A stretch of DNA of 64,000 nucleotides from Candidatus Bathyarchaeia archaeon. Lineage in GTDB: Archaea > Thermoproteota > Bathyarchaeia > TCS64. Every line of letters starts with the position of its first letter. Within the stretch, counting starts at the first letter, position 1. Positions 1-64,000 of this stretch are shown here, piece by piece. The DNA lies in contig JBEKDF010000009.1 in NCBI GenBank assembly GCA_050014495.1, positions 14,229 to 78,228 of the forward strand. The letters are read 5' to 3'. The notes beneath the pieces are model-generated. The model saw only the letters and a list, made by a program, of their open reading frames with translations. It was not told the DNA's origin and searched no databases. A program made the translations under genes and the position numbers.

Positions 1-101
1 GATGTCCTGAACTTCCTCATGAATTAAGCTTTGAGTAGCGAGGACCTCAAGGTCGATTAGGCCGCGCGCGCATGTTAAAAAAGAATTGATAGTTTTGATG
101 C

Positions 102-380
102 TTATTCCCAGGTGTGCGCTCTTACCAGGTTCAAAGTTTCCTTTTTGACTACGTTGCATGTAGTAGTTGAAGCTACTCCCTCAGTGAACCTGATCTCCAA
201 CGCAATTTCGCTAAGTTTTTCCTTTTCCTCAGCCTGGGCCACAACGTAGAAGTCGTATGGTCCGAAAAGGATGTCGGCATCGATCACACCTTTGATACTC
301 TTGAACTTGTCTAGAGTTTCCAGCGGGAATGACCGAGCCAAACTTCCGAGGATGACCGCTTTTTCCATATCAATACTCAC
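102..380 (-). CDS. stand-alone Lrp/AsnC-type ligand-binding (RAM-like) domain protein
   Basis: 92-aa ORF. The pattern KSIKGVIDADILFGPYDFYVVAQAEEKEKL resembles the C-terminal effector domain of AsnC/Lrp regulators. AT-rich promoter-like DNA lies upstream at 381-540. Confidence 0.45.
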   Translation of the reverse strand: MSIDMEKAVILGSLARSFPLETLDKFKSIKGVIDADILFGPYDFYVVAQAEEKEKLSEIALEIRFTEGVASTTTCNVVKKETLNLVRAHTWE

Positions 381-697
381 TTTATTAATTGTCCATATTT
401 TTTATATAAACCTATCCAAACATCAATTATGAAAGAAAAATATTGGTCATATGCACGTTATATTTGTCTTTCGTTGTTCATATCGCGCACGAGTGATTTC
501 TGGGTAGGATGGATTAAATGCGTCCTAGTTCAAGTATGATTTGATGGGGAATTCCGGCGCGAATCATGTGTAGGGTTTTATGAGTGCCTCTCAGGGCTCA
601 CACTGATCAGGTACTACCACACGCGGATCGGGAGATTCTCTCCGACGGTGAAAGGTGAGAGGATCCTCAGTGAAGTCTTGGCGGAGGAGGTTCAGCG

Positions 698-1036
698 TTG
701 ACGGTGAGGCGCGGCAAGTGGAAGGCTCGACGTGTGGTTATGGGGAGGAGCCTGAGGCCTGTGGAGTTGGGCTCCGTGAAGACCAGTCAAGAGGTTTTAC
801 GCGCTGCTGAGCTGGGCATCGACCTTGAGTATGTTTCAGATAAGAACCTGTTACGCGGCTACATCAGCCTGATTAGTCATGGCCAGATCATGCAGATCCC
901 TCCCGCTATTCGCGGAAAATTGGCGCGGGCGGATCTGATCACTTACCAGTGTCGTGGCAGAAACAGCGTCTTAACGCAGCGAGGCAAACAAATGCTCCGC
1001 GAGATCGAGGAGGAGAAGAAGAAGGAGGTACCGTGA
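698..1036 (+). CDS. hypothetical protein, possible winged-helix DNA-binding protein
   Basis: 112-aa ORF (alternative Met at 740). The C-terminal pattern ARADLITYQCRGRNSVLTQRGKQMLREI looks like a recognition helix plus wing. GC-rich like the element. Confidence 0.3.
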   Translation: MTVRRGKWKARRVVMGRSLRPVELGSVKTSQEVLRAAELGIDLEYVSDKNLLRGYISLISHGQIMQIPPAIRGKLARADLITYQCRGRNSVLTQRGKQMLREIEEEKKKEVP

Positions 1037-1039
1037 ACG

Positions 1040-1580
1040 AGGAAACAGTTTCATGGTACTGTTTTAGAACCTCCTCGTGAATGTGATCAGAGATAATCGG
1101 TTTTGAATCCTAAACCCTGAAACCTTAAACAGTTTCACGATATACAGTTCAGGGATGAATTGTAGTTTATACAATTGTACAACTGTATAACTGTACTCAT
1201 TCTATACAACTGGCGAATACAATACAGGGATGAACAGTTTTTGAACCCTGAAATTAACCCTGAACCAGTTTCATGTTTTCAGGGAAAAGACGCCTAAACC
1301 GTGTTTAAGAGCTCCCCTGAAACAGTATCAAACTGGCTGAATCTCCCAAAAATACAATCATCTCACCAAACGAACCTGAAAAACGGGGTATTCCAGTTTC
1401 TACAGGTTACAGGATACAATTTCGTGAAACCCCCAAATCGCCTATTCTGAAACCGTACTAATACCCTGCTCATTAGCGCCTGCTAATGAACATGCGATGA
1501 AAAGGCCCTCGGGCTACCTTGAATAAATGCTTAGTCTCCGGGGGCCCCGAACAAATCTCATGCCAACCAGAATGAGGTGT
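1040..1580. repeat. non-coding iteron-like repeat field (candidate replication origin or centromere-like site)
   Basis: TGAAAC/GTTTCA core in both orientations: exact copies near 1048, 1118, 1132, 1268, 1319, 1426 and 1449, plus near-copies at 1235 and 1395. CAGGGATGAA occurs twice (1150, 1225). ATACAA occurs five times. Palindrome TACAATTGTA at 1170-1179. Hairpin TCATTAGC-GCCT-GCTAATGA at 1470-1489. No ORF spans the region. Confidence 0.6.
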
Positions 1581-2233
1581 CAAGCAGATCCAGGAGCTTC
1601 CCAGGATCCCTCTAAGTCTTGAAGTGCCAGGTCAAGATGTCCAATTTCAGTTGGATAACTATCCCCGAGTTCCCTCTCCAATTCTTTAATTTTTTTAATA
1701 GCATCTTTACTCATACTTAGATCAGAAAATAATGATCTTAATTCGTTGATGTCTTTAGGATTTAATGATTGGTTAATAATATGTCTCTTCAAGGGAGCCA
1801 ATAGTCCATTTTCGTTAGTAGCGTATCTTGATGAAATACTCGTCCATTCTCTACCTGTTTCAATTTGTTTAAGAGCACAATACATAGACAATATTCCCAT
1901 CCATTTGATTAATGACTCTAACAATTTTTTAGAGTTTGATTCATTCATAGATTCTTTTTTTATCTCTTCATTTATTTTAGATGTTAATTCAAATTCTGCA
2001 TTAAATAACGATAAACTTGAAACTTTATATTTTTTACTATCAATGTCTTTTTCAACCTCATGCTTTTTAATTAACGCATCTAGTTCTTTTGATAGTGTCT
2101 CCTTGCTTCCAATTTCAATTTTTAATGCTCTATGCAGTTCGTTAAATCCAAGTGAAACATGATTTTTTAGAGTATGGAATATCAATTCTTGTCTTTCTTC
2201 ATCTCTTGGATCAGGCCCTCGTTTAATATACAT
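1580..2233 (-). CDS. hypothetical protein with N-terminal wHTH-like segment (AT-rich cargo gene)
   Basis: 217-aa ORF, Lys/Glu/Ser-rich and conspicuously AT-rich inside a GC-rich element. It is the only minus-strand gene in the 698-9081 block. The N-terminus ELIFHTLKNHVSLGFNELHRAL is wHTH-like. Confidence 0.5.
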   Translation of the reverse strand: MYIKRGPDPRDEERQELIFHTLKNHVSLGFNELHRALKIEIGSKETLSKELDALIKKHEVEKDIDSKKYKVSSLSLFNAEFELTSKINEEIKKESMNESNSKKLLESLIKWMGILSMYCALKQIETGREWTSISSRYATNENGLLAPLKRHIINQSLNPKDINELRSLFSDLSMSKDAIKKIKELERELGDSYPTEIGHLDLALQDLEGSWEAPGSA

Positions 2234-2248
2234 TGTACTACTGGTACA
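2234..2248. promoter_or_regulatory. palindrome TGTAC-N5-GTACA in a 57-bp divergent promoter region
   Basis: TGTACTACTGGTACA lies between the start of 1580-2233 (-) and the RHH gene (+). A TATA-like TTATAAAGG follows at about 2262. Confidence 0.3.
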
Positions 2249-2290
2249 TAATTCCGAACCGATTATAAAGGTTTACGCTAAACGACACCC

Positions 2291-2506
2291 ATGGACGAAC
2301 AAACAGAGTTAGAATCCATCGTTATGGCTACTCGAGTAACTCCCGGAGATTATGAGCTTCTCAAGAAGGTTTGTGTTGCTCGGGGTGAGAACTTCAGCAC
2401 TTTTTTAAGGAGATCTCTAAGAGGTGAGCTCGCCAGGCTTTCATATTATTCTCCCGAGGTCAAGAAGGCCCTCGGCGTCAAGATTGAAGAAATTGGAGGT
2501 GTCTAA
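2291..2506 (+). CDS. ribbon-helix-helix (CopG/Arc/MetJ-like) DNA-binding protein
   Basis: 71 aa. VMATRVTPGDYELLKKVCVARGENFSTFLRRSL fits the beta-strand/helix/helix RHH pattern. It is the first gene of the element operon. Confidence 0.5.
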   Translation: MDEQTELESIVMATRVTPGDYELLKKVCVARGENFSTFLRRSLRGELARLSYYSPEVKKALGVKIEEIGGV

Positions 2507-2508
2507 GA

Positions 2509-2652
2509 GTGAAAGCCGACTGCCCGAACTGTAGACTGAGGGCCGTCGAACCCTCGAAGAGTTGGAAGATGACCGGGAAAGGCGGGATCGTACTCTCGAC
2601 ACATCAATTCCGATGTCCAACATGCGGCTTCAAGTGGCGGTCCTACTCATGA
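2509..2652 (+). CDS. small zinc-ribbon protein (47 aa, not in ORF track)
   Basis: GTG start. Translation KADCPNCRLRAVEPSKSWKMTGKGGIVLSTHQFRCPTCGFKWRSYS carries CPxC...CPxC. Its stop overlaps the ATG at 2649 (ATGA). Confidence 0.4.
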   Translation: MKADCPNCRLRAVEPSKSWKMTGKGGIVLSTHQFRCPTCGFKWRSYS

Positions 2653-3500
2653 AGCAGGTCAGAAAAGGTGCAGTAATCAGGTCCGCCAACCTGGTCAACT
2701 CGTTCACCGACTCATACGCTGGTAAGAGCCCTTCTTCGACACAACAAGCCAGAATAGTGGCCTCCGGTTTCACTTATTATTATGGCCATGATCCATCAAA
2801 GTGGATTCAGGACGATATTTACGGTTACCTCAAGAGAAACGAGGGGCTGAGTCGAAGCACTCAGTATTGCTACTCGGTGATCCTTAGAGCCCTTCTCAGG
2901 TTCTGCCACAGAGAAGACCTAGCTAAACTGGTAAAACCGCCTAGAAGGATCAGCGCCGGCAAGAAATACCCCACCGATGATCAAGTGGACAAGCTTTTCA
3001 ATGTGGCCGAGACGCTCTTGGAGAAATGCGTAGTCCAGGGCCTCTCACACACGGGCGTGAGAGTCGGTGAGCTCGTCCATCTCGAGGTGGATGACTTTGA
3101 TTTCGAAAAACGTCAGATAAGTATCTGCGCGAAGAATGGATGGATCCCCAAGGAGTATAAGGAGAGGAACGTGCCCGTCGACACCAAGACCGCTTCAATG
3201 GTGAAGGAGCACATAGGCGATAGAACGACAGGCAAAATCTTCCCCTACTCAGAGACTTGGATACGTAGGCTCATCAACGATTTATCTGAGAGGGCTGGAT
3301 TAAGCGAGCTCCATATCACCCCACACTCGTTACGACATGGCTACGCTGTCCACGCATTGAAACACGGTATGGATCTCCGTAGCCTTCAGAAGATCCTCGG
3401 GCACGCCGATCTGGCCACGACAGCTACTTATCTCCAGCTGACTGACCGAGACGTCGCCGAAGCATACGACAAGGTCTTCGAGAAGGGAGCCGAGGCATGA
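2649..3500 (+). CDS. tyrosine recombinase/integrase, XerC/D-like
   Basis: Catalytic C-terminus GVRVGELVHL...HITPHSLRHGYAVHALKHGMDLRSLQKILGHADLATTATYLQL (R, HxxR, H, Y). The start is placed at the ATG with the ATGA overlap rather than the track start 2562, which would overlap the zinc-ribbon ORF. Confidence 0.85.
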   Translation: MKQVRKGAVIRSANLVNSFTDSYAGKSPSSTQQARIVASGFTYYYGHDPSKWIQDDIYGYLKRNEGLSRSTQYCYSVILRALLRFCHREDLAKLVKPPRRISAGKKYPTDDQVDKLFNVAETLLEKCVVQGLSHTGVRVGELVHLEVDDFDFEKRQISICAKNGWIPKEYKERNVPVDTKTASMVKEHIGDRTTGKIFPYSETWIRRLINDLSERAGLSELHITPHSLRHGYAVHALKHGMDLRSLQKILGHADLATTATYLQLTDRDVAEAYDKVFEKGAEA

Positions 3501-3664
3501 TCTGCCCGAACTGTGACAAGCGGGCTCAGAGATCAGCCTTCTACACAGGAAACAAGGATCCTGCAGGCGATGAGGTCTACAAATGCTCCCGGTGCGGCCA
3601 CAGCTTCACCGAGAACGACCAAATAGAATGTAGCCGAGTCAAAAAACCGGAGGCATCACAATGA
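3497..3664 (+). CDS. small zinc-ribbon protein (55 aa, not in ORF track)
   Basis: MICPNCDKRAQRSAFYTGNKDPAGDEVYKCSRCGHSFTENDQIECSRVKKPEASQ, with CPxC...CSxC. ATGA overlaps at both ends (3497 and 3661). Confidence 0.45.
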   Translation: MICPNCDKRAQRSAFYTGNKDPAGDEVYKCSRCGHSFTENDQIECSRVKKPEASQ

Positions 3665-4176
3665 GCGACGGCGGTAAGATAGTTACCAAGGCCGATGATG
3701 TCGTGAAGTGGATCCAGGAAGGTGAGACCTGGATTAAGCGAGGCCGAGAGATGTTCAGCGCTGGCTTCACGTCTAAGACCACTGAAGCGGCACCAAGAGC
3801 AGCCGCCTTCGACGAGACGCTTCTAAACGGCGTCGAATGGATGCCAGGCAAGTACGGCGAGTATGTCTTCTCGCAAGACTACAAGGATCTCTATATCGCG
3901 GTCCAGGACGCCGGCGGCAAGGTCGATATGGGCGACTTCACCGTTAGCATCGGCAAAAACGAGGACTACATCAACAAGAACCCGAAGAAACGAGCCGACC
4001 CAGCCCCAGCGCCCACGCAGGGCGGCGGCTACCAGGGCCAGATGAAGGACCCCGAGGGGGCTCCCACCCAGGCGCAGCTCAGCTTCCTCGGGAAGCTGGG
4101 AGTCGCCGGCTTCAGCGGCACCAAGAAGCAGGCCAGCGACCTCATCGAAGAAAAGCTGAGTGAGAAGAGAAAATGA
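3661..4176 (+). CDS. hypothetical protein
   Basis: 171-aa ORF with a Pro/Gly/Gln-rich linker followed by C-terminal AQLSFLGKLGV...TKKQASDLIEEKL. Translationally coupled on both sides. Confidence 0.5.
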   Translation: MSDGGKIVTKADDVVKWIQEGETWIKRGREMFSAGFTSKTTEAAPRAAAFDETLLNGVEWMPGKYGEYVFSQDYKDLYIAVQDAGGKVDMGDFTVSIGKNEDYINKNPKKRADPAPAPTQGGGYQGQMKDPEGAPTQAQLSFLGKLGVAGFSGTKKQASDLIEEKLSEKRK

Positions 4177-4721
4177 AAACCGTCCTCGTCACCAACAAGG
4201 AGTTCGAGACCATCCCAGGCTATACTACCGGGGTCGATGTCGCCACCTGGAAGGGCAAGATAGACACCATACTCTACCGACTCAAGGACAACCCTAAGGT
4301 CCAGGTGGTCCGCAAGGCCTGGCTCACCGAGGACGACTCCGAGATGCTCCTCCTCGAGCTCAAGGTCATCGTCGGCAGAAGCAACGTCCAGCGCCACCTC
4401 AGCTTCAAGCTTGAGCCCGTCATGATCCAGCGCGAGGTCCTCGACAAGCACCGGAACAGGCACCTAGTCACCGAGGATAAGACCAGCTGGAGGCTCTTCT
4501 ACGAGCTCCTCAGCCAGAAGCTCGCAGCAGCCCGCCTAGGCCTCACTGAGATCCAGTACGAATTCATGCCCTACATCAGCATGAGCCTACCCGGAGGCGG
4601 CCAGGGCACCCTTGCCGATATCCTTGACATCACCCTCGAGGCCGACAGGCTCAGCAGCCTAGGCCAGATCGAGGACAAGCGCGAACGCAGGGTAGTAGAC
4701 GCGGAGGTGATGATCAAATGA
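4173..4721 (+). CDS. hypothetical protein
   Basis: 182-aa ORF with ATGA overlaps at both ends and no recognisable motif. Confidence 0.5.
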   Translation: MKTVLVTNKEFETIPGYTTGVDVATWKGKIDTILYRLKDNPKVQVVRKAWLTEDDSEMLLLELKVIVGRSNVQRHLSFKLEPVMIQREVLDKHRNRHLVTEDKTSWRLFYELLSQKLAAARLGLTEIQYEFMPYISMSLPGGGQGTLADILDITLEADRLSSLGQIEDKRERRVVDAEVMIK

Positions 4722-4933
4722 AGATGATCACGCATCCCAAGCCTGATCTGGTGCTCGAGATGACCGCCGAGGAGGCCACGGCCTTCATTGACGATAGTAA
4801 GGGTCTCGTGGTTAGGCAGGCGGCGAAGAACGGCGCGGCCATAACATGGCTACTGACTCAGGGCCACTGGATCATGATAAACCCGCCGAGTAAAGAGGAG
4901 GAACAATCACGTCACGGACAAGAGGATCCTTAG
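4718..4933 (+). CDS. hypothetical protein
   Basis: 71-aa ORF with an ATGA overlap to the upstream gene. Confidence 0.4.
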   Translation: MKMITHPKPDLVLEMTAEEATAFIDDSKGLVVRQAAKNGAAITWLLTQGHWIMINPPSKEEEQSRHGQEDP

Positions 4934-5132
4934 AAGTCTTCAGCTCCGGCTACGCCAGGGCCCAGATCAAGATTACGGCAGACAGAGAGAAGTCCGTAGC
5001 CATCGTCCGCGAGATGATCCTCAGCCGACTAACCGTCAACTATAGTGTAAGTCCGATCAAGGAGAGTCAGCCGCCTGGGCCACGAGGCTTTCACTGCTTT
5101 ATCAATCTTGAGCTGCCGGAGGCCTCACGGCC

Positions 5133-7049
5133 ATGACTGGCGAAGAAAAAAACATTTCATTTCTTACTCCCACCCCCGGCGCATATAGTTTAGAGGAGGC
5201 CAAGCAGCGAGGCTTAGCCTGGAAGGAAGCCCAGAAGCGGGCCACGGAGCTCATGGACCTAGACTTCGTGAAGCGGGTTATCAGTGAGACCGTTAAGCAC
5301 GACGAGGAGGCGAAGCTGATCACCTTCTTCGCTATGGTCCTGAACTACACCTATGAGGACCAGCAAGGGATAATATTCAGCGCCCCTAGCTCCACGGGTA
5401 AAAGCTGGATAGCACTTGAGATAGCCAAATTCTTCCCAAAGGAGGACGTTGACAGCAAGGGCTACACCTCACGCCGAGCCTTCTTCCATATGAATCAGGA
5501 CCTACAGACTGCAGACGGAAAACCCCTCGAGAAAAGGGCCGACTACCTTAGGCAGAAAATGGAGGGTTGGGAGGGCTCAAACCCCAAGCCCCACGCCCCC
5601 GACACAAGCGACAAGACACCCGAGGCTGTCAGACTCAGGAAAGTCGCCTCAGACTGGAAGGAAAAGCGCAAAGAGGAGTACAGGAAACATCGAGACACCT
5701 ACGACGCCCTAGATAAGGTCTACATCGTCGACCTCGCCCAGAGGATCTTAATATGGAAGGACATGCCCGACGACGGGGTCCTTCAACCCCTACGCAGCCT
5801 CATGAGCCATGACGAGAAGGAGCTAATCGCGGATATTACGGATAAGTCACAGTCGGGCTCAAACCTCACGAAGAGGGTTAAGCTCCTAGGATACCCCACC
5901 GTGATCTTCTGTCAAGCAGGCTTCAGCCCCGACGATCAGGAGCGCACACGCAACTTTATTGTAAGCCCGGACATGGATCAGGAGAAGCTCAGCGACAGCC
6001 TAGGCCTCCAAGCCGAGACCCTCAGAAACAGGCCCGGTTTCCAGCAGAGACTCGATACACAGATAGAGCGAATGGCGCTTAAGGCGAGAATCGAGGCAAT
6101 CAAGGCCGAGAATATTCAGCAAATAATGATAGAGGAGTCTGACATAAACAACGCCCTCAAATGGTATAAACGGGGCAAAGATGGCAGACCCCGCGACCTC
6201 ACCCCCAGAGACCAGCGGGACTGGCCTCGCCTAATCGCCATGGCGAAGGGCCACGCCCTCTTCAACTTATTTCAGAGGAAACGGACCCCCGAAGGCTACG
6301 TTATCGCTACGACCGAGGACCTCGAGGTCGCGAAGACTATTCTCGGCAGGATCGTGGAAGCGAACCGCCTCGGGATGCCTCCATACGTCTATGATTGGTG
6401 GGCTGAGGACCTGAGTAAAACATTCGAGGCCCAGCCCTACGGATTAACCAAAAACGAGTTTAACGCCAGCTACTTCGGCAGATTCAAGACTAGACTCGGC
6501 GACAAGGCACGCAAGAACTTGATCAAGTCCCTCGAGGAGACGGGCCTGATTGAGGAGCGCACCGACCCCGACGACAAGAGGACCACCAAACTATATGCAA
6601 CGGGGGTAGGAGTAAGAAATGAAATAAATATTTCTCAGGAGAGCCCAAAACTCCAGGATTTTATTGGTAAGTCAGGTACACTCTTACAGGAAGATACGCC
6701 AGCGTCGCCCGGACTGAAGCCAGAGGAGAAGATAGAGAGGGCTCCGGAGCTCTCCGGGGGTCCCTCGCCTGAAAAGGATGGGCTAAAGGAACAGCCACCC
6801 GAGCCAGAGGGTCCCGAGGAAGTCGTCCCCGTCACCGTTGAGGCCGAGGACCCTAAGCCCCGCGTCACCCTTGAGGAGAGGTTTAGGCAGATTACGAAGA
6901 TCTTCGAGGAATCCCACAACCAGGCCAGCACCGACTACATCGCGTCGAGGCTCGGTGTCACCTCAGAGGAGATGGAGAAGCTACTGAGGGCTATGACGCC
7001 TCATGTCTTCACGGTCCCAGGCTCGGACCTATGGAGGTTCAGCCCGTGA
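5133..7049 (+). CDS. P-loop NTPase, putative replicative (SF3-like) helicase with C-terminal wHTH-like domain
   Basis: 638 aa. Walker A-like FSAPSSTGKSW and a candidate Walker B VYIVDLAQRILIWKDMPDDG. An acidic/Pro-rich linker (PEPEGPEEVVP) precedes a C-terminal helical domain. It is the largest gene of the element. Confidence 0.6.
   Translation: MTGEEKNISFLTPTPGAYSLEEAKQRGLAWKEAQKRATELMDLDFVKRVISETVKHDEEAKLITFFAMVLNYTYEDQQGIIFSAPSSTGKSWIALEIAKFFPKEDVDSKGYTSRRAFFHMNQDLQTADGKPLEKRADYLRQKMEGWEGSNPKPHAPDTSDKTPEAVRLRKVASDWKEKRKEEYRKHRDTYDALDKVYIVDLAQRILIWKDMPDDGVLQPLRSLMSHDEKELIADITDKSQSGSNLTKRVKLLGYPTVIFCQAGFSPDDQERTRNFIVSPDMDQEKLSDSLGLQAETLRNRPGFQQRLDTQIERMALKARIEAIKAENIQQIMIEESDINNALKWYKRGKDGRPRDLTPRDQRDWPRLIAMAKGHALFNLFQRKRTPEGYVIATTEDLEVAKTILGRIVEANRLGMPPYVYDWWAEDLSKTFEAQPYGLTKNEFNASYFGRFKTRLGDKARKNLIKSLEETGLIEERTDPDDKRTTKLYATGVGVRNEINISQESPKLQDFIGKSGTLLQEDTPASPGLKPEEKIERAPELSGGPSPEKDGLKEQPPEPEGPEEVVPVTVEAEDPKPRVTLEERFRQITKIFEESHNQASTDYIASRLGVTSEEMEKLLRAMTPHVFTVPGSDLWRFSP
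5154..5191. repeat. left arm of a 38-bp inverted repeat inside the NTPase gene
   Basis: ATTTCATTTCTTACTCCCACCCCCGGCGCATATAGTTT matches the reverse complement of 6588-6625 at 35/38 positions. Confidence 0.9.
6588..6625. repeat. right arm of a 38-bp inverted repeat inside the NTPase gene
   Basis: AAACTATATGCAACGGGGGTAGGAGTAAGAAATGAAAT. Its reverse complement differs from 5154-5191 at only 3 positions. Confidence 0.9.
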
Positions 7050-7228
7050 CTCAGGTTAATTGCTTCATGGTGGATTGTCGGCACCGATTCAGGGAAGTAT
7101 GCCAGAAGCCCGCGGTCGAGGTGGATAAGTCGGGGCGCTGCGTCAGCTTCGACCGCATACCGGGCTACCTCATGGGGCATGGGTACGACGCCAGATTCAA
7201 GAAGTCGGAGGGAGGAACCGCGCCGTGA
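7046..7228 (+). CDS. small Cys-rich protein, DUF1540-like
   Basis: VNCFMVDCRHRFREVCQKPAVEVDKSGRCVSF has C-x4-C-x7-C-x12-C spacing resembling DUF1540. GTG start with a GTGA overlap; the track alternative is ATG at 7031. Confidence 0.35.
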   Translation: MTQVNCFMVDCRHRFREVCQKPAVEVDKSGRCVSFDRIPGYLMGHGYDARFKKSEGGTAP

Positions 7229-7416
7229 CTGAAAGGCTGTTCAGGTTCTTGGTTGAGAGGTCCATATGGAAGCGTGGCCACGTCCTGGCCCTGAAAACTG
7301 AGTGGAGAAAGATCTATTGCTCAGATATCGAGTCGACCAAGCACTACGCTGAGGAACTGAGGACATACCACGGCTTCAGGATCCTAAGCGAGGTCATGGA
7401 GGCGTCCGAGAAATGA
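7225..7416 (+). CDS. hypothetical protein
   Basis: 63-aa ORF with a GTGA overlap upstream and an ATGA overlap downstream. Confidence 0.35.
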   Translation: MTERLFRFLVERSIWKRGHVLALKTEWRKIYCSDIESTKHYAEELRTYHGFRILSEVMEASEK

Positions 7417-7709
7417 GCACCATCCGCGTCGGAAAATGGGACGTCCCCGCCGACCTCTTCAACGATTACATCCGCTTTTCGATAATGGCGAATACCTACC
7501 TCGACCCCGAGGCCGAGATCCCGACTCACTCGGATTATGAGCGGGCGCTGAGGTGGAAACTATGCGTCCAAGAAGTGATGAGGGTCCACCGGGCGATATG
7601 CGCCGCGATCGGGGTGCCTTACTCAGAGAACACCGACGACGAGTTTTACATGGCTTTCCACCGAGAGGTCAATAAACAAACTAAGCTCAAGGGAGGCACT
7701 GCATATTGA
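7413..7709 (+). CDS. hypothetical protein
   Basis: 98-aa ORF, translationally coupled on both sides. Confidence 0.4.
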   Translation: MSTIRVGKWDVPADLFNDYIRFSIMANTYLDPEAEIPTHSDYERALRWKLCVQEVMRVHRAICAAIGVPYSENTDDEFYMAFHREVNKQTKLKGGTAY

Positions 7710-8443
7710 GCCTCGTCGATGAGCACCTCGCCCAACGCGAGGAGAACCGCAGAACCCGAGTCCCCGGCGTCGTCTACGTCACCGATATCGTCAAGCCCTG
7801 CCAGCGCGGCGCCTACTACACCGCCATACTCAACAAGGCCGCCTCCCCCGAATCCCTCCGCATCTTCGAGGCCGGAAACCTAATCGAGGACTGGTGGATC
7901 AACGCCGTCCTCAGTGGCCGCAAGGACCTCCATGTAGTCGCCACCCAGCTCCCGGCCCGTTACGTTGATGAGGCCGGCGCCTTCGAGATCCACGGCCGAG
8001 TCGACGCCCTAATCCAGCATGGCGACCGAGCCCTCGTGGTCCACGAGGTCAAAAGCCAGAGAACCGCTTCCTGGCTCCGCGAACCGAAGCCAGAGCATGT
8101 TGAGCAGCTCCAGTTCTACCTCGCCGCCCTCGGCCTCGACTGGGGCCAAGTCGACTACCTCGACAAGACCATCCTCCTCCAGGGCCGCGACGTGAAGGCC
8201 CGACCAGGCAAAGGCGGAACCGTCGACAAGAGCTTCCCCGTCCAGCGCGATACACGGGTCTTCGCGGAGCTCGTCCGCCGCGGCCGCCTCCTCGCCGAGG
8301 CCATCAGGGCCGGGAAACCACCCGCGAAGGCTGAGTGCTGGATGTGTCAAGGATATTGTGACTACGCGGCTGAATGCCGCGCCGAGGATGGTGAAGGGCC
8401 GCTAAATGCGGGACTCAACGTCGTCGAGGAGACATCGCCTTGA
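7706..8443 (+). CDS. Cas4/RecB-like PD-(D/E)xK nuclease with Cys cluster
   Basis: N-terminal Cys (VTDIVKPCQRGAYY), a nuclease core (HGRVDAL...VHEVKS...QLQFY) and a C-terminal ECWMCQGYCDYAAEC. This is the Cas4-type one-plus-three cysteine arrangement. Confidence 0.7.
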   Translation: MSLVDEHLAQREENRRTRVPGVVYVTDIVKPCQRGAYYTAILNKAASPESLRIFEAGNLIEDWWINAVLSGRKDLHVVATQLPARYVDEAGAFEIHGRVDALIQHGDRALVVHEVKSQRTASWLREPKPEHVEQLQFYLAALGLDWGQVDYLDKTILLQGRDVKARPGKGGTVDKSFPVQRDTRVFAELVRRGRLLAEAIRAGKPPAKAECWMCQGYCDYAAECRAEDGEGPLNAGLNVVEETSP

Positions 8444-8586
8444 CGAAGAAGAACCGCCGCGCGCGCGTCCCCAGACCACTACCTCCGATCATCAAGCCGG
8501 GCTGCCCGAAGTGCGCCGAGAACAAGGCTGCGGGCCTCACTCACTGCCTCAGGTGCGGCGCAGACCTCAAAAGGTGGATGCCATGA
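8440..8586 (+). CDS. small zinc-ribbon protein (48 aa, not in ORF track)
   Basis: TTG start in a TTGA overlap. Translation TKKNRRARVPRPLPPIIKPGCPKCAENKAAGLTHCLRCGADLKRWMP carries CPxC...CLxC. The stop sits in an ATGA overlap with the next gene. Confidence 0.35.
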   Translation: MTKKNRRARVPRPLPPIIKPGCPKCAENKAAGLTHCLRCGADLKRWMP

Positions 8587-8774
8587 AAATCATCGATGTC
8601 ATCGTGCCCGAGATCGAGGGTCAACTCGCTAAAGAGCTGCACAAATCACCAACGATGATCCGATTCTACGCCTGTAGAATGACCCTTGAACTTGAACTTG
8701 GTCGGCAGATGACACCTGAGGAGCAACACGAACTCGCAAAATATGTCTATGAGATCCACAGGAGGGCCCGCTGA
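8583..8774 (+). CDS. hypothetical protein
   Basis: 63 aa from the ATG at 8583 (MKIIDVIVPEIEG...). This is preferred over the 122-aa track ORF 8406-8774, whose N-terminal part is Arg/Pro-rich and overlaps two better ORFs. Confidence 0.35.
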   Translation: MKIIDVIVPEIEGQLAKELHKSPTMIRFYACRMTLELELGRQMTPEEQHELAKYVYEIHRRAR

Positions 8775-8823
8775 TGCCTCAGATCCTTGACGACCTAGAC
8801 GAGTTGGCGCCGCGGAGGTGTGA

Positions 8824-9081
8824 TTGAAGTCCTTGCAGGCCTACTCCCCTAAGCTGGTTCGAGTCCGATACATGGATCACGTTCTATTCAGATATGTTGA
8901 TCCACGGACAGTGGGGCCAGTTCTGAGGGAGGCGGTGGGTTGGATAATCGCCCAGGACGATGAGGCTGTGACCATCCTCTTCGACAGGGCCCTGGAGCTC
9001 CAGGAGCGTGAGAAGCCTGATCTGGCCTCAGGGCTCAGGATCCTGAGGAGCTGCATAAAGGAGATCGAAGAAATTGGTTGA
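8824..9081 (+). CDS. hypothetical protein
   Basis: 85-aa ORF with a TTG start, the last gene of the GC-rich same-strand block. Confidence 0.35.
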   Translation: MKSLQAYSPKLVRVRYMDHVLFRYVDPRTVGPVLREAVGWIIAQDDEAVTILFDRALELQEREKPDLASGLRILRSCIKEIEEIG

Positions 9082-9276
9082 TCAATCTTCTTTTCTAAAA
9101 GACACACTAGACTTTTCGACATCGACAGAGGCCGTCAATTCTTCCTGTCCTTCAATTTTTAGGATTTTTACAGCTGCGCTTGGAATAGTCACTAAGAAAC
9201 TGCCCCTTTGTCGTTTCTGTACTTTGACTTTTCCCACGTCTATTTCGACCATATTCGCTACCGCTTTATCTACCAC
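9082..9276 (-). CDS. AbrB/SpoVT/MazE-type DNA-binding protein
   Basis: 64 aa. KVQKRQRGSFLVTIPSAAVKILKIEGQEEL fits the swapped-hairpin AbrB fold pattern. It lies in a short AT-rich segment. Confidence 0.55.
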   Translation of the reverse strand: MVDKAVANMVEIDVGKVKVQKRQRGSFLVTIPSAAVKILKIEGQEELTASVDVEKSSVSFRKED

Positions 9277-9346
9277 AGAGTTAAATATAAGCCTTCATAA
9301 ATTATGTGGTAGATATGGCGGTAGAATCAACGGTTGGTAATGATGT

Positions 9347-9652
9347 ATGATGAAACTCCTGTTAGATGAGAACTGCTCGAACTTGGGACCAGCCCTCAAG
9401 GAGTTGGGTTGGAGCGTCTACACCGTTCCTGAGGTGATAGACCGGCCAGCTGGCTGTAAGAGCGTTACGGATGACAGGATCCTGGAGTTCGCTAAAGCCG
9501 AGAAGTACGTGATCATCACGAAGGACCAGGGACTCAAGGACCAATGCCAGAATGCTGAAGTCCCCTATGTCGGTTTAGGAGGTGTCGAGGAGGAGGCCGG
9601 TATCGTCGACCGGAAACTCAGGAAGGTAGTAGCCTGGAAGAGGTACCTCTAG
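9347..9652 (+). CDS. DUF5615-family (PIN-like/Mut7-C-like) protein
   Basis: MKLLLDENCSNLGPALKELGWSVYTV...DDRILEFAKAEKYVIITKDQG matches the typical DUF5615 N-terminal LLDEN motif and the central xxTxDxD/G motif. Confidence 0.6.
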   Translation: MMKLLLDENCSNLGPALKELGWSVYTVPEVIDRPAGCKSVTDDRILEFAKAEKYVIITKDQGLKDQCQNAEVPYVGLGGVEEEAGIVDRKLRKVVAWKRYL

Positions 9653-9653
9653 A

Positions 9654-11039
9654 ATGGCCGAGTCCAAACAATTCAAAGAGATCACACTTACCCACAGCTC
9701 CCGAGGCAGGAAGCTGAGTAGGCCAATCACATTCAGGATCATAATTGCTAGGAGCCCTGGAGAAAAGGCTGTCCAGGACTACGTGATCGAGTCTTTATCC
9801 ATAAAAATGCCGAGTCTGATCCCCTTCGTCTTCGAGAATAGCACCGTGGTGAATCGAGCCAAGGATCTTAAATTCCACTACATTGGGAGCCCCGCGACAC
9901 TCTACCAGGACGTATATGGAGTCTATCGATTCAGTAAGTGGATAGGCCAGTCACCTGATGAGCTCTTCAAGGGATGCCTGAACAGGAAAGGTAAGCCTGA
10001 TCCATCTAGACTAGACGAGCTCAAGAGACGTCTCGACGACTTCATGTGTGATCTCAAGGCGGGAAATACCGCTCCGAGTACCGTGGCCAACTACGTGAAG
10101 GGAGTAAAAGGCCTCTTCAAGTCGAACGGTGTCCCTCTTGAATTACCTTTCAGGATCAGTCGTAAGAAAGCGGAGCCGGATCATTCTCCGACCCCTGAGG
10201 AGCTTCAGCAAGTTCTTGACATCGCTGCTCCAAGAGAGAGGGCGATCGTGAGCTTCCTAGCTCTAACTGGAGTCCGGGAGGGAACCCTTGTGAGACTCAA
10301 GTATCGACACGTTCAGCAAGATCTCGAGGCCAGAGTTTCACCCATCCACATTCACGTTGAGGTCGATATCACAAAGGGCGAGTATGGCGCCTTCGATACC
10401 TTCCTGGCCGGTGAGGGTGTCGAGTACCTGAAGGCCTACCTTCAATCCAGGAGGGCAGGAACAGAGAAGATCCCATCCGAGGAGATCATGCCAGACTCGC
10501 CCCTCTTCAGCTGGGCCTCATGCGGAAGGCCTCTCACAGAGTCAAGGATCCACGCCCTGGTGAGTCGCCTATACCTGAGGGCCGGGATCATCTCAAAGGC
10601 CGATAAAGGTAGAAGGTACAGGGTCAGGCCTCACAGCCTGAGGAAGTACTTCAGGACCCAGCTCGCAGCTCTATCAATCCCCACCGATCACGTTGAGTAC
10701 ATGATGGGCCACGTGATGAGCACCTACAATGACGTTCAGAGCCTGGGTATCGAGAAGCTAAGAAATGAGTACGCCACAGCTGGACTCAGCATCAGGCCGA
10801 GGACCAGAGCCAGTAAGATCGAGATGGTCAAGTCGATGCTTGAGTCCATAGGGGTGTCACCTGAGGAGATGAGAGCAGCTCTAGTTAAGCCAAACAGGAC
10901 CGTGATCGGCCTGGAGGATGGAGAGGCAGTTCAGCTTAAGGCTCTCCAGGGTGTCATGAAGAGAGCTCTCCTTAAGGAACTTGGTATAAATTCATGGCTA
11001 GAGAGTGGTAGCCCGGCGGAGATTCGAACTCCGGTCTAA
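9654..11039 (+). CDS. tyrosine-type integrase whose 3' end overlaps tRNA-Gln
   Basis: 461 aa. Motifs: LALTGVREGTLVRLKY (R), RPHSLRKYFRT (HxxR), YMMGHVMSTYNDV (H, Y). The last 11 codons (GSPAEIRTPV) are antisense to the acceptor/T-arm of the tRNA. Confidence 0.8.
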   Translation: MAESKQFKEITLTHSSRGRKLSRPITFRIIIARSPGEKAVQDYVIESLSIKMPSLIPFVFENSTVVNRAKDLKFHYIGSPATLYQDVYGVYRFSKWIGQSPDELFKGCLNRKGKPDPSRLDELKRRLDDFMCDLKAGNTAPSTVANYVKGVKGLFKSNGVPLELPFRISRKKAEPDHSPTPEELQQVLDIAAPRERAIVSFLALTGVREGTLVRLKYRHVQQDLEARVSPIHIHVEVDITKGEYGAFDTFLAGEGVEYLKAYLQSRRAGTEKIPSEEIMPDSPLFSWASCGRPLTESRIHALVSRLYLRAGIISKADKGRRYRVRPHSLRKYFRTQLAALSIPTDHVEYMMGHVMSTYNDVQSLGIEKLRNEYATAGLSIRPRTRASKIEMVKSMLESIGVSPEEMRAALVKPNRTVIGLEDGEAVQLKALQGVMKRALLKELGINSWLESGSPAEIRTPV

Positions 11040-11081
11040 GGGTCCAAAGCCCTCCATCCTTGTCCACTAGACGACCGGGCT
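11006..11081 (-). tRNA. tRNA-Gln (anticodon UUG), CCA encoded
   Basis: Minus-strand sequence AGCCCGGTCGTCTAGTGGACAAGGATGGAGGGCTTTGGACCCTTAGACCGGAGTTCGAATCTCCGCCGGGCTACCA. It folds with a 7-bp acceptor stem, a T-arm CGGAG/TTCGAAT/CTCCG, and an anticodon stem GAGGG/CCCTT with loop CTTTGGA. A TATA-like TTAATAG lies about 30 nt upstream. Confidence 0.85.
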
Positions 11082-11172
11082 CCAGCATCCAATACCACGC
11101 ATGACTCTATTAAGGCTTAACCGAAGGGGCTAAACCCAAATACCTCATCCACGTCCCTAGTGACTGAATTAA

Positions 11173-11451
11173 ATGGAGTTGACCTCAAAGATGCGTGCTG
11201 GGCTTAGAGCCCGGGCGCACGGCCTTGACCCTGTGGTCCAGATTGGTAAGTTTGGTGTAACCCCTGAGGCGCTAGCAAATATAGATAAAGCATTATCTGA
11301 CCATGAGCTAATAAAAATTAAGTTCATAGGATTCAAGGAAGCACGCATCGAGCTATCATCTGAGATAGCTGGTGCAACCGGTTCTATTCTCATCGATGTA
11401 ATAGGTAACGTCGCCATTTTATATCGAGTTAATCCCAGAGTGTCCGATTAA
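11173..11451 (+). CDS. YhbY/CRM-domain RNA-binding protein
   Basis: LRARAHGLDPVVQIGKFGVTPEALANIDKALSDHELIKIKF closely follows the YhbY (CRS1_YhbY) pattern. Confidence 0.75.
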   Translation: MELTSKMRAGLRARAHGLDPVVQIGKFGVTPEALANIDKALSDHELIKIKFIGFKEARIELSSEIAGATGSILIDVIGNVAILYRVNPRVSD

Positions 11452-11715
11452 ATGACACCGCTTTTTGTATTATTCCCAAATTTCCACTTGAAGCTACGCA
11501 GATAACTTCGGCTTACTCTTCTCATGGATCCTTGATGTATTAGTGATCGCAGCCTACTCATTCCTAAACTCTTACTTTATGTTTAACCCCTTCTACATTT
11601 TCATTCCCTTCATGGTCTCCCTAGAGAATGAGAAGAATTACTAGTCCTCGTTGAACGTAGTGAGAAAAAATACACGTTTTAAGACTAGAACTACTCTACA
11701 ATCCATTATTTAGGT

Positions 11716-12351
11716 TTAAGTTTCTGTTCCTTTTCCTTTTTCTGAGTTCTTGTAAGCCGTGAAAACCCTGAATCCACTACCCCTGGATGTGACTTCGATA
11801 TTCCCGAAAGTTTCCTCAATTATCCTTGATAGTGTTCTTCCACCCTTATTCGATTGAACGACTAGCTGAAAGGCTCCACCATCCACAAGGTGATTGCGGG
11901 CATTAACTATCATGGGCTTAACGGTTGTGTCTATTCCTGCGGAAATGGGTGGGTTGGTGACTATAAGGTCAAATTTAAGTTTATTAACTGGCTTGTAAAG
12001 ACTGCCCAGTCTCACAGTGGCCTTCACGCCATTGCGCCTCACATTAGCCTCAGCGAGAGAAGCCGCACGCATGTTTACATCTGTCAACCAGACTTCGAGG
12101 GAAGGATTGAGTCTCGCTGCAACTATTCCTACGACACCATAGCCGCAGCCAAGATCGAGAGCCCTCCCTTCCTTAGGCAGTTTCATGGCCTCGATGAGGA
12201 GACGTGTCCCCGAATCTACGCGCTTGTGACTAAATACTCCTGAGTTCGTCTCGAACTCGAAATCAAGGCCTTTAAGCTTAGTTTTTATGAGACCTCTCTT
12301 ATCAGGGGAGGTTGGGTTCTCGGAGAAGTAGTACTCGGACACGCTTACCAC
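11716..12351 (-). CDS. class I SAM-dependent methyltransferase (MTS/RsmC-RsmD-like)
   Basis: SAM motif I ALDLGCGYGVVGIVAA and catalytic motif IVTNPPISAG. Confidence 0.7.
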   Translation of the reverse strand: MVSVSEYYFSENPTSPDKRGLIKTKLKGLDFEFETNSGVFSHKRVDSGTRLLIEAMKLPKEGRALDLGCGYGVVGIVAARLNPSLEVWLTDVNMRAASLAEANVRRNGVKATVRLGSLYKPVNKLKFDLIVTNPPISAGIDTTVKPMIVNARNHLVDGGAFQLVVQSNKGGRTLSRIIEETFGNIEVTSRGSGFRVFTAYKNSEKGKGTET

Positions 12352-13325
12352 GTTTTAGGATAGGTACCTCTGATCATGATGACACGCTCGGGTATTGCAG
12401 CGATGCCATGCTCCTCCTTGAGTATTGTCTCGGTATTCATTTCCGCCTTCATTAGGGCGACGGCCTCATTACGCTGCGTCATTACAGCTATGAGACTCTT
12501 TGGCTCTATTCCGGATTCTAAGCGGAGTATACCGGGGACAGCGAGTTGAGCCCCCGTGCAGAGTGCCTCGACTGCGGAGTCCCTAACCCAGACATGGGGC
12601 AGGAGCGCGAGTGCCTCCTCGACCGGGTGAAGTATATTCATCAGTGGAGCCTCATTTCCTTCTCTGTATTGGTCCATCGCATCTGCGATATCGTAGAGAG
12701 TGACTGCTTGAGACTCAGTGAATGGGCCACTACGAATACGACGGAGCTCCTGCATGTGGGCGCCACAGCCAAGTACCTCACCAACGTCACTACAAAGTTT
12801 CCTGATATATGTCCCACTCTGGCAGGCGACCTTGAAGAGCCAGTTCCTGCCGTCGCCCTCAAGATAATCTATCCTATAGATATATCGTGTGCGGAGGCGT
12901 CTGCTCACAGCAGAACGGAGGGGCGGCCTTTGGTAGATCTCACCCTCGAACTGCTTCAGCGTTTCTACAAGGTGTTTCTCTTCTATATCCTCATGAGTAC
13001 GCATTATGGCTACATACTCCTTCCCCGAGTCAAGGAGTGCCTGCACACACTTCGTGGAGTCCTCAAGGGTAACAGGAAGAACACCTGTAACTTTGGGATC
13101 GAGAGTGCCCCCATGACCAACGTGGTCGAGTTCCATCAACTTCTTAACCCAAGCTACAACCTCATGGCTCGTAGGACCAGGTACTTTGTCGACGATAACA
13201 ACGCCTCGTTTGAGCATCTGCTGGAGATTCCTCTCTTCGGTTGGAATGCCAAGGCTGGTATTGGGCTCCTCTTCAGCGCGTGTGTAGATGGTCCGTTTTA
13301 TCTCCCAGGCAGGTTGCTCCGGCAT
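12345..13325 (-). CDS. cbf5: H/ACA RNP pseudouridine synthase Cbf5 (TruB family with PUA domain)
   Basis: VVIVDKVPGPTSHEVVAWVKKL...HGGTLDPKVTGVLPV contains the TruB catalytic Asp motif. A C-terminal PUA-like domain is present. 326 aa. Confidence 0.9.
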   Translation of the reverse strand: MPEQPAWEIKRTIYTRAEEEPNTSLGIPTEERNLQQMLKRGVVIVDKVPGPTSHEVVAWVKKLMELDHVGHGGTLDPKVTGVLPVTLEDSTKCVQALLDSGKEYVAIMRTHEDIEEKHLVETLKQFEGEIYQRPPLRSAVSRRLRTRYIYRIDYLEGDGRNWLFKVACQSGTYIRKLCSDVGEVLGCGAHMQELRRIRSGPFTESQAVTLYDIADAMDQYREGNEAPLMNILHPVEEALALLPHVWVRDSAVEALCTGAQLAVPGILRLESGIEPKSLIAVMTQRNEAVALMKAEMNTETILKEEHGIAAIPERVIMIRGTYPKTW

Positions 13326-13586
13326 GACTTATCCCCACGTGAATCCATGCCCAGGTCTATAAGCATGGCGCATCTTGAGTAGATGGTCAGTACGAACGCG
13401 AAAACTTCACTAATTGTACCAGTTTATTCGTTCATTACTTAATTTCTAAAATATAATATAAAAATAACTGCCAATCTCTTCATTGTTGTCTACTTTCACA
13501 TAACAAAGTTCCCCTCTTATTAGGGATGGTTTATTTCTATGTGAAGAATGGATGTGTTAAGCAGTCGTTAACTCAACGGTGTATGA

Positions 13587-14801
13587 ATGGTCCAAACCCA
13601 AAAAGCGTCGGTCGACGCTGTCCGTAGGCTTCAGCTAGAGAAACAAGGGATAGGCGAGCTACCAAAGAGTACGACAAAGAAGAGGATAGAAGAAACCCTA
13701 GGACGCCTCGGCTGTGTTCAGATAGATACGATAAATGTCGTGGAGCGTGCCCATTATCTTACCCTTTGGAGTAGGCTAGGACAGTATAAAAAGAGTGATC
13801 TGTACTCCCTCGCTTACGAGGATAGACTTGTTTTCGAGGGGTGGGGTCACGCCATGTGTTATATGCCCATGGACCATTGGAGGTTTCTAATCGCTGCTAA
13901 CCAGGATAGAGCTAAAAACAGGGTCTTACACACAGGCTGGTTCAGCCAAGTTGATCCGAACATAGTCGACTTAGTCCTGAACAGGGTCAGAAGGGAGGGA
14001 CCGTTGGGGAGCTCCGCCTTTGAGGGGAAGAAGCCGATAGGAGGCTGGTGGGGATGGAAACCTGCGAAGCGAGCCCTCGAGGCTCTATTCAGCTCAGGCG
14101 ACCTCATGGTGACACGTCGAGATGGCTTTCAGAGAATATACGATCTCACTGAAAGGGTGCTCCCAAGTTGGGTGGACACCTCCGAGCCTACTGAGGATGA
14201 GCGGACCAAGTTCTTCGTAACTCGAACACTCGCCTCACTCGGTGCCACAAAACCCGTCGATATTAAATCCTATTATCAAACATGGTGCGTCAAGCTTGGG
14301 TTGACCACTAAGCAGATTAAAGCACTCCTTGACGGACTCGTGGAAAAGGATCTCGCTACAAAGGTGAGCATCGAAGGAATCCGGACACCGTACTACTGCC
14401 TCGTCGAAGATGCGGTTAGGTTGGATGAGCTGGATAGAGACTGGAGCTACGGAGATGTACACCTAATAAACTACTTCGACAGCCTCCTCTGGCATTCCGA
14501 TAGGCTTGTAACACTCTTCGGATTCGAGCGTGTACTCGAAGTCTATCTGAAACCCGAGGACCGAAAATTTGGCTACTTCACAATCCCCATACTCTATGGG
14601 GACAAGCTTATTGGGCGCCTGGACCCGAAATTGGAAAGAAAGGAGAAGAAGCTTATTTTAAGGGGCCTTTGGTATGAGGCTGGCTTCAAGCCAGACGAAG
14701 TTTACAATAACGAGTTCGACAAGACGTTAAACGACTTCGCTCGTTTTAATGGTGCAGAGAAGATTGAGTGGCAGTTGAAAAAAGTGCCTACTTCTGCTTG
14801 A
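13587..14801 (+). CDS. winged-helix YcaQ/AlkZ-like protein (DUF1006, crosslink-repair glycosylase family)
   Basis: LGCVQIDTINVVERAHYLTLWSRL and FGYFTIPILYGDKLIGRLDPK are typical of the YcaQ family. Confidence 0.65.
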   Translation: MVQTQKASVDAVRRLQLEKQGIGELPKSTTKKRIEETLGRLGCVQIDTINVVERAHYLTLWSRLGQYKKSDLYSLAYEDRLVFEGWGHAMCYMPMDHWRFLIAANQDRAKNRVLHTGWFSQVDPNIVDLVLNRVRREGPLGSSAFEGKKPIGGWWGWKPAKRALEALFSSGDLMVTRRDGFQRIYDLTERVLPSWVDTSEPTEDERTKFFVTRTLASLGATKPVDIKSYYQTWCVKLGLTTKQIKALLDGLVEKDLATKVSIEGIRTPYYCLVEDAVRLDELDRDWSYGDVHLINYFDSLLWHSDRLVTLFGFERVLEVYLKPEDRKFGYFTIPILYGDKLIGRLDPKLERKEKKLILRGLWYEAGFKPDEVYNNEFDKTLNDFARFNGAEKIEWQLKKVPTSA

Positions 14802-15564
14802 TTGTGCGGGTAGTGAGTTTGGGCTCACCACGGATAACCTTGACCATCTCAACGGCTTCTTTCACAGCTTCATCCTCGCCATCGAGGAGGAATATCTTGG
14901 CCCCCTCAGCTCCGTCAATTCCTCCGCCGCCGATTGGGACAACATCGACTCCGAAGAGCTCCTTGAATGCCTCCATTTCGGTGATTATATAACCGCCTAT
15001 GACCATTATTCCACACTTTACGTCTAGAGCAGTATCAATCTTCATGATGCCCATTCTATTAACAGCGTCTGTAAGGTTGATTGGTACGAGCTTCTCTAGG
15101 CCCGCGGCGATTATTGTTGTTATACCGTTACTTGTGAGGTAACCCCAGGCTGCTCCTATCGTGCCCCCACCGATTCCTCCGAGGAGGATACCAGCCTGAC
15201 CAAAGGGATCGATAGCGTTGGCGCCCTTGATGAAGACATCACCCGGCCCCATCTCCTTGAGAATGTCGGGGAGTTCGGGTACCTTAACTGTCTTCACCTT
15301 TCCCTTCTGGATGACCGTGTGGTCACCGCGTCCTTTTGCCTCAGTTATTTGAAGCCCATCCTTAGTGACGACACCAGCAGTAAACATCCCCTTTTCCTTA
15401 ATCTCCTTCCCCAGGAGTTCCTCGAGAACATAGGCGTTAGTCGTGCTCGTGGCAATTATGACCGTGCCATTCTCCTTTGCGAGTTTGACGATCTCCATGT
15501 GACCTATCGCTTTAGCGATGAGTCTCTTCCCTTCTGAGGGGGTGAGAACTACCTCAGCTAACAA
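14788..15564 (-). CDS. conserved hypothetical protein (Gly-rich, Rossmann-like)
   Basis: 258-aa ORF with coding-like composition and Gly-rich loops (GGIGGGTIGAAWG, PIGGGGIDGAEG). No family was recognised. Confidence 0.5.
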   Translation of the reverse strand: MLAEVVLTPSEGKRLIAKAIGHMEIVKLAKENGTVIIATSTTNAYVLEELLGKEIKEKGMFTAGVVTKDGLQITEAKGRGDHTVIQKGKVKTVKVPELPDILKEMGPGDVFIKGANAIDPFGQAGILLGGIGGGTIGAAWGYLTSNGITTIIAAGLEKLVPINLTDAVNRMGIMKIDTALDVKCGIMVIGGYIITEMEAFKELFGVDVVPIGGGGIDGAEGAKIFLLDGEDEAVKEAVEMVKVIRGEPKLTTRTIKQK

Positions 15565-15826
15565 GTTTAATCCTCCGATTCTTATGGTAGCCTCCGAGGG
15601 TTCTGTTTAAAAACTTAGCTAAACTAAGGAGGGTTTAACGGCAGCTATAAACCGCTATGACTAGGTAAAGGACTCATAATACGTAATTCGAATAATAATA
15701 TCACATATTACGGTGATGGACTGGACGGAATCGTAGGCTTATTGATGAATACTGGAAATGACACTCCTGACCTTTGGGGTTTTTAACTGGTGCTTGTAAA
15801 GTAGTGCAGGATACAACACATTAGCG

Positions 15827-16624
15827 TTATACTACGCTTTCCTCCGAGAGGGCCTCAGCGAAGATCTCACCGAAATTTGTAAGGCTGATGACCTTCATTT
15901 TGCTCCCCTTCTCAGCATCTATAAGCCCCTTCATCTCGAGCTTAGTCACTATGCGACTGAACTTGTTACGGAGTGTACTTGATGCTGCTTTATTACCAAA
16001 CCAACGAATTATATCGCTGATGGATTCCGCCTCGCCACCATTCTCACGTAATAAAATAAGGAGTTTTTTCTCCCTCTCCCACTCCTTCTCCTCGTGCTTT
16101 GTATTAGGCTCGAGGCGATAGCCGGGAAGCTGTATCTCCTTGGGTTCCTTGCTGCTTTGATTGCGGGCGTTCTCGAACCACTTCTCAAATTGGGGATCTC
16201 CGACCTTACCAGTGACGTACCAAGCAGATTTCTCTGGTGGAACACTATAAACTCGGGCGTTTCTGAACATTAAAGCAACGGTAAGTGCGACCCCCTGCGA
16301 AATATCGGTTGTACTTGTGACATCGATGAGAACCTCCTCACCACTGGCCCTCGCCTTGCTAACGACGCCGTAGATCGCCTTGAATGCACTCCTATGATCC
16401 ATGGGATCAAAGCCCAGCATCTCGGGATCGAGAATTTCGAGTTTATCGCGGAGCTCCTCAGCGTTTTTCTGGCTCATATAGCTAAAGACTGCGGTCTCGT
16501 CGGTGGCCTTAGCGTTACTGTATAGAAGATATAGCTTGGTTATGCCGTGGTGTTTGCTCCAATAACGGATACCATCGAAGGGTCGGCGGAAGTGTGTGCC
16601 CACTAGACAGACTATGATTGTCAT
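15827..16624 (-). CDS. putative regulator: Csa3/CARF-like Rossmann sensor domain plus C-terminal wHTH
   Basis: Start moved to MTIIVCLVG, because the track N-terminal extension is AT-rich promoter DNA. Beta1 IIVCLVG and LIDVTSTTDISQGVALTVALMFRNARVYSV resemble the Csa3 CARF core. The C-terminus LRNKFSRIVTKLEMKGLIDAEKGSKMKVISLT is wHTH-like. Confidence 0.35.
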   Translation of the reverse strand: MTIIVCLVGTHFRRPFDGIRYWSKHHGITKLYLLYSNAKATDETAVFSYMSQKNAEELRDKLEILDPEMLGFDPMDHRSAFKAIYGVVSKARASGEEVLIDVTSTTDISQGVALTVALMFRNARVYSVPPEKSAWYVTGKVGDPQFEKWFENARNQSSKEPKEIQLPGYRLEPNTKHEEKEWEREKKLLILLRENGGEAESISDIIRWFGNKAASSTLRNKFSRIVTKLEMKGLIDAEKGSKMKVISLTNFGEIFAEALSEESVV

Positions 16625-16728
16625 ATTACACCCGGCTTTCTTTGAATCTTTTACGGAATGTAACCTTGTATGATTCAATATATAAACTATTGTAGATATT
16701 TGGTAAAATATATATATTATTATATATA

Positions 16729-16776
16729 TTTGGGACAATCCTATATTATAAAGGATAAAAGCGAATTGTCCCCAAA
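16729..16776. promoter_or_regulatory. imperfect inverted repeat in the divergent regulator/grx-nrdD promoter region
   Basis: TTTGGGACAAT (16729-16739) and ATTGTCCCCAAA (16765-16776) are reverse complements apart from one extra C. (TA)n TATA-like tracts lie immediately upstream. Confidence 0.35.
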
Positions 16777-16866
16777 TTCGTTATTCGGAGTATTATGAAT
16801 TAAACGATTACGTTCTTATAGCCCACGAGTCTTGCATGCTACTATCTAGCTTAGCGATCTCCATCG

Positions 16867-17151
16867 GTGATGTTTGGAATGAGTGCATCGAACTCCGTCG
16901 CGAGGGTTTTCTCCCTTCCTAATTGCAAAAAATGTGAGCAGTTAAAGGAGTGGATGAAGGAGTGTCATGTGCCCTTCGAAGCGAAGTGGTTTGACACGGA
17001 GGCACAGACAGAGTTTGTAATGAGAAACATGTTCGGGAACCCACCTATACTCGAGGTGGGGAAGCGATGTGTGTCGTCGGAGGAGATGTTTCCCGGCGGG
17101 GTGCTAAGCGAGGGCATAGTGAGGGATTTGCTGAATGTTAAAGAGGGGTAG
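16867..17151 (+). CDS. glutaredoxin/NrdH-like thioredoxin-fold protein
   Basis: VFSLPNCKKCEQLKEWM has a CxxC at the beta1-alpha1 position. It sits immediately upstream of nrdD and overlaps it. Confidence 0.6.
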   Translation: MMFGMSASNSVARVFSLPNCKKCEQLKEWMKECHVPFEAKWFDTEAQTEFVMRNMFGNPPILEVGKRCVSSEEMFPGGVLSEGIVRDLLNVKEG

Positions 17152-19396
17152 GGATCTTCCCGAGGGGCAGACGTTCATAGACCAGTTCTACAAGTCGGAG
17201 CGCCTCTACAAGGGAATGCCAATGGTGCGCACCACCGACGGTTACCTTGTAGAGTGGAACAAGGCGAGAATAGTGGAACAGCTCGTGAGGGAAACTGAGC
17301 TCGCGGAAACGATGTTCGGGATAAAACCCATTAGCATTATGAGGGCTGAGAAGCTGAGTCAGGAGGTTGAGAAGCGTATTAGGCTCATTAAGCCTAAGGT
17401 CGTCTCGGGCCCTATGGTTAGGGAAATCACGAATAATGTCCTACTCGAGTGGAGCGAGTCCGAGAACGCGCCAGAGCTCCAAGTGTACAGGAATATACTG
17501 ACACGTGTCGGTGTCCCCGTTGTGGATGCATACGAGATCGATACTGGCTCTGGATTTGAGGCGAAGGAGAACGCTAACCTCCAGCCTAACCCGGAGACGG
17601 TGCATAAGAAGAAGGCGGACAGACTCTCTAAGGAGCAGTACCTGCTGCTAATGGACCCTACGCTGGCGACGGCTCACCACCAGGGTGACATCCATATACA
17701 TACACTGGAGTATTTTGGTTCCCGACCCTTCTGCCAGGACTGGGACCTCAGGTACTTCCTCTATTACGGTCTTATCCCTGATGGTAGTGGGTTCAGGAGC
17801 AGTGTGGCTGGTCCAGCAAAGCAACCTGAGGTGGCGATACTCCACAGCGTGAAGGTATTGGCCGCTGGGCAGACGAACTTTAGTGGCGGCCAGGGCTTCA
17901 TGTACTATACGATGTTCCTCGCGCCTTTCCTCAGGGGGCTACCCTACGAGAGGGTGAAGCAGCTCGCCCAGATGATGTTCTATGAGTTGACACAGACATA
18001 TGTGACGCGTGGAGGGCAGCTTGTATTCAGTAATATCCAGTTGCCGATGGGTGTGCCGAAGATCTGGCAGAATGTTCCCGTCGTAATGAAGGGACGCGTA
18101 GGTCCGGACACATACGGGAGCTACGAGGATGAGGTGCAGACCTTCTTCCGTGCTATCACGGAGGTGGCACTTGAGGGGGACTACTGGGGGAAACCCTTCA
18201 ACTTCCCGAAGAACGAGAACTATGTCTCACCCGAGTTCTTCAAGCCAGAGTACGATGACCTCTGGATGCTCGTCCACGAGTCTGTGAGCAAGTTTGGGGC
18301 ACCCTACTTCGACAACATGCTTCCAACATACCGTGGCTACGGTAACGGCATAAGCTGCTACCAATGCTGCGCTTACCAATTCGCGAACACGCCAGAGACT
18401 GACCCCAAGTTCAATGAGAAGCTATACTTTGAGGGTGGTCAGCATTTCAGCATGGGCGGATGGCAGGTCGTGAGCCTAAACATGCCTAGGCTGGCCTACC
18501 GCGCCAACGGTGACTACGATAAGCTTCTGGAAGCGGCGCAGGAGAACATGCGGATGGCCGTAGACGTCTTCAAGACGAAGCAGCACTGGATGAAAAAGTC
18601 CCTCGCCAATAATATGGTGCCATTCGCGACACAGACACCCAGAGATCCACACACGGGTGAGCTGGGGCCGCCAGCCGTTGACTTCTCCGAGCTCGTGAAT
18701 GTCATAGGCGTCGTGGGAGTCAACGAAATGGTTCAGCACTTCACGGGTAAGCAGCTCCATGAGGACCCGGACTCTGTGCGCCTCGCTATACGGCTCCTGC
18801 TCGACATGGAGAAGTATAGGAAGGGACTCGAGATGAGGAACGGGTTCAAGATAATGTTGGCGCGTACACCAGCTGAATCGACAGCACAAACCTTCGCTAT
18901 CAGTGACCTCGTCTCTCCCACCTACAAGAAGTACGCCATCAACACAGTTAAGGGAGACCTGGAAGGGGCAGCAGCGCTGGTGAAGGGAAAGAGAGACCTC
19001 CCAGTATACTACAGCAATGGTACACACACCTATGTAGGGGCGAAAATACCCCTGGGGACGAAGATCGACATCGAGCATAAATTCTTCCCAATATTAAGTG
19101 GCGGGAACATCTTCCACGCCTGGCTCGGCGAGGCGTGCAGCGATCCGGAGGCACTCTACAAGCTGACTCAGCGCATCTGCAGGAACAGCCAGATCGGATA
19201 CTTCAGCTACACAAAGGACTTGACGGTGTGTAGTAAGTGTGCTAGCACGTCGCCGGGAATGCTGAAGATGTGTCCATCATGTGGTTCCGAGAACGTGCGC
19301 TGGTGGAGTAGAATCACCGGCTACTACACGGATGTGACTGGGTGGAACGAGGGCAAGCGCCAGGAACTCATGGACCGCTACCGCGTCACCATCTAA
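17135..19396 (+). CDS. nrdD: anaerobic ribonucleoside-triphosphate reductase (class III)
   Basis: C-terminal zinc ribbon CSKC...CPSCGS followed by the glycyl-radical motif WWSRITGYYTDV. N-terminal ATP-cone-like MVRTTDGYLVEWNKARIVEQL. The start could instead be Met at 17216. Confidence 0.9.
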   Translation: MLKRGRDLPEGQTFIDQFYKSERLYKGMPMVRTTDGYLVEWNKARIVEQLVRETELAETMFGIKPISIMRAEKLSQEVEKRIRLIKPKVVSGPMVREITNNVLLEWSESENAPELQVYRNILTRVGVPVVDAYEIDTGSGFEAKENANLQPNPETVHKKKADRLSKEQYLLLMDPTLATAHHQGDIHIHTLEYFGSRPFCQDWDLRYFLYYGLIPDGSGFRSSVAGPAKQPEVAILHSVKVLAAGQTNFSGGQGFMYYTMFLAPFLRGLPYERVKQLAQMMFYELTQTYVTRGGQLVFSNIQLPMGVPKIWQNVPVVMKGRVGPDTYGSYEDEVQTFFRAITEVALEGDYWGKPFNFPKNENYVSPEFFKPEYDDLWMLVHESVSKFGAPYFDNMLPTYRGYGNGISCYQCCAYQFANTPETDPKFNEKLYFEGGQHFSMGGWQVVSLNMPRLAYRANGDYDKLLEAAQENMRMAVDVFKTKQHWMKKSLANNMVPFATQTPRDPHTGELGPPAVDFSELVNVIGVVGVNEMVQHFTGKQLHEDPDSVRLAIRLLLDMEKYRKGLEMRNGFKIMLARTPAESTAQTFAISDLVSPTYKKYAINTVKGDLEGAAALVKGKRDLPVYYSNGTHTYVGAKIPLGTKIDIEHKFFPILSGGNIFHAWLGEACSDPEALYKLTQRICRNSQIGYFSYTKDLTVCSKCASTSPGMLKMCPSCGSENVRWWSRITGYYTDVTGWNEGKRQELMDRYRVTI

Positions 19397-19440
19397 ATTT
19401 TTGAATAGTTTTATTTTTGCAATATCATACGCGCAAAAAA
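19397..19440 (+). terminator. oligo-T tracts plus hairpin downstream of nrdD
   Basis: AATTTTT and TTTTATTTTT runs. Hairpin TTTTTGC (19414-19420) / GCAAAAA (19433-19439). Confidence 0.4.
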
Positions 19441-19490
19441 GCAACCTATAATCCCCCAACTTTTATTCCCCAGAATCCAATCAGAACACC

Positions 19491-19697
19491 ATGAGTAAAA
19501 GAAGCAAACGCGAGGCAGAGATACTTCTAAGTCTCGTCAATGCACGATACGGAGACCGCGTCACAGCTGAGGAGCTGGAAGAGATCCAAAAGGGAATCGA
19601 CTCTATTCTCGATTCCTCTGAAGCTATGCATATCGTCAAGCTCGAGAACGGAGACGAGCCGTATCAATTCTTCAAGCCATACGGTGAAGAGAAATGA
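19491..19697 (+). CDS. small GatC-like protein coupled to the amidase
   Basis: 68 aa. VTAEELEEIQKGIDSILDSSEAMHIVKLENGDEPYQFFKPY resembles the GatC helical/extended pattern. ATGA overlap with the amidase start. Confidence 0.3.
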   Translation: MSKRSKREAEILLSLVNARYGDRVTAEELEEIQKGIDSILDSSEAMHIVKLENGDEPYQFFKPYGEEK

Positions 19698-21091
19698 AGA
19701 GCCCCATCTACACTCCCATTTCTGAACTCTCTAAACAGATTAAGAAAGGGAGGATCTCCCCTGTCGAACTTACTGAGACCTTCCTAAACCGCCTCGAGAC
19801 CATCGGCTCACGTCTCAACGCAGTGGTAACCCTAACACGGGGTCTCGCCCTCAAACAAGCGCGTAATGCCGAGAAGGAGATAGATGAGGGCATCCATCGT
19901 GGACCCTTACATGGTATTCCTTGGGGTGCCAAAGATCTCCTCTCCACGCAAGGCATACCTACCACTTGGGGTGCAGAGCCCTTCCGAACCAGAATAATCG
20001 ACACAGACGCAACAGTTGTTAAGAGGCTCCGAGACGCTGGTAGCATTCTATGCGCCAAGCTCGCTATGATAGAGTTTGCTGGAGGCATGGGTTACCGCCA
20101 ACCCAACGCTAGTCTAACAGGCCCTCCACGTAATCCTTGGAACATCGACACTTGGGCAGGTGGATCATCAAGTGGCTCAGGCGCTGCCGTCGCAGCGGGT
20201 CTTATTTCCTTCGCCATAGGCAGCGAGACTTGGGGCAGTATCCTCAGTCCAGCCAATAACTGTGGTGTCGCTGGTCTCCGCCCAACTTATGGACGTGTCA
20301 GCCGTCATGGGGCTATGGCTCTCTGCTGGACCCTTGATAAGATCGGCCCTATCGCCCAGACTGCCAACGATTGTGGAATAATCCTACAAGCCATCGCTGG
20401 ACCCGACTCGGAAGATTCCACCACGATTCAGAGGCAGTGGAAATACAACCCACGCCCATTAAAGCAGAGGCCTCATCTCGCTGTCCTCAGGGGGGTAGTC
20501 GATGACGCTAACCAGGATGTGAGGGATAATTTTGACAATGCCCTCAAGACCATACGAGGATTCGCAGATGTCGAGGAGATAGACCTCCCATACCTCCCGT
20601 ATGAGGCAATAACACGCACAATCCTCAACGCGGAAGCTGCGAGCTCCTTTGAAGACCTTGTCGACTCCGGTCTAACTCAGCGTTTAACCGCCCCCGAGGA
20701 CCATTGGGGACCCTACGCCAGATCCATCCTCCTTGCTACCGACTATATCCGGGCCATGCGCCTACGCGGAAAGATGGTTAGAACTGTGACTGAGGTGATG
20801 AAACCCTTCAACGCCCTTGTTGCTCCAAGCGCAAAGAAACCCGCCACACCTATTTGGGAGGAGTTCCGGAAGGTTGCTCCTGGTACTACCAAGGACGTGA
20901 TGGGCGCAATAGGCAATGGATGCGGCTTACCGGCCATCAGTGTCCCAGATGGCTTTACAAGCCTCGGCCTACCTACAGGCATCCAATTTATGGGCAATCC
21001 CTACGAAGAAAACACAATCCTCGCCATAGCACGAGCCTACCAAAGCATGACCAACTGGTATACCCGCCACCCACCTGACACTGAGCCCTGA
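19694..21091 (+). CDS. amidase-signature family enzyme (GatA-like)
   Basis: LHGIPWGAKD (catalytic Lys region) and GGSSSGSGAAVAAGL (the Ser-cisSer motif of AS enzymes). Confidence 0.85.
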   Translation: MKSPIYTPISELSKQIKKGRISPVELTETFLNRLETIGSRLNAVVTLTRGLALKQARNAEKEIDEGIHRGPLHGIPWGAKDLLSTQGIPTTWGAEPFRTRIIDTDATVVKRLRDAGSILCAKLAMIEFAGGMGYRQPNASLTGPPRNPWNIDTWAGGSSSGSGAAVAAGLISFAIGSETWGSILSPANNCGVAGLRPTYGRVSRHGAMALCWTLDKIGPIAQTANDCGIILQAIAGPDSEDSTTIQRQWKYNPRPLKQRPHLAVLRGVVDDANQDVRDNFDNALKTIRGFADVEEIDLPYLPYEAITRTILNAEAASSFEDLVDSGLTQRLTAPEDHWGPYARSILLATDYIRAMRLRGKMVRTVTEVMKPFNALVAPSAKKPATPIWEEFRKVAPGTTKDVMGAIGNGCGLPAISVPDGFTSLGLPTGIQFMGNPYEENTILAIARAYQSMTNWYTRHPPDTEP

Positions 21092-21299
21092 AACTGAACC
21101 CAAGAGTTTGCGAATTCAAATAATATGCTTCCCATAATTCGGGAATGAGCATCAAAAATAGTTATCTAATTCGAAGGCTTATCGGCTACTCGATCGAGGC
21201 TATTGCGGTTGGCATTTTAGTTGCAGTCTCTGCAGTAATGGTTATATTCAGTAGACACCAGGCCCACCTTTTTTACCACAGAGGCAGGAAACAAACACC

Positions 21300-21905
21300 A
21301 TGGCCACATCGGAGCTAACACTGAAATACTTTTTTTTCTATATAGCCTCCTTTGTAGTTATACTCCTTGGCTTCTACTTGGTCCCCTCCGGGTACATTGA
21401 GGCTCTGACTGCAGAGACATCGGCATTGGCACTAGCTTTGTTCGGACACGTTGTTAGTTGGGGGCAATTTGAAGGTCAAACAACCCTCACACTAATCGGA
21501 CAAAATGTTGTCACCGTCTCAATCGTGCGTGAGTGTACGGCATTGAACGTGCTCGGTGTTATGGTGGGGCTAATACTCCCCCTCAGGACGAGTTGGATCA
21601 AACGACTCTCTGGAGTCGCCCTTTCCGGTGTAGTCCTCTTTGTACTAAATATACCGAGAATAGCCCTTACCGTCTACCTCACCGCTTACGATACATGGCC
21701 TTTCACCCTGATTGCGGGACGAAGCCTTGAAACCTATCATTACCCAATAAGCTTCGCTTTTGGTGTAATTGGCGTCGCTTTGACTATCCTAATGGTTGTT
21801 AAATGGACTACGCCGGAGTTGGCTGAAACTCTGCTTGGAATTGTTGATAAAGTCCTTGGACTTGTTAAGTCGCTCATTGGCCTAGTTTCTCAAGACTCAA
21901 CTTGA
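21300..21905 (+). CDS. exosortase/archaeosortase-family membrane protein
   Basis: Polytopic 201-aa protein. It has the Cys/Arg/His pattern in the expected order: VRECTALNVLG, NIPRIALTVYL, ETYHYPISF. Confidence 0.5.
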   Translation: MATSELTLKYFFFYIASFVVILLGFYLVPSGYIEALTAETSALALALFGHVVSWGQFEGQTTLTLIGQNVVTVSIVRECTALNVLGVMVGLILPLRTSWIKRLSGVALSGVVLFVLNIPRIALTVYLTAYDTWPFTLIAGRSLETYHYPISFAFGVIGVALTILMVVKWTTPELAETLLGIVDKVLGLVKSLIGLVSQDST

Positions 21906-22167
21906 TCCAGGTCTTGCTTGTGCGCATCGCGCGTGCTCAATCGACCCTGGATCTTAGAATAATCAGTCGAGTCCCGAGTTCCCCATAGTGGACGAGACAG
22001 CCTCATTCAGCATGCTCATCCACGAGCCGACTATTGTGCCGTTCATAGATATTTTCTCCTTAACCCTGTTTAACATCGCTGACTCGATAGTAGGATTCGG
22101 AATATCCGATATTACACCTGTTAGTTAAATGAAATGATGAGAGATCCGTTTCGTGAAAAATAGGGTT

Positions 22168-22494
22168 TTACTCTTCTTCCTTCTTCTTCTTAACGGGCTT
22201 CTTTGCCTCGACTTCCTCATCCTTACGGATGCTTATGGCGATTGTGGAGACGTTCCTCTTCCCGCCGTCCTGCCCCTCGAGCTCCTCGGTTCCGATCTCT
22301 ATCTCCGGCTTGCTCAACCCCGCAATGAAGCGGTTTCTGCAGACCTCAGTTACGTCAACTGCCGTACTTATCGCCTGACCTCTCGCCTTGAGTACTACGC
22401 CGTCCGCTCCCTTCTGGTTGAAGGCTGTCAGAACCGCCATTACGTAGGTCATTACAGGTTTACTGCCGATGTAGATTATGCTGTCCTCTGTCAT
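22168..22494 (-). CDS. albA: Alba DNA/RNA-binding chromatin protein with charged C-terminal tail
   Basis: IYIGSKPVMTYVMAVLTAFNQKGADGVVLKARGQAISTAVDVTEVCRNRF...VSTIAISIRK is a near-textbook Alba sequence. An extra tail DEEVEAKKPVKKKKEEE follows. Confidence 0.9.
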   Translation of the reverse strand: MTEDSIIYIGSKPVMTYVMAVLTAFNQKGADGVVLKARGQAISTAVDVTEVCRNRFIAGLSKPEIEIGTEELEGQDGGKRNVSTIAISIRKDEEVEAKKPVKKKKEEE

Positions 22495-22563
22495 TCTGGA
22501 TCAAATAAACGATACCGCATTGCTTAAAAAAGTATAGACTCCCTGATTGGTGACTCATGAGGA

Positions 22564-23061
22564 TTAATCTATGCTGAGTAGCTGGTCGAGCAGAAGATGG
22601 TCGTGGGAAGCTGGACTCCTCCAACCCTCCTTATAATTAAAATCATACTCCCTTGTATAATCACGAACGAAGCATATCGTCGGATCGCCCTTCACACTAC
22701 CCCTCTTAAAATCCACCTCATAATCATTCATCAGGTCGCATACCTCCCACTGATCCCTAAACATCGAATCGGAGACAACAAGAGGGATCTTTGAGTAACC
22801 TGAGGCGTTCAGCACTCGCCTCCTCCTCTTACCATATTGATAAAGGTCTTCGCCACTCCTAATAGAGATGGGGTGATGCTCCCAAAACACCTTGCCCAGA
22901 GGGAAAAAGTCGAAATTATATCTCCCGATTTGGTATTCATGGTTCATCTCTTTTGGGGTTAAGCCCAGCCACTGCAGATACCTGAAACACTGGACCTCCT
23001 GATAGCTCACGAACCTTTCCCCCCAGATAACGTAACCAGTGTCGTCTCTGAGTATTTTCAT
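22564..23061 (-). CDS. hypothetical protein, possible PD-(D/E)xK (DUF559/Vsr-like) endonuclease fold
   Basis: SYQEVQCFRYLQWLGL...EYQIGRYNFDFFPLGKVFWEHHP resembles the E...D-F...E-x-H layout of DUF559-type proteins. Confidence 0.3.
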   Translation of the reverse strand: MKILRDDTGYVIWGERFVSYQEVQCFRYLQWLGLTPKEMNHEYQIGRYNFDFFPLGKVFWEHHPISIRSGEDLYQYGKRRRRVLNASGYSKIPLVVSDSMFRDQWEVCDLMNDYEVDFKRGSVKGDPTICFVRDYTREYDFNYKEGWRSPASHDHLLLDQLLSID

Positions 23062-23751
23062 ATGATCACCACCGAAAGTATTTCGGAGGCGCGAGGAGCG
23101 AGGAGAATAGTGTGTATGAAGAGGTACTGGGCGTTCTCGCTCAGCTTCAGGGTGGTATATCCTCCCGCCTTAAACAGATCTAGGGATCATTGGAGATAAC
23201 ATTTACCTATTCTCGGAAAGGCTGTTATTGTGAAAAAAACTAATAAAGAAATTCGGTGGCTTCGTAATAACTTTAAATGGAGTGTATAAACTGGATATTG
23301 TTTAGATATAAGGAGACGTTCTTGATTAGTATGTGTCAATTATAAGGGATAGAACTTAGGCACAGCATAATACTTGTCACAGGGGTGCATCATAAGTCTA
23401 AATACTTTACACGCAGATGTTAACTCTGCCCAAGCAACAGCGACCGGGGATCGAAAAGGCGTGAAGAATCCCGGAGCTGACTCGGAACGGTGGGCCTAAA
23501 GGCTCTAGGGGCTTAGGCTTCAAGAGACCTCACCGTGAAGAGGAGAAATGCTTGGGCACCTTATTTCTTCGAAAATCATCTCACTGAAAGTATCTACACT
23601 GTGTCGTCCTCAGCACTGACGTAAACATGACTTGCTTCTTCGCTAATTGACGAAAATCCATCCTTTACACATGTGATACGAAGACAATAAGAGAGTACAA
23701 GGTTATGCGTCACTAGTAATCGTTAAAGCCAGTATATCCACCCTTAGACCC

Positions 23752-24204
23752 ATGTCGATTGAAGCAAAGTTAAAGAAGCTAGGACTCGAGCTACCCTCCC
23801 CTCCCAACTACAAGGGTAACTACATCGGTGCTAAGTGGGCTAATAACATAGCATTCAGTTGCGGACAGGGTCCATTCGATAAGACGAAGAGAGGCATGGT
23901 GGGTAAGGAGCTCACTCTCGATGAGGGCTACAAGGCAGCCCAGGAGGTTGGCCTCAACTGCCTCTCACAATTAAAAAGGCAGCTCGGGAGCCTCGATAGG
24001 ATCAAGCAGATCCTCCAAGTTATTGGCTTTGTCAATAGCGCTGACGGATTTATGGATCAGCCAAAAGTTCTTAATGGCTTCACAGATCTTCTCGTGAATC
24101 TTTACGGTGATCCCGAGGGGAAGCCAGCGAGAGCAGCGATCCCACTCCATCACCCTGGGTGGGTTGCAGTCGAGGCGTGGATGGTTGTTGAGCTCAAGGA
24201 GTAG
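23752..24204 (+). CDS. ridA: RidA/YjgF/UK114 family protein
   Basis: 150 aa with a typical RidA-family layout (LELPSPPNYKGNYIGAKWANNIAFSCGQGP ... RAAIPLHHPGWVAVEAWMVVE). Confidence 0.75.
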   Translation: MSIEAKLKKLGLELPSPPNYKGNYIGAKWANNIAFSCGQGPFDKTKRGMVGKELTLDEGYKAAQEVGLNCLSQLKRQLGSLDRIKQILQVIGFVNSADGFMDQPKVLNGFTDLLVNLYGDPEGKPARAAIPLHHPGWVAVEAWMVVELKE

Positions 24205-24625
24205 ACTTTTTTTCCTCTTCTCTTATCCTTCCACTTAGATGGTTGAACCCTAACTCGGCATCGGCCAAGAGATTCTTCAACCTTTTTATGCGCCATCCAA
24301 TCCTTGCCTTAATGAAGGCATAAGCGTCGGGATAGTCACTTTTACGAGGGCAATCCTCTGACCCTGGGATACCTGCTAAATTCTGGGGGAGATCTACTGC
24401 AAAAATTTTCTCCAGTTCGTCCACGGGGTCGTGTGTCTCTCTGTAGATATCATTAAGTTTGTCCATACACACACGGCAGGACCCGATGTGTTCTAGTTGT
24501 CTGACCTCAGACTCGATGCTCACCATGAAGCCGATGTAATCTGCTTCCATATGAAGAAGCCATAGGGGTTCACACTCTTCGGAGAGGGCTGAGAACCTAA
24601 TACGCCGCATCGATTCACTAGCCAT
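24194..24625 (-). CDS. hypothetical protein
   Basis: 143-aa ORF with no recognisable motif. Confidence 0.4.
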   Translation of the reverse strand: MASESMRRIRFSALSEECEPLWLLHMEADYIGFMVSIESEVRQLEHIGSCRVCMDKLNDIYRETHDPVDELEKIFAVDLPQNLAGIPGSEDCPRKSDYPDAYAFIKARIGWRIKRLKNLLADAELGFNHLSGRIREEEKKSTP

Positions 24626-24692
24626 ACCCTAATCAGACTCGAGTTATCTTAAAATCGCTGCGAAAAGGATTAAATCGGGGAAAAGTCCTTAA

Positions 24693-24980
24693 ATGAGAAG
24701 TCTTCAGCAAGCCCTGATCCGAATGAGCCTCGAAGATGTCCTCAAGCTGATTGATGAGTCGAAGAAGTTCCTAGAGCCCTATAGGATTTATGGGCAGATG
24801 ATAATGGATGGAATCGCTCAGCTAGAAAGCCTCGAAAAACTAGTCAAGGAGGAGAAGATCCCAGAGGCATATGCGTTGAGTTGTTCGATGTGCGAGCAGA
24901 TCACCCAATATCGGTCTTTCGTTCCCCAATTAGCGGATAATATGGAGAGAGTTAGGGAGATTCTAAAAAGTAGTTGCTGA
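24693..24980 (+). CDS. hypothetical protein
   Basis: 95-aa helical ORF with no recognisable motif. Confidence 0.35.
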   Translation: MRSLQQALIRMSLEDVLKLIDESKKFLEPYRIYGQMIMDGIAQLESLEKLVKEEKIPEAYALSCSMCEQITQYRSFVPQLADNMERVREILKSSC

Positions 24981-25235
24981 AAGCAGTTTATGAGTTAACG
25001 CCTTCTCATGAAAGCATTCACGACGATGGCAAGTCCAACGATGATAATAAAGGAAGGCCAGATCTTGTCCCAGATACGCGCGCGCGATGAAGTTCATAAG
25101 ATGGCTTAAAAAGTTTCGTACAAGCGCCACAAATGGTCTCGTGATCGTCTACCCATAGGTCGCACGCGCCTGATCTCCAATGACAGATATGCTTCAGCTA
25201 CTGTAAAACGGGTTAACTCGTGATAGATTATGAGA

Positions 25236-26105
25236 CTAGGCACGCTTATCGATCTTGACGCCCCCTCGGGGGCCTATCGTGGCCTTAGCATGGCGGAGAG
25301 CCCAGCAGCTTATGACTATGCCTACCGGGAGAGACGCAGGGTGCCTTGCAGCCAACTCTATATGGAGGTCGAGGGCGGTCGGCCCCTCACCGAGACCCAT
25401 TGCACCTATACCGAGTTCATTCACCTTACCCAGAAGCTCCTCCTCTATAGATGCTAGCTTTGGGTCTGGGTTCCTCACTTTGAATGGTTTTAGTAGCGCC
25501 TTCTTCGCGAGGAGCATGCATAGGTCCTCACTTCCGCCGATGCCGACCCCGATGAAGTAGGGTGGGCACCCCTGTGACCCAGCCGCAGCGACGGCCTCAA
25601 TCACGAACTGTTTGACGCCTTTCATCCCTAAGCCTGGTTTAAGCATTCGATGATTTGCGACATTGCTGCTCCCCCCACCCTTCGGCATGGCGATGAGCTC
25701 TAGTTCGTTGCCGGGGACCAATTCCCAGTTGATTATTGGTACGAAGGCGCCTGTGTTATCGTTTGTGTTTCCCTTAAGCATGTCCACTGCGTTGGGTCGG
25801 ATGGGGATCTCCTCGGTGGCCCGTCTAGTGGCTTTGACAAGTATCTCCTTGAGCTCAGATTTGAGTGGAAACTTGTCTCCCACCTTGACCATGAAGGCGA
25901 CGACGCCGGTATCTTGGCACATGGGCCAGCTATTCTTTCTTGCGAGTGAGGCGTCGTCCAGTATACTCTTGAGCTGAGCTTTCCCGGTTATACCCTTTGT
26001 ACCCTTCATGAGCCTCTCCATTTCCTTGATATATTCGACTGGAAGTTCGGTGGCAGCTATCCTGAGAAGCTCCACTGCTGTGTCTTCTACGATGATGTTA
26101 AGCAT
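25236..26105 (-). CDS. class I (Fe-S) fumarate hydratase / hydro-lyase, alpha subunit
   Basis: PMCQDTGVVAFMVKVG and GGGSSN are hallmarks of Fe-S hydro-lyase (FumA/TtdA) N-terminal domains. Confidence 0.85.
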   Translation of the reverse strand: MLNIIVEDTAVELLRIAATELPVEYIKEMERLMKGTKGITGKAQLKSILDDASLARKNSWPMCQDTGVVAFMVKVGDKFPLKSELKEILVKATRRATEEIPIRPNAVDMLKGNTNDNTGAFVPIINWELVPGNELELIAMPKGGGSSNVANHRMLKPGLGMKGVKQFVIEAVAAAGSQGCPPYFIGVGIGGSEDLCMLLAKKALLKPFKVRNPDPKLASIEEELLGKVNELGIGAMGLGEGPTALDLHIELAARHPASLPVGIVISCWALRHAKATIGPRGGVKIDKRA

Positions 26106-26714
26106 TCATTTCATCTCCGAGATGATCCTGTCCCTATTGGCGTTCACCTTCATGCCTACATCTTGAGTTAGATTACCACCGTGGGAATCTATAGCCACTA
26201 TAAGGGGTCCAAAGTTCTCTGTTTCATAGACCCAAAGGCACTCAGGCATGCCAAGCTCCTCCAACCAGAAGACATCTTTAACCTTCTTAATTCCCTTGGC
26301 TGCGAGTAGGGCAGCACCTCCCGTGAAGGCGGTATAGACGCAACCGAACTTTTGGCACGCCTTCGAGGTCCTCTCACCCATGCCACCCTTGCCGATTAGG
26401 ACTGCGGGTCGGAAGGCTTCTATAAATCTGTCCTCGAATAGTTCCATCCTTGTGCTAGTCGTGGGGCCAGCAGCTACTACCTCCCACTCCTTTCCTCTCT
26501 TCCTCATTATGGGACCGCAGTGGAAGACTCCTACTCCTTTAAAGTCTACAGGGGTCTTCTTCCCCTGCTCAAATAATTCAAGGGCCTTACTATGTGCCTC
26601 GTCCCGTGCGGTTATCACTATACCCGTGATGTAAATTATGTCCCCGATATTGAGCTTCCTAAGCTCCGCTTCAGGGACTGGTGTCTTGAGGTGATACTCC
26701 AAACCCCTTCTCAC
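26106..26714 (-). CDS. class I (Fe-S) fumarate hydratase / hydro-lyase, beta subunit
   Basis: ITGIVITARDEAHSKAL...GPTTSTRME...GKGGMG is typical of the beta (C-terminal) subunit. It abuts the alpha gene. Confidence 0.85.
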   Translation of the reverse strand: MRRGLEYHLKTPVPEAELRKLNIGDIIYITGIVITARDEAHSKALELFEQGKKTPVDFKGVGVFHCGPIMRKRGKEWEVVAAGPTTSTRMELFEDRFIEAFRPAVLIGKGGMGERTSKACQKFGCVYTAFTGGAALLAAKGIKKVKDVFWLEELGMPECLWVYETENFGPLIVAIDSHGGNLTQDVGMKVNANRDRIISEMK

Positions 26715-26986
26715 TCATTTGAACAGGTCTCAACAGCGATTTAAAACCTGAGGAATTCCATGTTAGACTGGACAAAATTACCGTGTGTTTTCATCTATAA
26801 TCTAAGTGGCGCTTAGAAAAAAAGTGAGTATTATCCTTGAATCACCCAAGGCTTCAAGAGATACTAAAGATCTCGTGCTACCCTAACAGTTAGCAGAACC
26901 CAAATTAATACCACATTTTCCAGAGGAAGCTGATCCCGGGCGTTTCTGAGAAAAGGTATAATATATACAGCGTTATAACTTCTGAG

Positions 26987-27406
26987 ATGTCTTCGGAAAA
27001 ACAGGGGTTCATTATCCACCCCTCCCCTGATAACAAGGTTTTTCGAGACCGGATTAAGGAGCTGAGCGGAGAAAAGGTCGAACTCTGCTTCCAATGCGGT
27101 GCCTGTAGCTCGGGATGTCCATTGACCCAGGAGATGGATTACCTCCCCAGCAAGGTGATTAGGCTGGTGCAGCTTGGCCTCGATGAAGCGCTGGACTCTA
27201 AGACCATATGGGTCTGCACGAGCTGCTTCAACTGCGAGGTCAGGTGTCCCCGCGGCATAGACATCGCCAACGTAATGGAGTCGCTCCGCCAACTAGTACT
27301 GAGGAAAAAGTACGATCGTGTGACCCTCGACCAGCTAAGTGACGAGCAATTGAAGGAGCTGCCCCAGGTCGCAATCATCAGTAGTCTGAGGAAACTAACT
27401 GCGTGA
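26987..27406 (+). CDS. hdrC: heterodisulfide reductase subunit C-like (2x[4Fe-4S])
   Basis: CFQCGACSSGCP and CTSCFNCEVRCP motifs. Confidence 0.8.
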   Translation: MSSEKQGFIIHPSPDNKVFRDRIKELSGEKVELCFQCGACSSGCPLTQEMDYLPSKVIRLVQLGLDEALDSKTIWVCTSCFNCEVRCPRGIDIANVMESLRQLVLRKKYDRVTLDQLSDEQLKELPQVAIISSLRKLTA

Positions 27407-27413
27407 TCAAGTC

Positions 27414-28307
27414 ATGAATGTTGCATACTATCCGGGCTGCACGTTGAAGACAACAGCTAAGGAGTTTGACATAAGTACGAGGGCCTCAGCCAAAGCGCTG
27501 GGCATTAACCTCGTGGAGCTCCCACGCTGGAACTGCTGCGGTACCGTCCATGCCCTCGCGAAGGATGACGTTATGCACCACCTAGCGCCTCTGAGAAATC
27601 TCCTCCGGGTTGAGGAGGCTCAACAGAGCGGCATAGTTGACGAAAAACGTGTCATTGCCCTGTGCGCGATGTGCTACAACACATTGAAGCGGAGCAACCA
27701 GGCCTTTAACGCCGATTCGGACAAAGCAGGGAAGGTCAAGGAGAGCATGAATAACGAGGCGAACGTCTACAGCGGACAGGTCGAGGTGGAGCACTTACTT
27801 GAGTTCCTTCGCACATATGGTTGGGACAAGGTACAGTCCCACGTCTCCAAGCCTCTGAACGGGTTGAAGGTTGCCCCATATTATGGATGCCTACTCTTAA
27901 GACCCCGAGGCATAGGAATAGACGACGCAGACAACCCACGTGTCTTCGAGGATCTGCTAAAGGCACTAGGAGCAGAAGTAATAGATTTTGGCTATAAACA
28001 GAAGTGCTGCGGCAGCTACCACACCGTCCACATGGTAGATGTGGTAGCAGATCTCAGTAACAGGATTCTGACGCAGGCTCAGTCTGCTGGCGCGGATCTT
28101 GTCGCCACAGCATGCCCACTATGCGAGTTCAACCTCGGCAACAGGCAGACTGAGGTAGCCAAGAAGTATTCTAAGTTCCAAGGTATTCCAATTGTTTATT
28201 TTACCCAGCTGATGGCTCTCGCCTTCGGCCTCGGGGAGGATGATACGGCGCTCGGGATGAATAAGCCCGACCCGAGGCCTTTGCTCAGGGAGAAAGGGTT
28301 GATTTAG
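27414..28307 (+). CDS. hdrB: heterodisulfide reductase subunit B-like (two CCG domains)
   Basis: YYPGCT...WNCCGT and YYGC...KCCGSY...CPLC. Confidence 0.85.
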   Translation: MNVAYYPGCTLKTTAKEFDISTRASAKALGINLVELPRWNCCGTVHALAKDDVMHHLAPLRNLLRVEEAQQSGIVDEKRVIALCAMCYNTLKRSNQAFNADSDKAGKVKESMNNEANVYSGQVEVEHLLEFLRTYGWDKVQSHVSKPLNGLKVAPYYGCLLLRPRGIGIDDADNPRVFEDLLKALGAEVIDFGYKQKCCGSYHTVHMVDVVADLSNRILTQAQSAGADLVATACPLCEFNLGNRQTEVAKKYSKFQGIPIVYFTQLMALAFGLGEDDTALGMNKPDPRPLLREKGLI

Positions 28308-28308
28308 A

Positions 28309-28998
28309 ATGACTGAGAACGGTAACAAGATGGTCACCATCTATGTGATGGGCAAGAAGCAGAAAGTACCTGCGGACCTAACTATTATGAAGGCTATGGA
28401 GTACGCTGGCCACCAGTTTAGGAGAGGTGCCGGTTGCAGGGGCGGCTTCTGTGGTGCTTGCGCAACTGTATACAGGAAGAAGGGGAGCTACAAGCTCCAG
28501 GGAGCTTTAGCCTGCCAGAAGATAGTCGAGGATGGGATGATTATAGCCCAAATACCATTCAGCCCACAAGAGAAGGTGACCTATAAGATCAACGAGCTAA
28601 AGGCTGAGGCGAACACCTTCCTCGAATATTACCCCGAGATCGCTAGGTGTCTAGCCTGCAACACGTGCACGAAGGCTTGTCCACAGGATATTATGGTTAT
28701 GGACTACGTCCAATCAGCTCTGCGCGGCGACGTCACCCAGGCCGCGAAGCTGAGCTTTGACTGCCTCGGATGCGGACTCTGCGCCATGAGGTGCCCCGCT
28801 GAGATCGTTCCCTACAATATTGGGCAATTAGCACGTCGCCTCGAGTCCAAGTATATCGAGGGACCCACCGAGCACGTCCTCAAGAGGTGCGAGGAGGTGA
28901 AAGAGGGTAAGTTCGACGCCGAGATCGAGGAGATGATGAAGATGGACAAGGCAACACTCTCTAAGAAGTACAATACGAGGGAGATGAAGATCAAATGA
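28309..28998 (+). CDS. SdhB/FrdB-like iron-sulfur subunit ([2Fe-2S] plus two [4Fe-4S]-type motifs)
   Basis: CRGGFCGACATV (2Fe-2S ferredoxin domain), CLACNTCTKACP and CLGCGLCAMRCP. Confidence 0.75.
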   Translation: MTENGNKMVTIYVMGKKQKVPADLTIMKAMEYAGHQFRRGAGCRGGFCGACATVYRKKGSYKLQGALACQKIVEDGMIIAQIPFSPQEKVTYKINELKAEANTFLEYYPEIARCLACNTCTKACPQDIMVMDYVQSALRGDVTQAAKLSFDCLGCGLCAMRCPAEIVPYNIGQLARRLESKYIEGPTEHVLKRCEEVKEGKFDAEIEEMMKMDKATLSKKYNTREMKIK

Positions 28999-30650
28999 GT
29001 GGCTACATTTCAGGCTACCCAGAGTATATGCAGGATTCCATCAGGAAAGTCGCCGAGAAGAGGGGCAGCAACCTCTCGTCACATGGCATCAATGCGATGA
29101 CAGCTGAGGAGAGGCAATCCATCCTCGAGCACTTTCACCCCGACTGGAAGCCCAACATGAAGCGTCCGATAGCCATGGGGCCGAGTAAAGGGATGATGGT
29201 CCCCAACGAGGTTGCGGATATCCTTGAGGCCCACCCACTCATAAAACCTAGTGACATAGACCTCAACCACATAGACTACGATGTCGAAGTTCTTATCATC
29301 GGAGCAGGTGGGGCAGGCTTAAGCGCTGCGCTACTTGCGCAGGAGAACGGAGTGCCCGTAGACCAGATACTAATGATCCAGAAACTCAGACTGGGAGACG
29401 CAAACTCGAAGATGAGCCAGGGGGGAATCCAGGCAGCCGACTCTTCAATTGACAGCCCCTCGATCCACTACTTGGATGTCATTGGTGGCGGTCACTATGC
29501 GAATAAGCCGGACTTAGTTGAGGCCCTCGTTAAGGATGCCCCCGATGTGATCAAATGGCACGAAGAACTAGGCGTGATGTACGATAAGAATCCCGATGGT
29601 TCTTTGCTCGAGATTGCAGGGGGCGGCACCAGCAGGAGGCGAATGCATAGCTGCAAGGACTACACTGGCTTGGAGATTACCCGTGTACTCGTGGACGAAT
29701 TCATTAACCGTGGAATAAGCAACATCGAATTTACGAGTGCAGTCGACTTCATAATGGATAGTAAGAACCAAGTCGCAGGGGCTGTCTTGTTCGATATGGA
29801 GACCGAGGAGTACCGTGTCGCGAGGGCTAAGTCGACGATTCTAGCAACTGGTGGCTTTGGCAGGTTGCACATCCAGGGTTTCGCGACGACGAATCATTAC
29901 GGTGCAACGGGCGACGGTATCGTCATGGCTTACCGCACAGGCGCAATTTTGAGGGATCTTGACTCAACACAGTACCACCCAACAGGCGCTGCTTACCCGG
30001 AGCAGATTGTTGGTCAGCTGGCCACGGAGAAACTCCGTGGTAGAGGCGCTCTCCCCGTCAATAAGAATGGCGAACTATTCGTCTACCACTTGGAACCACG
30101 TGATATCGAATCCTCAAGCTACATCAGGGAGTGCTACGAGAGGGATAACGGGATAATTACTCCGACAGGGATGCGTGCTGTCTGGCTCGACACACCGATG
30201 ATCGAGATAGTAACGGGTCCAGGCACAATCGAGCGCGAGTTCGCCGCTATGTTCCGTAACTTCAAAAAATTCGGCATAGATATCAGAAAGGAGCCTATAC
30301 TTGTCTTCCCCACTCTTCACTACCAGAATGGTGGAGTTGAGATTAATCCCAACACCGAGACCAGTGTCCCCGGACTATTCTGCGCTGGTGAGGTCTGCGG
30401 TGGTGTACACGGTAAAAACAGGCTCATGGGAAACAGTCAACTAGACCTCTATGTCTTCGGACGTAGAGCGGGTAAGGCAGCTGCGGAGCACGCTAAGAAT
30501 GCTTCCGTGGGCAAGCTCACCCTCGCTCACTTAGACCGCTATGAAAGGTGGCTCGCGAAGGCTGGTGTCAAAACGGATCGGAAATCCCCGATCCTTCTCC
30601 CCGAGTACAGGGGAAAGAAGACGCTCGAACATAAATTGAACATACTGTAG
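28995..30650 (+). CDS. SdhA/FrdA/TfrA-family flavoprotein (soluble fumarate-reductase-like)
   Basis: IIGAGGAGLSAAL, MSQGGIQAA, YHPTG, LRGRGA, HYQNGGV and NRLMGNSQLDLYVFGRRAG. The covalent-FAD histidine position reads N, which points to non-covalent FAD. An N-terminal extension of about 95 aa is present. Confidence 0.8.
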   Translation: MSGYISGYPEYMQDSIRKVAEKRGSNLSSHGINAMTAEERQSILEHFHPDWKPNMKRPIAMGPSKGMMVPNEVADILEAHPLIKPSDIDLNHIDYDVEVLIIGAGGAGLSAALLAQENGVPVDQILMIQKLRLGDANSKMSQGGIQAADSSIDSPSIHYLDVIGGGHYANKPDLVEALVKDAPDVIKWHEELGVMYDKNPDGSLLEIAGGGTSRRRMHSCKDYTGLEITRVLVDEFINRGISNIEFTSAVDFIMDSKNQVAGAVLFDMETEEYRVARAKSTILATGGFGRLHIQGFATTNHYGATGDGIVMAYRTGAILRDLDSTQYHPTGAAYPEQIVGQLATEKLRGRGALPVNKNGELFVYHLEPRDIESSSYIRECYERDNGIITPTGMRAVWLDTPMIEIVTGPGTIEREFAAMFRNFKKFGIDIRKEPILVFPTLHYQNGGVEINPNTETSVPGLFCAGEVCGGVHGKNRLMGNSQLDLYVFGRRAGKAAAEHAKNASVGKLTLAHLDRYERWLAKAGVKTDRKSPILLPEYRGKKTLEHKLNIL

Positions 30651-30658
30651 GGATCTGA

Positions 30659-33019
30659 ATGACTGAAACACCTAGAATCGGCGTCTGGCTCTGCGAGTGT
30701 GGTGGGAATATAGGCGACGTAGTCGAGACTGATCGCGTCGTCGAGGAGCTCAAGTCCGAAGCTGCCTTCGTGAAGAAGGAGAGATACCTCTGCAGTAAAC
30801 CGAGCGTTGACGCAATCAAGGAGGCTGTCGAGAAGCAGCACCTGGACAGAGTAGTCCTCGCCTGCTGTACACCTAAGATGCATAGGGAGACATTTCTGAG
30901 TAACCTCGCGGAGAAGGGAGTCAACCCCGCCTTCTTGGAGATGGTAAATGTCCGTGAGCAGTGCAGCTGGGTCCATAAAGAAGACCACGAGGGTGCGACT
31001 CTGAAGACTTTAGACCTTATTAGGGGTGCGGTGGCGCGGGCAAAGGAGTCTGTGGCACTGGAGTCGAAGAGGATGAAGGTTATCCCCGAGGCCCTCGTAA
31101 TCGGAGGAGGCGTCGCAGGTATCACTACAAGCCTTCGCCTCAGCGAGTTCGGCATGAATGTGCATCTCGTTGAGAAACGTCCCAGTATCGGTGGCCACAT
31201 GATCCAATACCCGAAGGTCTTCCCGACGCTCGATTGTAGCCAATGCATACTTACACCGAAGATGGCGTCAGTAAGCCAGAGCAGGAACATTGACTTAATC
31301 ACATATGCTGAAGTTGAGGAGGTCTCTGGTATCCCCGGTGATTTCAAGGCTAAGATAAGACTCAACCCACGGGGCGTAGATGTATCAAAGTGCATCGGGT
31401 GCGGTGCCTGTAGTAGGGTCTGCCCGACGAAGGTGCCCGCTGAACACGACCAAGACCTTGGCGTCAGGAAGGCGGCATATATACCCTTCCCACAGAGTGT
31501 TCCCAGCGTCTATACCATCGACTTCGAGCACTGTATCCACTGCGGGGCCTGCGCGAAGGTTTGCCCACGGCAATGTATTGATCTTGACGATACCGGTTCC
31601 TCTAAGGAGCTGAAGGTGGGTGCCATTGTGATGGCAACTGGATTCGAGCTCTACGATCTCTCTGGGCTCATACAGTATGGCTACGGACGTTACCCAAACG
31701 TTGTGACTAGCCTCGAGATGGAGAGGATACTTGACGTCAACGGGCCGACGGGGAGCCAACTCATCGTCCCGAAGACCGGTAGGCAGGTTAAGACCGTGAC
31801 TTTCGTCCTCTGCGCCGGAAGTAGAGACACTGAGGTAGGACGCAGTTACTGTAGTAGAGTCTGCTGCCTTTACAGTATGAAGCAGGCCCAGCTCCTGAGA
31901 GACCGTGGCGTCGACGTTTGGATTCACTATATAGATATCAGGTCACCAGGTCGTCGCTACGAGGAGTTCTACAGGACTACACAGGAGAAGGGCGCGATGT
32001 TTGTGAAGGGGAAGGTGGCTGAGATTGTCCCAGACGGGGAGCAGGTGCTCGTGCGCAGCGAGGACATGATGCTTAATAAGATGCTTGAGTATTCGAGCGA
32101 CCTTGTTGTCCTGGCTCCACCGATGGTAACGACCCCTGAGACCCTGAAGCTCGCTGAGATGCTGCGTGTGCCTGTTGATGAGGATCAGTTTGTATTGGAG
32201 AGGCATCCGAAGCTCGACCCGGTGTCCACGAAGAGAGACGGAATCTTCGCGGCAGGCACGGTTGTTGGTCCAAAGGATATCCAGTCAACAACGGCGGAGG
32301 CGGAGGGGGCGGCGATGAAGGTGGTTAACTTCCTCCATGTGGACAGGGTCATCGAACCTAACAAGGTGTTCCTTGCACACCCGGAGCTGTGCGATGGTTG
32401 TGCTAAGTGTGTGGGTTCTTGCCCCGAGTCTGCGATTACCCTCTCAGATGGGAAAGCGTTGGTGAACGAGATAATGTGCACGGGCTGTGGTGCCTGTGTG
32501 CCATCTTGTCCTAGGAATGCCTTGGATCAGCAAGGCTTGAGTGAGACTCAGATCAAGGCTCAGATAAGAGGGGCCCTCGAGGGATCGAAAGCTGAGCTTA
32601 AGATACTCACATTCGTCGAGAAGGAGGTAGCGTACACAGCGGTCGACCTCGCCGGGCTGGCGAGGCTACCCTACCCAAGCAGCATCAGGATCATCCCGAT
32701 GCCCTCACTTGCGAGGCTGAAGCTGGAGCACCTACTCCAAGCCTTCGCCTACGGGGCGGATGGGGTGATGCTTCTCGAGGCACCATCTCATGAAGGTCCA
32801 TATGGTCATGCTCATGTGCTGGCGGAGGAGAGAGCCGATGAGTACAGGTGGGCACTTGAGGATCATGGCGTGGATAGTAGTAGGATGTGGTTCAGCAGGG
32901 TCTATGTTCCCGACTGGAGGAAGCTAGAGAGGGTCTTCAAGACCTTCAACGACATCATTGCTGGGGAGGGCCCGATAGGAGAAGATGCTAGGAAAAAGCT
33001 CCGCGAGGAGCTCCAATAA
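30659..33019 (+). CDS. hdrA: HdrA-type flavoprotein with C-terminal cysteine-less MvhD-like domain
   Basis: N-domain IGVWLCECGGNIG...LACCTP...VNVREQCSWVH. FAD fold VIGGGVAGITTSL, plus YCSRVCC. Four CxxCxxCxxxCP ferredoxin motifs. The C-terminus AYTAVDLAG...YGADGVMLL is homologous to MvhD. Confidence 0.8.
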   Translation: MTETPRIGVWLCECGGNIGDVVETDRVVEELKSEAAFVKKERYLCSKPSVDAIKEAVEKQHLDRVVLACCTPKMHRETFLSNLAEKGVNPAFLEMVNVREQCSWVHKEDHEGATLKTLDLIRGAVARAKESVALESKRMKVIPEALVIGGGVAGITTSLRLSEFGMNVHLVEKRPSIGGHMIQYPKVFPTLDCSQCILTPKMASVSQSRNIDLITYAEVEEVSGIPGDFKAKIRLNPRGVDVSKCIGCGACSRVCPTKVPAEHDQDLGVRKAAYIPFPQSVPSVYTIDFEHCIHCGACAKVCPRQCIDLDDTGSSKELKVGAIVMATGFELYDLSGLIQYGYGRYPNVVTSLEMERILDVNGPTGSQLIVPKTGRQVKTVTFVLCAGSRDTEVGRSYCSRVCCLYSMKQAQLLRDRGVDVWIHYIDIRSPGRRYEEFYRTTQEKGAMFVKGKVAEIVPDGEQVLVRSEDMMLNKMLEYSSDLVVLAPPMVTTPETLKLAEMLRVPVDEDQFVLERHPKLDPVSTKRDGIFAAGTVVGPKDIQSTTAEAEGAAMKVVNFLHVDRVIEPNKVFLAHPELCDGCAKCVGSCPESAITLSDGKALVNEIMCTGCGACVPSCPRNALDQQGLSETQIKAQIRGALEGSKAELKILTFVEKEVAYTAVDLAGLARLPYPSSIRIIPMPSLARLKLEHLLQAFAYGADGVMLLEAPSHEGPYGHAHVLAEERADEYRWALEDHGVDSSRMWFSRVYVPDWRKLERVFKTFNDIIAGEGPIGEDARKKLREELQ

Positions 33020-33152
33020 CCCCTCATTCAAGAGTTCTAAACTCTATAATTCAAAATTATACACGTGGAGATGTTTCTTAGGATGTGGAATTAGAAGTCA
33101 ATTAGCTCGTTGTTTCATTGCTTTTGAAATGATCGTCGCGCGTACGAACGAC

Positions 33153-33926
33153 TTAGGCGTGGCTTAAGAAGTCCTTTCGCCCACCGTCAACAACTAGAAC
33201 CTGCCCTGTGACGAAGCTAGACTCATCAGAGGCAAGGAAAAGAACCGCATTTGCGATGTCCTGAGGTTCCCCAATACGCCTCATTGCTGCCATTCCCGCC
33301 TTTAGCTTCTGCAGCTCCTCTGTTTTCTCTCTAGTCGAACGACTTGTCATATCTGTGCGCGTCCATCCAGGCGCCACACTGTTCACGTTGATACCGTGGG
33401 GGCCGAGATCCTGTGCAGCGACCGTCGTCATCGCTATTAGGGCGGCTTTGGCGCAACAATAGGCGAGTTCCCCAACTGGGGCACCTCCGAGCCCTGAGAT
33501 GCTAGAGATATTAATTATTTTGCCCGACTTCTGCTCCACCATCATCTTCGATGCTATCTGGGTGCAGTTAAATGGGCCCTTGAAATTTACAGCGATGACT
33601 CTATCCCAATCTTCTTCGGAGGTATCAAGTGTTGTCCCGCCAGTGCCTATTCCTGCGTTATTTACCAGAATATCCACCCTCCCGAACTCGGCCAGGACCT
33701 TGTTAAACATTCTCTGAGCCTCTGTCCTCTTAGATACGTCGGCTTTGACGGCGATAGCTCTCCTCCCCATTGCCTTTATATTTTTAACAACTTCTTTCGC
33801 GTCATTTACGGACTTTACATAGTTCACGACGATGTCCGCCCCCTCTCGGGCGAATGTCTCTGCGATTGCTTTACCTATCCCACGGGAAGCACCCGTGATA
33901 ACTGCTACCTTTCCATCGAGCTTCAT
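33153..33926 (-). CDS. short-chain dehydrogenase/reductase (FabG-like)
   Basis: VAVITGASRGIGKAIA, NNAG and YCCAKAAL (the YxxxK motif). Confidence 0.85.
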   Translation of the reverse strand: MKLDGKVAVITGASRGIGKAIAETFAREGADIVVNYVKSVNDAKEVVKNIKAMGRRAIAVKADVSKRTEAQRMFNKVLAEFGRVDILVNNAGIGTGGTTLDTSEEDWDRVIAVNFKGPFNCTQIASKMMVEQKSGKIINISSISGLGGAPVGELAYCCAKAALIAMTTVAAQDLGPHGINVNSVAPGWTRTDMTSRSTREKTEELQKLKAGMAAMRRIGEPQDIANAVLFLASDESSFVTGQVLVVDGGRKDFLSHA

Positions 33927-33967
33927 GGTGCAGACTCGCCACAGTGGGAGATTAAACTTTCCAGAAT

Positions 33968-34447
33968 CTATTGAGTAGCCTTTATCGCGTCTGCAAAAGT
34001 CTTTAGTTTCTCTTTATAATCCCCTATCTCGACTTCCGTCTCCTTTATCTCTAATGTTACAATGGGTGCGCCCGTGATTTTGGCCATATTCTCGAAGGTT
34101 GATCCTGGTGAACTCTGGTAAGTACAGAAGTATGCTACATTGCGGATCTTACTCTTTGCCTGAATCAGGTAGCTTCGTATGGGGCTCGCCATGTTCCAAG
34201 CCCAAATAGGCGTACCAATGACAACGACATCGTAGTAGGATGGGTCCATTTTTAGCGCTTCTATTACGGGAGTTGCTCCGCTCATCGCCTCCCTCCCCGA
34301 GGTCAGCCACCCCATAGGTCCTGCACGACTCTTTGCTTCAGTAATAGCCTCTATATCAGCGGAAAGCAGAGTACTAAGCTCATCAGCGAGCTTTTTCGTC
34401 GTCCCTGTTCGGGAGAAGTATGTGATAAGAGTCTTCATGAGATCCAC
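33968..34447 (-). CDS. flavodoxin-family protein
   Basis: MKTLITYFSRTGTTKKLA is an FMN phosphate-binding loop. 159 aa. Confidence 0.7.
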   Translation of the reverse strand: MDLMKTLITYFSRTGTTKKLADELSTLLSADIEAITEAKSRAGPMGWLTSGREAMSGATPVIEALKMDPSYYDVVVIGTPIWAWNMASPIRSYLIQAKSKIRNVAYFCTYQSSPGSTFENMAKITGAPIVTLEIKETEVEIGDYKEKLKTFADAIKATQ

Positions 34448-34654
34448 GTTTATGAGCTTAAATAAAAAATCGACTAAACTTCAGGTTAATGAGAGCTGAT
34501 AAAAAAAGTAGTCATCTACAGAAGATCCTCTAATGTTGATTCTCCCATATTATTACAGAGATAATTCAGCTATCAACCGCAATGTGGACCCAATGAATGA
34601 CCAGAATTGTTTGTGACTACACCTCAATCTACTCGCGTAAGTGTTATCCTTACA

Positions 34655-36013
34655 ATGTATCCCTATTTACCTATGCCAGTCACAAAGGAAGAGCTTCTCA
34701 AGGAAGCCCAGAAGTGGAGTAAGATCGCTCCACCCTACCATGCCTTCTACCACGGAAAGGTCGAGGTCATGCCCAAATGCGCTATTAGGACCCTACAGGA
34801 CTTCAGCATCTGGTACACCCCTGGTGTAGCCCAGGTTTGCAAGGACATAGAGAAGGACAAGGAGCTTGCCTTCGAGGGGACGAGCAAGTGGAACTATGTC
34901 GCCGTCGTCAGCGACGGCACAAGAGTACTCGGACTCGGCGATATCGGCGCCCAGGCCGGAATGCCCGTGATGGAGGGCAAGGCTCTTATCTTCAAGTATC
35001 TGGGCGGAGTCGATGCCTTTCCCATATGCCTTAGCACAAAGGACCCGGAGGAGATAATTCAGGCTGTTAAGTGGATAGAGCCAACCTTCGGCGGGATTAA
35101 CCTTGAGGATTTCTCGAGCCCCAAATGCTTCTACATCCTAGAGAGACTCAGGAAGGAGATGCCCATCCCCGTCTGGCACGATGACCAGCAGGGTACCGCA
35201 GCGGTGATACTTGCCGCTACCTATAACGCATTAAAGATGGTGGGTAAGAAACTCAACACCGCGAAGATAAGTATAGTCGGCGTCGGAGCGGCTAATACTC
35301 GTACCTACTATGTCCTCAAGTCAGCGGGGGCAAACCCGAAGAACATCCTCATGGCTGACTCCACTGGTATCCTCAGCCGGACTAGGAAGGACCTTGAGGG
35401 CAGCTACAAATGGGAAATTGCTAAGGAGACCAACCCAGACGGCTTGGAGGGTGGTATTAAGGAGGCCCTCGAAGGAGCCGACATCCTTATCGCTGCTAGT
35501 AAGTCTGGCCCAGACGTCATTAAGAAGGAGGACATAAAGGGAATGGCATCGAACGCCATAGTATTCGCCTGCGCTAACCCCATTCCGGAGATCTGGCCAT
35601 GGGAGGCTTCGGAGGGTGGTGCAAAGGTCGTTGCAACAGGGCGCAGCGACTTCCCTAACCAGGTAAACAACAGCCTCGTCTTCCCCGCTATATTCCGCGG
35701 AGCACTCGATGTCCGAGCCAAGACGATAACCGACGAGATGTGCATAGCCTCAGCTACGGCCCTCGCCAAGTTCGCCGAGGATAAGGGACTTACTGAGAAA
35801 TATATAATTCCCAGCATGGATGAGTGGGAGATCTATCCCCTTCAGGCTACCGAGGTAGCGTTGAAGTGCATAGAGCAGGGCCTTGCACGCAAGAAAGCTA
35901 GTAGGGCAGAGATTTACGACGGTGCAGCCGCCATAATCGAAAGGACGCAGAAGATCGTGAAACTACTGATGGCGCAGGGCTTTATTCCTTCTCCGCCCCC
36001 TGAGCCTAAGTGA
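34655..36013 (+). CDS. NAD(P)-dependent malic enzyme
   Basis: [43 protein letters not shown] and VGVGAA. The start is placed at an ATG (34655, or 34673) instead of the TTG at 34607. Confidence 0.85.
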
Positions 36014-36059
36014 TCCTCATTTTTTCAAAATAGCGGCATTCACGAAAATAATGGGCTGT

Positions 36060-36953
36060 CTAGATTCTGTTCAGCCTCTTGAGAAGCGGGGTAACATCCA
36101 CTCTCCTTAAGTCCAGACCTAATTCCTCGGGCTTCACACCCATGGAGAGACCGAGGACATCGACAAAGTGTATAACTGGTATACCATATTCCTTTCCCTT
36201 CGATTCCTTGAGCTTGATCTGCCCGACTTCAAGCTGCATCATGCAAAAGGGACACGTCGCCACGATCGCGTCCGCCCCAGACTCTTTCACGTCGTCGAGG
36301 ATGGTCTCAGCAAGCTTGAGCCCTGCTTCCTCCGACACCTTCCCGAAGAAGGAGCCACACCCGATGCAGCACGCTGTCTTCTCATGGTAATCTATGCTTG
36401 TCGCCCCAGTCGACTCGATAAGTCTGTCGAGTTTCTGAGGGAACTCCGCGTCGTCGAAGCCTGAATACCTCTGAGGGAGGAAGAGGTGACAACCGTAGAA
36501 GGGAGCGGCTCTCAGACCGGTTAGGGGCTTTACACTAAGTTCCCTCAGCCCATCGGGGCTATAGTCCTTGTAGAGGGACGTAACAACGTGCTCTATCCTT
36601 ACTTTTCCCTTATACTCTCTCCCCACTTCCCCCAGTAATTTATTCACATCCTCCTTTATCTCGGGGTTGTGATCTAGAAGGTACTTTGCCCTCGAGAGGT
36701 TTCCGAAGCAGCTGGAGCAGAGGGTCATTAGGGGAAGGTCTTCCTGCTCTGCTATGGCGAGGTTCCTACTGGTGAGTGCCAACCCCCTCTCGTAATCCAC
36801 GCTGTGGACGAGGCAAGCAGGCATGCAGCAGTTGAAGTCATCCCTCTGACGAAGATTCACGTCGAGCCTCTTGAAGACCGCCCTCATTGCCATTTCGTAG
36901 CCGAGTTCCCTAACCGATGCGACGCATCCAGGAAATAGTAGGTACTCTGTCAA
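36060..36953 (-). CDS. hdrB: HdrB-like CCG-domain protein
   Basis: FPGC...FNCCMPA and FYGC...ACCIGCGSF...CPFC. Confidence 0.85.
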   Translation of the reverse strand: MTEYLLFPGCVASVRELGYEMAMRAVFKRLDVNLRQRDDFNCCMPACLVHSVDYERGLALTSRNLAIAEQEDLPLMTLCSSCFGNLSRAKYLLDHNPEIKEDVNKLLGEVGREYKGKVRIEHVVTSLYKDYSPDGLRELSVKPLTGLRAAPFYGCHLFLPQRYSGFDDAEFPQKLDRLIESTGATSIDYHEKTACCIGCGSFFGKVSEEAGLKLAETILDDVKESGADAIVATCPFCMMQLEVGQIKLKESKGKEYGIPVIHFVDVLGLSMGVKPEELGLDLRRVDVTPLLKRLNRI

Positions 36954-37432
36954 GCGTCCAATCTCCTGAGAAGATCTTCGCCAAATATCTTCCTCTGCTC
37001 TTCTATCGCCTTCGGAGAGATCGTAGCCCCTATGGGAGGTAACCCATATTCACCCCTCCACTCGTCGAAGTCGTTCGGAACCGAAACCGACCGCCCTGAC
37101 CTCATTATCTCACGCATGATCGCCTTAGGATTCTCGGGTATTCTGCCCTCTTTTGACGCAAGGTTCCTCGTCAGGAGGAATATCTCGGTGGGCTGGATCC
37201 CCTGTGGGCACCTCTCAGTACACCGGTAACACCATGCACACAGCCACAGTTCCTCGCTCTTCAGAAGCTCAGGTAGGTTTTGGGAGACCCTCTGAAGGAG
37301 CCTCCTTGGGTTATACATCCCAGGCAGCGCCTTCGCCATGGGGCAACTCCCCGTGCAGCTACCGCAGTCTTGGCAGTAGCTCAGCTTCTTTTCGTCTAAA
37401 AGACGAGCGAGCAGATCCTTTGTATTAACCAT
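36950..37432 (-). CDS. hdrC: HdrC-like 2x[4Fe-4S] protein
   Basis: CQDCGSCTGSCP and CAWCYRCTERCP. 4-nt overlap with the downstream hdrB. Confidence 0.8.
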   Translation of the reverse strand: MVNTKDLLARLLDEKKLSYCQDCGSCTGSCPMAKALPGMYNPRRLLQRVSQNLPELLKSEELWLCAWCYRCTERCPQGIQPTEIFLLTRNLASKEGRIPENPKAIMREIMRSGRSVSVPNDFDEWRGEYGLPPIGATISPKAIEEQRKIFGEDLLRRLDA

Positions 37433-37661
37433 GTTATCCGATCCAGAAACCGGTCTATCTCAATCCAGTAATTACAGTATATTAAATATTTACTTCAAGT
37501 GTGGATGGATGCCGTTTACTCAACTATTAATGAGTTTTCTCTGAGGTTACGGGACCATTAGATATCAATAAAGGGTATATACTGGCGTTAGAAAGGGTAG
37601 TGGAATAGCTCCCCTTGAGAAGCAGCTAGAGGCGTGTTTGTTGACTCAAAGAAAACCCAAG

Positions 37662-38120
37662 ATGATGGATAAGGTGAACGCGGAGACCTGTGATCAGTGT
37701 GGTAAATGCCCGTCATCGTGCCCGGTCACAGTACGCATCGAGGGCTTCAATCCTCGCCAGATCATTGCGAAGGTCGCCTTGGGTAAAGAGGCTGAGCTGA
37801 TGAAGAGCCAGGTTTTATGGACCTGCACTAGCTGTCTCAAATGTAAGGAGCGTTGCCCTGAGGAGATCTCCCCTTACGACGTTATACTAGCTCTGCGCCG
37901 TATAGCTATCAATCTGGAGTTACCTCACCCTGAGGGATACGACGAGTCAGTGAAAGCCGTGGTTGAAACTGGCGTCGTTCAGCAACCTCAGCTTGTTCGA
38001 ACTCGTAACAAGGAGAGGAAGGATAGGAAGTCTATGGGACTTCCACCTGCGGAGAAGCCAAGGGACATGACTATGTACACCAAGACTCTCCGAGGCATTC
38101 TTGAGGAAGATGAACTTTGA
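37662..38120 (+). CDS. hdrC: HdrC-like 2x[4Fe-4S] protein
   Basis: CDQCGKCPSSCP and CTSCLKCKERCP. ATG at 37662 is preferred over TTG at 37638. Confidence 0.8.
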   Translation: MMDKVNAETCDQCGKCPSSCPVTVRIEGFNPRQIIAKVALGKEAELMKSQVLWTCTSCLKCKERCPEEISPYDVILALRRIAINLELPHPEGYDESVKAVVETGVVQQPQLVRTRNKERKDRKSMGLPPAEKPRDMTMYTKTLRGILEEDEL

Positions 38121-38995
38121 AGTACGCTCTCTATTTGGGGTGTACTGTCCAGACCGAACAGTACGGATACGAGGCCTCTGTGAGGGCGACTATGCCTAGG
38201 CTGGACGTAGAACTCGTGGGCATGGTCGGGGTAAGTTGTTGTGGGTTCCCACCATTTAGTAGTGTCAATGAATTAGCCTGGTTGTACTCATCTGCTAGGA
38301 ATATTGCTATAGCCGAGGAGATGGGCCTCCCACTACTAACCTTATGCAACGGTTGCCATCTCTCTTTCACGGAGACTATACACAAGCTGGGGAACTCCCC
38401 AGAATTGAAGGTGAAGGTTAATGAGAAACTTGCCGGAGAGGGACTTAGATATGATGGTAAGGTTAAACTCGTTCATATCTTTGAGCTCTTACACGATGAA
38501 GTTGGGAAAGATAAGATCACGGCCGCTTTAACGAATCCCTTGAAGGGATTCAGGTTCGCAGCGCAGCCGGGCTGCCACTCTATAAGGCCAAGCAGAGTCG
38601 GTAGACCTGACAACCCTGAGAACCCGAAGAAGCTTGATGAACTCATAACCTGGCTCGGGGCTGAGGCCGGTGACTACCCTGAGAAAAACGACTGCTGCGG
38701 CAGCTCTCTAGCAGTATCAGCCGGGAAGGTCGTCCTCGATATAGCTGGGGAGAAACTCAAAGCAGTCAAACGCCGCGGCTTCGACGGCCTTGTAACGACC
38801 TGCCCATTCTGTTTCAAAGTCTACGACAACAAGCAGCGAGCCATCCAGGCGATGGGGGGCAAGGAGATAGATATGCCCGTCTTCTACTATACTCAGTTAC
38901 TCGGCCTCGCCATTGGCCTTAAACAGGAGGAGTTGGGAATCGATCTAAATCAGAGCCCGGTCGACGAGTTGCTCATAAGGATAGGAGGAGCATAG
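38117..38995 (+). CDS. hdrB: HdrB-like CCG-domain protein
   Basis: YLGCT...VSCCGFP and QPGC...DCCGSS...CPFC. Confidence 0.85.
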   Translation: MKYALYLGCTVQTEQYGYEASVRATMPRLDVELVGMVGVSCCGFPPFSSVNELAWLYSSARNIAIAEEMGLPLLTLCNGCHLSFTETIHKLGNSPELKVKVNEKLAGEGLRYDGKVKLVHIFELLHDEVGKDKITAALTNPLKGFRFAAQPGCHSIRPSRVGRPDNPENPKKLDELITWLGAEAGDYPEKNDCCGSSLAVSAGKVVLDIAGEKLKAVKRRGFDGLVTTCPFCFKVYDNKQRAIQAMGGKEIDMPVFYYTQLLGLAIGLKQEELGIDLNQSPVDELLIRIGGA

Positions 38996-38996
38996 G

Positions 38997-40304
38997 TTGA
39001 AGCCAGTACTCGTCATAGGTGGCGGAATCGCTGGTATACAAGCAAGCCTAGACCTCGCAGATAGGGGCACAAAGGTCCATCTAATTGAGAAGACCCCGAG
39101 TATTGGTGGCGTCATGGCGCAGCTTGATAAAACCTTCCCCACTATGGACTGTAGTATCTGCATACTAGCCCCGAAGATGATAGAGTGCTACAGGCACCCC
39201 AATATCACCATCCACTCTGAAAGCGAGGTCGTTAACCTCGAAGGCGCAGTTGGCGACTTTAGAGTTAAAATCCTCGAACACCCACGAAGCGTAGACGCGA
39301 AGAAGTGCACGGGATGTGGCCTTTGTAGTGAAAAGTGCCCCGTCAAACGTCCCAGCAGCTTCCAGGCTGGCCTTGGACAGCGTAAGGCGATCTACCTTGC
39401 CTTTCCTCAAGCCGTCCCCCTCATAGCCACAATCGATCGCGACGCCTGCCTCTGGTTCACAAAGGGATTATGCAGAACATGTGAGAAGGTCTGTCCCTCC
39501 AAAGCGGTGGACTATGAGCAAAAGGAGAACTTAATCGAACTAAACGTCTCTAGCGTAATCACTGCGACTGGCTTCGAGCAGTACAATCCAAAAGACATTG
39601 GCGAATATGGCTACGGGCGCTACAAGAACGTTCTGACTGCTTTGGAATTCGAGCGCCTCGTGTGCGCTTCAGGGCCCACCGGTGGTGTCCTAAGCAGACC
39701 CAGTGATGGGAAAGTGAGCCACAACACAGCCTTCATCCAATGCGTCGGGAGCCGAACCCAGACCGTCGGTTACTCCTATTGCAGTGCTTTCTGTTGCATG
39801 TATGCCACTAAGGAGGCTGTCCTCATCAAGGAGCATGAGCCAAGTAGTCACGTCACAATATTTTACATGGATCTAAAGACCTTCGGAAAGGGATTCCAGG
39901 GCTTCGTCGATCGCGCCCAAAGCCACTGGGGTGTCCAGTATATCAGAGGCCGTCCAGGTGAAATAAGGGAGGATCCAGTTACAAAGAACCTAACAATCCT
40001 TTATGAGAACACGGAGATCGGCAAGGTCGAGCGTATCGAGGTCGACATGGTAATCCTCTGCACAGCCGCTGTCCCACACAGAGAAAACAAGGAGCTCGCT
40101 CAGGTCCTCGGTGTCGAGCTGGATGAATATGGCTTTTTCGAGGTGGGAGACCCCGTCTCCTCGCCAGTCGAAACAGGCAAACCAGGTGTTTACGTCTGCG
40201 GTAGTTGCCACGGTCCAAGAGACATTCCCGAATCAGTAGCCGAGGCGAGCGCAACCGCGGCGAAGGCTTCTGAGAACATCGTACTTTCGGAGGTAGGACA
40301 ATGA
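38997..40304 (+). CDS. HdrA-related flavoprotein lacking the HdrA N-domain (QmoA-like architecture)
   Basis: VIGGGIAGIQASLDLA, TMDCSICILAPKM, CTGCGLCSEKCP and YCSAFCCMYATKEA. TTG start. 435 aa. Confidence 0.8.
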   Translation: MKPVLVIGGGIAGIQASLDLADRGTKVHLIEKTPSIGGVMAQLDKTFPTMDCSICILAPKMIECYRHPNITIHSESEVVNLEGAVGDFRVKILEHPRSVDAKKCTGCGLCSEKCPVKRPSSFQAGLGQRKAIYLAFPQAVPLIATIDRDACLWFTKGLCRTCEKVCPSKAVDYEQKENLIELNVSSVITATGFEQYNPKDIGEYGYGRYKNVLTALEFERLVCASGPTGGVLSRPSDGKVSHNTAFIQCVGSRTQTVGYSYCSAFCCMYATKEAVLIKEHEPSSHVTIFYMDLKTFGKGFQGFVDRAQSHWGVQYIRGRPGEIREDPVTKNLTILYENTEIGKVERIEVDMVILCTAAVPHRENKELAQVLGVELDEYGFFEVGDPVSSPVETGKPGVYVCGSCHGPRDIPESVAEASATAAKASENIVLSEVGQ

Positions 40305-41974
40305 CTTCAGCTCCCAGAATCGGGGTCTTTGTCTGTCGCTGCGGTATAAATATCGCCGCTTATGTGGATGTCCCCGCAGTCGTTGAGTACGCAAAGACAC
40401 TCCCTGGCGTCACCTATGCAGAGGAAAACATGTATACATGCAGCAGCGATGGCCTAAACAAAATAAAGGAAGCGATCAAGAAGTACGGTCTAGAACGTAT
40501 TGTCGTCGCCTCATGCACTCCTCGAACACACGAGCCCCTATTCCAGGCCACCTGCGAGGAGTCAGGGGTGAACAAATACCTTTTCGAAATGGCAAATATA
40601 CGGGACCAGTGTAGTTGGGTTCACCAGAAAGAGCCAGAGAAAGCGACTGAGAAAGCAAAAGACCTAATTAGGATGGCTGTTGCAAAAGCTGCTCTCCTCG
40701 AGTCAGGCGATGAACCTGAAATCGATGTTACCCCGAGCACCCTCGTCATAGGTGGTGGGGTCTCCGGCATGCGGGCAGCCCTCAGCATCGCAGACCAAGG
40801 ATTCAATGTCACTATCGTGGAAAAGGAGTCCACCCTCGGAGGTAAGCTGCGGGGATTCGACAGCCTCTTCCCACACAAGCAGAAAGCCTCAGAGGTTCTC
40901 ATGCCATTAATTACAAGGGTATCCACTCACCCTAGGATCCGGGTTCTGACCAAGAGCACTGTAAAATCTGTCTACGGCTTCCTTGGGAACTTTGACATAG
41001 GTGTTGAGACTCGTCAAGGAGTTGAGGTTCTAAAGGTTGGTACAATAATCGTCGCCGTTGGCGCAGACATACTAAAGCCAAAGGGTCTATACTTGTATGG
41101 TGAAGACCCACGCGTTGTCACTCAGAGCGAGCTTGAGCAACTTCTTCACAAGGGTGAAGTTGACGCTAAAATTGTTGTAATGATCCAGTGCGCAGGCTCA
41201 CGCAATGAGGAGCACCCCTACTGTAGCCGGATATGTTGTAATGAGGCCGTGAAAAACGCCATTAATATCACTGAGAAGGAGAGCGATGTCTACATACTCT
41301 ACCGTGACCTCCAAACCTATGGCATCCACTACTCGCGCCTCGAGCAGGAGGCCAAGAGAAAAGGCGTTAAGTTCCTAAAATATCAGGCGGAGAGACCGCC
41401 GTTGGTCACCTCAGAGCCTGATGGGCTCAAGGTGAGTCTATACAGTCCGACAGTGAACGAGGCCGTGGAGCTTAGACCCGATATGCTTGTCCTTAGTACC
41501 CCACTAGTGCCTGTGGCTGACGCTAAAGAGCTTAGCCAGTTGCTGAAGGTCCCTCTCGACTCAAATGGCTTCTTCATGGAGGCGCATGTTAAGCTTCGCC
41601 CAATAGATTTCGCTACTGATGGTATCTTCATCTGCGGCACTGCCCACAGCCCGAAGGACATTGGAGAGAGTGTCGCGCAGGCACTGGGCGTGGCGAGCAG
41701 GGCCTCAATACCCATGGCTAAGAAGAGGGTACGCACTGCGGCCATCATGAGCCAGGTGGACCAGACGCGATGCAGTGGTTGCGGCACTTGCCTAGATGTC
41801 TGCCCATACAACGCATTGAAGAAAAACGATAAGGGCCTCGCCGAGACCATCGCCGCCGTCTGCAAAGGTTGCGGAGTATGCGGTGCAACGTGTCCTGAGA
41901 AGGCGATAACTATGCACCACTTTACAGACGCACAGATAGAAGCACAGGGCCTAGCCGCCCTAGAGGAGGACTAG
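40301..41974 (+). CDS. hdrA: HdrA-type flavoprotein (N-domain, FAD domain, C-terminal 2x[4Fe-4S])
   Basis: IGVFVCRCGINIA...ASCTPRTHE...EMANIRDQCSWVH, VIGGGVSGMRAAL, YCSRICC, CSGCGTCLDVCP and CKGCGVCGATCP. ATGA overlap with the upstream gene. Confidence 0.85.
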   Translation: MTSAPRIGVFVCRCGINIAAYVDVPAVVEYAKTLPGVTYAEENMYTCSSDGLNKIKEAIKKYGLERIVVASCTPRTHEPLFQATCEESGVNKYLFEMANIRDQCSWVHQKEPEKATEKAKDLIRMAVAKAALLESGDEPEIDVTPSTLVIGGGVSGMRAALSIADQGFNVTIVEKESTLGGKLRGFDSLFPHKQKASEVLMPLITRVSTHPRIRVLTKSTVKSVYGFLGNFDIGVETRQGVEVLKVGTIIVAVGADILKPKGLYLYGEDPRVVTQSELEQLLHKGEVDAKIVVMIQCAGSRNEEHPYCSRICCNEAVKNAINITEKESDVYILYRDLQTYGIHYSRLEQEAKRKGVKFLKYQAERPPLVTSEPDGLKVSLYSPTVNEAVELRPDMLVLSTPLVPVADAKELSQLLKVPLDSNGFFMEAHVKLRPIDFATDGIFICGTAHSPKDIGESVAQALGVASRASIPMAKKRVRTAAIMSQVDQTRCSGCGTCLDVCPYNALKKNDKGLAETIAAVCKGCGVCGATCPEKAITMHHFTDAQIEAQGLAALEED

Positions 41975-41976
41975 AT

Positions 41977-42744
41977 ATGAGCACATTCGAGCCAAATATA
42001 GTTGGCTTCTTATGCAATTGGTGCAGCTACGCTGGAGCAGACCTAGCCGGCGTCAGTCGAATCCAGTACCCCACTAACCTGCGCATCATCAAAGTCATGT
42101 GTAGTGGGCGTGTCGAGCCTGGGATGGTCCTCGAATTCCTCGAAGCAGGCGCTGACGGGATCATGGTGACAGGCTGCCACATAGGCGACTGCCACTACAT
42201 TACCGGGAACCTCCACACGAAGCGGAAATTCGCCCTTCTCCAGAAGCTATTAGCAAAGACAGGTCTCGAGCCCCAGCGCATAAGGCTCGAATGGAACAGC
42301 GCCTCTGAAGGACAGCGCTTCGCCAATCTCGTCAAAGAGTTCACCGAACAAGTACGCGACATCGGCCCGACACCCCTAAAAGCACCGAAACCAGACGCTG
42401 CGAAGCTCCTTAACCTCCGAGCTGCGAAGGCAGCAGCGGATGCCTTCAGGCTCCGCGCCCTTGTTGGTAAGGAAGAGAAGCTCGTGACCACAGGCAACGT
42501 CTACGGTGAGAAGATCACTCAGGATGAGTTCACGAAGACGATGGATAGCGCCGTCGAGACTGAGTTCCAGGTCCACCGTATACACATTCTACTTCAGGAG
42601 AGGTCGAGGTCTGTGAAGGACTTAGCAAATCAGCTCAGTTTGCAGCCTAGGACCGTACTCGGGTATATGGTTGCTCTTAGGCAGAGAGGCTGGGTCGACG
42701 TCAAGGAGACCGTGGAGGGAACACCCCTCTACGCGGCGCAGTGA
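41977..42744 (+). CDS. mvhD: MvhD ([2Fe-2S]) domain fused to a C-terminal winged helix-turn-helix
   Basis: N-terminal half FLCNWCSYAGADLAG...VMCSGRV...GADGIMVTGCHIGDCHY. An Ala/Lys-rich linker follows. C-terminus RSVKDLANQLSLQPRTVLGYMVALRQRGWVDVKETVEGTPLY is wHTH-like. Confidence 0.75.
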   Translation: MSTFEPNIVGFLCNWCSYAGADLAGVSRIQYPTNLRIIKVMCSGRVEPGMVLEFLEAGADGIMVTGCHIGDCHYITGNLHTKRKFALLQKLLAKTGLEPQRIRLEWNSASEGQRFANLVKEFTEQVRDIGPTPLKAPKPDAAKLLNLRAAKAAADAFRLRALVGKEEKLVTTGNVYGEKITQDEFTKTMDSAVETEFQVHRIHILLQERSRSVKDLANQLSLQPRTVLGYMVALRQRGWVDVKETVEGTPLYAAQ

Positions 42745-42755
42745 GGCGATTATTT

Positions 42756-45700
42756 ATGAAGAAAACAGGCAGTGTAATGGTCGTCGGCGGAGGCATAGCG
42801 GGTATTCAAGCTGCTTTGGACCTCGCTGACTCCGGCTTCAAGGTCTACATAGTTGAGCGGGAGCCGAGCATCGGTGGAGTCATGACGCAGCTAGATAAGA
42901 CATTCCCCACGAACGACTGCGCAATGTGCATACTCGCCCCCAAGCTTGTAAGTGCAGGGCGCCATCCAAATATACAGCTCCTAACCTACAGCGAGATCAA
43001 GTCGCTCCAAGGCAAGGAAGGCAACTTTACCGCGACCATTCTCAAGAAGGCGCGCCATGTTGACCCTGCCAAATGCAAGGGTTGTGGCGACTGCGCCACC
43101 AAGTGCCCAACATCCGCCATAGACACATACAATGCTAACCTCAACGACCGCAAAGCAGTGTACATACGCTTCAGCCAGGCCGTCCCACTTACATATGCGA
43201 TCGACAAAGACAAATGCCTCGGCTGCGGCATATGCAGCGAAGTCTGCAAGGCCGATGCCATAAAATACGACGACGTCGACGAGGAGTTGAAACTCAATGT
43301 CGGCTCCGTCATACTCGCCCCCGGCTTCGAGGCATTTGACCCCTCAAAGCTCAGCGAGCTAGGCTACGGCAGATATCCGAACGTAGTTAGCAGCATTGAG
43401 TTCGAGCGTATACTCAGCGCCACAGGGCCCTACCGGGGAGTCGTCCTTCGTCCGAGCGATGGCGACATGCCCAAGAAGGTCGCATTCCTCCAGTGCGTGG
43501 GTAGCCGAGACGCCCGTGTTGGCAACCCTTACTGCAGCGGTGTCTGCTGCATGTACGCTATAAAGGAGGCCGTCATCGCACAAGAGCATAATCCCGGCCT
43601 CGAGGCTAGCGTCTTCTTCATGGACATACGCGCCTTCGGCAAGGAATTTGACGACTACTATACACGCGCTGAGCACGAGCACGGAATCAAATTCATCAGG
43701 AGCCGCGTTGGCCACATCGAGCAGGACCCGGATACCGATAGCCTCAACCTGACTTACGAAGAGGGTGGCGAGGTCAAGCAGAATCGCTACGACATGGTGG
43801 TCCTGGGTGTGGGTCTCAACCCGCCGAAGAGCGCGGAGCAGCTCAGTAAGGCGATAGGCTTCACACTCAACAAATATGGGTTCGCAGAGACCAAGCTCTT
43901 CAGCCCGCTGGAGACGAGCAGGAAGGGTGTCTACGTCTGCGGGGCATTCAGTAGCCCGAAGGACATCCCCGACAGCGTCGCACAGGCAAGTGGCGCAGCC
44001 GCGAAAGCAGCTAAGGCGATCTCCAGTGTTCGTGGGACGCAGGTTAATCCCATTATGTTCCCAACGGAGCGCGACATCGCCAACGAGGAGCCACGCGTCG
44101 GCGTCTTCGTCTGCTGGTGCGGGATAAACATTGGCGGCGTAGTCAACGTCCCGAGCGTCGCGGCATATGCGAAGAAGCTCCCCCACGTAGCATATGCAGA
44201 GGAGAACCTCTACACATGCAGCCAGGACACACAGGACAGGATCAAGAACACCATCATTGAGTACAAGCTCAACCGCGTTGTCGTCGCCTCATGCACCCCA
44301 AGGACACATGAGCCACTCTTTAGAGCCACCCTAAGGGAGGCGGGCCTCAACGAGTATCTCTTCGAGATGGCGAACATACGCGATCAGTGCAGCTGGGTAC
44401 ACATGCACGAGAAGGAAGCCGCAACAAAAAAAGCTGAGGACCTTATCAGGATGGCGGTCGCCAAAGCGAGCCTCCTCCAACCACTTGAGAAGCATAAGAT
44501 ACACGTCACACCAGGAGCACTCATCGTCGGCGGTGGCGTAAGCGGTATGACTGTCGCCCTCGAAATCGCAGACCAGGGCTACGAGGTCCACCTCGTTGAG
44601 AAGGAAGCTGAGCTAGGCGGTAACATGAAGAGGATTAAGTTCCTCCCATCGGGGGAAGATCCTGCCGCGGAGCTGGCTAAGCTCGAGGCGCGAGTAAGGA
44701 AAAACCCTAATATCCGGCTCTACACGGGAACGCAGGTCGTAGAGATAGACGGCTACGTCGGCAACTTCGAGACTACCCTTGTCAGTACAGAGAAGGAGAC
44801 ACAGATCAAGCACGGCGTAGTGATCGTAGCCACCGGCGGGGTGGAATACACGCCAAAGGAGTACGAATATGGCAAGCACCCCGACGTCATGACTCAATTC
44901 CAGTTAGAGGAAAGGCTCCACGGAGGCTACAAGCCCAACACAGTAGTTATGATCCAGTGCGTAGGCAGCCGTAATGAGGAGCACCCGAACTGCAGCCGTG
45001 TTTGCTGCACCGGCGCTGTTAACAACGCCCTAAAGGTCAAGGAGGCAAACCCCGCAGCAGACATCTACATCCTCTACAAGGACATGAGGACATACGGCTT
45101 CAAGGAGGACTACTACCGGGCCGCTGCAAACAAAGGTGTCATATTCATCAGATACGACGACGGGCACAAGCCCGAGGTCCTAGCTCAAGGTGGCCTCAAG
45201 GTGAAGGTACTCGATCTCGTCCTAATGGAGAACGTGGTCATCGAGCCCGACGCCCTCGTGCTCAGCGCGGGTGTACTACCCGCCGCTGACAATAAGCGCC
45301 TCGCGGGGATGCTCAAGGTACCTATCAGCAAGGACGGCTTCTTCCTAGAGGCACATATGAAGTTGCGCCCCCTTGACTTCGCGACGGAGGGCGTCTACCT
45401 CTGCGGTTTAGCACACGGCCCAAAGACCATCGATGAGTGCATAAGTCAGGCCAGTGGCGCCGCTGCGAGGGCGCTGACCATCCTAAGCCACGACGAGATC
45501 GAGGCCGAGGGCGCCATTGCCAGCGTCGATGAGGATGCCTGCAGCGGCTGCCAGATGTGCGCCGCCGTCTGCGAGTTCAAGGCGATAGAGATGGTGAAGA
45601 AAGGCGACAAGATACACAGCCACGTCATCGCCGAGGTCTGCAAGGGTTGCGGAGTCTGCGCAGCCACTTGCCCGAGTGGGGCAATCACGGTCGGGCACTT

Positions 45701-45758
45701 CACAGATCTTGAGATACTTAGCCAGGTGAAGGCCGCCTTAGAGGAGGCGAAGCAATGA
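42756..45758 (+). CDS. hdrA: fused double HdrA (QmoA-like module plus full HdrA module in one polypeptide)
   Basis: The N-terminal half parallels 38997-40304 (VVGGGIAGIQAALDLA, NDCAMCILAPKL, YCSGVCCMYAIKEA). The C-terminal half parallels 40301-41974 (VGVFVCWCGINIG, EMANIRDQCSWVH, VGGGVSGMTVAL, CSGCQMCAAVCE, CKGCGVCAATCP). Confidence 0.85.
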   Translation: MKKTGSVMVVGGGIAGIQAALDLADSGFKVYIVEREPSIGGVMTQLDKTFPTNDCAMCILAPKLVSAGRHPNIQLLTYSEIKSLQGKEGNFTATILKKARHVDPAKCKGCGDCATKCPTSAIDTYNANLNDRKAVYIRFSQAVPLTYAIDKDKCLGCGICSEVCKADAIKYDDVDEELKLNVGSVILAPGFEAFDPSKLSELGYGRYPNVVSSIEFERILSATGPYRGVVLRPSDGDMPKKVAFLQCVGSRDARVGNPYCSGVCCMYAIKEAVIAQEHNPGLEASVFFMDIRAFGKEFDDYYTRAEHEHGIKFIRSRVGHIEQDPDTDSLNLTYEEGGEVKQNRYDMVVLGVGLNPPKSAEQLSKAIGFTLNKYGFAETKLFSPLETSRKGVYVCGAFSSPKDIPDSVAQASGAAAKAAKAISSVRGTQVNPIMFPTERDIANEEPRVGVFVCWCGINIGGVVNVPSVAAYAKKLPHVAYAEENLYTCSQDTQDRIKNTIIEYKLNRVVVASCTPRTHEPLFRATLREAGLNEYLFEMANIRDQCSWVHMHEKEAATKKAEDLIRMAVAKASLLQPLEKHKIHVTPGALIVGGGVSGMTVALEIADQGYEVHLVEKEAELGGNMKRIKFLPSGEDPAAELAKLEARVRKNPNIRLYTGTQVVEIDGYVGNFETTLVSTEKETQIKHGVVIVATGGVEYTPKEYEYGKHPDVMTQFQLEERLHGGYKPNTVVMIQCVGSRNEEHPNCSRVCCTGAVNNALKVKEANPAADIYILYKDMRTYGFKEDYYRAAANKGVIFIRYDDGHKPEVLAQGGLKVKVLDLVLMENVVIEPDALVLSAGVLPAADNKRLAGMLKVPISKDGFFLEAHMKLRPLDFATEGVYLCGLAHGPKTIDECISQASGAAARALTILSHDEIEAEGAIASVDEDACSGCQMCAAVCEFKAIEMVKKGDKIHSHVIAEVCKGCGVCAATCPSGAITVGHFTDLEILSQVKAALEEAKQ

Positions 45759-46186
45759 GCGAATACGAGCCCAAGCTAGTCGGCTTCCTCTGCAACTGGT
45801 GCAGCTACGCTGGCGCAGACCTCGCCGGAGTCAGCAGGTTCCAGTACCCGACTAGCCTGCGTATAATACGAGTCATGTGCAGCGGCAGGGTCCACCCCGC
45901 ACACATATTGGAAGCTTTCAAGGATGGTGCCGACGGCGTCTTAGTCGCAGGGTGTCACACCCCAAGCGACTGCCACTATATCTCGGGAAACTTCAAGGCG
46001 CAGCGGCGTGTGGCCATGGTCAAAAAGCTCATGGAGCAGCTTGGCATCGACCCAGAGAGGCTTCGCCTCGAGTGGATAAGCGCAGCCGAGGGAGAAAAAT
46101 TCGCGAAGACCATAAGGGAGATGACAGAGGACCTGAAGAAGCTTGGTCCGAGCCCGGTCGTTAAGTCCCTTAGGAAGGCTGACTGA
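45755..46186 (+). CDS. mvhD: MvhD (methyl-viologen-reducing hydrogenase delta subunit-like, [2Fe-2S])
   Basis: FLCNWCSYAGADLAG, VMCSGRV and GADGVLVAGCHTPSDCHY. 143 aa. Confidence 0.85.
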   Translation: MSEYEPKLVGFLCNWCSYAGADLAGVSRFQYPTSLRIIRVMCSGRVHPAHILEAFKDGADGVLVAGCHTPSDCHYISGNFKAQRRVAMVKKLMEQLGIDPERLRLEWISAAEGEKFAKTIREMTEDLKKLGPSPVVKSLRKAD

Positions 46187-46187
46187 C

Positions 46188-46697
46188 ATGGAACAATCTG
46201 AGATAAGGATCACCACCGAGGGGAAAGAGTTCAGGAACGAGGTGATGGCGACCCACGGCGCGGACAAGTTGATGCTGTGCTATCAGTGCGGCACGTGCAG
46301 CAGCGACTGCCCGGTAGCTAAAAGAGTCCCTGAGTTCCGCCCACGTAACATCGCTCGCTTAGCCATCTATGGGCAGAAGAACCGCCTCCTCGACGGCGAC
46401 CTCGTCTGGCTATGCGCTGGTTGCTACACCTGCTACGAGAGGTGCCCCCAGAAGGTGCACGTTAGCGAGATAGTATCCGCCCTCAGGCAGCTAGCCCTAA
46501 GGGAGGGTAAGCTGCATCCCACAATCAAGTCTATAGTCACAAGCATCCCTAGGCTCGGATACATCAGCGAAATCGGTGAGTTTGAGAACGAGATGCGAGG
46601 CGAGGACGGGCTACCACCCGCACCCACTCCCGCCACAGAGGAGATCAAAGCTATAATGAAGAAGACCGGCATCCTCAGCCGCGTCGGGGGCGAGTAG
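46188..46697 (+). CDS. hdrC: HdrC-like 2x[4Fe-4S] protein
   Basis: CYQCGTCSSDCP and CAGCYTCYERCP. The start is moved to ATG 46188, just after the mvhD stop. Confidence 0.8.
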   Translation: MEQSEIRITTEGKEFRNEVMATHGADKLMLCYQCGTCSSDCPVAKRVPEFRPRNIARLAIYGQKNRLLDGDLVWLCAGCYTCYERCPQKVHVSEIVSALRQLALREGKLHPTIKSIVTSIPRLGYISEIGEFENEMRGEDGLPPAPTPATEEIKAIMKKTGILSRVGGE

Positions 46698-46699
46698 AG

Positions 46700-47560
46700 A
46701 TGGAGTACGCCTTCTTCGTCGGATGCACCGTGTTGAGTAGGTTACCCGGCTACGAGAAGTCCGCACGCAAGGTAGCGGAGAAGCTGGGTGTCGAGCTCGT
46801 CGACATGCCCGGCTCAAGCTGCTGCGGTACAACTTATATGGAGACCCTGGACCGTAAGACGGCCCTCGCCCTCGCAGCACGTAACATCGCGATAGCGGAG
46901 GAGATGGGCCTTGACATAGTCACTGTATGCAATGGCTGCACCGAGAACCTCACAAAGACAAACAAGACGCTCAAGGAGGACCCTACGCTCCGAGCCGAGG
47001 TCAATGAGATACTCAAGGATACCGGCAAACAGTTCAAGGGCACCGTCAACGTCAAACACTATGTTAGGATGCTCAAGGAGGATGTCGGCCTCGACAAGGT
47101 CAAGGCAGCATCCGTGAAGCCATTCAAGGGCCTCAGAGTGGGTGCCCACTACGGTTGCCACCTCCTAAAGCCTAGCGACGAGATGCTCTTCGAGGACCCT
47201 AACGACCCAAAGGTGCTCGATGACCTGATCCACGTCACTGGTGCGGAGAGCATCGACTACCCGGGCAAGACTGAGTGTTGCGCCGGCCCTGTGATGGGCA
47301 TCAGGGAGAAGGTTACGTGGGATGTCGGTATGGGAAAGGTCGAGACCGTCAAGAGGTACGCCGACGCCATGACGACCTGCTGCCCATTCTGCTACATAAC
47401 ATATGAGAGATGCCAGTTCATGACTGAGAACAATCCAGGCCTCCCAGTCGTCCACATCACCCAGCTACTCGGCCTCGCAATGGGCCTCTCAGCTGAAGAG
47501 GTTGGGTTGAGCTCAAACAAGGTGGATGCCAGCGTGCTTCTGGCGAAGCAGGAGACATAA
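46700..47560 (+). CDS. hdrB: HdrB-like CCG-domain protein
   Basis: FVGCT...SSCCGT and HYGC...ECCAGP...CPFC. Confidence 0.85.
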   Translation: MEYAFFVGCTVLSRLPGYEKSARKVAEKLGVELVDMPGSSCCGTTYMETLDRKTALALAARNIAIAEEMGLDIVTVCNGCTENLTKTNKTLKEDPTLRAEVNEILKDTGKQFKGTVNVKHYVRMLKEDVGLDKVKAASVKPFKGLRVGAHYGCHLLKPSDEMLFEDPNDPKVLDDLIHVTGAESIDYPGKTECCAGPVMGIREKVTWDVGMGKVETVKRYADAMTTCCPFCYITYERCQFMTENNPGLPVVHITQLLGLAMGLSAEEVGLSSNKVDASVLLAKQET

Positions 47561-47562
47561 CA

Positions 47563-48531
47563 ATGGAGAAGCTCAAGTTCGGGTTCTACTGGGCAGCAAG
47601 TTGCGGAGGCTGCGAGATCGCCGTCCTGGACATCGACGAGAAGATACTCGATGTGATGCAGATCGCAGACATCGTCTTCTGGCCCGTAGCCATGGATGTG
47701 AAGTATAAAGACGTCGAGGCCATGGCGGACGGCTACATGGATGTCTGCTTCTTCAACGGGGGCATACGCAACTCGGAGCAAGAACACCTAGCGAAGATGC
47801 TGCGCAAGAAGTCGAAGTACATCGTTGCTTTCGGCGTTTGCGCCCAGCTAGGCGGAGTCCCCGGTCTCGCAAACCTCAGCAACAGGAAAGATATCTTCGA
47901 AAGGGTATATCACACAACGGAGTCGACGGACAACATCGCAAATACGGAGCCGCAGACCAAGCACACACTCCCCGAGGGTAGCTCCGAGATACCTGTCTTT
48001 CAGGAGACCGTCAAACCCCTAGACCATGTCATATCCGTCGACTACTATCTCCCCGGTTGCCCGCCGCCACCTAAACTCATCTTCAACGCAATCGACGCCA
48101 TCGCGAAGGGCCAACTACCCAAGAAGGGCAGTATTCTCGCCCCTGAGCTCGCCGTCTGCGATGAATGCCCCAGGAAGAAGGAGGAGAAGAAGATATCCTC
48201 CATCAAGAGGATCATCGACTTCACACCCGAGCCAGAGAAGTGTCTGCTAGAGCAGGGACTCGTCTGCATGGGCCCAGCCACACGTGGGGGATGCGACGCG
48301 AAGTGCCTCGGCGCGAACATGCCCTGCACAGGCTGCGGAGGAGCATGCCCAGGAGCCATAGAGCAGGGATCAGCCATGATCAGCGCCCTCTCTACTGTTC
48401 TCGGCATCGACGACGAGAAAGGCGAGGGCTACGATGTAGACGCCGTAGTGGCGCAGCTGAAGGATCCCGTCGGGACCTTCTACAAGTACGCGTTACCAGC
48501 TTCAATTATAGGTAGGAGAATCAAAAAATGA
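47563..48531 (+). CDS. mvhG: [NiFe]-hydrogenase small subunit, Mvh/group 3c-like
   Basis: FYWAASCGGCEIAVLDIDEKILD plus distal Cys clusters (CDECP, CMGPATRGGCDAKC, CTGCGGAC). Confidence 0.85.
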   Translation: MEKLKFGFYWAASCGGCEIAVLDIDEKILDVMQIADIVFWPVAMDVKYKDVEAMADGYMDVCFFNGGIRNSEQEHLAKMLRKKSKYIVAFGVCAQLGGVPGLANLSNRKDIFERVYHTTESTDNIANTEPQTKHTLPEGSSEIPVFQETVKPLDHVISVDYYLPGCPPPPKLIFNAIDAIAKGQLPKKGSILAPELAVCDECPRKKEEKKISSIKRIIDFTPEPEKCLLEQGLVCMGPATRGGCDAKCLGANMPCTGCGGACPGAIEQGSAMISALSTVLGIDDEKGEGYDVDAVVAQLKDPVGTFYKYALPASIIGRRIKK

Positions 48532-49985
48532 AGACCATAACAATCGACCCCATCACGCGGCTAGAGGGCCATGGAAAGATCAGCATCTTCCTCAATGACC
48601 AGGGCAATGTGGAGAACGCCTACCTACAGATTCCAGAGCTTCGCGGCTTTGAGAAGTTCTGTGAAGGTCGCAGAGCGGAGGATATGCCAATAATCACTCC
48701 CCGTATCTGCGGAGTCTGCCCCGTAGCCCACCATTACGCTGCAACTAAGGCACTGGACGCCTGCTTTAACGTCGAGCCAACCGAGACGGCGAAGAAGCTC
48801 AGGGAGCTGATGTATACTGGCTACATCATCTACGACCACACTCTCCACTTCTACTTCCTGGGAGGTCCAGACTTCGTCGTTGGCCCAGATGCTCCCCCCT
48901 CGGAGAGGAATATCTTCGGTGTCCTCAAGCGGGTAGGTCTCGACGTCGGCAGGGATGTGATAAAGCACCGTGCGTACGGACAGAGGATAACCGAGATCAT
49001 CGGTGGGAAGGCGACTCACCCAACTTGTGGAGTCCCCGGCGGCATAAGTAAGGGACTCACCGAAGAGGAGAGAAACAAGATCGAGGAAATGGCGCGGAGC
49101 AGTGTGGAGTTCGCGAAATTCACACTCAGCGTCTTCAATGACATAGTGCTCAAGAATAAGCAGTATGTTGACATGATCTTCAGCGACCCCTACCGCTTAG
49201 ATGCCTACAACATGGGCCTAGTTGACGAAAATAACCACGTCAACTTCTATGATGGTGACATCAGAGTAACCGATCAGCAGGGTGAGGAGCTCGAACGATT
49301 CAAGGCTGCCGACTATCTCGACCATATCGCCGAGCGTGTCGAGTCGTGGACCTACAGCAAGTTCACTTACCTTAAGAAGGTGGGGTGGAGGGGGCTCACA
49401 GCGGGGCCGGAGAGTGGTATATACCGCGTCGGTCCATTGGGTAGGCTCAACGCGTCAGAGGGCATGGCAACGCCGCTGGCGAATGCGGAGTACAAGAGGA
49501 TGTACGAGACTCTAGGCGGTAAGCCAGTCCAATCGACCCTCGCATTCCACTGGGCCCGCCTAGTGGAACTTCTATACGCAGCTGAGCGCTCCCTCGAGCT
49601 CAGTACCGACCCATCGATAACAAAGTCCGACCTTCGTAACCCCATAGGGAAGCCCGGCGAAGGCATCGGGGTCGTCGAGGCCGCTCGCGGCACACTCTTC
49701 CACCACTACAAGCTCGACGATGACGCGATGGTGAAGAAGGCGAACCTCATAGTGGCAACCACGAACAACTACGCTGACATCTGCTGTAGCGTCCGCGATG
49801 CCGCCAAGGGACTAATCAAGGGAGGCGAGGTGAACGACGGCCTCCTTAACAGAGTGGAGATGGCGTTCCGCGCATACGATCCCTGCTTCGGCTGCAGTAC
49901 TCACAGCCTACCTGGTGAGGGGCCTCTCTCAGTCGAGGTCATCGGCGCAGACGGAAGCCTCGTAAAGAGTCTCAATAGGTACTAA
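48528..49985 (+). CDS. mvhA: [NiFe]-hydrogenase large subunit, Mvh/group 3c-like
   Basis: N-terminal RLEGHG...[11 protein letters not shown] and C-terminal DPCFGCSTH, followed by a 26-aa extension of the kind removed by the maturation protease. Confidence 0.9.
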
Positions 49986-49993
49986 TTTTTTTT
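49986..49993 (+). terminator. oligo-T run directly after the mvhA stop
   Basis: TAA followed by eight T residues, an archaeal-type terminator signal. Confidence 0.4.
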
Positions 49994-50131
49994 GGCTCCG
50001 ACTACCTCAAAGCGAAGAAGTCGACGGTGAAAGAGGCTCATCTTTACGAGGCATCCGACAAGGTATAGAAGTTAGCGCAAGCATGAATGTGAGACAAGAC
50101 CTTTAGAGGCGGACGGGTTTGATTTCTATTC

Positions 50132-50587
50132 ATGAGAACCCTGGTCATCGGAGTTGGCAACCTTCTGAGGACCGATGACGGGGTTGGAATCCACATAATC
50201 AAGGAGCTAAACGAGTTACACCCAGATGTTGACACCGTCGACGCTGCTATGGGGAGTGTGGAGATACTAGAAGCCATGAAAGGATATGACCGTGTCATCA
50301 TCGTCGATGCTATCGAGACAGGTGCAGAGGCGGGCACAATCTTTAGTGTTAACATCACACAAGGTGAGGATCCCCCCAAGATCACGTACAGCCACGGCAC
50401 TGATCTGATTACTATTTTACGCCTCGGACACCAGCTCTACGGCGAAGAGATGCCCAAGGAGATCATTCTCCTCGCCATAGAAGCTCAAGACACAACCACC
50501 ATCGGAGACGAACTCACAGAAAAGGTGCAGAGCGCGGTCAAAAAAACAATCAAAACCATACTCACTCTTCTAACGACGAATCGATAG
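50132..50587 (+). CDS. hydrogenase maturation endopeptidase (HycI/FrhD/HoxM family)
   Basis: MRTLVIGVGNLLRTDDGVGIHI...IIVDAI...HG. Confidence 0.8.
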   Translation: MRTLVIGVGNLLRTDDGVGIHIIKELNELHPDVDTVDAAMGSVEILEAMKGYDRVIIVDAIETGAEAGTIFSVNITQGEDPPKITYSHGTDLITILRLGHQLYGEEMPKEIILLAIEAQDTTTIGDELTEKVQSAVKKTIKTILTLLTTNR

Positions 50588-50713
50588 ATGATTGATAGAG
50601 CTATTTGGAACCTATCCGTATATCAAGAAGCTCGGATACAACCTTTGAAAGTTTTTAATGTTGTGAAGAATACTTCTAAAACATTATTAACCCTACCACT
50701 CCTCCCTTTAAGT

Positions 50714-51145
50714 ATGGTCAAGCTAGAAGGATTCAATTTTCCCGAAGACCTCTACTATCACCGCGAGCATATGTGGGTCAAAGTCGAGGGTGACAAGGTG
50801 CGTGTTGGTTACAACGACTGGGCCCAAAAGGCGGCAGGTAAGCTACTTAGCCTCAAGACGAAGCGACCAGGCGCCCCTGTCGAGATGGGGAAAACACTCG
50901 GCAGCATCGAGTCCGGTAAGTGGGTCGGCAGCCTCAAGGTCCCCGTAAGCGGTGAACTAGTGCAGCTGAACGAAGATGTCCTTAAGACCCCTAACCTCAT
51001 CAACAGCGACCCCTACGGAAAGGGTTGGGTTGCTATAATTAAGCCCTCCAAGCTTCAGGACGAGCTAAAGACTCTGATCAGTGGAAAAGACACCGCTGGT
51101 CTAGAGGCTTGGCTCAAGGAAGAGCGGGCCAAGGCGAAGCAATAG
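50714..51145 (+). CDS. GcvH-like lipoyl-carrier protein
   Basis: YHREHMWVKVEGDKVRVGYNDWAQ, a lipoyl-lysine context GSIESGKWVGSL, and SDPYGKGWV. The start is moved to Met 50714; 50588-50713 is AT-rich and promoter-like. Confidence 0.8.
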   Translation: MVKLEGFNFPEDLYYHREHMWVKVEGDKVRVGYNDWAQKAAGKLLSLKTKRPGAPVEMGKTLGSIESGKWVGSLKVPVSGELVQLNEDVLKTPNLINSDPYGKGWVAIIKPSKLQDELKTLISGKDTAGLEAWLKEERAKAKQ

Positions 51146-51181
51146 GCGGATGAGACTATAGAGAACTGGCGCCTCATCGAT

Positions 51182-52249
51182 ATGGGCCACCCCGAACCCC
51201 TAATAGCTCAGACCTTCTATGAATCCGTCGCCGAGGCAGTGGAGAAGGGATCAAGCCCTAATACCCTCATCATGCTCCAGCCTGGAGCGCCGTACGCTTG
51301 CGTCGGATATCATCAGGACATTGAGAAAGAGATAGATCTCGAATACTGCCGTAGCATTGGTCTCCCAATCATTCGAAGGAGCCAGGGTGGGGGTGCAACC
51401 TATCTAGACGGTAACCAGGTTTTTTATCAAATAGTAGCCAAAAATACAGAGGCATATCCCCCCACTGTCGATGCGATGTTTAAAAAGCTGTTAGCGGTCA
51501 CAGTCGAGACCTACAGACGTCTCGGTGTTCCTGCAGAGTTTAAACCGCTGAACGATGTAGTCGTCAAAGGTAAAAAGATCAGTGGAAATGGTGCCAGCAT
51601 GAATGGGTCGACTTCCATCTTGGTCGGCAATATCATCCTCGATATGAACTACGACATGATGGCCCGCGTACTCAGGGTCCCCGACGAGAAGTTCCGTGAC
51701 AAAATGGCTAAAAGTATGAGGGAGTGGGTGAGCAGCCTTAAGCGCGAGTTGCCTAACCCGCCAGACGGGGAGGAGGTCAAACGAGTCTACACCAAAACCT
51801 TCCAAGATCTCCTAGGGGTCCAGCTAACCAATGCGGAGCCAACTGCGGAGGAGTGGCGGATCTACGATACTGAGACCAAGCCGCGAAACCAGAGTCGTGA
51901 ATGGCTCTACATGGAGGCCCCCTATTCTACGCGCAAACCCGGCAGGGCAGTGAAGATAGCCCACGAGGTCAAGATCGTTGAATCGGATTATAAAGCGGGT
52001 AAACTCATCCGTGTGAGAGCTGAGATGAAGGGTGAAGAGATACTCGACTTAAGGATAACCGGTGATTTCTTCTCGATTCCTAAGGAGGCTATATTCCACC
52101 TTGAGGAAGTCCTACGGGGCATTCATTTAGACGAAGCGTTACTCCGTTCGGAGATAGGACAATTCTATGCGAAGGAGAAACCTGAGATCCCCGGTGTAAG
52201 CCCAGAGGACATGGTCCAGGCCATATTGAAGATCAAAACAATGCTCTGA
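51182..52249 (+). CDS. lplA: lipoate-protein ligase A
   Basis: RRSQGGGATYLDGNQVFYQI, KGKKISGNGA and VLRVPDEKFRDKMAKSMREWV. The true N-terminus may lie 8 codons upstream at a non-ATG codon (see findings). Confidence 0.8.
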   Translation: MGHPEPLIAQTFYESVAEAVEKGSSPNTLIMLQPGAPYACVGYHQDIEKEIDLEYCRSIGLPIIRRSQGGGATYLDGNQVFYQIVAKNTEAYPPTVDAMFKKLLAVTVETYRRLGVPAEFKPLNDVVVKGKKISGNGASMNGSTSILVGNIILDMNYDMMARVLRVPDEKFRDKMAKSMREWVSSLKRELPNPPDGEEVKRVYTKTFQDLLGVQLTNAEPTAEEWRIYDTETKPRNQSREWLYMEAPYSTRKPGRAVKIAHEVKIVESDYKAGKLIRVRAEMKGEEILDLRITGDFFSIPKEAIFHLEEVLRGIHLDEALLRSEIGQFYAKEKPEIPGVSPEDMVQAILKIKTML

Positions 52250-52251
52250 TC

Positions 52252-53757
52252 TCAGCTGTGGAGCTTGATTCGAGCCTCGGCGGAATCCAATTTCTGCAGT
52301 GCTTCCCTAATTCTTTCTAGTCTTTCCGAGTGACGCTTCTCTTGCTCTGTTAGACTTTTCTTCCTATTTGCAATCATCTTTCTTACCGATTCCGGGGCTG
52401 GTCCACCAGTCGTGCTTCTCCCCAGCAGGTTTTGGTTAAGATCGAGAGCCGAGGTCAATTCCTCGATTGAGACGTCGATCCTCCTACCAATAATCTTCTC
52501 GGAGGCTTTTGCTATCATTTCTGGGCCTATCTCTTCCGCATTCTTTTCCTCCTCTAATGCCTTTATTACAACTTCTACGATGATATCGTGTGCTTGGCGG
52601 AAGCTGATGCCATGGTTTCTCACGAGGGTGTCAGCGAGGTCGGTTGCTGTGGTGAAGCCCTTTCTTAGGTTCTTAAGCATCACGTCCCTCTTCGGGGTGA
52701 GAGTTGCAACGGCTCCCGCCATCACCTTCGTACTTCCCACGGCCGTGTCTAGAGCCACAGGTTCGAGTAGTATCCTGTCGACGGTATTCGTGTATGTGAC
52801 ACCCTTGACTGAGGCTACCGTAGAGACTAGGTTTCCAATCGACTCAGCTGAGTAACTCTTAATGTATTCAAACTCAAGGGGATTCTTCTTTTGTGGCATG
52901 ATGCTGCTCGTCCCTGCGTATGCCTCGTCGATGTCGATCATGTTGTACTCGTCACTGCTCCAGATCTGGAGATCCTCTGAGAGGCGCCCGATCTGCGTCA
53001 GATGGATTGCGATGGCTGAAGCAAGCTCGATGACGTAGTCGATGGTGGCTACTGCGTCGGTACTGTTCTCACAAAGGCCATCGAAACCTAGGTACTCCCT
53101 CATCTTCTCCCGGTTGACGTCCCAGCTTGTCCCAGCGAGGGCAGCAGCCCCCATGGTGCTCAGGTTCGTTCGATTGTAGACACCCTCAAGCCGCTCCACA
53201 GTGCGTGCGGCTGCTTCTACGTGGGCGAGGATGTAGTGAGCGAGCGTCACGGGTTGAGCTTGTCTGATGTGTGTGTAGCCCGGCATGAGTGTCTCGACAT
53301 TATCCTCCGCTTTCCCGATGAGTAGTCTCTGGAAATCGATGACTGCTCCTATGAGTCTCTCCGTCTGGTCCCTATAATAGATGCGGCGCTGGGCATGTCC
53401 CATATCGTTTCGACTCCTGCCGATGTGCATCTTTCCACCGACCTCACCCACTAGTTTGATGAGCGCGGTCTCCGTGGACATGTAACCGACGAGGGAGGCG
53501 TCCATTGTAGCCGCTTTCTCAACGGCATTGATCCCCTCGAGGATCCTACTAGTCTCCTCAGCTGTGATTATTTTCTGCTCCTCTAGCATGATGGTGTGGG
53601 CGCGGTGAATGAGGACTTGACCATAGTAGCTGGCTACATCGAAGCTCTGGGGGTTTCGCCTCCCCTTGTTGAGTTCCGTGATCGACTCCGCCTCGGTTTT
53701 CTTCGCTCTGCCGAACCTCTCCCAGTCCGTCTTCGGATGCTCACCCATAGTAATCAA
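52252..53757 (-). CDS. fumarate-lyase superfamily enzyme, argininosuccinate-lyase-like
   Basis: SRNDMGHA and the family signature GTSSIMPQKKNP. The N-terminus lacks the usual ArgH WGGRF motif and a coiled-coil C-terminal tail is present, so the substrate is uncertain. Confidence 0.7.
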   Translation of the reverse strand: MITMGEHPKTDWERFGRAKKTEAESITELNKGRRNPQSFDVASYYGQVLIHRAHTIMLEEQKIITAEETSRILEGINAVEKAATMDASLVGYMSTETALIKLVGEVGGKMHIGRSRNDMGHAQRRIYYRDQTERLIGAVIDFQRLLIGKAEDNVETLMPGYTHIRQAQPVTLAHYILAHVEAAARTVERLEGVYNRTNLSTMGAAALAGTSWDVNREKMREYLGFDGLCENSTDAVATIDYVIELASAIAIHLTQIGRLSEDLQIWSSDEYNMIDIDEAYAGTSSIMPQKKNPLEFEYIKSYSAESIGNLVSTVASVKGVTYTNTVDRILLEPVALDTAVGSTKVMAGAVATLTPKRDVMLKNLRKGFTTATDLADTLVRNHGISFRQAHDIIVEVVIKALEEEKNAEEIGPEMIAKASEKIIGRRIDVSIEELTSALDLNQNLLGRSTTGGPAPESVRKMIANRKKSLTEQEKRHSERLERIREALQKLDSAEARIKLHS

Positions 53758-53837
53758 GTAGAAAACCTCGCAACCACGGTTTAAAACAGCGCGTTGAGGG
53801 TTAGTCTTAAAGGCTACAATCTCACTTCGCTCATATA

Positions 53838-54452
53838 ATGCCCTACGATTTCAACTATGACCTATCTGGTATACCAAGATCCTTCTTTAGGGAGCTGGTC
53901 AGGGTCGCGGAGCAGAGGCAGCTACATAAGAGGCTGGGGATGAGGGCGAGGACCCTGGCTAAGACCTTTAAGCTGAGCGAGGCGACGGGACTCGATGTCC
54001 AAAATCTCCTAACGATAATCGAGGATCTCGTCGACGTCCAGATACTAAACGCTAGGCAGAGAGATACATTTGCTAAGACTGAGAGGAGGGCGCTCTTCCT
54101 CCCACACTGCTCGAGGAAACACATGGACGGGAGCTGCAAGGCCCAATTTGATGCGACCGTTCCGTCTTACAGCTGTGCTCATTGTTCCAGTGACTGTCTC
54201 GTGAGTAAGGCCACAACACTGGGGGAGGAGAAAGGGTACGCCGTCTTTGTGGTTCCGGGTGGCTCCTGCATACCCGGTATCATCAAGAAGAGCAGCTTCG
54301 AAGGCATCGTTGGTGTCGCGTGCGGTCAGGAGTTGATTCCAGCGTACGAGATGACGAAGAGAGTGGGGCTACCGACTCAGGCAGTCCCCCTGATCAAGAA
54401 TGGCTGCGCCAACACTGTCTTCAGCTACCAGGTTCTCGAGGGCACACTCTAG
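53838..54452 (+). CDS. DUF116-family Cys-rich protein
   Basis: LFLPHCSRKH...CKAQF...SCAHCSSDC...VVPGGSCI...VGVACGQEL matches my recollection of the DUF116 cysteine pattern. Confidence 0.45.
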   Translation: MPYDFNYDLSGIPRSFFRELVRVAEQRQLHKRLGMRARTLAKTFKLSEATGLDVQNLLTIIEDLVDVQILNARQRDTFAKTERRALFLPHCSRKHMDGSCKAQFDATVPSYSCAHCSSDCLVSKATTLGEEKGYAVFVVPGGSCIPGIIKKSSFEGIVGVACGQELIPAYEMTKRVGLPTQAVPLIKNGCANTVFSYQVLEGTL

Positions 54453-54530
54453 GTCCAAAAAAGTTACTAACCATCAGTATCTCCTTATAGCCGATATTTA
54501 TGTTAGCTGAGAAGAAGTTTCGGGTCGGGG

Positions 54531-55379
54531 ATGCTACCATCAACTACGCTGAGGGGCCAAAGGTGGGACCCCCCGATGGTTCTAACGCATGGTCTAACGG
54601 ATAGATGGCAGTACTATCTGCCGGTGATGCCGTGGCTTATTATGAGGTGGCATACCTATGCCCTAGACTTTCGGGGGCATGGGCGCTCGAGTCGGACTCC
54701 CCCTTACAGGTACCGTGATCACATCTATGACACAATTGCATTCATAGATGGTTGTGTCCAGGAACCCGTTGTTCTCTTTGGTTCCTCTATGGGTGGGATG
54801 GTAGCCCTAATGGTCGCTGCGAGTCGGCCCGACCTCGTCAAGGCGGTCATCTTCGGGGACTCGAGTGTTAAGACAGATAGGACGCGGGAGGTGATGCGAG
54901 ACTTTCATAGCTATTGGGAGGGGTGGAAGAGGCTCGCCGGCTTTCAGGGCCAATTCAGTGAGTTCGTTAGGCTCGTCTCGGAGATGCCTGTCAGCGTACC
55001 TGGGCAGGGAAAGCGCACATATGGTGAGGGCCTCGACTCCATCGCCATCATGAATAAGGCTAACTACCTCAGGTGCCTCGACCCGGCAGTTCTCACCGAT
55101 TGGGCTGCGGGTGCCGAGGATGATGAGGCATTTAGGAGGGTCATAGATGGGTACGAGCATGAGCGTCTCAGGGACATCAAGTGCCCAGTCCTCCTCATTC
55201 AAGGTAACCCGAAGAAGGGTGGTATCTTCACCGATGAGGCCGTCGACTATGCGAAGGCGAATATTAAGGACAGCTACCACATCTATATACCGGAGTACGA
55301 CCATAACCTCGGCCTGTACAATTGGGACACGGGGAAGCTCCTACAGGCTATCAGCGTCTTCTTAGAGTCACTAAGATGA
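54531..55379 (+). CDS. alpha/beta-fold hydrolase (N-terminus apparently frameshifted at a C6 run)
   Basis: Nucleophile elbow GSSMGGMV and an HG oxyanion motif (MVLTHG). The expected first beta-strand is encoded from ATG 54500 in another frame (see findings). Confidence 0.75.
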   Translation: MLPSTTLRGQRWDPPMVLTHGLTDRWQYYLPVMPWLIMRWHTYALDFRGHGRSSRTPPYRYRDHIYDTIAFIDGCVQEPVVLFGSSMGGMVALMVAASRPDLVKAVIFGDSSVKTDRTREVMRDFHSYWEGWKRLAGFQGQFSEFVRLVSEMPVSVPGQGKRTYGEGLDSIAIMNKANYLRCLDPAVLTDWAAGAEDDEAFRRVIDGYEHERLRDIKCPVLLIQGNPKKGGIFTDEAVDYAKANIKDSYHIYIPEYDHNLGLYNWDTGKLLQAISVFLESLR

Positions 55380-55933
55380 ATGACCCAAAGCTTATTTCAA
55401 CCTCTAGATTCTCATCTCATTCGGTCCTATCCTTGGAGTTCATGGATGTTGTTAGGAAGAGGAGAAGTGTCAGGAAGTACAAGCCAACCCCAGTACCGAA
55501 GGCTGATATCGAGTACGTGCTCGAGGCGGCGAGGCTCGCGCCATCGTGGGGAAACAGGCAGTGTTGGAGGTACATAGTAGTTACCGACGAAGCGACTAGA
55601 AAAAAGATCACTATGACGGATTGGGCAGCGAATGCACCCGTCGTCATCGTAGGATGTGGAGACCCGTCGAAGGCTGGGAACAGGGATGGGAAGCCATACT
55701 ATATGCTCGACATGGGAATAAGCATGGAGCATCTCTGCCTCGCCGCGGCTGAAAGGGGTCTAGGCACCTGCTGGCTCGGTGGACAAATTGATGAGGGGAT
55801 AGTCAAGAAGGAGCTCGGCATCCCGGATAGCCACAGGGTCGTCGCTCTCACACCCCTCGGCTACCCCGACGAATCACCAGCAGTCAAGGAGCGGAAGCCG
55901 ATGGCTGACATGGTCTCCTGGGAGAAGTGGTGA
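55376..55933 (+). CDS. nitroreductase-family protein
   Basis: VVRKRRSVRKYKP...EAARLAPSWGNRQCWRYIVV. ATGA overlap with the hydrolase stop. Confidence 0.8.
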   Translation: MNDPKLISTSRFSSHSVLSLEFMDVVRKRRSVRKYKPTPVPKADIEYVLEAARLAPSWGNRQCWRYIVVTDEATRKKITMTDWAANAPVVIVGCGDPSKAGNRDGKPYYMLDMGISMEHLCLAAAERGLGTCWLGGQIDEGIVKKELGIPDSHRVVALTPLGYPDESPAVKERKPMADMVSWEKW

Positions 55934-56027
55934 CAGCGTTCCCACCGCGCAGAACGATTTATCTACGTGGCGTCTATCAATCCCAATAATCTAGCGGCCC
56001 GCTACTCGGGCCGGTGGGGATCACACC

Positions 56028-57413
56028 ATGCCTGATGTAAGCGGTTGGGTAAACGAGCTCGAGAAATTCATCTTCCAGAGGATGACTACGTCTGGAATTG
56101 TGGGTCTTAGTATAGCCACGATTAAGGACGGGGTGGTCAATTACCAGAGGGGCTTTGGGTTCCGGGACTTCGAGAAGGGTACAAGCGCAACGCCTGAGAC
56201 TATCTACTGCATAGGGAGTGTGACAAAGAGCTTCACTGCCCTCGCGGTGATGCAGCTCTGCGAGGCTGGGAAGCTGAGTTTGGATGACCCCATCGAGAAG
56301 TGGCTTTCCTTCATGGAGAGGCCAATGGGTGAGAAGATACTCATCAGGCATCTACTGAGTCATACTAGTGGACTATCTGCTCTAGGCTACGCTGAGGCAA
56401 CACTCGCCGCCATAACTGAGACACCCGACATCTGGTTACCTATCTCAAATTCTCGCGACCTACTGGTCTTCATGAGGGGAGCGGAGGAGTGGGCGATATC
56501 TAAGCCCGGAGAGAGGCACGCGTACCTAAACGAGGGATATATTCTTCTGGGGGCGCTGATAGAGGAGACCTCTGGACAGAGCTACGCAGACTACGTCAAA
56601 GAGAAGATTCTGTTACCCCTCCATATGTACAGGAGTAGCTTCACCGAAGACGACGTCAAGGACGATGAAGACCTCGCTGTCCCATATGTGACCAATAGGA
56701 ACGGGGGGAAGGTTGCGACGAGGTACCCTTATGGGCAGATGATAAGCGATGGGGGGCTCATGAGTAACGCCCTCGATATGGCGAATTATTTGAGAATGCT
56801 GCTAGGACTCGGCGCCTTCGATGGGCACAGGCTCGCGAGCGAGGAGTCGATAGGGGAGCTGATGTCGCCGAAGATCAGGATGCTTGACGAGCCCATAGAG
56901 GGGGAGGAATGGAGGTACTATGGCTACGGGCTTAGGATCAAGGATGGCTTCCTTGGGCACCGCCTCGTTCAGCACAGCGGAAGCGTATTTGGCTCAAGCG
57001 CCTACATTAACTTCGTTCCTGATCTTGGTTGCGGTGTCGCTATCCTGGCGAACGGCGGCTACTACCTCGAGGACATCGGTGAATATGCTGTGGCCCTCTT
57101 GATGGGGAGGAGTCCGCTGGAGATCACTAGCTTCAGAAGGGGGAGGATATTGGATGGACTCACGGGGGCTTACAAGACCTTCAAGGATACTTCCTCGTAT
57201 AGAGTGGTGAGGAGTGGAGGAATTTTGCAGCTGGAGCAGAGGTGGGGTGAGAGGACGTTCACCACGCCTATGATCCCAGTGGACATCGAGGGGGAGACGA
57301 AGTCTTTCAGGACTTTTGGGGTCGACACCACGACGCCAGCGCTCTTCGTTTCACGAGGAGGGGAGACGTACCTCGTATATGAGAGGACTCTAGCTAAGAG
57401 GATCGAGGGTTAA
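56028..57413 (+). CDS. serine hydrolase, beta-lactamase/PBP (class C-like) family
   Basis: SxxK motif IGSVTKSFTALAV and a downstream YLNEGY (YxN) motif. Confidence 0.8.
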   Translation: MPDVSGWVNELEKFIFQRMTTSGIVGLSIATIKDGVVNYQRGFGFRDFEKGTSATPETIYCIGSVTKSFTALAVMQLCEAGKLSLDDPIEKWLSFMERPMGEKILIRHLLSHTSGLSALGYAEATLAAITETPDIWLPISNSRDLLVFMRGAEEWAISKPGERHAYLNEGYILLGALIEETSGQSYADYVKEKILLPLHMYRSSFTEDDVKDDEDLAVPYVTNRNGGKVATRYPYGQMISDGGLMSNALDMANYLRMLLGLGAFDGHRLASEESIGELMSPKIRMLDEPIEGEEWRYYGYGLRIKDGFLGHRLVQHSGSVFGSSAYINFVPDLGCGVAILANGGYYLEDIGEYAVALLMGRSPLEITSFRRGRILDGLTGAYKTFKDTSSYRVVRSGGILQLEQRWGERTFTTPMIPVDIEGETKSFRTFGVDTTTPALFVSRGGETYLVYERTLAKRIEG

Positions 57414-57533
57414 CAGACACGTTTTGATTGCGTATAAATTATTAGAGAAAATTGACCTGCTTCCAGGCCTTTATTTTTTTGTTCATCTGGTAGCTGTTTT
57501 ATTCCTCGACGATGTCAACTTTCCTTGGTCTAA

Positions 57534-58532
57534 TTGATTGTGGATATGCATGCTCACGTCTTCACTAGGGAGGCACTAGCGGGGCTGGATAAGAAGTATA
57601 GACGGTACGCTCCTCAACTCATGGTTGAGGGGGGGAAGTACCTCATAGTAACGGGGGAGAGGTCGAGTGGCCCTATGGATCAGATGTTGGGGTTCAGCGA
57701 TGTGGATGGGCGGCTCAAGGCCATGGATGGGGCGGGAGTTGATGTTCAGGTCGTGTCGGTCACACCGGGAAACTTCTGCTATGATGTACCTCTCGAGGCA
57801 GCCAAGGCGATCGCAGTGGCACAGAACGATGCGATTGCTGATATGGTGGAGGATTACCCGAGCAGGTTTGTGGGATGCGCTACGGTGCCCCTCCAAGACC
57901 CCGAGGCAGCGGTGAGAGAGCTGGATCGTTGTGTTCGTGACCTGGGATTCAAGAGCGTCGAGATCGGGTCGAATGTGGCGGGTAGAAATCTAGACTCGCC
58001 TGAGTTGATGCCTTTCTACGCGGAGGCGGAGAGACTAGAGACGCCTATTGTGGTTCACCCTATTAATAATGCTGGGGCTGATCGGATGGGGAGGTACTAT
58101 CTCGGTAATATAGTTGGAAATCCGTTGGAGACGACCCTCGCAATTGGGAGTGTGGTTTTGGGTGGTGTCCTTGAGAGGTTTAGGATGCTGACGTTCTGTT
58201 GGGGGCATGGTGGGGGCTTCTGGCCTTACCAGATCGGGCGTTTTGACCATGGTTATGATGTGCGCCTTGAGTCGAAGGCGAATATACCAAAACCTCCAAG
58301 CAGATACTCCTCACGGATGTATTACGATACAATAACCCATTCGGAGGGTGCCCTGAAGTACCTCATCTCCTCCATGGGGGCTGGTAACGTCCTCTATGGC
58401 ACTGACTTCCCATGGGATATGGGGGACTACGATGCGATCCCGATGATAAGGGGGATGAGAGGAGTCGAGGCTGAGGACAAGGCTATGATACTCGGCGAAA
58501 CTAGCGCAAGACTCTTCAGGATTAGGCTGTAA
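57534..58532 (+). CDS. amidohydrolase-2 (ACMSD-like) family metal hydrolase
   Basis: N-terminal IVDMHAHV, VVHP, WGHGGG and GTDFPW. TTG start. Confidence 0.7.
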   Translation: MIVDMHAHVFTREALAGLDKKYRRYAPQLMVEGGKYLIVTGERSSGPMDQMLGFSDVDGRLKAMDGAGVDVQVVSVTPGNFCYDVPLEAAKAIAVAQNDAIADMVEDYPSRFVGCATVPLQDPEAAVRELDRCVRDLGFKSVEIGSNVAGRNLDSPELMPFYAEAERLETPIVVHPINNAGADRMGRYYLGNIVGNPLETTLAIGSVVLGGVLERFRMLTFCWGHGGGFWPYQIGRFDHGYDVRLESKANIPKPPSRYSSRMYYDTITHSEGALKYLISSMGAGNVLYGTDFPWDMGDYDAIPMIRGMRGVEAEDKAMILGETSARLFRIRL

Positions 58533-58581
58533 ACTTCTATCAGTATTATTAGGCGGCGTCTCCTGTTATCCACTGATCGAA

Positions 58582-59424
58582 TTGAAGTTTTACCTCACAG
58601 GGCTCGGTAACCTCGCCGAGAACCAAGAATACATAACAAAGTCGATTGTAGCAGCGGATCGCCTCGGCTTCGACGGAGCTCTTATGCCTGACCATTACAT
58701 GTGGGGCGACGAGATAGGGCACAGTATGAAGAACCCCTACAACACTCTGGAGACTTGGACAACCCTAAGCTACCTCGCTGGGAAGACTGAACACATTTGC
58801 CTAGGGACGCTCGTGACCCCTCTGGGACTTAGGCACCCAGGTATGCTTGCTAAGATGTTAGCGACACTGGACAATTTATCTGGCGGGAGGGTTGTCCTCG
58901 GCGTTGGAGCGGGGTGGAGTCAGGTCGAGTTCAAGGGTTACAGCAGCTGGCTCGAACCCGCTGAGAGGGTGGGAAAGACCGTGGAAGCGCTTAATGTGAT
59001 CCTTGCTCTTTGGTCGGAGGATAGTGTCACACACCACGGTAAGTTTTACGATCTCGAAGGCGCGGTGTTATCACCCAAGCCCATTCAGAGGCCACACCCG
59101 AGGCTGCTCTTTGGGAGTCAGGGCAAGAGGATGCTGAGGATGACGGGTCGTTATGGTGACATCTACTTTGTGCCGCCTTGGGCACAAGCGAAGTCTATGG
59201 AGATTATCGCGGAGGTGAGGACGGCTGCGGAGGAGGCGAGTCGGAAGGTCCCTGCATTGATGCTGGGCATCATGGACTCGAGAGCGTATAGTGCATCCGA
59301 GTACGCGAACGGTGTGGAGGAGGCGGCGAAGATTGGAGCAGAATATTATGCCATCGCCTTCCCTAGGGAAGACCCGACTGCGATGAGCAGGTTCTCCAAC
59401 GAGGTTATGCGATCCTATCAATGA
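58582..59424 (+). CDS. luciferase-like (LLM class) flavin/F420-dependent oxidoreductase
   Basis: LGFDGALMPDH...LGTLVTPL...GRVVLGVGAGW is typical of the LLM class. TTG start. Confidence 0.7.
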   Translation: MKFYLTGLGNLAENQEYITKSIVAADRLGFDGALMPDHYMWGDEIGHSMKNPYNTLETWTTLSYLAGKTEHICLGTLVTPLGLRHPGMLAKMLATLDNLSGGRVVLGVGAGWSQVEFKGYSSWLEPAERVGKTVEALNVILALWSEDSVTHHGKFYDLEGAVLSPKPIQRPHPRLLFGSQGKRMLRMTGRYGDIYFVPPWAQAKSMEIIAEVRTAAEEASRKVPALMLGIMDSRAYSASEYANGVEEAAKIGAEYYAIAFPREDPTAMSRFSNEVMRSYQ

Positions 59425-59618
59425 CGACCCGTTGAGTCATGGGTTGCGAATCGCTTGTATGTTATCACTCGTCGTCACGCGCGTCTAATGGTCTCCATGA
59501 CGAGCGCGCAGTCTAGCCACACTTTTCTAAGTGATACATTAAGATCCTGACCATCATATACATGCGAAAGCGAACGGGTTCAAATAACACGAAATGAGTC
59601 AATTACAGGGTATTAGAA

Positions 59619-60194
59619 ATGGTTGATTCCAAGGTTCTGAATGTCATCAAGCAGCGTCGTAGCATCAGGGACTATTCTGATCAGGAGATCGAGCAGGAGA
59701 AGCTCGACATCATACTTGAATCCGCTCGGCTTGCTCCCTCGGCAACTAACGCCCAGGACTGGTTCTTCTACATCGTTAAGAGTAGGGAGACTAGGGAGAA
59801 GATAGCTGCGTCTGAGCCACTCATGGCTAACCAGTTTCTGCGGAAGGCTCCGATCGTGATCGTTGGCTGCGAGAGGTCTCAGGGGGTGGTCGGTGCAGCC
59901 ACTGGAGCGGTGCTCAAGGTGATGGGCGCACGCGACAGAGGCTGGGCTGATGTGGATGTTACTATTGCTCTCGAACACATGGTTTTGACGGCGACGGATC
60001 TTGGTATCGGCAGCTGTTGGGTGGGGATGTTTGATGGTCGTAGGGTATCGGGGATTCTTGACTTACCTGGGGATCAGCATATCGTTGCTTTGCTGGCTTT
60101 AGGGTATCCCGCTGCTCCGTCTACTGGTGACTCTATTGGTGGAGTTAGGGGGAGCTCGAGGGTGAGTTTGAAGGATATCACGAAGATAATCTAG
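59619..60194 (+). CDS. nitroreductase-family protein
   Basis: IKQRRSIRDYSDQEI...ESARLAPSATNAQDWFFYIV. Confidence 0.8.
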   Translation: MVDSKVLNVIKQRRSIRDYSDQEIEQEKLDIILESARLAPSATNAQDWFFYIVKSRETREKIAASEPLMANQFLRKAPIVIVGCERSQGVVGAATGAVLKVMGARDRGWADVDVTIALEHMVLTATDLGIGSCWVGMFDGRRVSGILDLPGDQHIVALLALGYPAAPSTGDSIGGVRGSSRVSLKDITKII

Positions 60195-60303
60195 AGTTTA
60201 ATGAGAAGATGTGCTCCATAGTCTAACTCTTTCGCTGGCGTGGTCAAATTGATAATAATGAACGCGTTGATTCTACTATTCACACGCGATAATTATTAGA
60301 GGA

Positions 60304-61236
60304 CTAGGGGAAGTAGTCGATCCTCACTTCTCTAGCTCTCTTATCTAATTCATTTAGCTCCTCTCTGGTTAGCTGTATGTCGGCTGAGTATGCGTTCTCC
60401 TCAGCCTGAGACGCGTTCTTCGCTCCGGGTATTGGTATAACGATGGGGTTCGAGGAAAGCCAACTGAGTGCTACTTGTCCATTCGTTATTTGGTGTTTCT
60501 GGGCTATTTCCGAGAGAGAAGAGTTGAGCTTCTCCACCTGCTCGATGTTCTTTGGCAAGAAGAGTCTGTTGGAGCCCCTAGGGTCACCGCTTGGGACGAT
60601 GTCTCTTCTGTATTTGCCAGTCAATGCGCCCTGCGCGAGTGGGCTCCATGCCATTATCGAGATTCCCTCCCTCTTACAGTAGGGAAGTACCTCCTCCTCG
60701 ATGTTCCTCTGAAGCATGTTGTATCTCACCTGGTTGGAGACGATGTCTGTTCTTGAGAGGTATGAGCGTGCCTCTTCTAGGTCCCTGATAGCGAAGTTGC
60801 TGACTCCGATCGCCCTGATCCTCCCCTCCATGTAGAGCTTCTCGAGTGCCCTCATAGTGTCTCTCATGGGGATCTGCTCCCATGGGTCGGGCCAGTGAAC
60901 CTGATAGAGATCGATCTCTTTGACGCCTAGCCTTGCGGCGCTAGCTAGACACGCTCTCTGAAGTTCATCGTACCTGAGGTGCGCATCCTTGACCTTTGAC
61001 GCTATCACGAACTCCTCGCGTCCTATCTCCTTCAAGGCGCGGCCGAGGACCTCCTCGCTGTGCCCGTTTCCATAGGCCTCAGCCGTGTCGATGAGGTTGA
61101 CGCCTAGCTCATGGGATCGTTGTATCGCTTTGATTATGGCTTCGTCATCGCCCTTCCACTCAGCGCTTGCCTGCCAGACGCCTAATCCGATTTTAGAGAC
61201 TTTGATGCCGCTTTTTCCTAGGAATGTGTATTCCAT
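60304..61236 (-). CDS. aldo/keto reductase
   Basis: LGVWQA...GVNLIDTAEAYGNGHSEE...DLYQVHWPD...VSNF covers the AKR catalytic tetrad contexts. Confidence 0.9.
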   Translation of the reverse strand: MEYTFLGKSGIKVSKIGLGVWQASAEWKGDDEAIIKAIQRSHELGVNLIDTAEAYGNGHSEEVLGRALKEIGREEFVIASKVKDAHLRYDELQRACLASAARLGVKEIDLYQVHWPDPWEQIPMRDTMRALEKLYMEGRIRAIGVSNFAIRDLEEARSYLSRTDIVSNQVRYNMLQRNIEEEVLPYCKREGISIMAWSPLAQGALTGKYRRDIVPSGDPRGSNRLFLPKNIEQVEKLNSSLSEIAQKHQITNGQVALSWLSSNPIVIPIPGAKNASQAEENAYSADIQLTREELNELDKRAREVRIDYFP

Positions 61237-61419
61237 AATTCCGTTACTCCTTCAGATTGGTTCCGATTAATCCTCTAATAGAATCGATTTTAAACGTTTC
61301 ATATGAGAATGATGGGCGCGCGCACGCAGAGGAGGTTCTAGCTAAGATTAAGGAGCTAAAAAAGTGACTTCGATGTGATGAGTTTTTAATTATGTAATAA
61401 GGGTAGCACGATCTATTGT

Positions 61420-61911
61420 GTGATGAGATACAATACGGATCCTCATTTTGTTGGTTATGAGGTTCTAAAGAACAGGCAGAGAAAACAATTGGAATCCTTC
61501 GAGGAGTGGACGATCAATAGGCGTTGGAGCAGCTTCCACACCAACCACTACGATTGGTGGATGTTCCCAATCGATGAGCCAAGCAGATACGGCTACGCTT
61601 GGACAGTTTATGATGGCGACATTGCTGAGCTCGTGAAGGATGAGGCCTATATCCGTAACTATCTCCGTGGAGTAGAGTTGCTCGCCCTCTCCTGGGGATG
61701 GAACCTGGCGAATGGGTTGTATGTAACAAATTTTGATGAGGATCAGGTCTGGCAGGATTGGCCGATTAGGCTTTATAAGGCGTCGAAGTCTCTGAAGCTG
61801 TTCGGTTTCGACCGCCTCTTCGAGTCACTGAGGACTTATGCGAACGATTTAATGAATAAAGGTGAAAGTTTTGAGTATAATGGAAGGGACCTCAGCCTCC
61901 TATTCCGATGA
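61420..61911 (+). CDS. hypothetical protein
   Basis: 163-aa Trp-rich ORF (HYDWWMFPIDEPS). No family was recognised. Confidence 0.4.
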   Translation: MMRYNTDPHFVGYEVLKNRQRKQLESFEEWTINRRWSSFHTNHYDWWMFPIDEPSRYGYAWTVYDGDIAELVKDEAYIRNYLRGVELLALSWGWNLANGLYVTNFDEDQVWQDWPIRLYKASKSLKLFGFDRLFESLRTYANDLMNKGESFEYNGRDLSLLFR

Positions 61912-62012
61912 TCCGCGTCGATAGATAGGTTGTAAACGTTCCCAGAACGCCAGACTAGATCATTGTAAATCAATATAAATTGACCAATGTCACTCAATCG
62001 AGTGACTGAGTT

Positions 62013-62558
62013 ATGAACAGCGATAACTTGAGTTTGGAGGAAGTACTCAGGGTAGCTAGGAATGCCTTCGTGGAGAGGAAGCTGGGGGATATTGTTGTTG
62101 CCTCAACGAGGGGGGACACGGGTTTGGCTGCGGCCCGCATCTTCGATGGTACCAAGGCGAACCTCGTCGTGGTGGGTCACAGCGTAGGATTCAAAGAGCC
62201 TAATCTGAACAGCTTCAGCCAGGAGGCGAGGAGGGAGATTGAGGCGCTGGGTGGGAAAGTTCTCCAGAGCACGATGCCATTCCACTCCATTAATGATGCT
62301 ATCCGGGTTAAGTCGGGGACCTCGATCGAGACTCTGATAGCTGACACCCTTCGAATGATGGGTCAGGGGACCAAGGTCTGTGTTGAGATTGTTGCGATGG
62401 CCTGTGATAATGGCTTGTTGGAGAGTGGAAGGAGTGTACTCGCCATAGCGGGCACGGGGACGGGTGCGGACACCGTTTTGGTCATAAGGTCCGCTAACAG
62501 TAAGCGGCTCTTCGATATTAGGGTATTAGATGTTGTAGCAAAGCCTGAGAAGATATGA
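62013..62558 (+). CDS. pyruvate kinase C-terminal (alpha/beta) domain-like protein
   Basis: VVASTRGDTGLAAARIF...LVVVGH...LRMMGQGTKVCVEIVAMACDNGLL...GTGTGADTVLVI matches the stand-alone PK_C-like family. Confidence 0.6.
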   Translation: MNSDNLSLEEVLRVARNAFVERKLGDIVVASTRGDTGLAAARIFDGTKANLVVVGHSVGFKEPNLNSFSQEARREIEALGGKVLQSTMPFHSINDAIRVKSGTSIETLIADTLRMMGQGTKVCVEIVAMACDNGLLESGRSVLAIAGTGTGADTVLVIRSANSKRLFDIRVLDVVAKPEKI

Positions 62559-62559
62559 A

Positions 62560-62790
62560 ATGATGAACTATGCATGCGCGCAGTCGTGTTATGTACCTGA
62601 GGATCAGTACATGTTCGGGCCCGAGATTATGGTGGCGCCTGTGCTTGAGTTGGGGGCTCGGAGTCGATGTGTCTACCTTCCCTCTGGTGTTAGGTGGCGT
62701 GAGGGTGATACGGGGTTTGTTCGTGAGGGGGGTGTGTGGATTGATGTCGCTGCGCCACTGGATATGATCCACCATTTTTACAGGTTGTAA
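62560..62790 (+). pseudogene. C-terminal remnant of a glycoside hydrolase family 31 gene
   Basis: DQYMFGPEIMVAPVLELGARSRCVYLPSGVRW...GGVWIDVAAPLDMI matches the conserved distal beta-sandwich region of GH31 enzymes. Those enzymes are usually over 600 aa, and only about 75 codons are present here. Confidence 0.55.
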
Positions 62791-62884
62791 ACTCGCATGC
62801 ACGACTTTTAGAAATTGAAGAATCCATCGAAACTCATTTTTGTTTATTATGCTCGCTCGTTTTGTTAGTTCTAGGTGAGTAAGC

Positions 62885-63988
62885 TTGGCGAGCAAACTGG
62901 ACTTCTACGATGTCTTAGGGGTTGGGCCTGAAGCGTCCCAAGATGAGATAAAACGTGCATTCCGTAAGCTCGCCTTCAAATATCACCCCGATAGGAACAA
63001 GATGCCTAACGCGGAAGAGAAATTCAAGGAAGCGTCAGAGGCTTATGCCATTCTATCCGACCCCGAAAAGAGGCGGGAGTATGATGCCCGAGGCTTCGAG
63101 GGGATTAAGGAGCAGTATAAGCCAGAAGACATCTTCAACCGCGGGACATTCCGAGACACTTTTTCAGAGTTTGGCTTCAATGTTGAGGATATCTTTACAA
63201 GAATTTTTGGTGGAGGTTTCGCGTCTCAGGGGGCACGTTCCGAGGCTACACGTGGTCGAGACTTGGATGCCCAGGTGGAGATCACCTTACAGCAAGCGGT
63301 ATCTGGTACCGAGTTAGAGGTCACGCTGCCGAGGCTAAAGGGATGCAGCAGGTGCGGTGGGTCAGGCGTCGAACCGGGTAGTCATTCGGTGACGTGCCCA
63401 AAGTGTAAGGGCGCTGGGAGAGTTGAGTATGAAGCTGCATCAGGCTCAGGGCATGTGGTCGTTTTATGTGATCGGTGCAATGGTAGAGGGGTGGTTCCCG
63501 GGAGGCCATGTAAGACTTGTGGGGGGAATGGGCTTGAGGAGAGGCGCGTGAGGCTTCAAGTTAAGGTGCCACCCGGGATCGATAGTGGCGACCACTTAAT
63601 TCTTAGAGGGCAAGGTGATGATGGGCAGTATGGCGGCCCACCTGGAGACTTCTATGTGACGATTAGGATCAAGTCTCATCCATACCTAACCCGGAGGGGA
63701 GTGGATCTCATATATGAGGCGACTATCAATGTTGCCCAGGCTATTTTAGGAATCGAGGTTAAGGTTCCGACGTTGACGAGTGAGAAGATGATTCGAGTTC
63801 CTCCTGGGACGCAGAGTGGCACCACCCTTCGGCTGAGGGGGGAGGGAGCAAGCAGTGCTCTGGGAAGAGGAGACGAGCTCGTTCACATCAACGTCAAGAT
63901 TCCTGAGAAGCTGACTTCCAAGGTGCAGGATCTTGTGGAGAAGCTCTCAAAGGAGCTCGAGGCAGAGGACCATTTTAGGCGTAAATGA
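62885..63988 (+). CDS. dnaJ: molecular chaperone DnaJ (type I, with zinc-finger domain)
   Basis: J domain DFYDVLGV...AFKYHPDRN. Four CxxCxG repeats ([32 protein letters not shown]). TTG start preceded by AGGTGA. Confidence 0.9.
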
Positions 63989-64000
63989 CAGGACGTGCTT

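Follow-up and report, generated by a model that had tools for sequence, protein, structure and literature searches.

A conserved inverted repeat within an MCM-like helicase gene of Bathyarchaeia elements: possible paired replication sites

Introduction

Why does a helicase gene of an archaeal integrated element carry, within its own reading frame, two inverted copies of one sequence on either side of its ATPase core? The question is raised by a stretch of 64 kb from a Candidatus Bathyarchaeia archaeon, referred to here as the window. An earlier note on this DNA had reported a 38-bp inverted repeat in an NTPase gene and had considered recombinase target sites, origin or Rep-binding boxes, ends of an ancient insertion and long-range RNA pairing as explanations. 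We have analyzed the repeat, the gene and its relatives.

Results

The inverted repeat and its position

Comparison of positions 5154-5191 of the forward strand with the reverse complement of 6588-6625 gave 35 identities in 38 positions, the value reported earlier. A repeat finder extended both arms to 53 nt at 83% identity with 1386 nt between them (Table 1); this pair ranked best among all inverted repeats of the window, the runner-up being 34 nt at 74%. No match at ≤3 mismatches was obtained in 100 dinucleotide-preserving shuffles of the window, and the repeat is beyond chance, as had been supposed. The placement of the arms was likewise reproduced: the left arm starts 21 nt into the open reading frame (ORF) 5133-7049, both arms are translated in its frame, reading ISFLTPTPGAYSL and KLYATGVGVRNEI, and A/T-rich tracts of 10-20 bp are located on the outer side of each arm. 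No third arm copy and no iterons were detected in the window or in any related locus; the number of arms was always exactly two.

Table 1. Coordinates of the features in the window
Feature	Position	Strand	Remarks
Integrated element	2293..11081		50-65% GC versus 33-45% in flanks
RHH gene	2293-2508		Element
Tyrosine integrase gene	2562-3500		Element
TATA-like box CTTTATCAA	5097..5105	+	28-36 nt upstream of ATG 5133; compared with host boxes
MCM-like AAA+ helicase gene, 638 aa	5133..7049	+	ORF list, AF2 model, Foldseek
Left arm	core 5154..5191, extended 5144-5196	+	Codes helicase residues 8-20, predicted unstructured N-terminal tail
Bracketed segment	5192..6587	+	Coding sequence of AAA+ and winged-helix core; ~55% GC; without long A/T-rich stretch
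Right arm	core 6588..6625, extended 6583-6635	-	Codes residues 486-498, last wing beta-strand and first linker residues
Cas4-like PD-(D/E)XK nuclease gene	7706-8443		Element
PIN-like gene	9347-9652		Element
Second integrase gene	9654-11039		3' end overlaps tRNA-Gln
tRNA-Gln	11006-11081	-	Element end

The gene encodes a putative MCM-like helicase

Sequence searches with the encoded protein gave no match in Pfam, PHROG or PDB. The AF2 model (pLDDT 84.5) consists of an N-terminal tail, an AAA+ core with the Walker A motif APSSTGKS, a MarR-like winged helix (residues ~437-492), a disordered linker (493-573) and a small, winged-helix-like C-terminal domain (580-636). Residues 1-19 are modelled as coil, with pLDDT <50 for residues 1-11, and are followed by a confidently modelled helix at 20-37. 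Foldseek comparison of the model with the PDB yielded 25 matches at E ≤1e-3, nearly all of them MCM2-7 subunits, plus BchI; MCM2-7 subunits were also the best matches (E 2e-7 to 1e-4), and structures of the MarR family matched the winged helix. Judged by its predicted fold, the protein belongs with the AAA+ proteins of the MCM/Mg-chelatase clade that have a C-terminal winged helix. Unlike cellular MCM, it lacks an N-terminal OB-fold domain.

The earlier description of the arms as bracketing the ATPase core holds, with the winged helix included in the bracketed segment. The right arm had been placed at the boundary between core and linker; after the wing strand (E485-489), model confidence collapses exactly there, with pLDDT <50 in residues 493-573. 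The TATA-like box upstream of the gene, judged against the TTTAAA/TTTATA boxes 5' of host genes and of the tRNA-Gln gene, is probably the helicase gene promoter; with the promoter predicted at this position, the left arm would be part of the transcript.

The att direct repeats of the tRNA-Gln end were sought to delimit the element, and none scoring at least 13 was found. No Orc1/Cdc6 gene was detected in the element or among the ten ORFs of the window that were scanned, and no other obvious origin, i.e. an A/T-rich region with repeats, was found within 2.3-11 kb. The sole repeat match of the origin search in this region was a 25-nt palindrome (9258-9324) beside the PIN-like gene.

The repeat recurs in related loci

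The search for the repeat in homologous NTPase genes that the earlier note had called for revealed its presence there. Among 349 homologues of the helicase, some are fused to PrimPol, Toprim or DnaB-N. The repeat was identified at homologous positions in 20 of the 140 scanned loci and in the additional loci L161 and L166, all from Bathyarchaeia-type clades; together with the window, about 23 loci (the window and ~22 related ones) carry it at the same two positions. In all 23, the ORF continues for 42-411 nt beyond the right arm. The position of the left arm relative to the helicase start codon ranges from -90 to +1096 nt. A PrimPol domain is fused upstream of the helicase in five repeat-bearing loci. 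In clade 2, the left arm falls into non-coding sequence, in the spacer that separates an RHH gene on its upstream side from the SD sequence and start codon of the helicase.

Three arm types (A, B and 2) were distinguished, which do not cross-match. No gene other than that of the helicase accompanies the arms throughout. Of the integrase families, FAM3 was found together with arm types B and 2, and FAM4 together with A and B. RHH or AbrB genes are located directly upstream in many repeat-bearing loci, and the arm type does not follow this small regulator, which varies within one arm type. The arms are degraded in several close relatives (L001, L004 and L163). Bacterial homologues and many of the archaeal ones lack the repeat, and in neighbouring archaeal lineages weak repeats were at background level only. 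The arm motif gave 0 matches in IMG/VR viral contigs, and no relatives of the helicase were found in viral contigs, PLSDB plasmids or GenBank phages.

Arm sequences are conserved beyond the needs of the protein

In clade 1, synonymous codon identity reached 0.66-0.87 in the left arm and 0.61-0.89 in the right arm, as compared to 0.45 gene-wide. With 0.66-0.89 for the arms as compared to 0.27-0.63 for the gene body, synonymous variation is suppressed at the arms only. In clade 2, the top six of 168 windows scored for synonymous conservation were all located in the right arm. Frozen synonymous sites at the arms were thus found independently in two clades. According to the structural model, the peptides encoded by the arms belong to coil or disordered regions, so that protein constraint does not explain the conservation of the arms. 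Their nucleotide sequence is thus kept more strictly than the protein would require, which marks them as a functional signal.

The arms also change in concert. Co-variation, which the earlier note had proposed to examine, was clearly present across homologues: 81.3% of cells pair, as compared to 60.8% after shuffling and 41-60% after sliding, and the arm covariation score was 0.547 versus 0.198. In locus L051, a 4-nt block change is present in both arms. Selection for pairing, or gene conversion, would account for such block co-changes no less well than a binding site would. Furthermore, the type-B arm sequence is kept across loci whose helicases are only ~50% identical, with similarity to the own locus about equal to that across loci; this points to sequence recognition and not merely to pairing. 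Mismatches between the arms cluster mid-arm (columns 16-21), between two conserved half-sites, and a variable centre between half-sites is the pattern expected of a bipartite binding site.

A register of wobble opposite wobble positions, seen in the window, holds for type A and fails for type B and is no general rule. A one-codon indel that seemed to distinguish types A and B, and to be matched in the two arms, varied with the choice of alignment and was discarded.

Pairing of the arms in RNA

Compensatory changes would also be expected if the arms paired on the helicase mRNA, where a duplex of ~38-50 bp closing a 1.4-kb loop would cyclise the mRNA and thereby limit translation re-initiation or protect the message. 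The arms were indeed paired in the predicted minimum-free-energy and centroid folds of the 1.5-kb RNA, their complementarity is maintained by compensatory changes that include the block changes of L051, and the TATA-like box would place the left arm in the transcript. In L161, the gene ends 14 codons past the right arm; hence, in some homologues the arms are near both mRNA ends.

The pattern of substitution does not follow this explanation, however. Mismatches compatible with G.U pairs are not favoured on the mRNA strand (33 on the plus strand versus 47 on the minus strand), and the type-B sequence is conserved instead of being free to vary with compensation. The variable distance of the left arm from the start codon leaves no common way of occluding initiation. 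An Rfam search of positions 4800-7200 at a permissive threshold gave no match, and no bulge-helix-bulge processing motif was found, the paired arms forming a plain helix with small internal loops. Of the earlier suggestion of long-range RNA pairing, it stands that the arms pair in predicted folds, but the substitutions lend it no support, and we consider this role rather doubtful.

The arms as transcription sites

Alternatively, the arms may be operators or promoter modules, each combining a G/C-rich element with an adjacent TATA-like ATATA or TAAAAATT box. The left arm would then act as a sense internal promoter and the right arm as an identical promoter in antisense direction, or both as operators looped by a repressor, in order to set the helicase dose. 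An A/T box is present at the inner end in every arm type. In the PrimPol-fused homologues L006, L009, L011 and L012 it precedes by 27-30 nt an internal ATG that is conserved (Met41 in the window protein), a spacing as in leaderless promoters of archaea, and in clade 2 it is found 36-55 nt 5' of the SD sequence and start codon. The RHH or AbrB genes just 5' of the helicase in many loci could provide a regulator.

In the stand-alone genes including that of the window, however, 63-81 nt separate the A/T box from Met41, and the start of the ORF is clearly 5' of the arm, with helix 20-37 confidently modelled. The boxes are unlike the TTTAAA/TTTATA consensus of the host, the regulators are not constant within an arm type, and an arm of 35-50 bp with two half-sites exceeds a BRE-TATA module in length. 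A function in transcription thus appears unlikely.

Inversion, insertion ends or a relic

A near-perfect inverted repeat around a defined segment, in an element with two integrases, had suggested recombinase targets and an invertible switch. A tyrosine recombinase of the element, or homologous recombination, would flip 5192-6587, so that the ORF is truncated and the core, shortened at its C-terminus, is left on the opposite strand; occasional recombination between the arms would also yield their concerted evolution. Inversion in silico gave a stop after 58 codons, 38 past the arm, roughly as predicted earlier (about 40 codons). The view of this as turning the gene off had missed that the core survives as an ORF of 510 codons on the other strand. 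Yet none of the 23 assembled loci was inverted, and the mismatches are located mid-arm, where the crossover regions of a recombinase must be identical. One arm type accompanies unrelated integrase families, arguing against a co-inherited cognate recombinase, and the opposite strand of the segment offers no coding alternative. An invertible on/off switch is unlikely, and we regard flipping of the segment by either route as very improbable.

The third of the earlier suggestions, ends of an ancient insertion, found no support either: neither a transposase nor a target duplication is present, and the ORF is continuous across the two arms in every locus. Termini of an insertion sequence or MITE were rejected as well; the interior encodes an MCM-like AAA+ helicase, and no direct repeats flank the arms.

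Finally, the repeat could be the non-functional relic of an old inverted duplication, its similarity kept by gene conversion together with protein constraint on both peptides. Gene conversion between inverted repeats of 40 bp is plausible, and the degraded arms of L001, L004 and L163 would fit a relic. The synonymous sites, however, are frozen across loci and not merely within them, in two clades; the arm peptides fall in predicted disordered protein, the left arm persists where it is non-coding, and each of the three non-cross-matching arm types is retained. We therefore consider a relic extremely unlikely.

Paired DNA sites for the helicase

The repeat exists in exactly two copies, is conserved at the nucleotide level, co-varies and has the helicase gene as its sole constant partner. 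From here on we infer a protein reader of the arms, its identity and a purpose in replication. Our tentative interpretation of the sequence comparisons is that the arms are two inverted DNA sites, recognised sequence-specifically, for loading of the helicase or control of replication. Acting in cis, each site would comprise two conserved half-sites flanking the variable centre. The most likely reader would be the MCM-like helicase of the element itself, by means of its winged helix, with a host factor as the alternative, and the sites would serve initiation or control of element replication. For example, the inverted arms may orient two helicase complexes head-to-head, like the inverted initiator sites of archaeal and eukaryotic origins. 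The sites are placed beside the helicase core where the protein is predicted to be unstructured (N-terminal tail and post-wing linker), or in the upstream spacer in one clade; in a compact element, a DNA signal of 35-50 bp may fit at such positions without harm to the protein.

The recognition helix of the winged helix reads G[DE]K[AS]RKxLI in types A and B, whose arms are related, and GQKRCQEIL in clade 2, whose arms differ, a correlation with arm type that is confounded by phylogeny. Several observations count against this interpretation: an A/T-rich unwinding element is absent between the arms, the interior being coding sequence at 54-55% GC; the arm spacing of 1.4 kb is far above that of known inverted-site origins; and bacterial as well as many archaeal homologues do without the repeat.

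More specifically, the helicase could be an MCM-like replicase that loads itself without an initiator and reads the arms with its own winged helix, the gene being its own bipartite origin. The right arm would then be the very DNA that codes for the wing of the winged helix, the inverted pair within the gene would orient two hexamers head-to-head, and protein specificity and coding sequence would co-evolve. We regard this extended proposal as speculative and rather unlikely.

Discussion

Origin or Rep-binding boxes, as the earlier note had also suggested, fit best: the arms are conserved, present as two inverted copies with variable centres and linked to the helicase. The likeness to archaeal origin recognition boxes (ORBs) proposed there was not borne out by sequence. 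The three arm types were locally aligned on both strands to the published ORB or mini-ORB consensus (CTTCCAGTGGAAACGAAAGGGGT; TTCCAGTGGAAAC ... GGGGT; PMC4153887; PMC1868953), and the scores of 5-7 were the same as those of shuffles (P 0.2-0.97).

In arrangement the resemblance is closer, as archaeal ORBs are likewise repeated, inverted sites of 20-36 bp in cis to a replication-protein gene. In Thermococcales, two ORB clusters flank cdc6/orc1, one of them inside the dp1 coding sequence, and Cdc6 binds both (PMC1904270); there, too, the gene lies between the sites. Candidatus Methanomethylophilus alvus has ORB pairs on both sides of orc1 (PMC4153887), and replicator and initiator are described to co-diversify (PMC4010727). 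Whereas ORB systems bracket an Orc1/Cdc6 gene with clusters, the arms bracket an MCM-like helicase gene with one site per side; furthermore, both sites are in frame within the bracketed gene itself, and no A/T-rich unwinding element is located between them.

A second comparison is by analogy. In the yeast ACS/B2 elements and the origin palindromes of papilloma- and polyomaviruses, two inverted recognition sites orient two hexameric helicases in opposite directions. The spacing of those sites is from tens to a few hundred bp, whereas the arms are separated by ~1.4 kb.

Intragenic invertons and shufflon-type switches share with the arms an inverted repeat inside coding sequence and recombinase genes nearby; in contrast, the locus described here has no second orientation, no alternative coding strand and no dedicated co-inherited recombinase, and its arm centre is heterologous. 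In genome or mRNA cyclisation sequences such as the 5'-3' CS of flaviviruses, and in the processing stems on either side of archaeal rRNA, complementarity across a distance of more than 1 kb can likewise close a large loop and is accompanied by compensatory change. The arms differ from these by the lack of a bulge-helix-bulge and of a G.U preference on the transcribed strand, by conservation of the sequence itself and by a position that is not fixed with respect to the translation start. Literature searches for a described case of such a repeat found none.

The start of replication is largely unknown for archaeal plasmids and proviruses with an MCM-like helicase but no Orc1/Cdc6, and for Bathyarchaeia elements there is no experimental system at all. 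Here, a cis element has been defined to the base by comparison alone: two inverted copies with half-sites and frozen synonymous sites. It shows in a clean natural case how a nucleic-acid signal is superimposed on two in-frame segments of a single gene; for the signal to be preserved, amino acid changes in the two arm-coding segments had to be coordinated. The arms are a concrete candidate replicator for the whole element family. If the helicase itself reads them, gene and sites would constitute a minimal origin-plus-helicase module, which may be useful for vectors for uncultured archaea.

The inverted repeat and the protein it lies in

The earlier note had described a 38-bp inverted repeat placed in frame in an NTPase gene, and both points were confirmed. 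The left arm and the reverse complement of the right arm are identical at 35 of 38 positions, and a single ORF spans both arms in frame. The pair is the top inverted repeat of the 64-kb window, the second best measuring 34 nt at 74% identity. With the arm repeat as query, 100 dinucleotide-preserving shuffles gave no match at ≤3 mismatches. A third arm copy was never found, either in the window or in related loci. In every arm type, an A/T box is located at the inner end of the arms.

Features of the window, with positions in the 64,000-nt sequence
Feature	Position	Strand	Remarks
Gene adjoining left edge of element	1580-2233	-	33% GC; composition unlike element and downstream host genes
GC-rich island carrying helicase gene	about 2.3-11.0 kb		small; from GC profile
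RHH (CopG-like) ORF	2293-2508	+	71 aa; unlisted; directly upstream of first integrase
Tyrosine integrase, first	2562-3500		domain match
Helicase ORF	5133-7049	+	638 aa; begins 21 nt 5' of left arm
Left arm	5154-5191		residues 8-20; modelled as coil in N-terminal tail, first 11 tail residues of low confidence
Right arm	6588-6625		residues 486-498; modelled as last wing strand (E485-489), then start of 80-residue disordered linker
Extended arms	5144-5196 / 6583-6635		53 nt, 83%, separation 1386 nt (repeat finder)
Met41 codon	5253-5255		just before conserved core; kept in most homologues
Cas4-like nuclease gene			in island; domain match
AbrB-like ORF	9082-9276	-	
Second inverted repeat of island	9258-9282 / 9300-9324		25 nt, 84%, 17-nt spacer
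PIN-like gene	9347-9652		domain match
Tyrosine integrase, second	from 9654		461 aa; domain match
tRNA-Gln	11006-11081	-	
Putative paralogous metabolic gene sets	about 27-31, 38-42 and 43-47 kb		diverged direct repeats, several families, 44-166 nt, 61-78% identity (27400-47600)

Sequence searches of Pfam, PHROG and PDB with the helicase gave no match, and annotated relatives were found neither among PLSDB plasmids nor among GenBank phages. A Walker A motif is present. An AlphaFold model built with 69 homologues as input was confident (pLDDT 84.5), and the structures closest to it were those of MCM2-7 subunits (E 2e-7 to 1e-4), together with the AAA+ motor BchI. For a winged helix located around residues 437-492, the matches were MarR-family proteins. 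Furthermore, fusions to PrimPol, Toprim/DnaG or DnaB-N domains occur in some homologues. On these structural matches and replication-domain fusions, we take the window protein to be a mobile element's replicative helicase. Several relatives are frameshifted, among them L002, L082 and P0007; in P0007, a 1-nt deletion shortly 5' of the right arm shifts the frame and the protein stops at a TAG within that arm (GGGGGTAGGGG).

The 3' end of the second integrase gene overlaps the 3' part of tRNA-Gln by 34 nt, and this overlap is, as judged from the sequence, the integration site of the element. Left of the tRNA-Gln end, a search for att direct repeats gave none with a score of at least 13; the left border can therefore be placed by GC content only, at about 2.24-2.29 kb. 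The second inverted repeat of the island, located between the AbrB-like ORF and the PIN-like gene, is probably a toxin-antitoxin operator.

Recurrence in related loci

Related loci come from Bathyarchaeia genomes. In all, 160 loci were fetched, of which 140 could be tested for complementarity. Each locus was scored by the highest complementarity obtained when the stretch directly 5' of the conserved core was compared with the stretch directly 3' of the winged helix; as background, mismatched locus pairs had a mean score of 8.1 (99th percentile 12). The repeat recurs in homologous NTPase genes: it was present in 20 loci with scores of 12-29, each time at the same two positions, and a protein look-up added L161 and L166. 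On a tree of the core, the whole clade of the window (clade 1) carries the repeat, degraded in some members, and so does a second, distant Bathyarchaeia group (L030, L034, L047, L086-88, with L051 nearby; clade 2). The repeat is missing from the archaeal lineages in between and from every bacterial homologue on this tree.

Three arm types were distinguished: type A (window, L081, L003, L004, L001 and L161), type B (L005-L017 and L166; TTTTTTCTCCACCCCC-N4-GGGGGAATATAG) and the clade 2 type (ATATTCCCCTCGACCTGCAGGTAAA). The types do not match one another, matches averaging 17.4 with an arm's own partner and 10.0 across types. A 10-mer, GGGGAATATA, makes up the inner half of type B arms (for example, L008 613-638) and the outer half of clade 2 arms (for example, L034 2172-2210), its orientation with respect to the gene being reversed between the two; it may stem from an ancestral palindromic site or be a coincidence.

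The left arm lies between -90 and +1096 nt from the start codon. In clade 2 it is usually non-coding, with a small RHH gene on one side and the helicase's Shine-Dalgarno sequence and start codon on the other; in five type B loci it falls within a PrimPol-helicase fusion, 790-1096 nt from the start. Hence, the position of the repeat is tied to the borders of the helicase core and has no fixed place relative to the start codon.

Conservation of the nucleotide sequence

Both arm peptides are conserved in the protein alignment of homologues. In a codon alignment of 16 clade 1 loci, use of the same codon for identical amino acids was determined in 9-codon windows. It amounted to 45% overall and 27-63% in every gene-body window; at the arms it reached 66-87% (residues 4-22) and 61-89% (residues 482-504), at an amino-acid identity of just 20-55%. 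No rise was seen in the poorly conserved protein beyond residue 505; thus, low protein identity does not account for the rise at the arms. Clade 2 provided an independent repeat, with the top 6 of 168 windows all in the right arm (0.75-0.91, median 0.55). Codon identity in two clades, the modelled disordered protein context and the non-coding left arm of clade 2 together show that conservation at the arms acts on the DNA or RNA sequence and that the peptides follow from it. That the repeat is a non-functional relic is very improbable.

Co-variation of the arms and RNA pairing

The arms co-vary. Among 22 loci in register, standard pairs occupied 81.3% of cells, compared to 60.8 ± 1.2% with partners shuffled within columns; none of 500 shuffles reached the observed value, and sliding the register by 1-3 columns lowered pairing to 41-60%. 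The covariation score was 0.547 versus 0.198, with changes on both sides in 30 of 36 pairs. Each row is the best repeat of the locus itself, columns are positional and not strictly homologous across the three types, and the scores are inflated by relatedness of the loci. Within type A, the best match of each arm was always its partner in the same locus, and in L051 the same 4-nt block is replaced in both arms (TCCC to GAGT). For a type B arm, partners from other loci match just as well as the one from its own locus, and the type B sequence is constant across helicases only about 50% identical.

Cyclisation of the helicase mRNA through arm pairing appears unlikely. Folding of the 1.5-kb mRNA is indeed predicted to pair the arms with each other, and a TATA-like box upstream of the ATG at 5133 would put both on one transcript; however, mismatches compatible with G.U pairing show no enrichment on the mRNA strand (33 versus 47 on the other), type B arms keep their sequence instead of drifting with compensation, and the variable distance to the start codon fits no single translational mechanism. 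No known Rfam family matches region 4800-7200.

Inversion, insertion and promoter readings

The earlier note had also considered recombinase target sites defining an invertible segment, with inversion as an off switch. This is very improbable. None of 23 repeat-bearing loci was flipped; in all of them the ORF extends 42-411 nt beyond the right arm, and in five an upstream fusion is present. Recombinase crossover regions must be identical, but inter-arm mismatches concentrate in the centre, and two unrelated integrase families occur with the same arm type. In silico, inversion truncates the ORF to a 58-aa stub and leaves a 510-codon core ORF on the other strand. Transposon ends, the remains of an ancient insertion, were excluded: the ORF is continuous, the cargo is a helicase, and a target duplication is absent.

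A promoter or operator pair is also doubtful, and slightly more so than RNA pairing. Archaeal leaderless promoters are spaced 27-30 nt from the start codon, and in four PrimPol-fused loci (L006, L009, L011, L012) the inner TATAT of the left arm precedes a conserved internal ATG, equivalent to Met41 of the window protein, by 27-30 nt, which hints at a helicase-only isoform from an internal start in these fusions. In stand-alone genes, box and Met41 are 63-81 nt apart, and the model is confident for the N-terminal helix 20-37; therefore, we regard the A/T-box promoter as a side observation that does not explain the repeat. Additionally, type B right arms (L006 4659-4698, L009 5328-5362) read GAG AAA AAA CAA just before the linker. 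This includes A AAA AAC, the classic slippery heptamer, at which a -1 frameshift may take place and would yield a core-only protein.

Proposed paired sites in replication

In each arm, a variable centre separates two conserved half-sites. These half-sites, the presence of exactly two inverted copies and the linkage to the helicase gene only fit a protein-recognised DNA site better than RNA pairing. Many related loci carry an RHH or AbrB gene upstream of the helicase, and which of these small regulators is present varies within an arm type. The recognition helix of the winged helix is common to types A and B, which have related arms, and differs in clade 2, a correlation confounded by phylogeny.

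We tentatively prefer, at somewhat less than even probability, paired binding sites in replication. The arms would be two inverted sites read by the helicase itself or a host loader, would serve to start or control replication of the element, and would occupy the only places beside the core where the protein tolerates them. Precedents exist for this logic: in Thermococcales, cdc6 lies between two Cdc6-bound ORB (origin recognition box) clusters, one within the dp1 coding sequence (PMC1904270); in Ca. M. alvus, ORB pairs flank orc1 on both sides (PMC4153887); and archaeal replicator-initiator pairs co-diversify (PMC4010727). Weak points are the large arm spacing of 1.4 kb and the lack of an unwinding element between the arms. 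Of the origin or Rep-binding boxes suggested in the earlier note, the general idea stands as the best-fitting reading, but canonical ORBs were rejected, alignment of the arms to the published consensus being at shuffle level.

No description of such a repeat was found in the literature. By function, the arms probably belong to a kind already known, cis replication or control sites tied to a replication-protein gene. Unlike in ORB systems, the very gene that the two sites bracket also contains both of them in frame, and it is this architecture that is unusual.

Follow-up and report, generated by a model that had tools for sequence, protein, structure and literature searches.

Organization of the locus

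The window analyzed here is a stretch of 64,000 nt of the Bathyarchaeia contig JBEKDF010000009.1 (GCA_050014495.1), positions 14,229 to 78,228. Five genes of the same strand (26987–33019) follow each other in the order hdrC, hdrB, Fe-S subunit gene, flavoprotein gene and hdrA, as listed in Table 1. The intergenic gaps are 7, 1, −4 and 8 nt, the negative one being an ATGA overlap. The set is divergent from fumAB and a malic enzyme gene is located downstream of it. All open reading frames of this tight co-directional arrangement, which was described in the original prediction, were confirmed. Domain assignments made from the sequences of fumAB and the five genes are far beyond chance; both fumarase subunits pass the cut-offs of their families (fumA, NF004885, 299 bits at a cut-off of 276; fumB, TIGR00723, 213 bits at a cut-off of 145).

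Table 1. Features of the locus, with positions in the window.
Feature	Position	Strand	Evidence
fumA, alpha subunit of two-subunit class I Fe-S fumarate hydratase	25236-26105	-	PF05681 (Fumerase), 3e-87
fumB, fumarate hydratase beta subunit	26106-26714	-	PF05683 (Fumerase_C), 4e-44
Divergent intergenic region fumB/hdrC, 272 bp	26715-26986		Sequence read directly
hdrC	26987-27406	+	HdrC-type dicluster, TIGR03290, 84 bits
hdrB	27414-28307	+	PF02754 (CCG domain), two copies
Reductase Fe-S subunit gene	28309-28998	+	Fer2, Fer2_4 and Fer4 matches; 4Fe-4S dicluster
Flavoprotein gene, product of 551 aa	28995-30650	+	PF00890 (FAD_binding_2), 1e-70
hdrA with fused MvhD-like domain	30659-33019	+	HdrA2 model end to end, 811 bits
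Malic enzyme gene	34607 or 34655 to 36013	+	PF00390 and PF03949
Second HdrCB pair, just downstream	36060-37432	opposite to the five-gene set	
Large Mvh/Hdr operon, just downstream	37638-52249		
ArgH-like lyase gene	52252-53757	-	ORF confirmed; 19 kb from the cluster

The divergent intergenic region harbors two A/T-rich TATA-like elements, one at ~26957–26967 (~25 nt ahead of the hdrC ATG) and another at ~26740–26746 (~29 nt ahead of the fumB start). Judging by the geometry of archaeal promoters, both are candidate promoters.

The malic enzyme is a pathway neighbor of the cluster, as it provides malate from pyruvate and CO2. An ArgH-like lyase had been named along with it as a nearby gene; both genes are present, but the lyase gene is 19 kb away and its presence is not a conserved feature of the cluster. 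The second HdrCB pair and the large Mvh/Hdr operon were overlooked at that time, as were the absence of a C-terminal domain from the flavoprotein and the loss of cysteines from the MvhD-like domain (see below). A flavodoxin gene is found just downstream of hdrA, and a flavodoxin fragment occurs in a related Bathyarchaeia locus (L002). The window also encodes a GcvH-like protein and a lipoate ligase, located 18 kb downstream and adjoining the other Mvh/Hdr genes.

The Hdr subunits

HdrC contains two [4Fe-4S] motifs (C34/37/40/44 and C77/80/83/87) and matches TIGR03290 with 84 bits versus 40 bits for TfrB. In HdrB both CCG motifs predicted earlier are complete, with all ten cysteines in place (C9, C40, C41, C84, C87 and C159, C198, C199, C234, C237), and the protein is predicted to hold two non-cubane [4Fe-4S] sites. 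It aligns end to end with the solved HdrB 7bkb_B (137 bits) with all 10 Cys kept. HdrB and HdrC score ~2–4 times higher on genuine HdrB/HdrC models than on TfrB. HdrB groups with HdrBs linked to fumarate reductase genes in other phyla (39–64% identity), which form a clade of their own, and not with the three other HdrB paralogues of the window, to which its identity is 29–31%.

The HdrA part (aa 1–640) has the full bifurcating-type architecture. In agreement with the claim of a full HdrA, it is covered by the HdrA2 model and aligns with the solved HdrA 8rvu_a over aa 3–641 (617 bits) with every Cys motif kept. HdrA, HdrB and HdrC all stay below the respective NCBIfam equivalog cut-offs. The fused MvhD-like domain (aa ~649–767, nt ~32603–32959; FlpD domain, 5e-24) contains no cysteines at all: E, V, S, A and G stand where MvhD proteins have their five conserved Cys. 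The same five residues are found in those Bathyarchaeia loci whose fused HdrA is complete (L001–L003, L015), and stand-alone MvhDs retain the conserved Cys. The fused domain is degenerate.

The reductase module

The N-terminal [2Fe-2S] domain of the Fe-S subunit contains C43, C48, C51 and C69. The two complete CxxCxxCxxxCP motifs that accompany it imply two [4Fe-4S] clusters and not a 3Fe-4S one. The subunit is colinear with the TfrB N-terminus and SdhB, the matches being weak (33 and 21 bits, respectively). A natural fusion of the Fe-S subunit to the flavoprotein also exists (P0122).

The flavoprotein is built of an N-terminal extension, an FAD domain and a capping domain; the C-terminal SdhA/FrdA domain is absent (no PF02910 match in the domain search). 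The extension of ~95 aa, already recognized in the original prediction, occupies aa 1–95 and is kept in homologues down to 41% identity. Asn137 occupies the position of FrdA His44, the covalent-FAD histidine, which was likewise stated correctly, and the FAD is predicted to be bound non-covalently. All the fumarate-binding and catalytic residues of FrdA are kept: H328, T344, E345, R348, R369, H442 and R476 correspond to FrdA H232, T244, E245, R248, R287, H355 and R390. The AF2 model (pLDDT 74.6, pTM 0.81) has E. coli FrdA 1kf6 as its best structural match (E 9e-29).

Among NCBIfam models the flavoprotein scores best with TfrA (318 bits at a cut-off of 718); the sdhA/frdA and nadB scores are 271 and 270 bits, and no family cut-off is reached. 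The phylogenetic placement puts it in a clade separate from all characterized enzymes and from a true TfrA (P0184, 765 bits), which has the C-terminal domain and lacks the N-terminal extension. On these grounds a TfrA orthologue was rejected. The protein is predicted to be a fumarate reductase of the SdhA/FrdA superfamily belonging to a distinct N-extended clade. It can hardly be an enzyme acting on L-aspartate or another unsaturated or dicarboxylic acid, in spite of the nearly equal nadB and sdhA/frdA scores and its isolated clade, since Gly209 replaces the L-aspartate oxidase marker Glu121 of NadB, the dicarboxylate-binding residues are all kept, and adjacency to fumarase and malic enzyme recurs in several phyla.

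The locus was originally described as a split thiol:fumarate reductase with an appended HdrA. This descent is not supported: the low TfrA score, the genuine HdrB and HdrC matches and the Frd-linked HdrB clade indicate that the unit is HdrABC plus a distinct two-subunit reductase and not a fissioned TfrB. The functional part of the same proposal, a fumarate reductase wired to HdrA, is well supported.

Distribution and gene neighborhoods

The survey covered eighty related loci, spread over more than 20 phyla of bacteria and archaea; 62 of these loci are informative (at least 7 kb of flank). The Fe-S gene is directly 5' of the flavoprotein gene in 74 of the 80. Co-occurrence of the five genes is recurrent: HdrA is found near the pair in 54 of the 62 informative loci, and complete HdrABC in 46. 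Among these 46, an Flx-like NAD(P)H module is present in 29 and MvhAG in 10, which leaves 7 with neither. Gene order varies widely, with more than ten different arrangements, and 2-oxoacid:ferredoxin oxidoreductase (OFOR), fumarase and malic enzyme are frequent neighbors, the last adjoining the pair in several bacterial phyla. In Acetothermia (L021), for example, the order is HdrA-MvhD-MvhG-MvhA-HdrC-HdrB-FeS-Flavo-OFORab-FumAB-malic enzyme. Within Bathyarchaeia the cluster is kept with fumAB and malic enzyme (flavoprotein identity 72–81%); fumA remains divergent in L002–L005 and L015–L017, and malic enzyme is immediately 3' of hdrA in L001, L003–L005 and L015. The partnership of the reductase pair with Hdr genes is widespread in anaerobes.

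Three loci (L026, L039, L044) have HdrA-MvhD-Flx-FeS-Flavo without HdrBC; judging by gene content, the reductase itself may fill the high-potential branch there. No Hdr gene is located near the pair in six of the 62 informative loci, and five of the six are also devoid of a donor module; one example is a Dehalococcoidia locus with fumarase and malic enzyme only. In marine Gammaproteobacteria the module is paired with a NuoF-like protein. The Hdr-free and NuoF-paired loci mean that the module can work without Hdr.

Possible mechanism

Comparative genomics gives good support to the prediction that a cytoplasmic fumarate reductase is connected to HdrA and that fumarate is the high-potential acceptor of a bifurcating complex, the evidence being the fumarate-site residues and the recurrent linkage to HdrABC, donor modules, OFOR, fumarase and malic enzyme. 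With somewhat more confidence than doubt we propose that the five proteins form one cytoplasmic complex, in which an anchor-free fumarate reductase linked to HdrABC serves as the high-potential branch of HdrA bifurcation. The module lacking a membrane anchor (Fe-S subunit and flavoprotein with non-covalent FAD) would be wired to complete HdrABC, and an electron pair would be split at the HdrA flavin. The exergonic electron would pass via HdrC, the non-cubane clusters of HdrB, the two [4Fe-4S] and one [2Fe-2S] clusters of the Fe-S subunit and FAD to fumarate, and the endergonic one from the HdrA flavin to ferredoxin or possibly flavodoxin. For transfer from HdrB non-cubane clusters to another Fe-S protein, TfrB and SdhE offer no more than analogies. 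Fumarate would thus take the role held by CoM-S-S-CoB in methanogens. With fumarase and malic enzyme encoded next to it, the complex would complete a reductive branch from pyruvate via malate and fumarate to succinate, which may serve for disposal of reductant and regeneration of low-potential ferredoxin.

The E0' of fumarate is about +33 mV (PMC5861303). According to our calculation with this value, the bifurcation donor must have E' of ~−208 mV or lower; H2, NADH, F420H2 and formate all qualify. In most other lineages the donor appears to be set by MvhAG (H2) or Flx-like proteins (NAD(P)H) via a Cys-bearing MvhD. A donor module is absent from the five-gene operon of the window, and the MvhD domain encoded there is Cys-free, so one leg of the bifurcation scheme is missing here. 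For HdrA of the HdrA2 type, F420H2 or NAD(P)H has been reported to pass a hydride straight to the flavin, and such transfer is our best guess for the Bathyarchaeia operon.

The same gap would not matter if HdrA, HdrC and HdrB were a mere Fe-S/flavin wire from reduced ferredoxin (or flavodoxin) to the reductase, since a non-bifurcating oxidoreductase needs no third substrate. Such a wire fits the absence of a donor module and of cluster ligands in the MvhD domain, the seven of 62 informative loci with HdrABC and neither Mvh nor Flx nearby, and the flavodoxin gene 3' of hdrA together with the fragment in L002. We nevertheless consider it unlikely: ~480 mV would be wasted, a mid-potential donor module accompanies 39 of the 46 full HdrABC sets, and HdrA keeps its complete bifurcation-type architecture.

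Slightly less probable still are two enzymes sharing a free thiol/disulfide couple, like TfrAB and HdrABC of methanogens. HdrB or its second copy would oxidize a dithiol for the reductase and HdrABC would re-reduce the disulfide, the carrier being either a small thiol or a protein (DsrC or lipoyl-GcvH, for example). The complete CCG active-site motifs of HdrB are compatible with this, although the ten cysteines are required anyway as cluster ligands for a relay. A DsrC-mediated route was listed as an alternative by Rubin-Blum et al. 2019 (PMC6315080), and SdhA, HdrA2B2C2 and GcvH are co-located according to the Culexarchaeia paper. The GcvH-like and lipoate ligase genes of the window would also fit. 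However, GcvH occurs near the reductase pair in only 2 of the 80 loci (~7 kb off, on the opposite strand), no carrier gene was seen to recur among the surveyed clusters, and HdrBC is absent altogether from L026, L039 and L044.

Running in reverse, the complex would couple oxidation of succinate and reduced ferredoxin (confurcation) to formation of H2, NAD(P)H or F420H2 as a step in the oxidation of glutamate or 2-oxoglutarate to pyruvate. OFOR, fumarase and decarboxylating malic enzyme, which are often nearby, would suit this route. The confurcating option of the original prediction is nonetheless improbable on thermodynamic grounds: the calculated mean of succinate (+33 mV) and ferredoxin (~−450 mV) is ~−208 mV, which is not negative enough to reduce NAD+, F420 or protons unless H2 is below ~1e-7 atm. 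Non-covalent FAD is typical of fumarate-reducing rather than succinate-oxidizing enzymes, which Asn137 fits, and the NuoF-linked gammaproteobacterial relatives would work in the direction of fumarate reduction only.

Comparison with known systems

Over their full length, HdrA, HdrB and HdrC are homologous to the subunits of methanogen MvhAGD-HdrABC, the H2:CoM-S-S-CoB,ferredoxin oxidoreductase (5odc, 8rvu; ~640 aa aligned at 617 bits for HdrA), and they keep every cluster ligand; related Frd-linked clusters of other phyla also carry MvhAGD. The window differs in the additional reductase module, in MvhD being fused and devoid of [2Fe-2S] ligands, and in the unmet equivalog cut-offs; CoM or CoB metabolism is not expected in this organism. 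With Methanothermobacter TfrAB the proposed complex shares a cytoplasmic location, non-covalent FAD and the flavoprotein, 2Fe-2S, 4Fe-4S and CCG modules, but its CCG and dicluster proteins are HdrB/HdrC orthologues and not pieces of TfrB.

Relatives from gut Clostridia, Aminicenantes and Treponema resemble Desulfovibrio FlxABCD-HdrABC, having HdrBCA-MvhD(FlxD) and three Flx-like genes directly 5' of the reductase pair, while Flx genes are absent from the window. The Desulfovibrio system is an NADH dehydrogenase/heterodisulfide reductase (Ramos et al. 2015, as cited in PMC6315080), and the role of acceptor is ascribed there to DsrC instead of fumarate. Another soluble multi-subunit fumarate reductase in a reductive TCA context is the purified five-subunit NADH-dependent enzyme of Hydrogenobacter thermophilus (Miura et al. 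2008; summarized in PMC13147460); in contrast to the proposed complex, it is not known to reduce ferredoxin.

The closest precedent is the HdrABC-FlxABCD-KorABCD-'TfrAB' complex proposed for tubeworm symbionts and Chromatiaceae (Rubin-Blum, Dubilier & Kleiner 2019, PMC6315080; Mitchell et al. 2024, PMC11636981), in which a two-subunit anchor-less fumarate reductase is likewise encoded with HdrABC. The hypothesis that HdrA bifurcation uses fumarate as its exergonic acceptor was put forward there, with co-expression evidence, although the expression pattern of Endoriftia 'tfrAB' deviated from the rest of the cluster. The published symbiont 'TfrA' probably belongs to the N-extended clade of the window flavoprotein. 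The symbiont order, with kor between hdrA and hdrBC, is shared by Gallionella MAGs (L047, L049). Relatives of the flavoprotein of the Gallionella loci include Thiodictyon (Chromatiaceae).

The window differs from the symbiont clusters by the lack of the Flx NADH module and Kor genes, another gene order, an archaeal host and the fusion of HdrA to a Cys-free MvhD domain. The original view that the arrangement had not been characterized thus holds for its biochemistry only. As the arrangement and the bifurcation idea have already been published for gammaproteobacterial tubeworm symbionts, what the window adds is a new archaeal variant.

Organization of the operon and its Hdr and Fe-S subunits

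The five genes of the operon follow one another on the plus strand with gaps of 7, 1, −4 and 8 nt, which indicates a single transcription unit. They are divergent from fumAB, coding for a two-subunit class I fumarate hydratase whose alpha subunit scores above the equivalog cut-off in a profile search. The spacer harbors two A/T-rich TATA-like elements located ~25–29 nt 5' of each of the divergent start codons, which we infer to be leaderless archaeal promoters. The original prediction described the same arrangement of the operon and fumAB, and its coordinates match the ORF map exactly.

Features of the operon and of its surroundings (window coordinates)
Feature	Position	Strand	Basis or remark
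High-GC stretch	4001-8000		GC 0.57, raised relative to the flanks; AT skew strongly positive, 0.20-0.27
Unannotated ORF	5133-7049		638 aa, inside the high-GC stretch
tRNA-Gln (TTG)	11006-11081		sole RNA gene in the window
NrdD, anaerobic ribonucleotide reductase	17135-19396		consistent with a strict anaerobe
fumA	25236-26105	-	ORF map
fumB	26106-26714	-	ORF map
Divergent spacer, fumB to hdrC			272 bp
hdrC	26987-27406	+	two CxxCxxCxxxCP motifs
hdrB	27414-28307	+	two CCG motifs, ten Cys
Fe-S gene	28309-28998	+	[2Fe-2S] motif and two four-Cys motifs
Flavoprotein gene	28995-30650	+	ORF map
hdrA	30659-33019	+	alignment to solved HdrA
SDR oxidoreductase and short flavodoxin (Flavodoxin_4)	33153-34447	-	convergent on the hdrA end
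Hdr island	36060-52249		~16 kb, directly 3' of the operon
Second HdrB/HdrC pair	36060-37432	-	in the Hdr island
Separate Mvh/Hdr operon	37638-49985	+	in the Hdr island
GcvH-like lipoyl carrier (185 aa) and lipoate-protein ligase	50588-52249		end of the Mvh/Hdr operon
Oxidoreductase and hydrolase genes	55322-61236		two nitroreductase-family proteins, luciferase-like (possibly F420-type) oxidoreductase, amidohydrolase, beta-lactamase-fold peptidase, aldo/keto reductase

HdrC and HdrB score about 2–4 times higher on the genuine Hdr models (84 and ~160 bits) than on the TfrB model (40 and 42 bits), and a solved HdrB aligns with HdrB of the window end to end. The motifs of HdrB (both CCG motifs, 10 Cys) and of HdrC (two [4Fe-4S] motifs) are those of a bifurcating HdrABC. 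Residues 3–641 of HdrA align with bifurcating HdrA of known structure (617 bits for 8rvu_a and 597 bits for 5odc_A) with every cluster motif kept: the FAD site, the N-terminal cluster, the inserted and C-terminal ferredoxin domains and the CxGSRD...CSRVCC cluster are all present. None of the three subunits reaches its NCBIfam equivalog cut-off (HdrA 811 vs 1100 bits for the HdrA2 model and 677 vs 1300 for another, HdrB ~160 vs 345, HdrC 84 vs 160).

The [2Fe-2S] motif of the Fe-S protein is formed by C43, C48, C51 and C69 and is accompanied by two motifs of four Cys each. The protein therefore probably carries, judging by these motifs, one [2Fe-2S] and two [4Fe-4S] clusters and not the 2Fe/4Fe/3Fe set of SdhB. 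A search for a close relative of this subunit among solved structures found none.

Active site and affiliation of the flavoprotein

Alignment of the flavoprotein to E. coli FrdA, SdhA and NadB places Asn137 at the position of the covalent-FAD histidine. The residues H328, T344, E345, R348, R369, H442 and R476 correspond to FrdA H232, T244, E245, R248, R287, H355 and R390, respectively. These sites are occupied by H, E and R in all members of a 13-sequence set of flavoproteins with the N-terminal extension (N-extended flavoproteins), and either Thr or Ser stands at the T244 site. The counterparts of FrdA H355 and R390 were assigned by counting on HMMER and MAFFT alignments; both are conserved, which rules out a loss of the substrate ligands.

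L-Aspartate oxidase is an unlikely identity for the flavoprotein, since its score of 270 bits is below the NadB cut-off (453, TIGR00551) and Gly209 occupies the position of NadB Glu121, which we take to be the residue of the E. coli enzyme that binds the substrate amino group and marks L-aspartate oxidase. This position is Gly, Ala or Ser elsewhere in the clade and Phe in FrdA, SdhA and TfrA. A "TGLE" stretch does not correspond to the Glu121 site of NadB.

The N-terminal extension of ~95 aa is conserved, and neither it nor the C-terminal tail has a Pfam match. The polypeptide ends ~45 residues past the FAD domain with no match to PF02910, so that the C-terminal SdhA/FrdA domain is absent. The AF2 model computed from a diversified alignment (pLDDT 74.6, pTM 0.81) has E. 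coli FrdA as its top structural match; a model from a shallow alignment of Bathyarchaeia only gave a pLDDT of 56.9 and was set aside.

In a crude neighbor-joining tree of 105 representatives, computed with no support values, the flavoprotein branches together with its N-extended relatives and with short flavoproteins of ~400 aa. This branch is separate from the NadB clade, from the covalent-His Sdh/Frd clades and from the clade that contains a bona fide TfrA, the protein P0184 (765 bits). Among full-length homologues at 72–93% identity, the named ones belong to Candidatus Bathyarchaeota/Bathyarchaeia. The NCBIfam scores (TfrA 318, sdhA/frdA 271 and nadB 270 bits) all lie below the respective cut-offs. 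Taken with the separate branching and the fumarate-site residues, they place the flavoprotein, as far as its sequence tells, in a distinct subfamily with a fumarate-type active site and no characterized member, and not among TfrA orthologues. The clade is marked by its N-terminal extension, by an Asn in place of the FAD histidine, by a Gly where NadB has its Glu and by the missing C-terminal domain.

Conservation of the gene set

One genome per species was scanned, which gave 597 relatives, and the best 80 loci were taken; their neighboring genes were found by searching the proteins of the window against all ORFs of these loci. In the best 80 loci the flavoprotein has 52–72% identity and is near full length including the N-terminal extension. 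The archaeal loci belong to Bathyarchaeia, Theionarchaea, Thermoplasmatota, Heimdallarchaeota and Desulfurococcales. The bacterial ones belong to lineages represented mainly by MAGs (WOR-3, Acetothermia/Bipolaricaulota, Chloroflexota, Cloacimonadota, Aminicenantes, Fermentibacteria, Fibrobacterota and Neomarinimicrobiota) and also to Spirochaetes, Gallionella MAGs, a deltaproteobacterium, many gut Clostridia and Phascolarctobacterium.

In 74 of these 80 loci the Fe-S gene immediately precedes that of the flavoprotein. For 62 of them at least 7 kb of flank is available, and in these informative loci the co-occurrence proposed in the original prediction is borne out: HdrA is encoded on the flavoprotein strand in 54 and HdrA, HdrB and HdrC together in 46. 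The HdrABC loci include an MvhG/MvhA [NiFe] hydrogenase in 10 of the 46 cases and a Flx-like NAD(P)H module in 29, the latter consisting by Pfam of three genes (FAD_binding_6/NAD_binding_1/DHODB Fe-S, Fer4_22 and a dicluster protein). A 2-oxoacid:ferredoxin oxidoreductase (OFOR) adjoins in ~20 loci of the survey, and fumarase and/or malic enzyme in ~17.

More than 10 distinct gene orders occur. In Bathyarchaeia the arrangement of fumBA divergent from hdrC-hdrB-FeS-flavoprotein-hdrA recurs at 72–81% flavoprotein identity, often with malic enzyme after it. A metagenomic contig (L012, 62% identity) has the order OFOR-HdrA-MvhD-HdrC-HdrB-FeS-flavoprotein, and an Acetothermia locus the order HdrA-MvhD-MvhG-MvhA-HdrC-HdrB-FeS-flavoprotein-OFOR-FumAB-malic enzyme. 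The Bathyarchaeial locus L001 (CP070640.1) was rejected as a case without hdrCB: a run of N at ~9460–9700 occupies exactly the place where hdrCB and the 5' end of the Fe-S gene would be expected, so that the cluster only looks truncated in this "complete" assembly and the locus is uninformative.

In the protein P0122 (727 aa; L013 5250-7433, GCA_054283745.1) the Fe-S subunit, with its 2Fe-2S and dicluster parts, is naturally fused to an N-extended flavoprotein. HdrB of the operon has 39–64% identity to the HdrBs encoded with the FeS-flavoprotein pair in other phyla and 29–31% to the three HdrB paralogues of its own window, and the reductase-linked HdrBs form one clade (neighbor-joining, no bootstrap). 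In view of this and of the recurrent linkage, HdrABC, the Fe-S protein and the flavoprotein behave as one co-evolving functional unit. According to the survey, Hdr and the reductase are partners in more than 20 phyla, and H2 and NAD(P)H modules are swapped between lineages.

The reductase is also found with other partners. Two contigs from marine Gammaproteobacteria metagenomes (L006 and L007 6366-9891) contain a three-gene operon of the Fe-S protein, the flavoprotein (45% identity for the pair, N-terminal extension kept) and a NuoF-like NADH-binding subunit (Complex1_51K, 418 aa), which looks like a soluble NADH:fumarate reductase with a different input module. In Prochlorococcus sp. MIT 1201 (L008 7001-9357, CP138947.1) the flavoprotein (43% identity) is followed by the Fe-S subunit, with neither an Hdr nor a NuoF partner nearby; the pair is unexpected there and was possibly acquired horizontally. 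Some Dehalococcoidia have the pair with fumarase and malic enzyme only. Three loci from Eubacteriales and Aminicenantes MAGs (L026, L039, L044) share the order OFOR-HdrA-MvhD-Flx-like x3-FeS-flavoprotein and contain neither HdrB nor HdrC in the 9 kb to each side. HdrBC thus seem dispensable in some lineages, and these loci suggest that the reductase itself can replace them on the high-potential side of HdrA.

The end of hdrA is faced by convergent SDR and flavodoxin genes. A flavodoxin fragment is found at the same site only in the locus L002, and more distant Bathyarchaeia lack it. The short flavodoxin of the window could serve as another low-potential acceptor. GcvH is close to the reductase in 2 of the best 80 loci, and conservation with the cluster in related loci was found for none of GcvH, LplA, the SDR gene and ArgH. 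For this reason ArgH, named in the original prediction as a nearby source of fumarate, was dropped from that role.

Electron entry into the proposed Bathyarchaeial complex

In bifurcating HdrABC, MvhD with its [2Fe-2S] ligands is the point where electrons enter from a hydrogenase or dehydrogenase. The C-terminal ~145 residues of HdrA form an MvhD/FlpD domain (5e-24), but contain zero Cys. Five Cys columns are kept in the stand-alone MvhDs, among them the two of the window and those of the reductase-Hdr clusters of other phyla; the same columns are E, V, S, A and G in the window domain and in the Bathyarchaeial loci L001, L002, L003 and L015. The five-gene operon has neither a mid-potential donor module (MvhAG or FlxABC) nor a Cys-containing MvhD, MvhAG and the intact MvhDs of the window being confined to the separate operon. 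The canonical electron entry is therefore missing.

The plus-strand operon of the Hdr island codes for HdrC, HdrB, two HdrA-like proteins (435 and 557 aa), MvhD (255 aa), a 1005-aa double HdrA-like protein, MvhD (143 aa), HdrC, HdrB, the [NiFe] hydrogenase subunits MvhG and MvhA and a HycI protease. The GcvH-like carrier and the ligase beside these genes recall the sHdr-LbpA systems of sulfur oxidizers, and the carrier gene also recalls the co-location of SdhA, HdrA2B2C2 and GcvH in Culexarchaeia. One of the Hdr complexes of the window might use a lipoyl protein as its dithiol/disulfide substrate.

Hydride may be donated by F420H2 or NAD(P)H straight to the HdrA flavin. The top NCBIfam model for HdrA is of the HdrA2 type, for which dependence on F420H2 has reportedly been observed; the luciferase-like oxidoreductase of the window gives at best a faint indication that F420 is used. 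A dithiol entering at HdrB is another possibility, and a plain path from ferredoxin to fumarate a further one. Tentatively, the Bathyarchaeial five-gene form could be a self-contained bifurcating fumarate reductase lacking a donor module, in which F420H2 or NAD(P)H delivers hydride to the HdrA flavin or a low-potential dithiol reacts at HdrB, with the Cys-free MvhD domain as a structural adaptor only; we regard this reading as rather doubtful.

Proposed mechanism and energetics

Across the survey loci HdrA and the reductase are constant and the H2 or NAD(P)H donor module is variable. With the frequent presence of OFOR, this is the signature expected of flavin-based bifurcation. A mid-potential donor module would feed electrons via MvhD; the exergonic reaction would be the reduction of fumarate and the endergonic one that of ferredoxin. 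We infer that the subunits associate physically, that electrons pass from HdrB to the Fe-S subunit and that bifurcation itself takes place.

With a fumarate/succinate potential of +33 mV (PMC5861303) and ferredoxin near −450 mV, a donor at or below about −208 mV is calculated to suffice, that is H2, NADH, F420H2 or formate. In reverse, with succinate and reduced ferredoxin as substrates and H2 or NAD(P)H as products, the reaction is unfavorable unless product levels are extremely low, and the non-covalent FAD fits the reductase direction. Both points favor a reductive branch, in which pyruvate would be converted via malate and fumarate to succinate and reduced ferredoxin regenerated alongside. 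Where Kor is present, this ferredoxin could feed 2-oxoglutarate synthesis.

Comparison with known systems

The original prediction regarded the gene set as a split thiol:fumarate reductase (TfrAB) with HdrA appended. This framing does not hold. The 318 bits of the flavoprotein compare with a TfrA cut-off of 718 (NF004900) and cover model positions 6–411 of 546 only, with PF02910 absent, and its clade is apart from that of P0184. TfrB is a single polypeptide with 2Fe-2S, dicluster and two CCG domains (NF004898, cut-off 385), whereas the window has three proteins, which score 33 (Fe-S protein), 40 (HdrC) and 42 bits (HdrB) on this model. The electron donors of TfrAB are CoM-SH and CoB-SH. Quinone-linked complex II (SdhAB/FrdAB) shares the fumarate/succinate active-site residues with the flavoprotein, but differs in its covalent FAD histidine, in its membrane anchor or SdhE/F, for which the operon has no anchor gene, and in the 3Fe-4S cluster of its B subunit, the third Cys motif of the window Fe-S protein having four Cys. 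The functional part of the prediction, a soluble fumarate reductase tied to HdrA bifurcation, is judged right in view of the linkage in the survey and the fumarate-site residues.

The closest published proposal concerns tubeworm symbionts and Thioflavicoccus, where korABCD and "tfrAB" are interspersed with flxABCD-hdrABC (Rubin-Blum et al. 2019, PMC6315080). In the proposed HdrABC-FlxABCD-KorABCD-TfrAB complex, NADH electrons bifurcate to Kor/ferredoxin and, directly or via DsrC, to fumarate reductase (PMC6315080). In Endoriftia the cluster is co-expressed, with a differing pattern for tfrAB (Mitchell et al. 2024, PMC11636981). In the Gallionella loci the genes are arranged much as in the symbionts, and Chromatiaceae are among the relatives of their flavoprotein; the published "TfrA" therefore very probably belongs to the N-extended clade. 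The window operon has the N-extended FeS-flavoprotein pair with HdrA, HdrB and HdrC in common with this Hdr-Flx/Mvh-Kor-Frd system, but not the donor module and Cys-containing MvhD in the cluster. A 2026 survey repeats the idea of fumarate reductase/Hdr bifurcation, and the Culexarchaeia paper describes SdhA adjoining HdrA2B2C2 and GcvH.

The novelty seen in the original prediction is thus reduced: the idea is already published for the symbionts, and this is not a categorically new system. Literature searches found no biochemical characterization of any Hdr-linked soluble fumarate reductase, no work joining thiol:fumarate reductase with HdrA and electron bifurcation, and none naming a bifurcating fumarate reductase. 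New from the window is the archaeal variant with a degenerate MvhD domain and no donor module; the definition of the flavoprotein clade and the breadth of the partnership, with more than 20 phyla and swappable H2 and NAD(P)H modules, are also new here.

Biological implications

HdrABC genes are frequently found in anaerobes that do not produce CoM-S-S-CoB, and a study of termite-gut Bathyarchaeia called it unclear which disulfide Hdr reduces in one genome of this kind. If fumarate is the exergonic acceptor, these proteins would add a further class of flavin-based bifurcating enzymes, and low-potential ferredoxin would be made while the reductive TCA branch runs. If the reading of the five-gene form as a self-contained bifurcating reductase is correct, it would be the first case of an enzyme for which fumarate is shown to be the high-potential acceptor in flavin-based bifurcation, and the "orphan" HdrABC found in abundant sediment archaea lacking CoM and CoB would gain a role. 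The hypothesis is directly testable in isolate assemblies (a Lachnospiraceae isolate, L090) and in cultured relatives known from the literature such as Thioflavicoccus; because the prediction can be tested in cultured gut bacteria, its interest for bioenergetics is moderate to high. The survey finds the system in sediment archaea (Bathyarchaeia, Thermoplasmatota, Theionarchaea, Heimdallarchaeota), in many candidate bacterial phyla and in numerous gut Clostridia. It may bear on how fermenters of the subsurface and the gut balance their energy, on the formation of succinate in the gut and on how efficiently the reductive TCA cycle fixes carbon.

Follow-up and report, generated by a model that had tools for sequence, protein, structure and literature searches.

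The 64-kb stretch of Candidatus Bathyarchaeia DNA analyzed here (the window) carries on its forward strand, at 50714..51145, a gene for a 143-residue, cysteine-free protein with the GcvH fold (Pfam GCV_H, 1.2e-33). The gene is contained in an open reading frame spanning 50588-51145, and the chosen start at 50714 (MVKLEG...) is backed by 26 homologs that share its length and amino terminus. The lipoyl lysine is K69 in the motif SIESGKW, which aligns with the lipoyl-lysine of Thermus thermophilus GcvH (1onl) and other solved GcvH structures and is invariant across 27 family members. The GC content of the gene is 54%. The next gene on the same strand begins 12-36 nt downstream and encodes a two-domain lipoate-protein ligase, Lpl(AB), at 51158..52249 (LplA-B_cat, PF21948, 2.1e-41, plus Lip_prot_lig_C). 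The carboxy-terminal PF10437 match (4.1e-05, 23.9 bits) is just below the 24-bit gathering score, and residues 271-349 match the LplB model NF053749. The ligase is a divergent Lpl(AB) member because it scores 145 on TIGR00545 against a cutoff of 280; the sLpl(AB) model NF053751 was also not reached (109 versus 550). The first ATG is at 51182, and the conserved amino terminus IENWRLID is encoded upstream of it; the true start is probably a noncanonical ATA at 51158. An LplA homolog directly follows the gcvH-like gene in 40 related loci and is encoded in its vicinity in 54. The pair follows a HycI-type [NiFe]-hydrogenase maturation protease (50132..50587, forward strand; Pfam HycI, 2.6e-15), and in 11 related loci hycI directly precedes the gcvH-like gene. 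Pfam matches and the alignment of K69 thus confirm the original prediction that a GcvH-fold protein with an intact lipoyl-lysine context and an LplA ligase lie 3' of the hydrogenase protease on one strand. The protein is presumably lipoylated in vivo.

The spacer between hycI and the gcvH-like gene is 126 bp long with a GC content of 34%. It holds an AT-rich, promoter-like (TATA/BRE-like) element, tctaaaacattattaacc, at 50675..50692 on the forward strand, 22-39 nt 5' of the gcvH ATG. This element is kept in loci L005-L014 although the sequence further upstream diverges, and the promoter-like spacer that had been proposed for gcvH-lplA is therefore upheld. Its sequence suggests that tctaaaacattattaacc acts as a promoter; with an element of its own, the cassette is probably not cotranscribed with the mvh/hdr genes. 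A scan of 49.9-52.4 kb for sigma-70 promoters and terminators returned no more sites than shuffled sequences, and that model is not applicable to archaea. Further downstream, a cysteine-rich DUF116 protein is encoded at 53838..54452 on the forward strand (Pfam DUF116, 9.1e-28), and its gene recurs at the same position in six related loci. In L093 and L094, DUF116 is fused to a full Lpl(AB) and lies beside LipS-like, LipT-like, and K-W GcvH-like genes (the K-W class is defined below). The DUF116 protein is a possible accessory of lipoyl-protein maturation; the literature on the family gave nothing beyond "predicted metal-binding, unknown function." The reverse-strand ArgH-like gene at 52252-53757 has a subthreshold match to XcbC of CoM synthesis, but it passes the argH equivalog (358.6 versus 279.5) and was dropped as a CoM-synthesis lead.

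Upstream of the cassette lies an extended Mvh-Hdr supercluster. MvhG (47563-48531) and MvhA (48528-49985), the small and large subunits of a group 3c [NiFe]-hydrogenase (47563..49985; Oxidored_q6 and NiFeSe_Hases), are encoded on the same strand as the gcvH-like gene, and the large subunit matches the VhuA model NF041785 at 1.1e-123. The preceding forward-strand block (37638..47560; Pfam CCG, Fer4, Pyr_redox_2, and FlpD) encodes HdrC, HdrB, two HdrA-like proteins, MvhD, a double HdrA of 1005 residues, MvhD, HdrC, and HdrB. The gcvH-like gene is 3.2 kb downstream of the last hdrB (46700-47560), directly after mvhA-hycI. A divergent HdrC-HdrB pair occupies 36060..37432 on the reverse strand (Pfam CCG and Fer4; TIGR03288, 267 versus 345). 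A thiol:fumarate-reductase-like module (26987..33019, forward strand) encodes HdrC-like, HdrB-like, and SdhB-like Fe-S proteins, a TfrA/SdhA-like flavoprotein, and an HdrA-MvhD fusion; the flavoprotein matches the TfrA model NF004900 at 8.3e-95, below its cutoff. The alpha and beta subunits of a class I fumarate hydratase (25236..26714, reverse strand; Pfam Fumerase and Fumerase_C) and a malic enzyme (34607-36013, forward strand) complete a malate-to-fumarate feed. The window therefore holds the MvhA/G/D and HdrA/B/C gene set with further HdrC, HdrA-like, and MvhD copies and four HdrB-like CCG proteins, starting at 27414, 36060 (reverse strand), 38117, and 46700. These score 160.6, 267.1, 247.2, and 293.4 on TIGR03288 (CoB-CoM heterodisulfide reductase B), all below the cutoff of 345.15. 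Pfam scans of all larger open reading frames and visual inspection of the small ones detected no gcvT, gcvP, E1/E2/E3, radical-SAM lipoyl synthase (lipS), DsrE, or TusA gene in the 64 kb. This survey bears out the predicted absence of glycine cleavage and E1/E2/E3 genes. The original prediction had drawn its parallel from sHdr systems, and the companions typical of those systems (lipS1/lipS2, LipT, dsrE, and tusA) were not found in the window.

Residues of the lipoyl-arm cavity separate the window protein from the H protein of glycine cleavage. In E. coli GcvH, E12/H13/E14 lock the aminomethyl-lipoyl arm, and release occurs past S67/D68/Y70 (PMC7733448). This analysis served as the arm-residue reference; a search for literature on the pea H-protein residues Glu14, Asp67, and Ser12 found none. 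The window protein reads E-H-M-W and K-W-V-G-S-L-K at the arm positions, and four of the six arm residues are replaced. The replacements relative to E. coli GcvH are E14M, A65W, S67G, D68S, and Y70K, and the substitutions at E14, S67, D68, and Y70 are conserved throughout the family. The protein scores 92.8 bits on TIGR00527, the NCBIfam gcvH equivalog, below the cutoff of 115.85, and narrowly passes NF002270, a broader NCBIfam GcvH subfamily (120.7 versus 117). A signature defined in this analysis, with no published criterion, as K64-W65 with E14 and S67-D68 lost (the K-W signature) is present in 99 of the 168 sequences of a motif set that combined the top 50%-identity representatives of the search with bacterial locus copies and references. 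An HMM of the K-W class gave the window protein 185.6 bits compared to 119.8 bits on an HMM of canonical GcvH; the K-W HMM was trained only on members less than 50% identical to the window protein, but it favors that protein because its sequences were retrieved in searches with a profile of the same family.

The K-W class takes in LbpAs that are defined by their gene context. These include the LbpA of Ca. Hydrogenisulfobacillus (dsrE-hdrC1B1A-hyp-hdrC2B2-lbpA) and that of a Burkholderiales MAG (rhd-tusA-dsrE-lbpA-lipS1-slpl-lipT-lipS2). The Actinobacterial Hdr-like/EtfBA "group III" clusters (Cao 2018) also fall in the class. A neighbor-joining tree groups the family with Hdr/Etf-linked bacterial copies, apart from three canonical GcvHs; its bacterial sequences were picked by motif and these three were its only canonical references, so the class call was based on the motif and HMM tests. 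Bathyarchaeia have a separate canonical-type GcvH (EHEW/ESVKAVSDxY), whose gene overlaps gcvT in L095-L097. A positive control from Nezhaarchaeales (L091) places a canonical-type GcvH 3' of gcvP1-gcvP2. No gcvT or gcvP was detected by tblastn with E. coli GcvT and GcvP queries in 84 related loci totaling about 1.2 Mb. The motif and HMM tests, the separate Bathyarchaeial gcvT-gcvH operon, and the lack of gcvT/P in the 84 loci support assignment of the window protein, at the sequence level, to the LbpA-like branch rather than to housekeeping GcvH. This was the side of the LbpA/GcvH divide on which the original prediction had leaned.

The neighborhoods of related genes were compared. The order mvh-hdr-hycI-gcvH-lplA is found in the window clade, and adjacency to Mvh-Hdr is kept in one subclade only, which takes in some twelve GTDB species with GcvH identities as low as 72%. 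In L002-L004, mvhA and hycI are separated by two genes on the reverse strand. The K-W gene occurs in about 60 Bathyarchaeial species loci (counted regardless of order), and the commonest context places gcvH-lplA beside ribosomal and RNA-polymerase genes (L18e/RpoD/S11/S4/S13) or a tRNA gene; this largest Bathyarchaeial species group has no Hdr within 10 kb of the cassette. Hdr or CCG neighbors recur in several independent gene orders. A Thermoprotei archaeon (L092), from another class, has the different order gcvH-osmC-hdrCBA-mvhDGA-hycI. The gcvH-like gene is convergent with hdrA/mvhD-hdrB-hdrC in Baldrarchaeota and Odinarchaeota. Eight Bathyarchaeial species carry hdrE-like, hdrD-like, ubiA, and gcvH genes with overlapping starts, and GlcD-like and FeS/CCG genes adjoin gcvH in Bathyarchaeia and Syntrophomonadaceae. 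The density of CCG genes is 0.045/kb within 4 kb of gcvH compared to 0.016/kb further out, an approximately threefold local enrichment. LipS-like and LipT-like genes accompany a K-W relative in L093. Other K-W members are without Hdr neighbors, namely that of Acidiferrobacter, which lies among hemerythrin and Trx-like genes, and one in an MtrA/H context. The expectation that the adjacency would be conserved in relatives thus holds for Hdr/CCG neighbors in general, but the link to Mvh-Hdr itself is confined to one subclade.

These data are best explained by a model in which the gcvH-like gene and lplA form an autonomous cassette that carries a promoter-like element and makes an LbpA-type lipoylated carrier. 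The most likely job of this carrier would be to present a protein-bound dithiol/disulfide (dihydrolipoyl/lipoyl). The lipoyl group would be reduced or oxidized at the non-cubane [4Fe-4S] CCG sites of HdrB-type subunits and would take the place held by CoM-S-S-CoB in methanogens. The natural partner would be the adjacent MvhAGD-HdrABC, with H2, ferredoxin, and the lipoyl protein connected by bifurcation or confurcation. The HdrBC-SdhAB-like fumarate-reductase module 20 kb upstream may be a second partner that reoxidizes the dihydrolipoyl protein. We infer this function near Mvh-Hdr, including the action of HdrB on the lipoyl protein, the Hdr module involved, and the direction of electron flow. 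The textbook potentials are about -290 mV for lipoamide and -140 mV for CoM-S-S-CoB. With lipoamide, bifurcation from H2 to ferredoxin would have a free-energy change of only about -7 kJ/mol in the standard state, a much smaller yield than CoM-S-S-CoB gives. The own promoter-like element, the mostly ribosomal-gene context elsewhere, and the missing LbpA cysteines speak against a tight link to the supercluster. We consider the chances about even that the protein is a lipoylated, LbpA-type carrier outside the glycine cleavage system (GCS) that exchanges dithiol and disulfide with HdrB-type CCG sites.

The cassette is mostly found beside ribosomal genes, so its Mvh-Hdr adjacency could be an accident of one lineage whose genome is rich in Hdr paralogs. 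The protein would then be a lipoyl carrier for another enzyme system, such as a lipoyl relay or GlcD/GlpC-type dehydrogenases only, brought next to Mvh-Hdr by chance rearrangement. Mobility of the cassette among neighborhoods, its promoter-like element, the insertion between mvhA and hycI in L002-L004, and the many Hdr paralogs of Bathyarchaeial genomes agree with this idea. It does not account for the second, independent K-W gene beside Hdr-Mvh-HycI in another order and another class, for the K-W genes adjoining HdrABC/MvhD in Baldrarchaeota and Odinarchaeota, or for the local CCG enrichment, and no E2-type acceptor was seen nearby. We judge it unlikely, though worth keeping in view. Somewhat less probable still is an antioxidant or thiol-buffer role, in which the lipoyl protein would feed OsmC/Ohr-type or thioredoxin-fold peroxidases and Hdr or another reductase would merely re-reduce it or be unrelated. 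OsmC and Ohr are lipoyl-dependent peroxidases, and osmC directly adjoins the K-W gene in L092. A thioredoxin gene lies upstream in Baldrarchaeota, hemerythrin and Trx-like genes flank the Acidiferrobacter homolog, and a Trx_3 gene follows LbpA in L088. GcvH-L of S. aureus is reported to promote oxidative-stress resistance (PMC12440151). The window, however, has no OsmC, Ohr, or peroxiredoxin gene, and the repeated CCG/Hdr neighborhoods are left unexplained unless Hdr serves as the reductase, and then this role merges with the HdrB-linked carrier.

Two roles known for H proteins are harder to reconcile with the data. The gene could encode a housekeeping H protein that serves glycine cleavage or a reductive glycine system, with gcvT/gcvP elsewhere in the genome, which would make its position beside Mvh-Hdr meaningless. 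The protein matches Pfam GCV_H and just passes NF002270, all public annotations name the family "glycine cleavage system protein H," GCS genes of archaea need not lie together, and some Bathyarchaeial orders are reported to have them (PMC10321748). But Hou et al. (PMC10321748) found them only in Wuzhiqiibiales and Mazuousiales, two of eight orders, compared to K-W genes in the roughly 60 species loci. The family-wide replacement of E14, S67, D68, and Y70, the score under the TIGR00527 cutoff, the distinct canonical GcvH in a gcvT-gcvH operon, and the count of 0/84 loci with gcvT/P make a housekeeping function very improbable. The lowest probability, close to negligible, goes to a function in maturing the hydrogenase, modeled on the assembly of [FeFe]-hydrogenase, where the dithiomethylamine ligand comes from the aminomethyl-lipoyl H protein. 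H protein is reported to be required for [FeFe]-hydrogenase maturation (PMC12752695, PMC12501116). Such a role would explain a position beside hycI, the immediate 5' neighbor in the 11 loci, and near hypA in L001; in the complete genome CP070640, the gcvH-like gene has both hypA and a ParA/Mrp-like gene in its vicinity. The window hydrogenase, however, is a [NiFe] enzyme with no dithiomethylamine ligand, the [FeFe] role needs an aminomethyl-loaded arm whose binding residues are lost here, and hydrogenase genes are lacking around most family members.

The HdrB-linked carrier is in part anticipated by earlier work. Kohtz et al. 2022 (PMC9723716) proposed that a Culexarchaeia GcvH, encoded in a [NiFe]-hydrogenase/HdrBC/HdrA2B2C2 cluster, is a disulfide carrier for HdrB, and the coupling of LbpA to sHdr has been established since Cao et al. 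2018 in eLife (PMC6067878). The coupling in the window is thus not entirely new, and its original description as previously undescribed was too strong given the GcvH-HdrB-hydrogenase link of 2022. Taken as a whole, the original interpretation stands in its LbpA-like class and recurrent Hdr/CCG neighbors and is weakened in its novelty and its tight, conserved linkage. HdrABC-Mvh clusters occur widely in archaea and bacteria that produce no CoM or CoB, and the substrate that they reduce is an acknowledged question; for Bathy-6 with Mvh-Hdr, the identity of the heterodisulfide "remains unclear" (PMC7886697). By its sequence and gene context, the lipoyl protein is a candidate for the disulfide substrate of Hdr in non-methanogenic archaea, and because it is clonable and comes with its own ligase, the question can be put to a direct test. 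More tentatively, at somewhat below even chances, a lipoylated LbpA-type protein may serve HdrABC-MvhAGD and related CCG enzymes as their physiological "heterodisulfide" in non-methanogenic TACK/Asgard archaea (Bathyarchaeia, Thermoprotei, Baldrarchaeota, Odinarchaeota, and Culexarchaeia), where it would replace CoM/CoB and connect H2 and ferredoxin with fumarate or other acceptors. The sHdr-LbpA system would then be a specialized offshoot of a broader, older partnership. If true, this would alter models of energy metabolism for an archaeal group that ranks among the most abundant in sediments. The K-W proteins, a large class labeled "glycine cleavage system protein H," should not be taken as signs of glycine cleavage or the reductive glycine pathway.

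Compared to canonical GcvH, the window protein has the same Pfam family and fold and the same lipoyl-lysine position at 34-43% identity, but its family never adjoins gcvT/P in the 84 loci searched, whereas the separate canonical Bathyarchaeial copy does. With LbpA (PMC6067878) it has in common the GcvH fold, the lipoyl lysine, the K-W class, the loss of the aminomethyl-cavity residues, a dedicated LplA-type ligase, Hdr-type CCG neighbors, and no gcvT/P link. It is only 35-41% identical to the two context-defined LbpAs that were aligned (P0215 and P0272). LbpAs typically have two conserved cysteines, one amino terminal and one carboxy terminal, "except some archaeal LbpAs" (Cao et al. 2018, PMC6067878); both are missing in the window protein, and 53 of 60 archaeal family open reading frames have no cysteine. 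The LbpA systems of Cao 2018 also differ in their companions, as LipS1/S2, LipT, DsrE, TusA, and rhodanese are all lacking near the window gene. The partner of LbpA is the sHdr of a sulfur oxidizer, whereas the partner here would be a methanogen-like HdrABC with MvhAGD in an anaerobe. The closest published parallel in concept, the Ehe [NiFe]-hydrogenase/HdrBC/HdrA2B2C2/SdhA cluster of Culexarchaeia, was compared by its published description. It belongs to a TACK archaeon without CoM/CoB and has a GcvH-like gene colocated with hydrogenase, HdrB, and SdhA-like genes. The hypothesis is the same, with the lipoyl group as the disulfide of HdrB, and is a genomic inference there too; that hydrogenase is membrane-bound group 4, whereas the one in the window is a soluble Mvh of group 3c. 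The methanogen MvhAGD-HdrABC shares the MvhA/G/D, HdrA/B/C, and HycI gene content, and methanogen TfrAB shares a TfrA-like flavoprotein beside CCG subunits. The logic is also the same, a thiol/disulfide cycle between a reductase and a hydrogenase-Hdr complex. Unlike in methanogens, no MCR or CoM/CoB context is present in the window, and the proposed carrier would be a protein-bound lipoyl group of much lower potential.

The gcvH-like gene (50714–51145, +) encodes a 143-residue GcvH-fold protein (Pfam GCV_H, 1.2e-33). Its start at 50714 is backed by 26 homologs of identical length and N-terminus, and its Lys69 (in SIESGKW) lines up with the lipoyl lysine seen in solved GcvH structures. The window is Bathyarchaeial: the closest homologs of the gene carry the annotation Candidatus Bathyarchaeota, and Bathyarchaeial MAGs are the source of related loci. 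On the strand of gcvH, the upstream genes are those for HycI, MvhA, MvhG, HdrB, HdrC, MvhD, a double HdrA (1005 residues), MvhD, two HdrA-like proteins, HdrB, and HdrC; there is also a divergently oriented HdrC-HdrB pair. Directly downstream is a two-domain lipoate-protein ligase gene, lplA (first ATG at 51182, +). The original prediction of a GcvH-like protein and ligase beside an Mvh-Hdr cluster was correct in every part, as judged by Pfam, homolog starts, gene order, and the AT-rich spacer between hycI and gcvH (126 bp, 34% GC). A TATA-like element 22–39 nt 5' of the gcvH ATG is conserved in the window clade, so the gcvH-lplA pair is probably a separate transcription unit. The LplA N-terminal motif I-E-x-W-R-[FL]-[ILV]-D-[ML]-G-x-P-E-P is conserved, yet it is coded 5' of any ATG, GTG, or TTG (window 51143–51184; related loci L002, L005, L007, and L009–L014). 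The window clade has ATA at 51158, where other Bathyarchaeia show a Met, Val, or Leu start; this codon shares the gcvH reading frame and lies 12 nt past the stop codon of that gene. LplA may be translated either by ATA initiation or by read-through or translational coupling with gcvH.

One rival explanation is a housekeeping H protein. The window protein passes the broad GcvH subfamily model by a narrow margin and fails the curated gcvH equivalog (92.8 bits; cutoff, 115.85). In E. coli GcvH, E12, H13, and E14 lock the aminomethyl-lipoyl arm, which exits past S67, D68, and Y70 (PMC7733448). At these sites the window protein reads E-H-M-W and K-W-V-G-S-L-K, and the cavity-residue replacements are invariant or almost so across its family. 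No match to E. coli GcvT or GcvP was detected by tblastn in the 84 loci bearing gcvH-like relatives. Pfam searches of all larger ORFs and inspection of small ORFs by eye detected, across the 64 kb, no genes for GcvT/P, a 2-oxoacid dehydrogenase, a lipoyl synthase, DsrE, or TusA, and the predicted absence of gcvT/gcvP and E1/E2/E3 from the window holds. Bathyarchaeia also have a canonical GcvH (EHEW/ESVKAVSDxY; 33–42% identity to the window protein) whose gene overlaps the end of gcvT (L095–L097, gcvH at 8001–8411), and a canonical-type gcvH comes after gcvP1-gcvP2 in Nezhaarchaeales (L091, 8001–8420). One public annotation name covers both GcvH types in these two groups. Glycine cleavage genes are reported from just two of the eight Bathyarchaeial orders (Hou et al. 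2023, PMC10321748). The equivalog failure, the cavity replacements, the lack of gcvT/P in the 84 loci, and the separate canonical GcvH argue that the window protein is not a glycine cleavage H protein.

Across 1.84 billion representatives, a full HMMER search found 10,387 homologs, and the best 150 of these were aligned with bacterial locus copies and references (168 sequences). The K-W signature (E[ST][GA]KW.G, lacking E14 and S67-D68) is present in 99 of the 168, and only about 20 are of the canonical type. The window protein scored 185.6 bits on a K-W HMM built from members <50% identical to it, versus 119.8 bits on the canonical HMM; canonical proteins show the opposite pattern. One caveat is that a profile of this family was used to collect the K-W set. 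LbpA, the lipoate-binding protein of sHdr sulfur oxidation, is defined by genomic context (Cao et al. 2018, PMC6067878). By this definition, the K-W member directly after dsrE-hdrC1B1A-hyp-hdrC2B2 in Ca. Hydrogenisulfobacillus is an LbpA. The definition also covers a K-W member in a Burkholderiales MAG, the lbpA of rhd-tusA-dsrE-lbpA-lipS1-slpl-lipT-lipS2, and tandem K-W copies in Actinobacterial CCG (HdrB-type domain)/EtfBA clusters, Cao's group III. A further caveat is that the two cysteines found in most LbpAs are missing from the window protein. The motif and the HMM scores place it with the LbpA type, and the cassette very probably encodes a non-glycine-cleavage, LbpA-type lipoyl carrier plus its dedicated ligase.

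The mvh-hdr-hycI-gcvH-lplA order is held in about a dozen GTDB species, with GcvH identity down to 72%. Other arrangements that place a K-W gcvH beside Hdr-type genes include gcvH-osmC-hdrC-hdrB-hdrA-mvhD-mvhG-mvhA-hycI in a Thermoprotei archaeon (L092); in Baldrarchaeota and Odinarchaeota, a gcvH convergent to hdrA/mvhD-hdrB-hdrC; in eight species of Bathyarchaeia, an hdrE-like/hdrD-like/ubiA/gcvH unit whose gene starts overlap; and GlcD-like and FeS/CCG genes adjoining gcvH in Bathyarchaeia and Syntrophomonadaceae. These cannot all stem from the window-type arrangement. CCG gene density within 4 kb of gcvH is about three times that of the outer flanks. The rival here is an unrelated lipoyl function adjacent to Mvh-Hdr by chance. 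The commonest Bathyarchaeial gcvH context is a ribosomal/RNA-polymerase operon or tRNA gene with Hdr out of reach; some relatives have two reverse-strand genes between mvhA and hycI, and certain K-W members have redox-stress-related or unrelated neighbors. Together with the TATA-like element, these features speak against a tight Hdr link. Conservation of the Mvh-Hdr adjacency in relatives, on which the original prediction was to be judged, is seen only in one subclade, that of the dozen or so species above. An antioxidant lipoyl system is another rival, with the redox-stress neighbors on its side and the Hdr arrangements on the other; a role in hydrogenase maturation, with hycI next to gcvH in the window, is a further one. 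We give an even chance to the best-supported, unproven function, that the cassette serves Hdr-type enzymes as a redox partner, the neighboring Mvh-Hdr among them. In seven ribosomal-context loci (L040, L043, L045, L053, L061, L064, and L067), a sequence about 60–130 nt 5' of gcvH (ggccaccgctctgaccttgctgagctacagaccc) looks like an opposite-strand tRNA gene.

As a redox partner, the carrier would be lipoylated on Lys69 by LplA and would present lipoyl/dihydrolipoyl as a protein-bound disulfide/dithiol to CCG-cluster subunits. All four HdrB copies in the window score under the CoB-CoM equivalog cutoff, consistent with, without proving, a substrate other than CoM-S-S-CoB. With MvhAGD-HdrABC, the reaction would be H2 + ferredoxin(ox) + lipoyl-protein <-> ferredoxin(red) + dihydrolipoyl-protein. 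Textbook potentials of −414 mV for H2, about −500 mV for ferredoxin, and about −290 mV for lipoamide give only about −7 kJ/mol, so the reaction would be readily reversible, and low H2 would direct it towards H2 (confurcation). Farther upstream, window 25236–36013 contains class I fumarase alpha/beta (−), HdrC-like, HdrB-like, SdhB-like, TfrA/SdhA-like, and an HdrA-MvhD fusion, then SDR, flavodoxin, and malic enzyme. The set resembles a thiol:fumarate-reductase-like module that has an HdrA/MvhD of its own, in a host not expected to have CoM/CoB. Together with fumarase and malic enzyme, this HdrBC-SdhB-TfrA-like module could use fumarate to re-oxidize the dihydrolipoyl protein, a proposed parallel of the methanogens' Tfr/Hdr thiol cycle. 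At the window's other end, 1–11100 carries tyrosine-integrase genes (2562–3500 and 9654–11039), a PD-(D/E)XK nuclease, many small ORFs, and a 638-residue ORF with zero Pfam matches; GC varies from 43% to 57%, and the region probably represents a mobile element that has integrated, or a provirus.

Further lipoyl-linked genes were observed. A Cys-rich DUF116 gene (window 53838–54452) lies two genes past lplA, and 6 related loci have one in the same place. An archaeon that encodes Cren7 has DUF116 fused to full-length Lpl(AB) (L093/L094, 6842–8419, −); the neighbors of the fusion are a pair of radical-SAM genes of LipS-like type, a gene for a LipT-like flavoprotein, and a K-W GcvH-like gene. The fusion and the recurrence near lplA suggest that DUF116 is part of lipoyl-protein maturation. 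A single Syntrophomonadaceae cluster (L072, 3828–16942) encodes E1 alpha/beta, E2, LipM-like, LipA-like, K-W GcvH-like, GlcD-like flavoprotein, FeS/CCG protein, LplA, a second GcvH-like, a second LplA, and LipT-like; no E3 was found among its scanned genes, and the CCG protein may be a dihydrolipoamide dehydrogenase stand-in. In L092 (10001–17849), OsmC lies between the K-W gene and hdrCBA-mvhDGA-hycI, with glpK-glpABC-MIP upstream. Lipoyl proteins are the reductant of OsmC/Ohr enzymes, and the layout hints at an H2-driven peroxide-detoxifying branch.

This analysis adds a sequence signature that tells the K-W class from true H proteins, the presence of both GcvH types in distinct contexts in Bathyarchaeia, and a second, independent Hdr-Mvh-HycI occurrence of a K-W gene in the Thermoprotei archaeon. 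The coupling had been predicted to be previously undescribed, a claim that goes too far. LbpA-sHdr coupling is established in sulfur oxidizers (PMC6067878), and for Culexarchaeia it was suggested that the disulfide for HdrB is carried by a GcvH whose gene lies with those of a membrane [NiFe]-hydrogenase, HdrBC, HdrA2B2C2, and SdhA (Kohtz et al. 2022, PMC9723716). The Mvh-Hdr disulfide in Bathy-6 was stated to be unknown (Loh et al. 2021, PMC7886697). Compared with LbpA-sHdr, the window carrier is LbpA-type but without the cysteines or sulfur transferases, and the partner beside it is a soluble Mvh-HdrABC; the present case is therefore a variant rather than a new kind of system.
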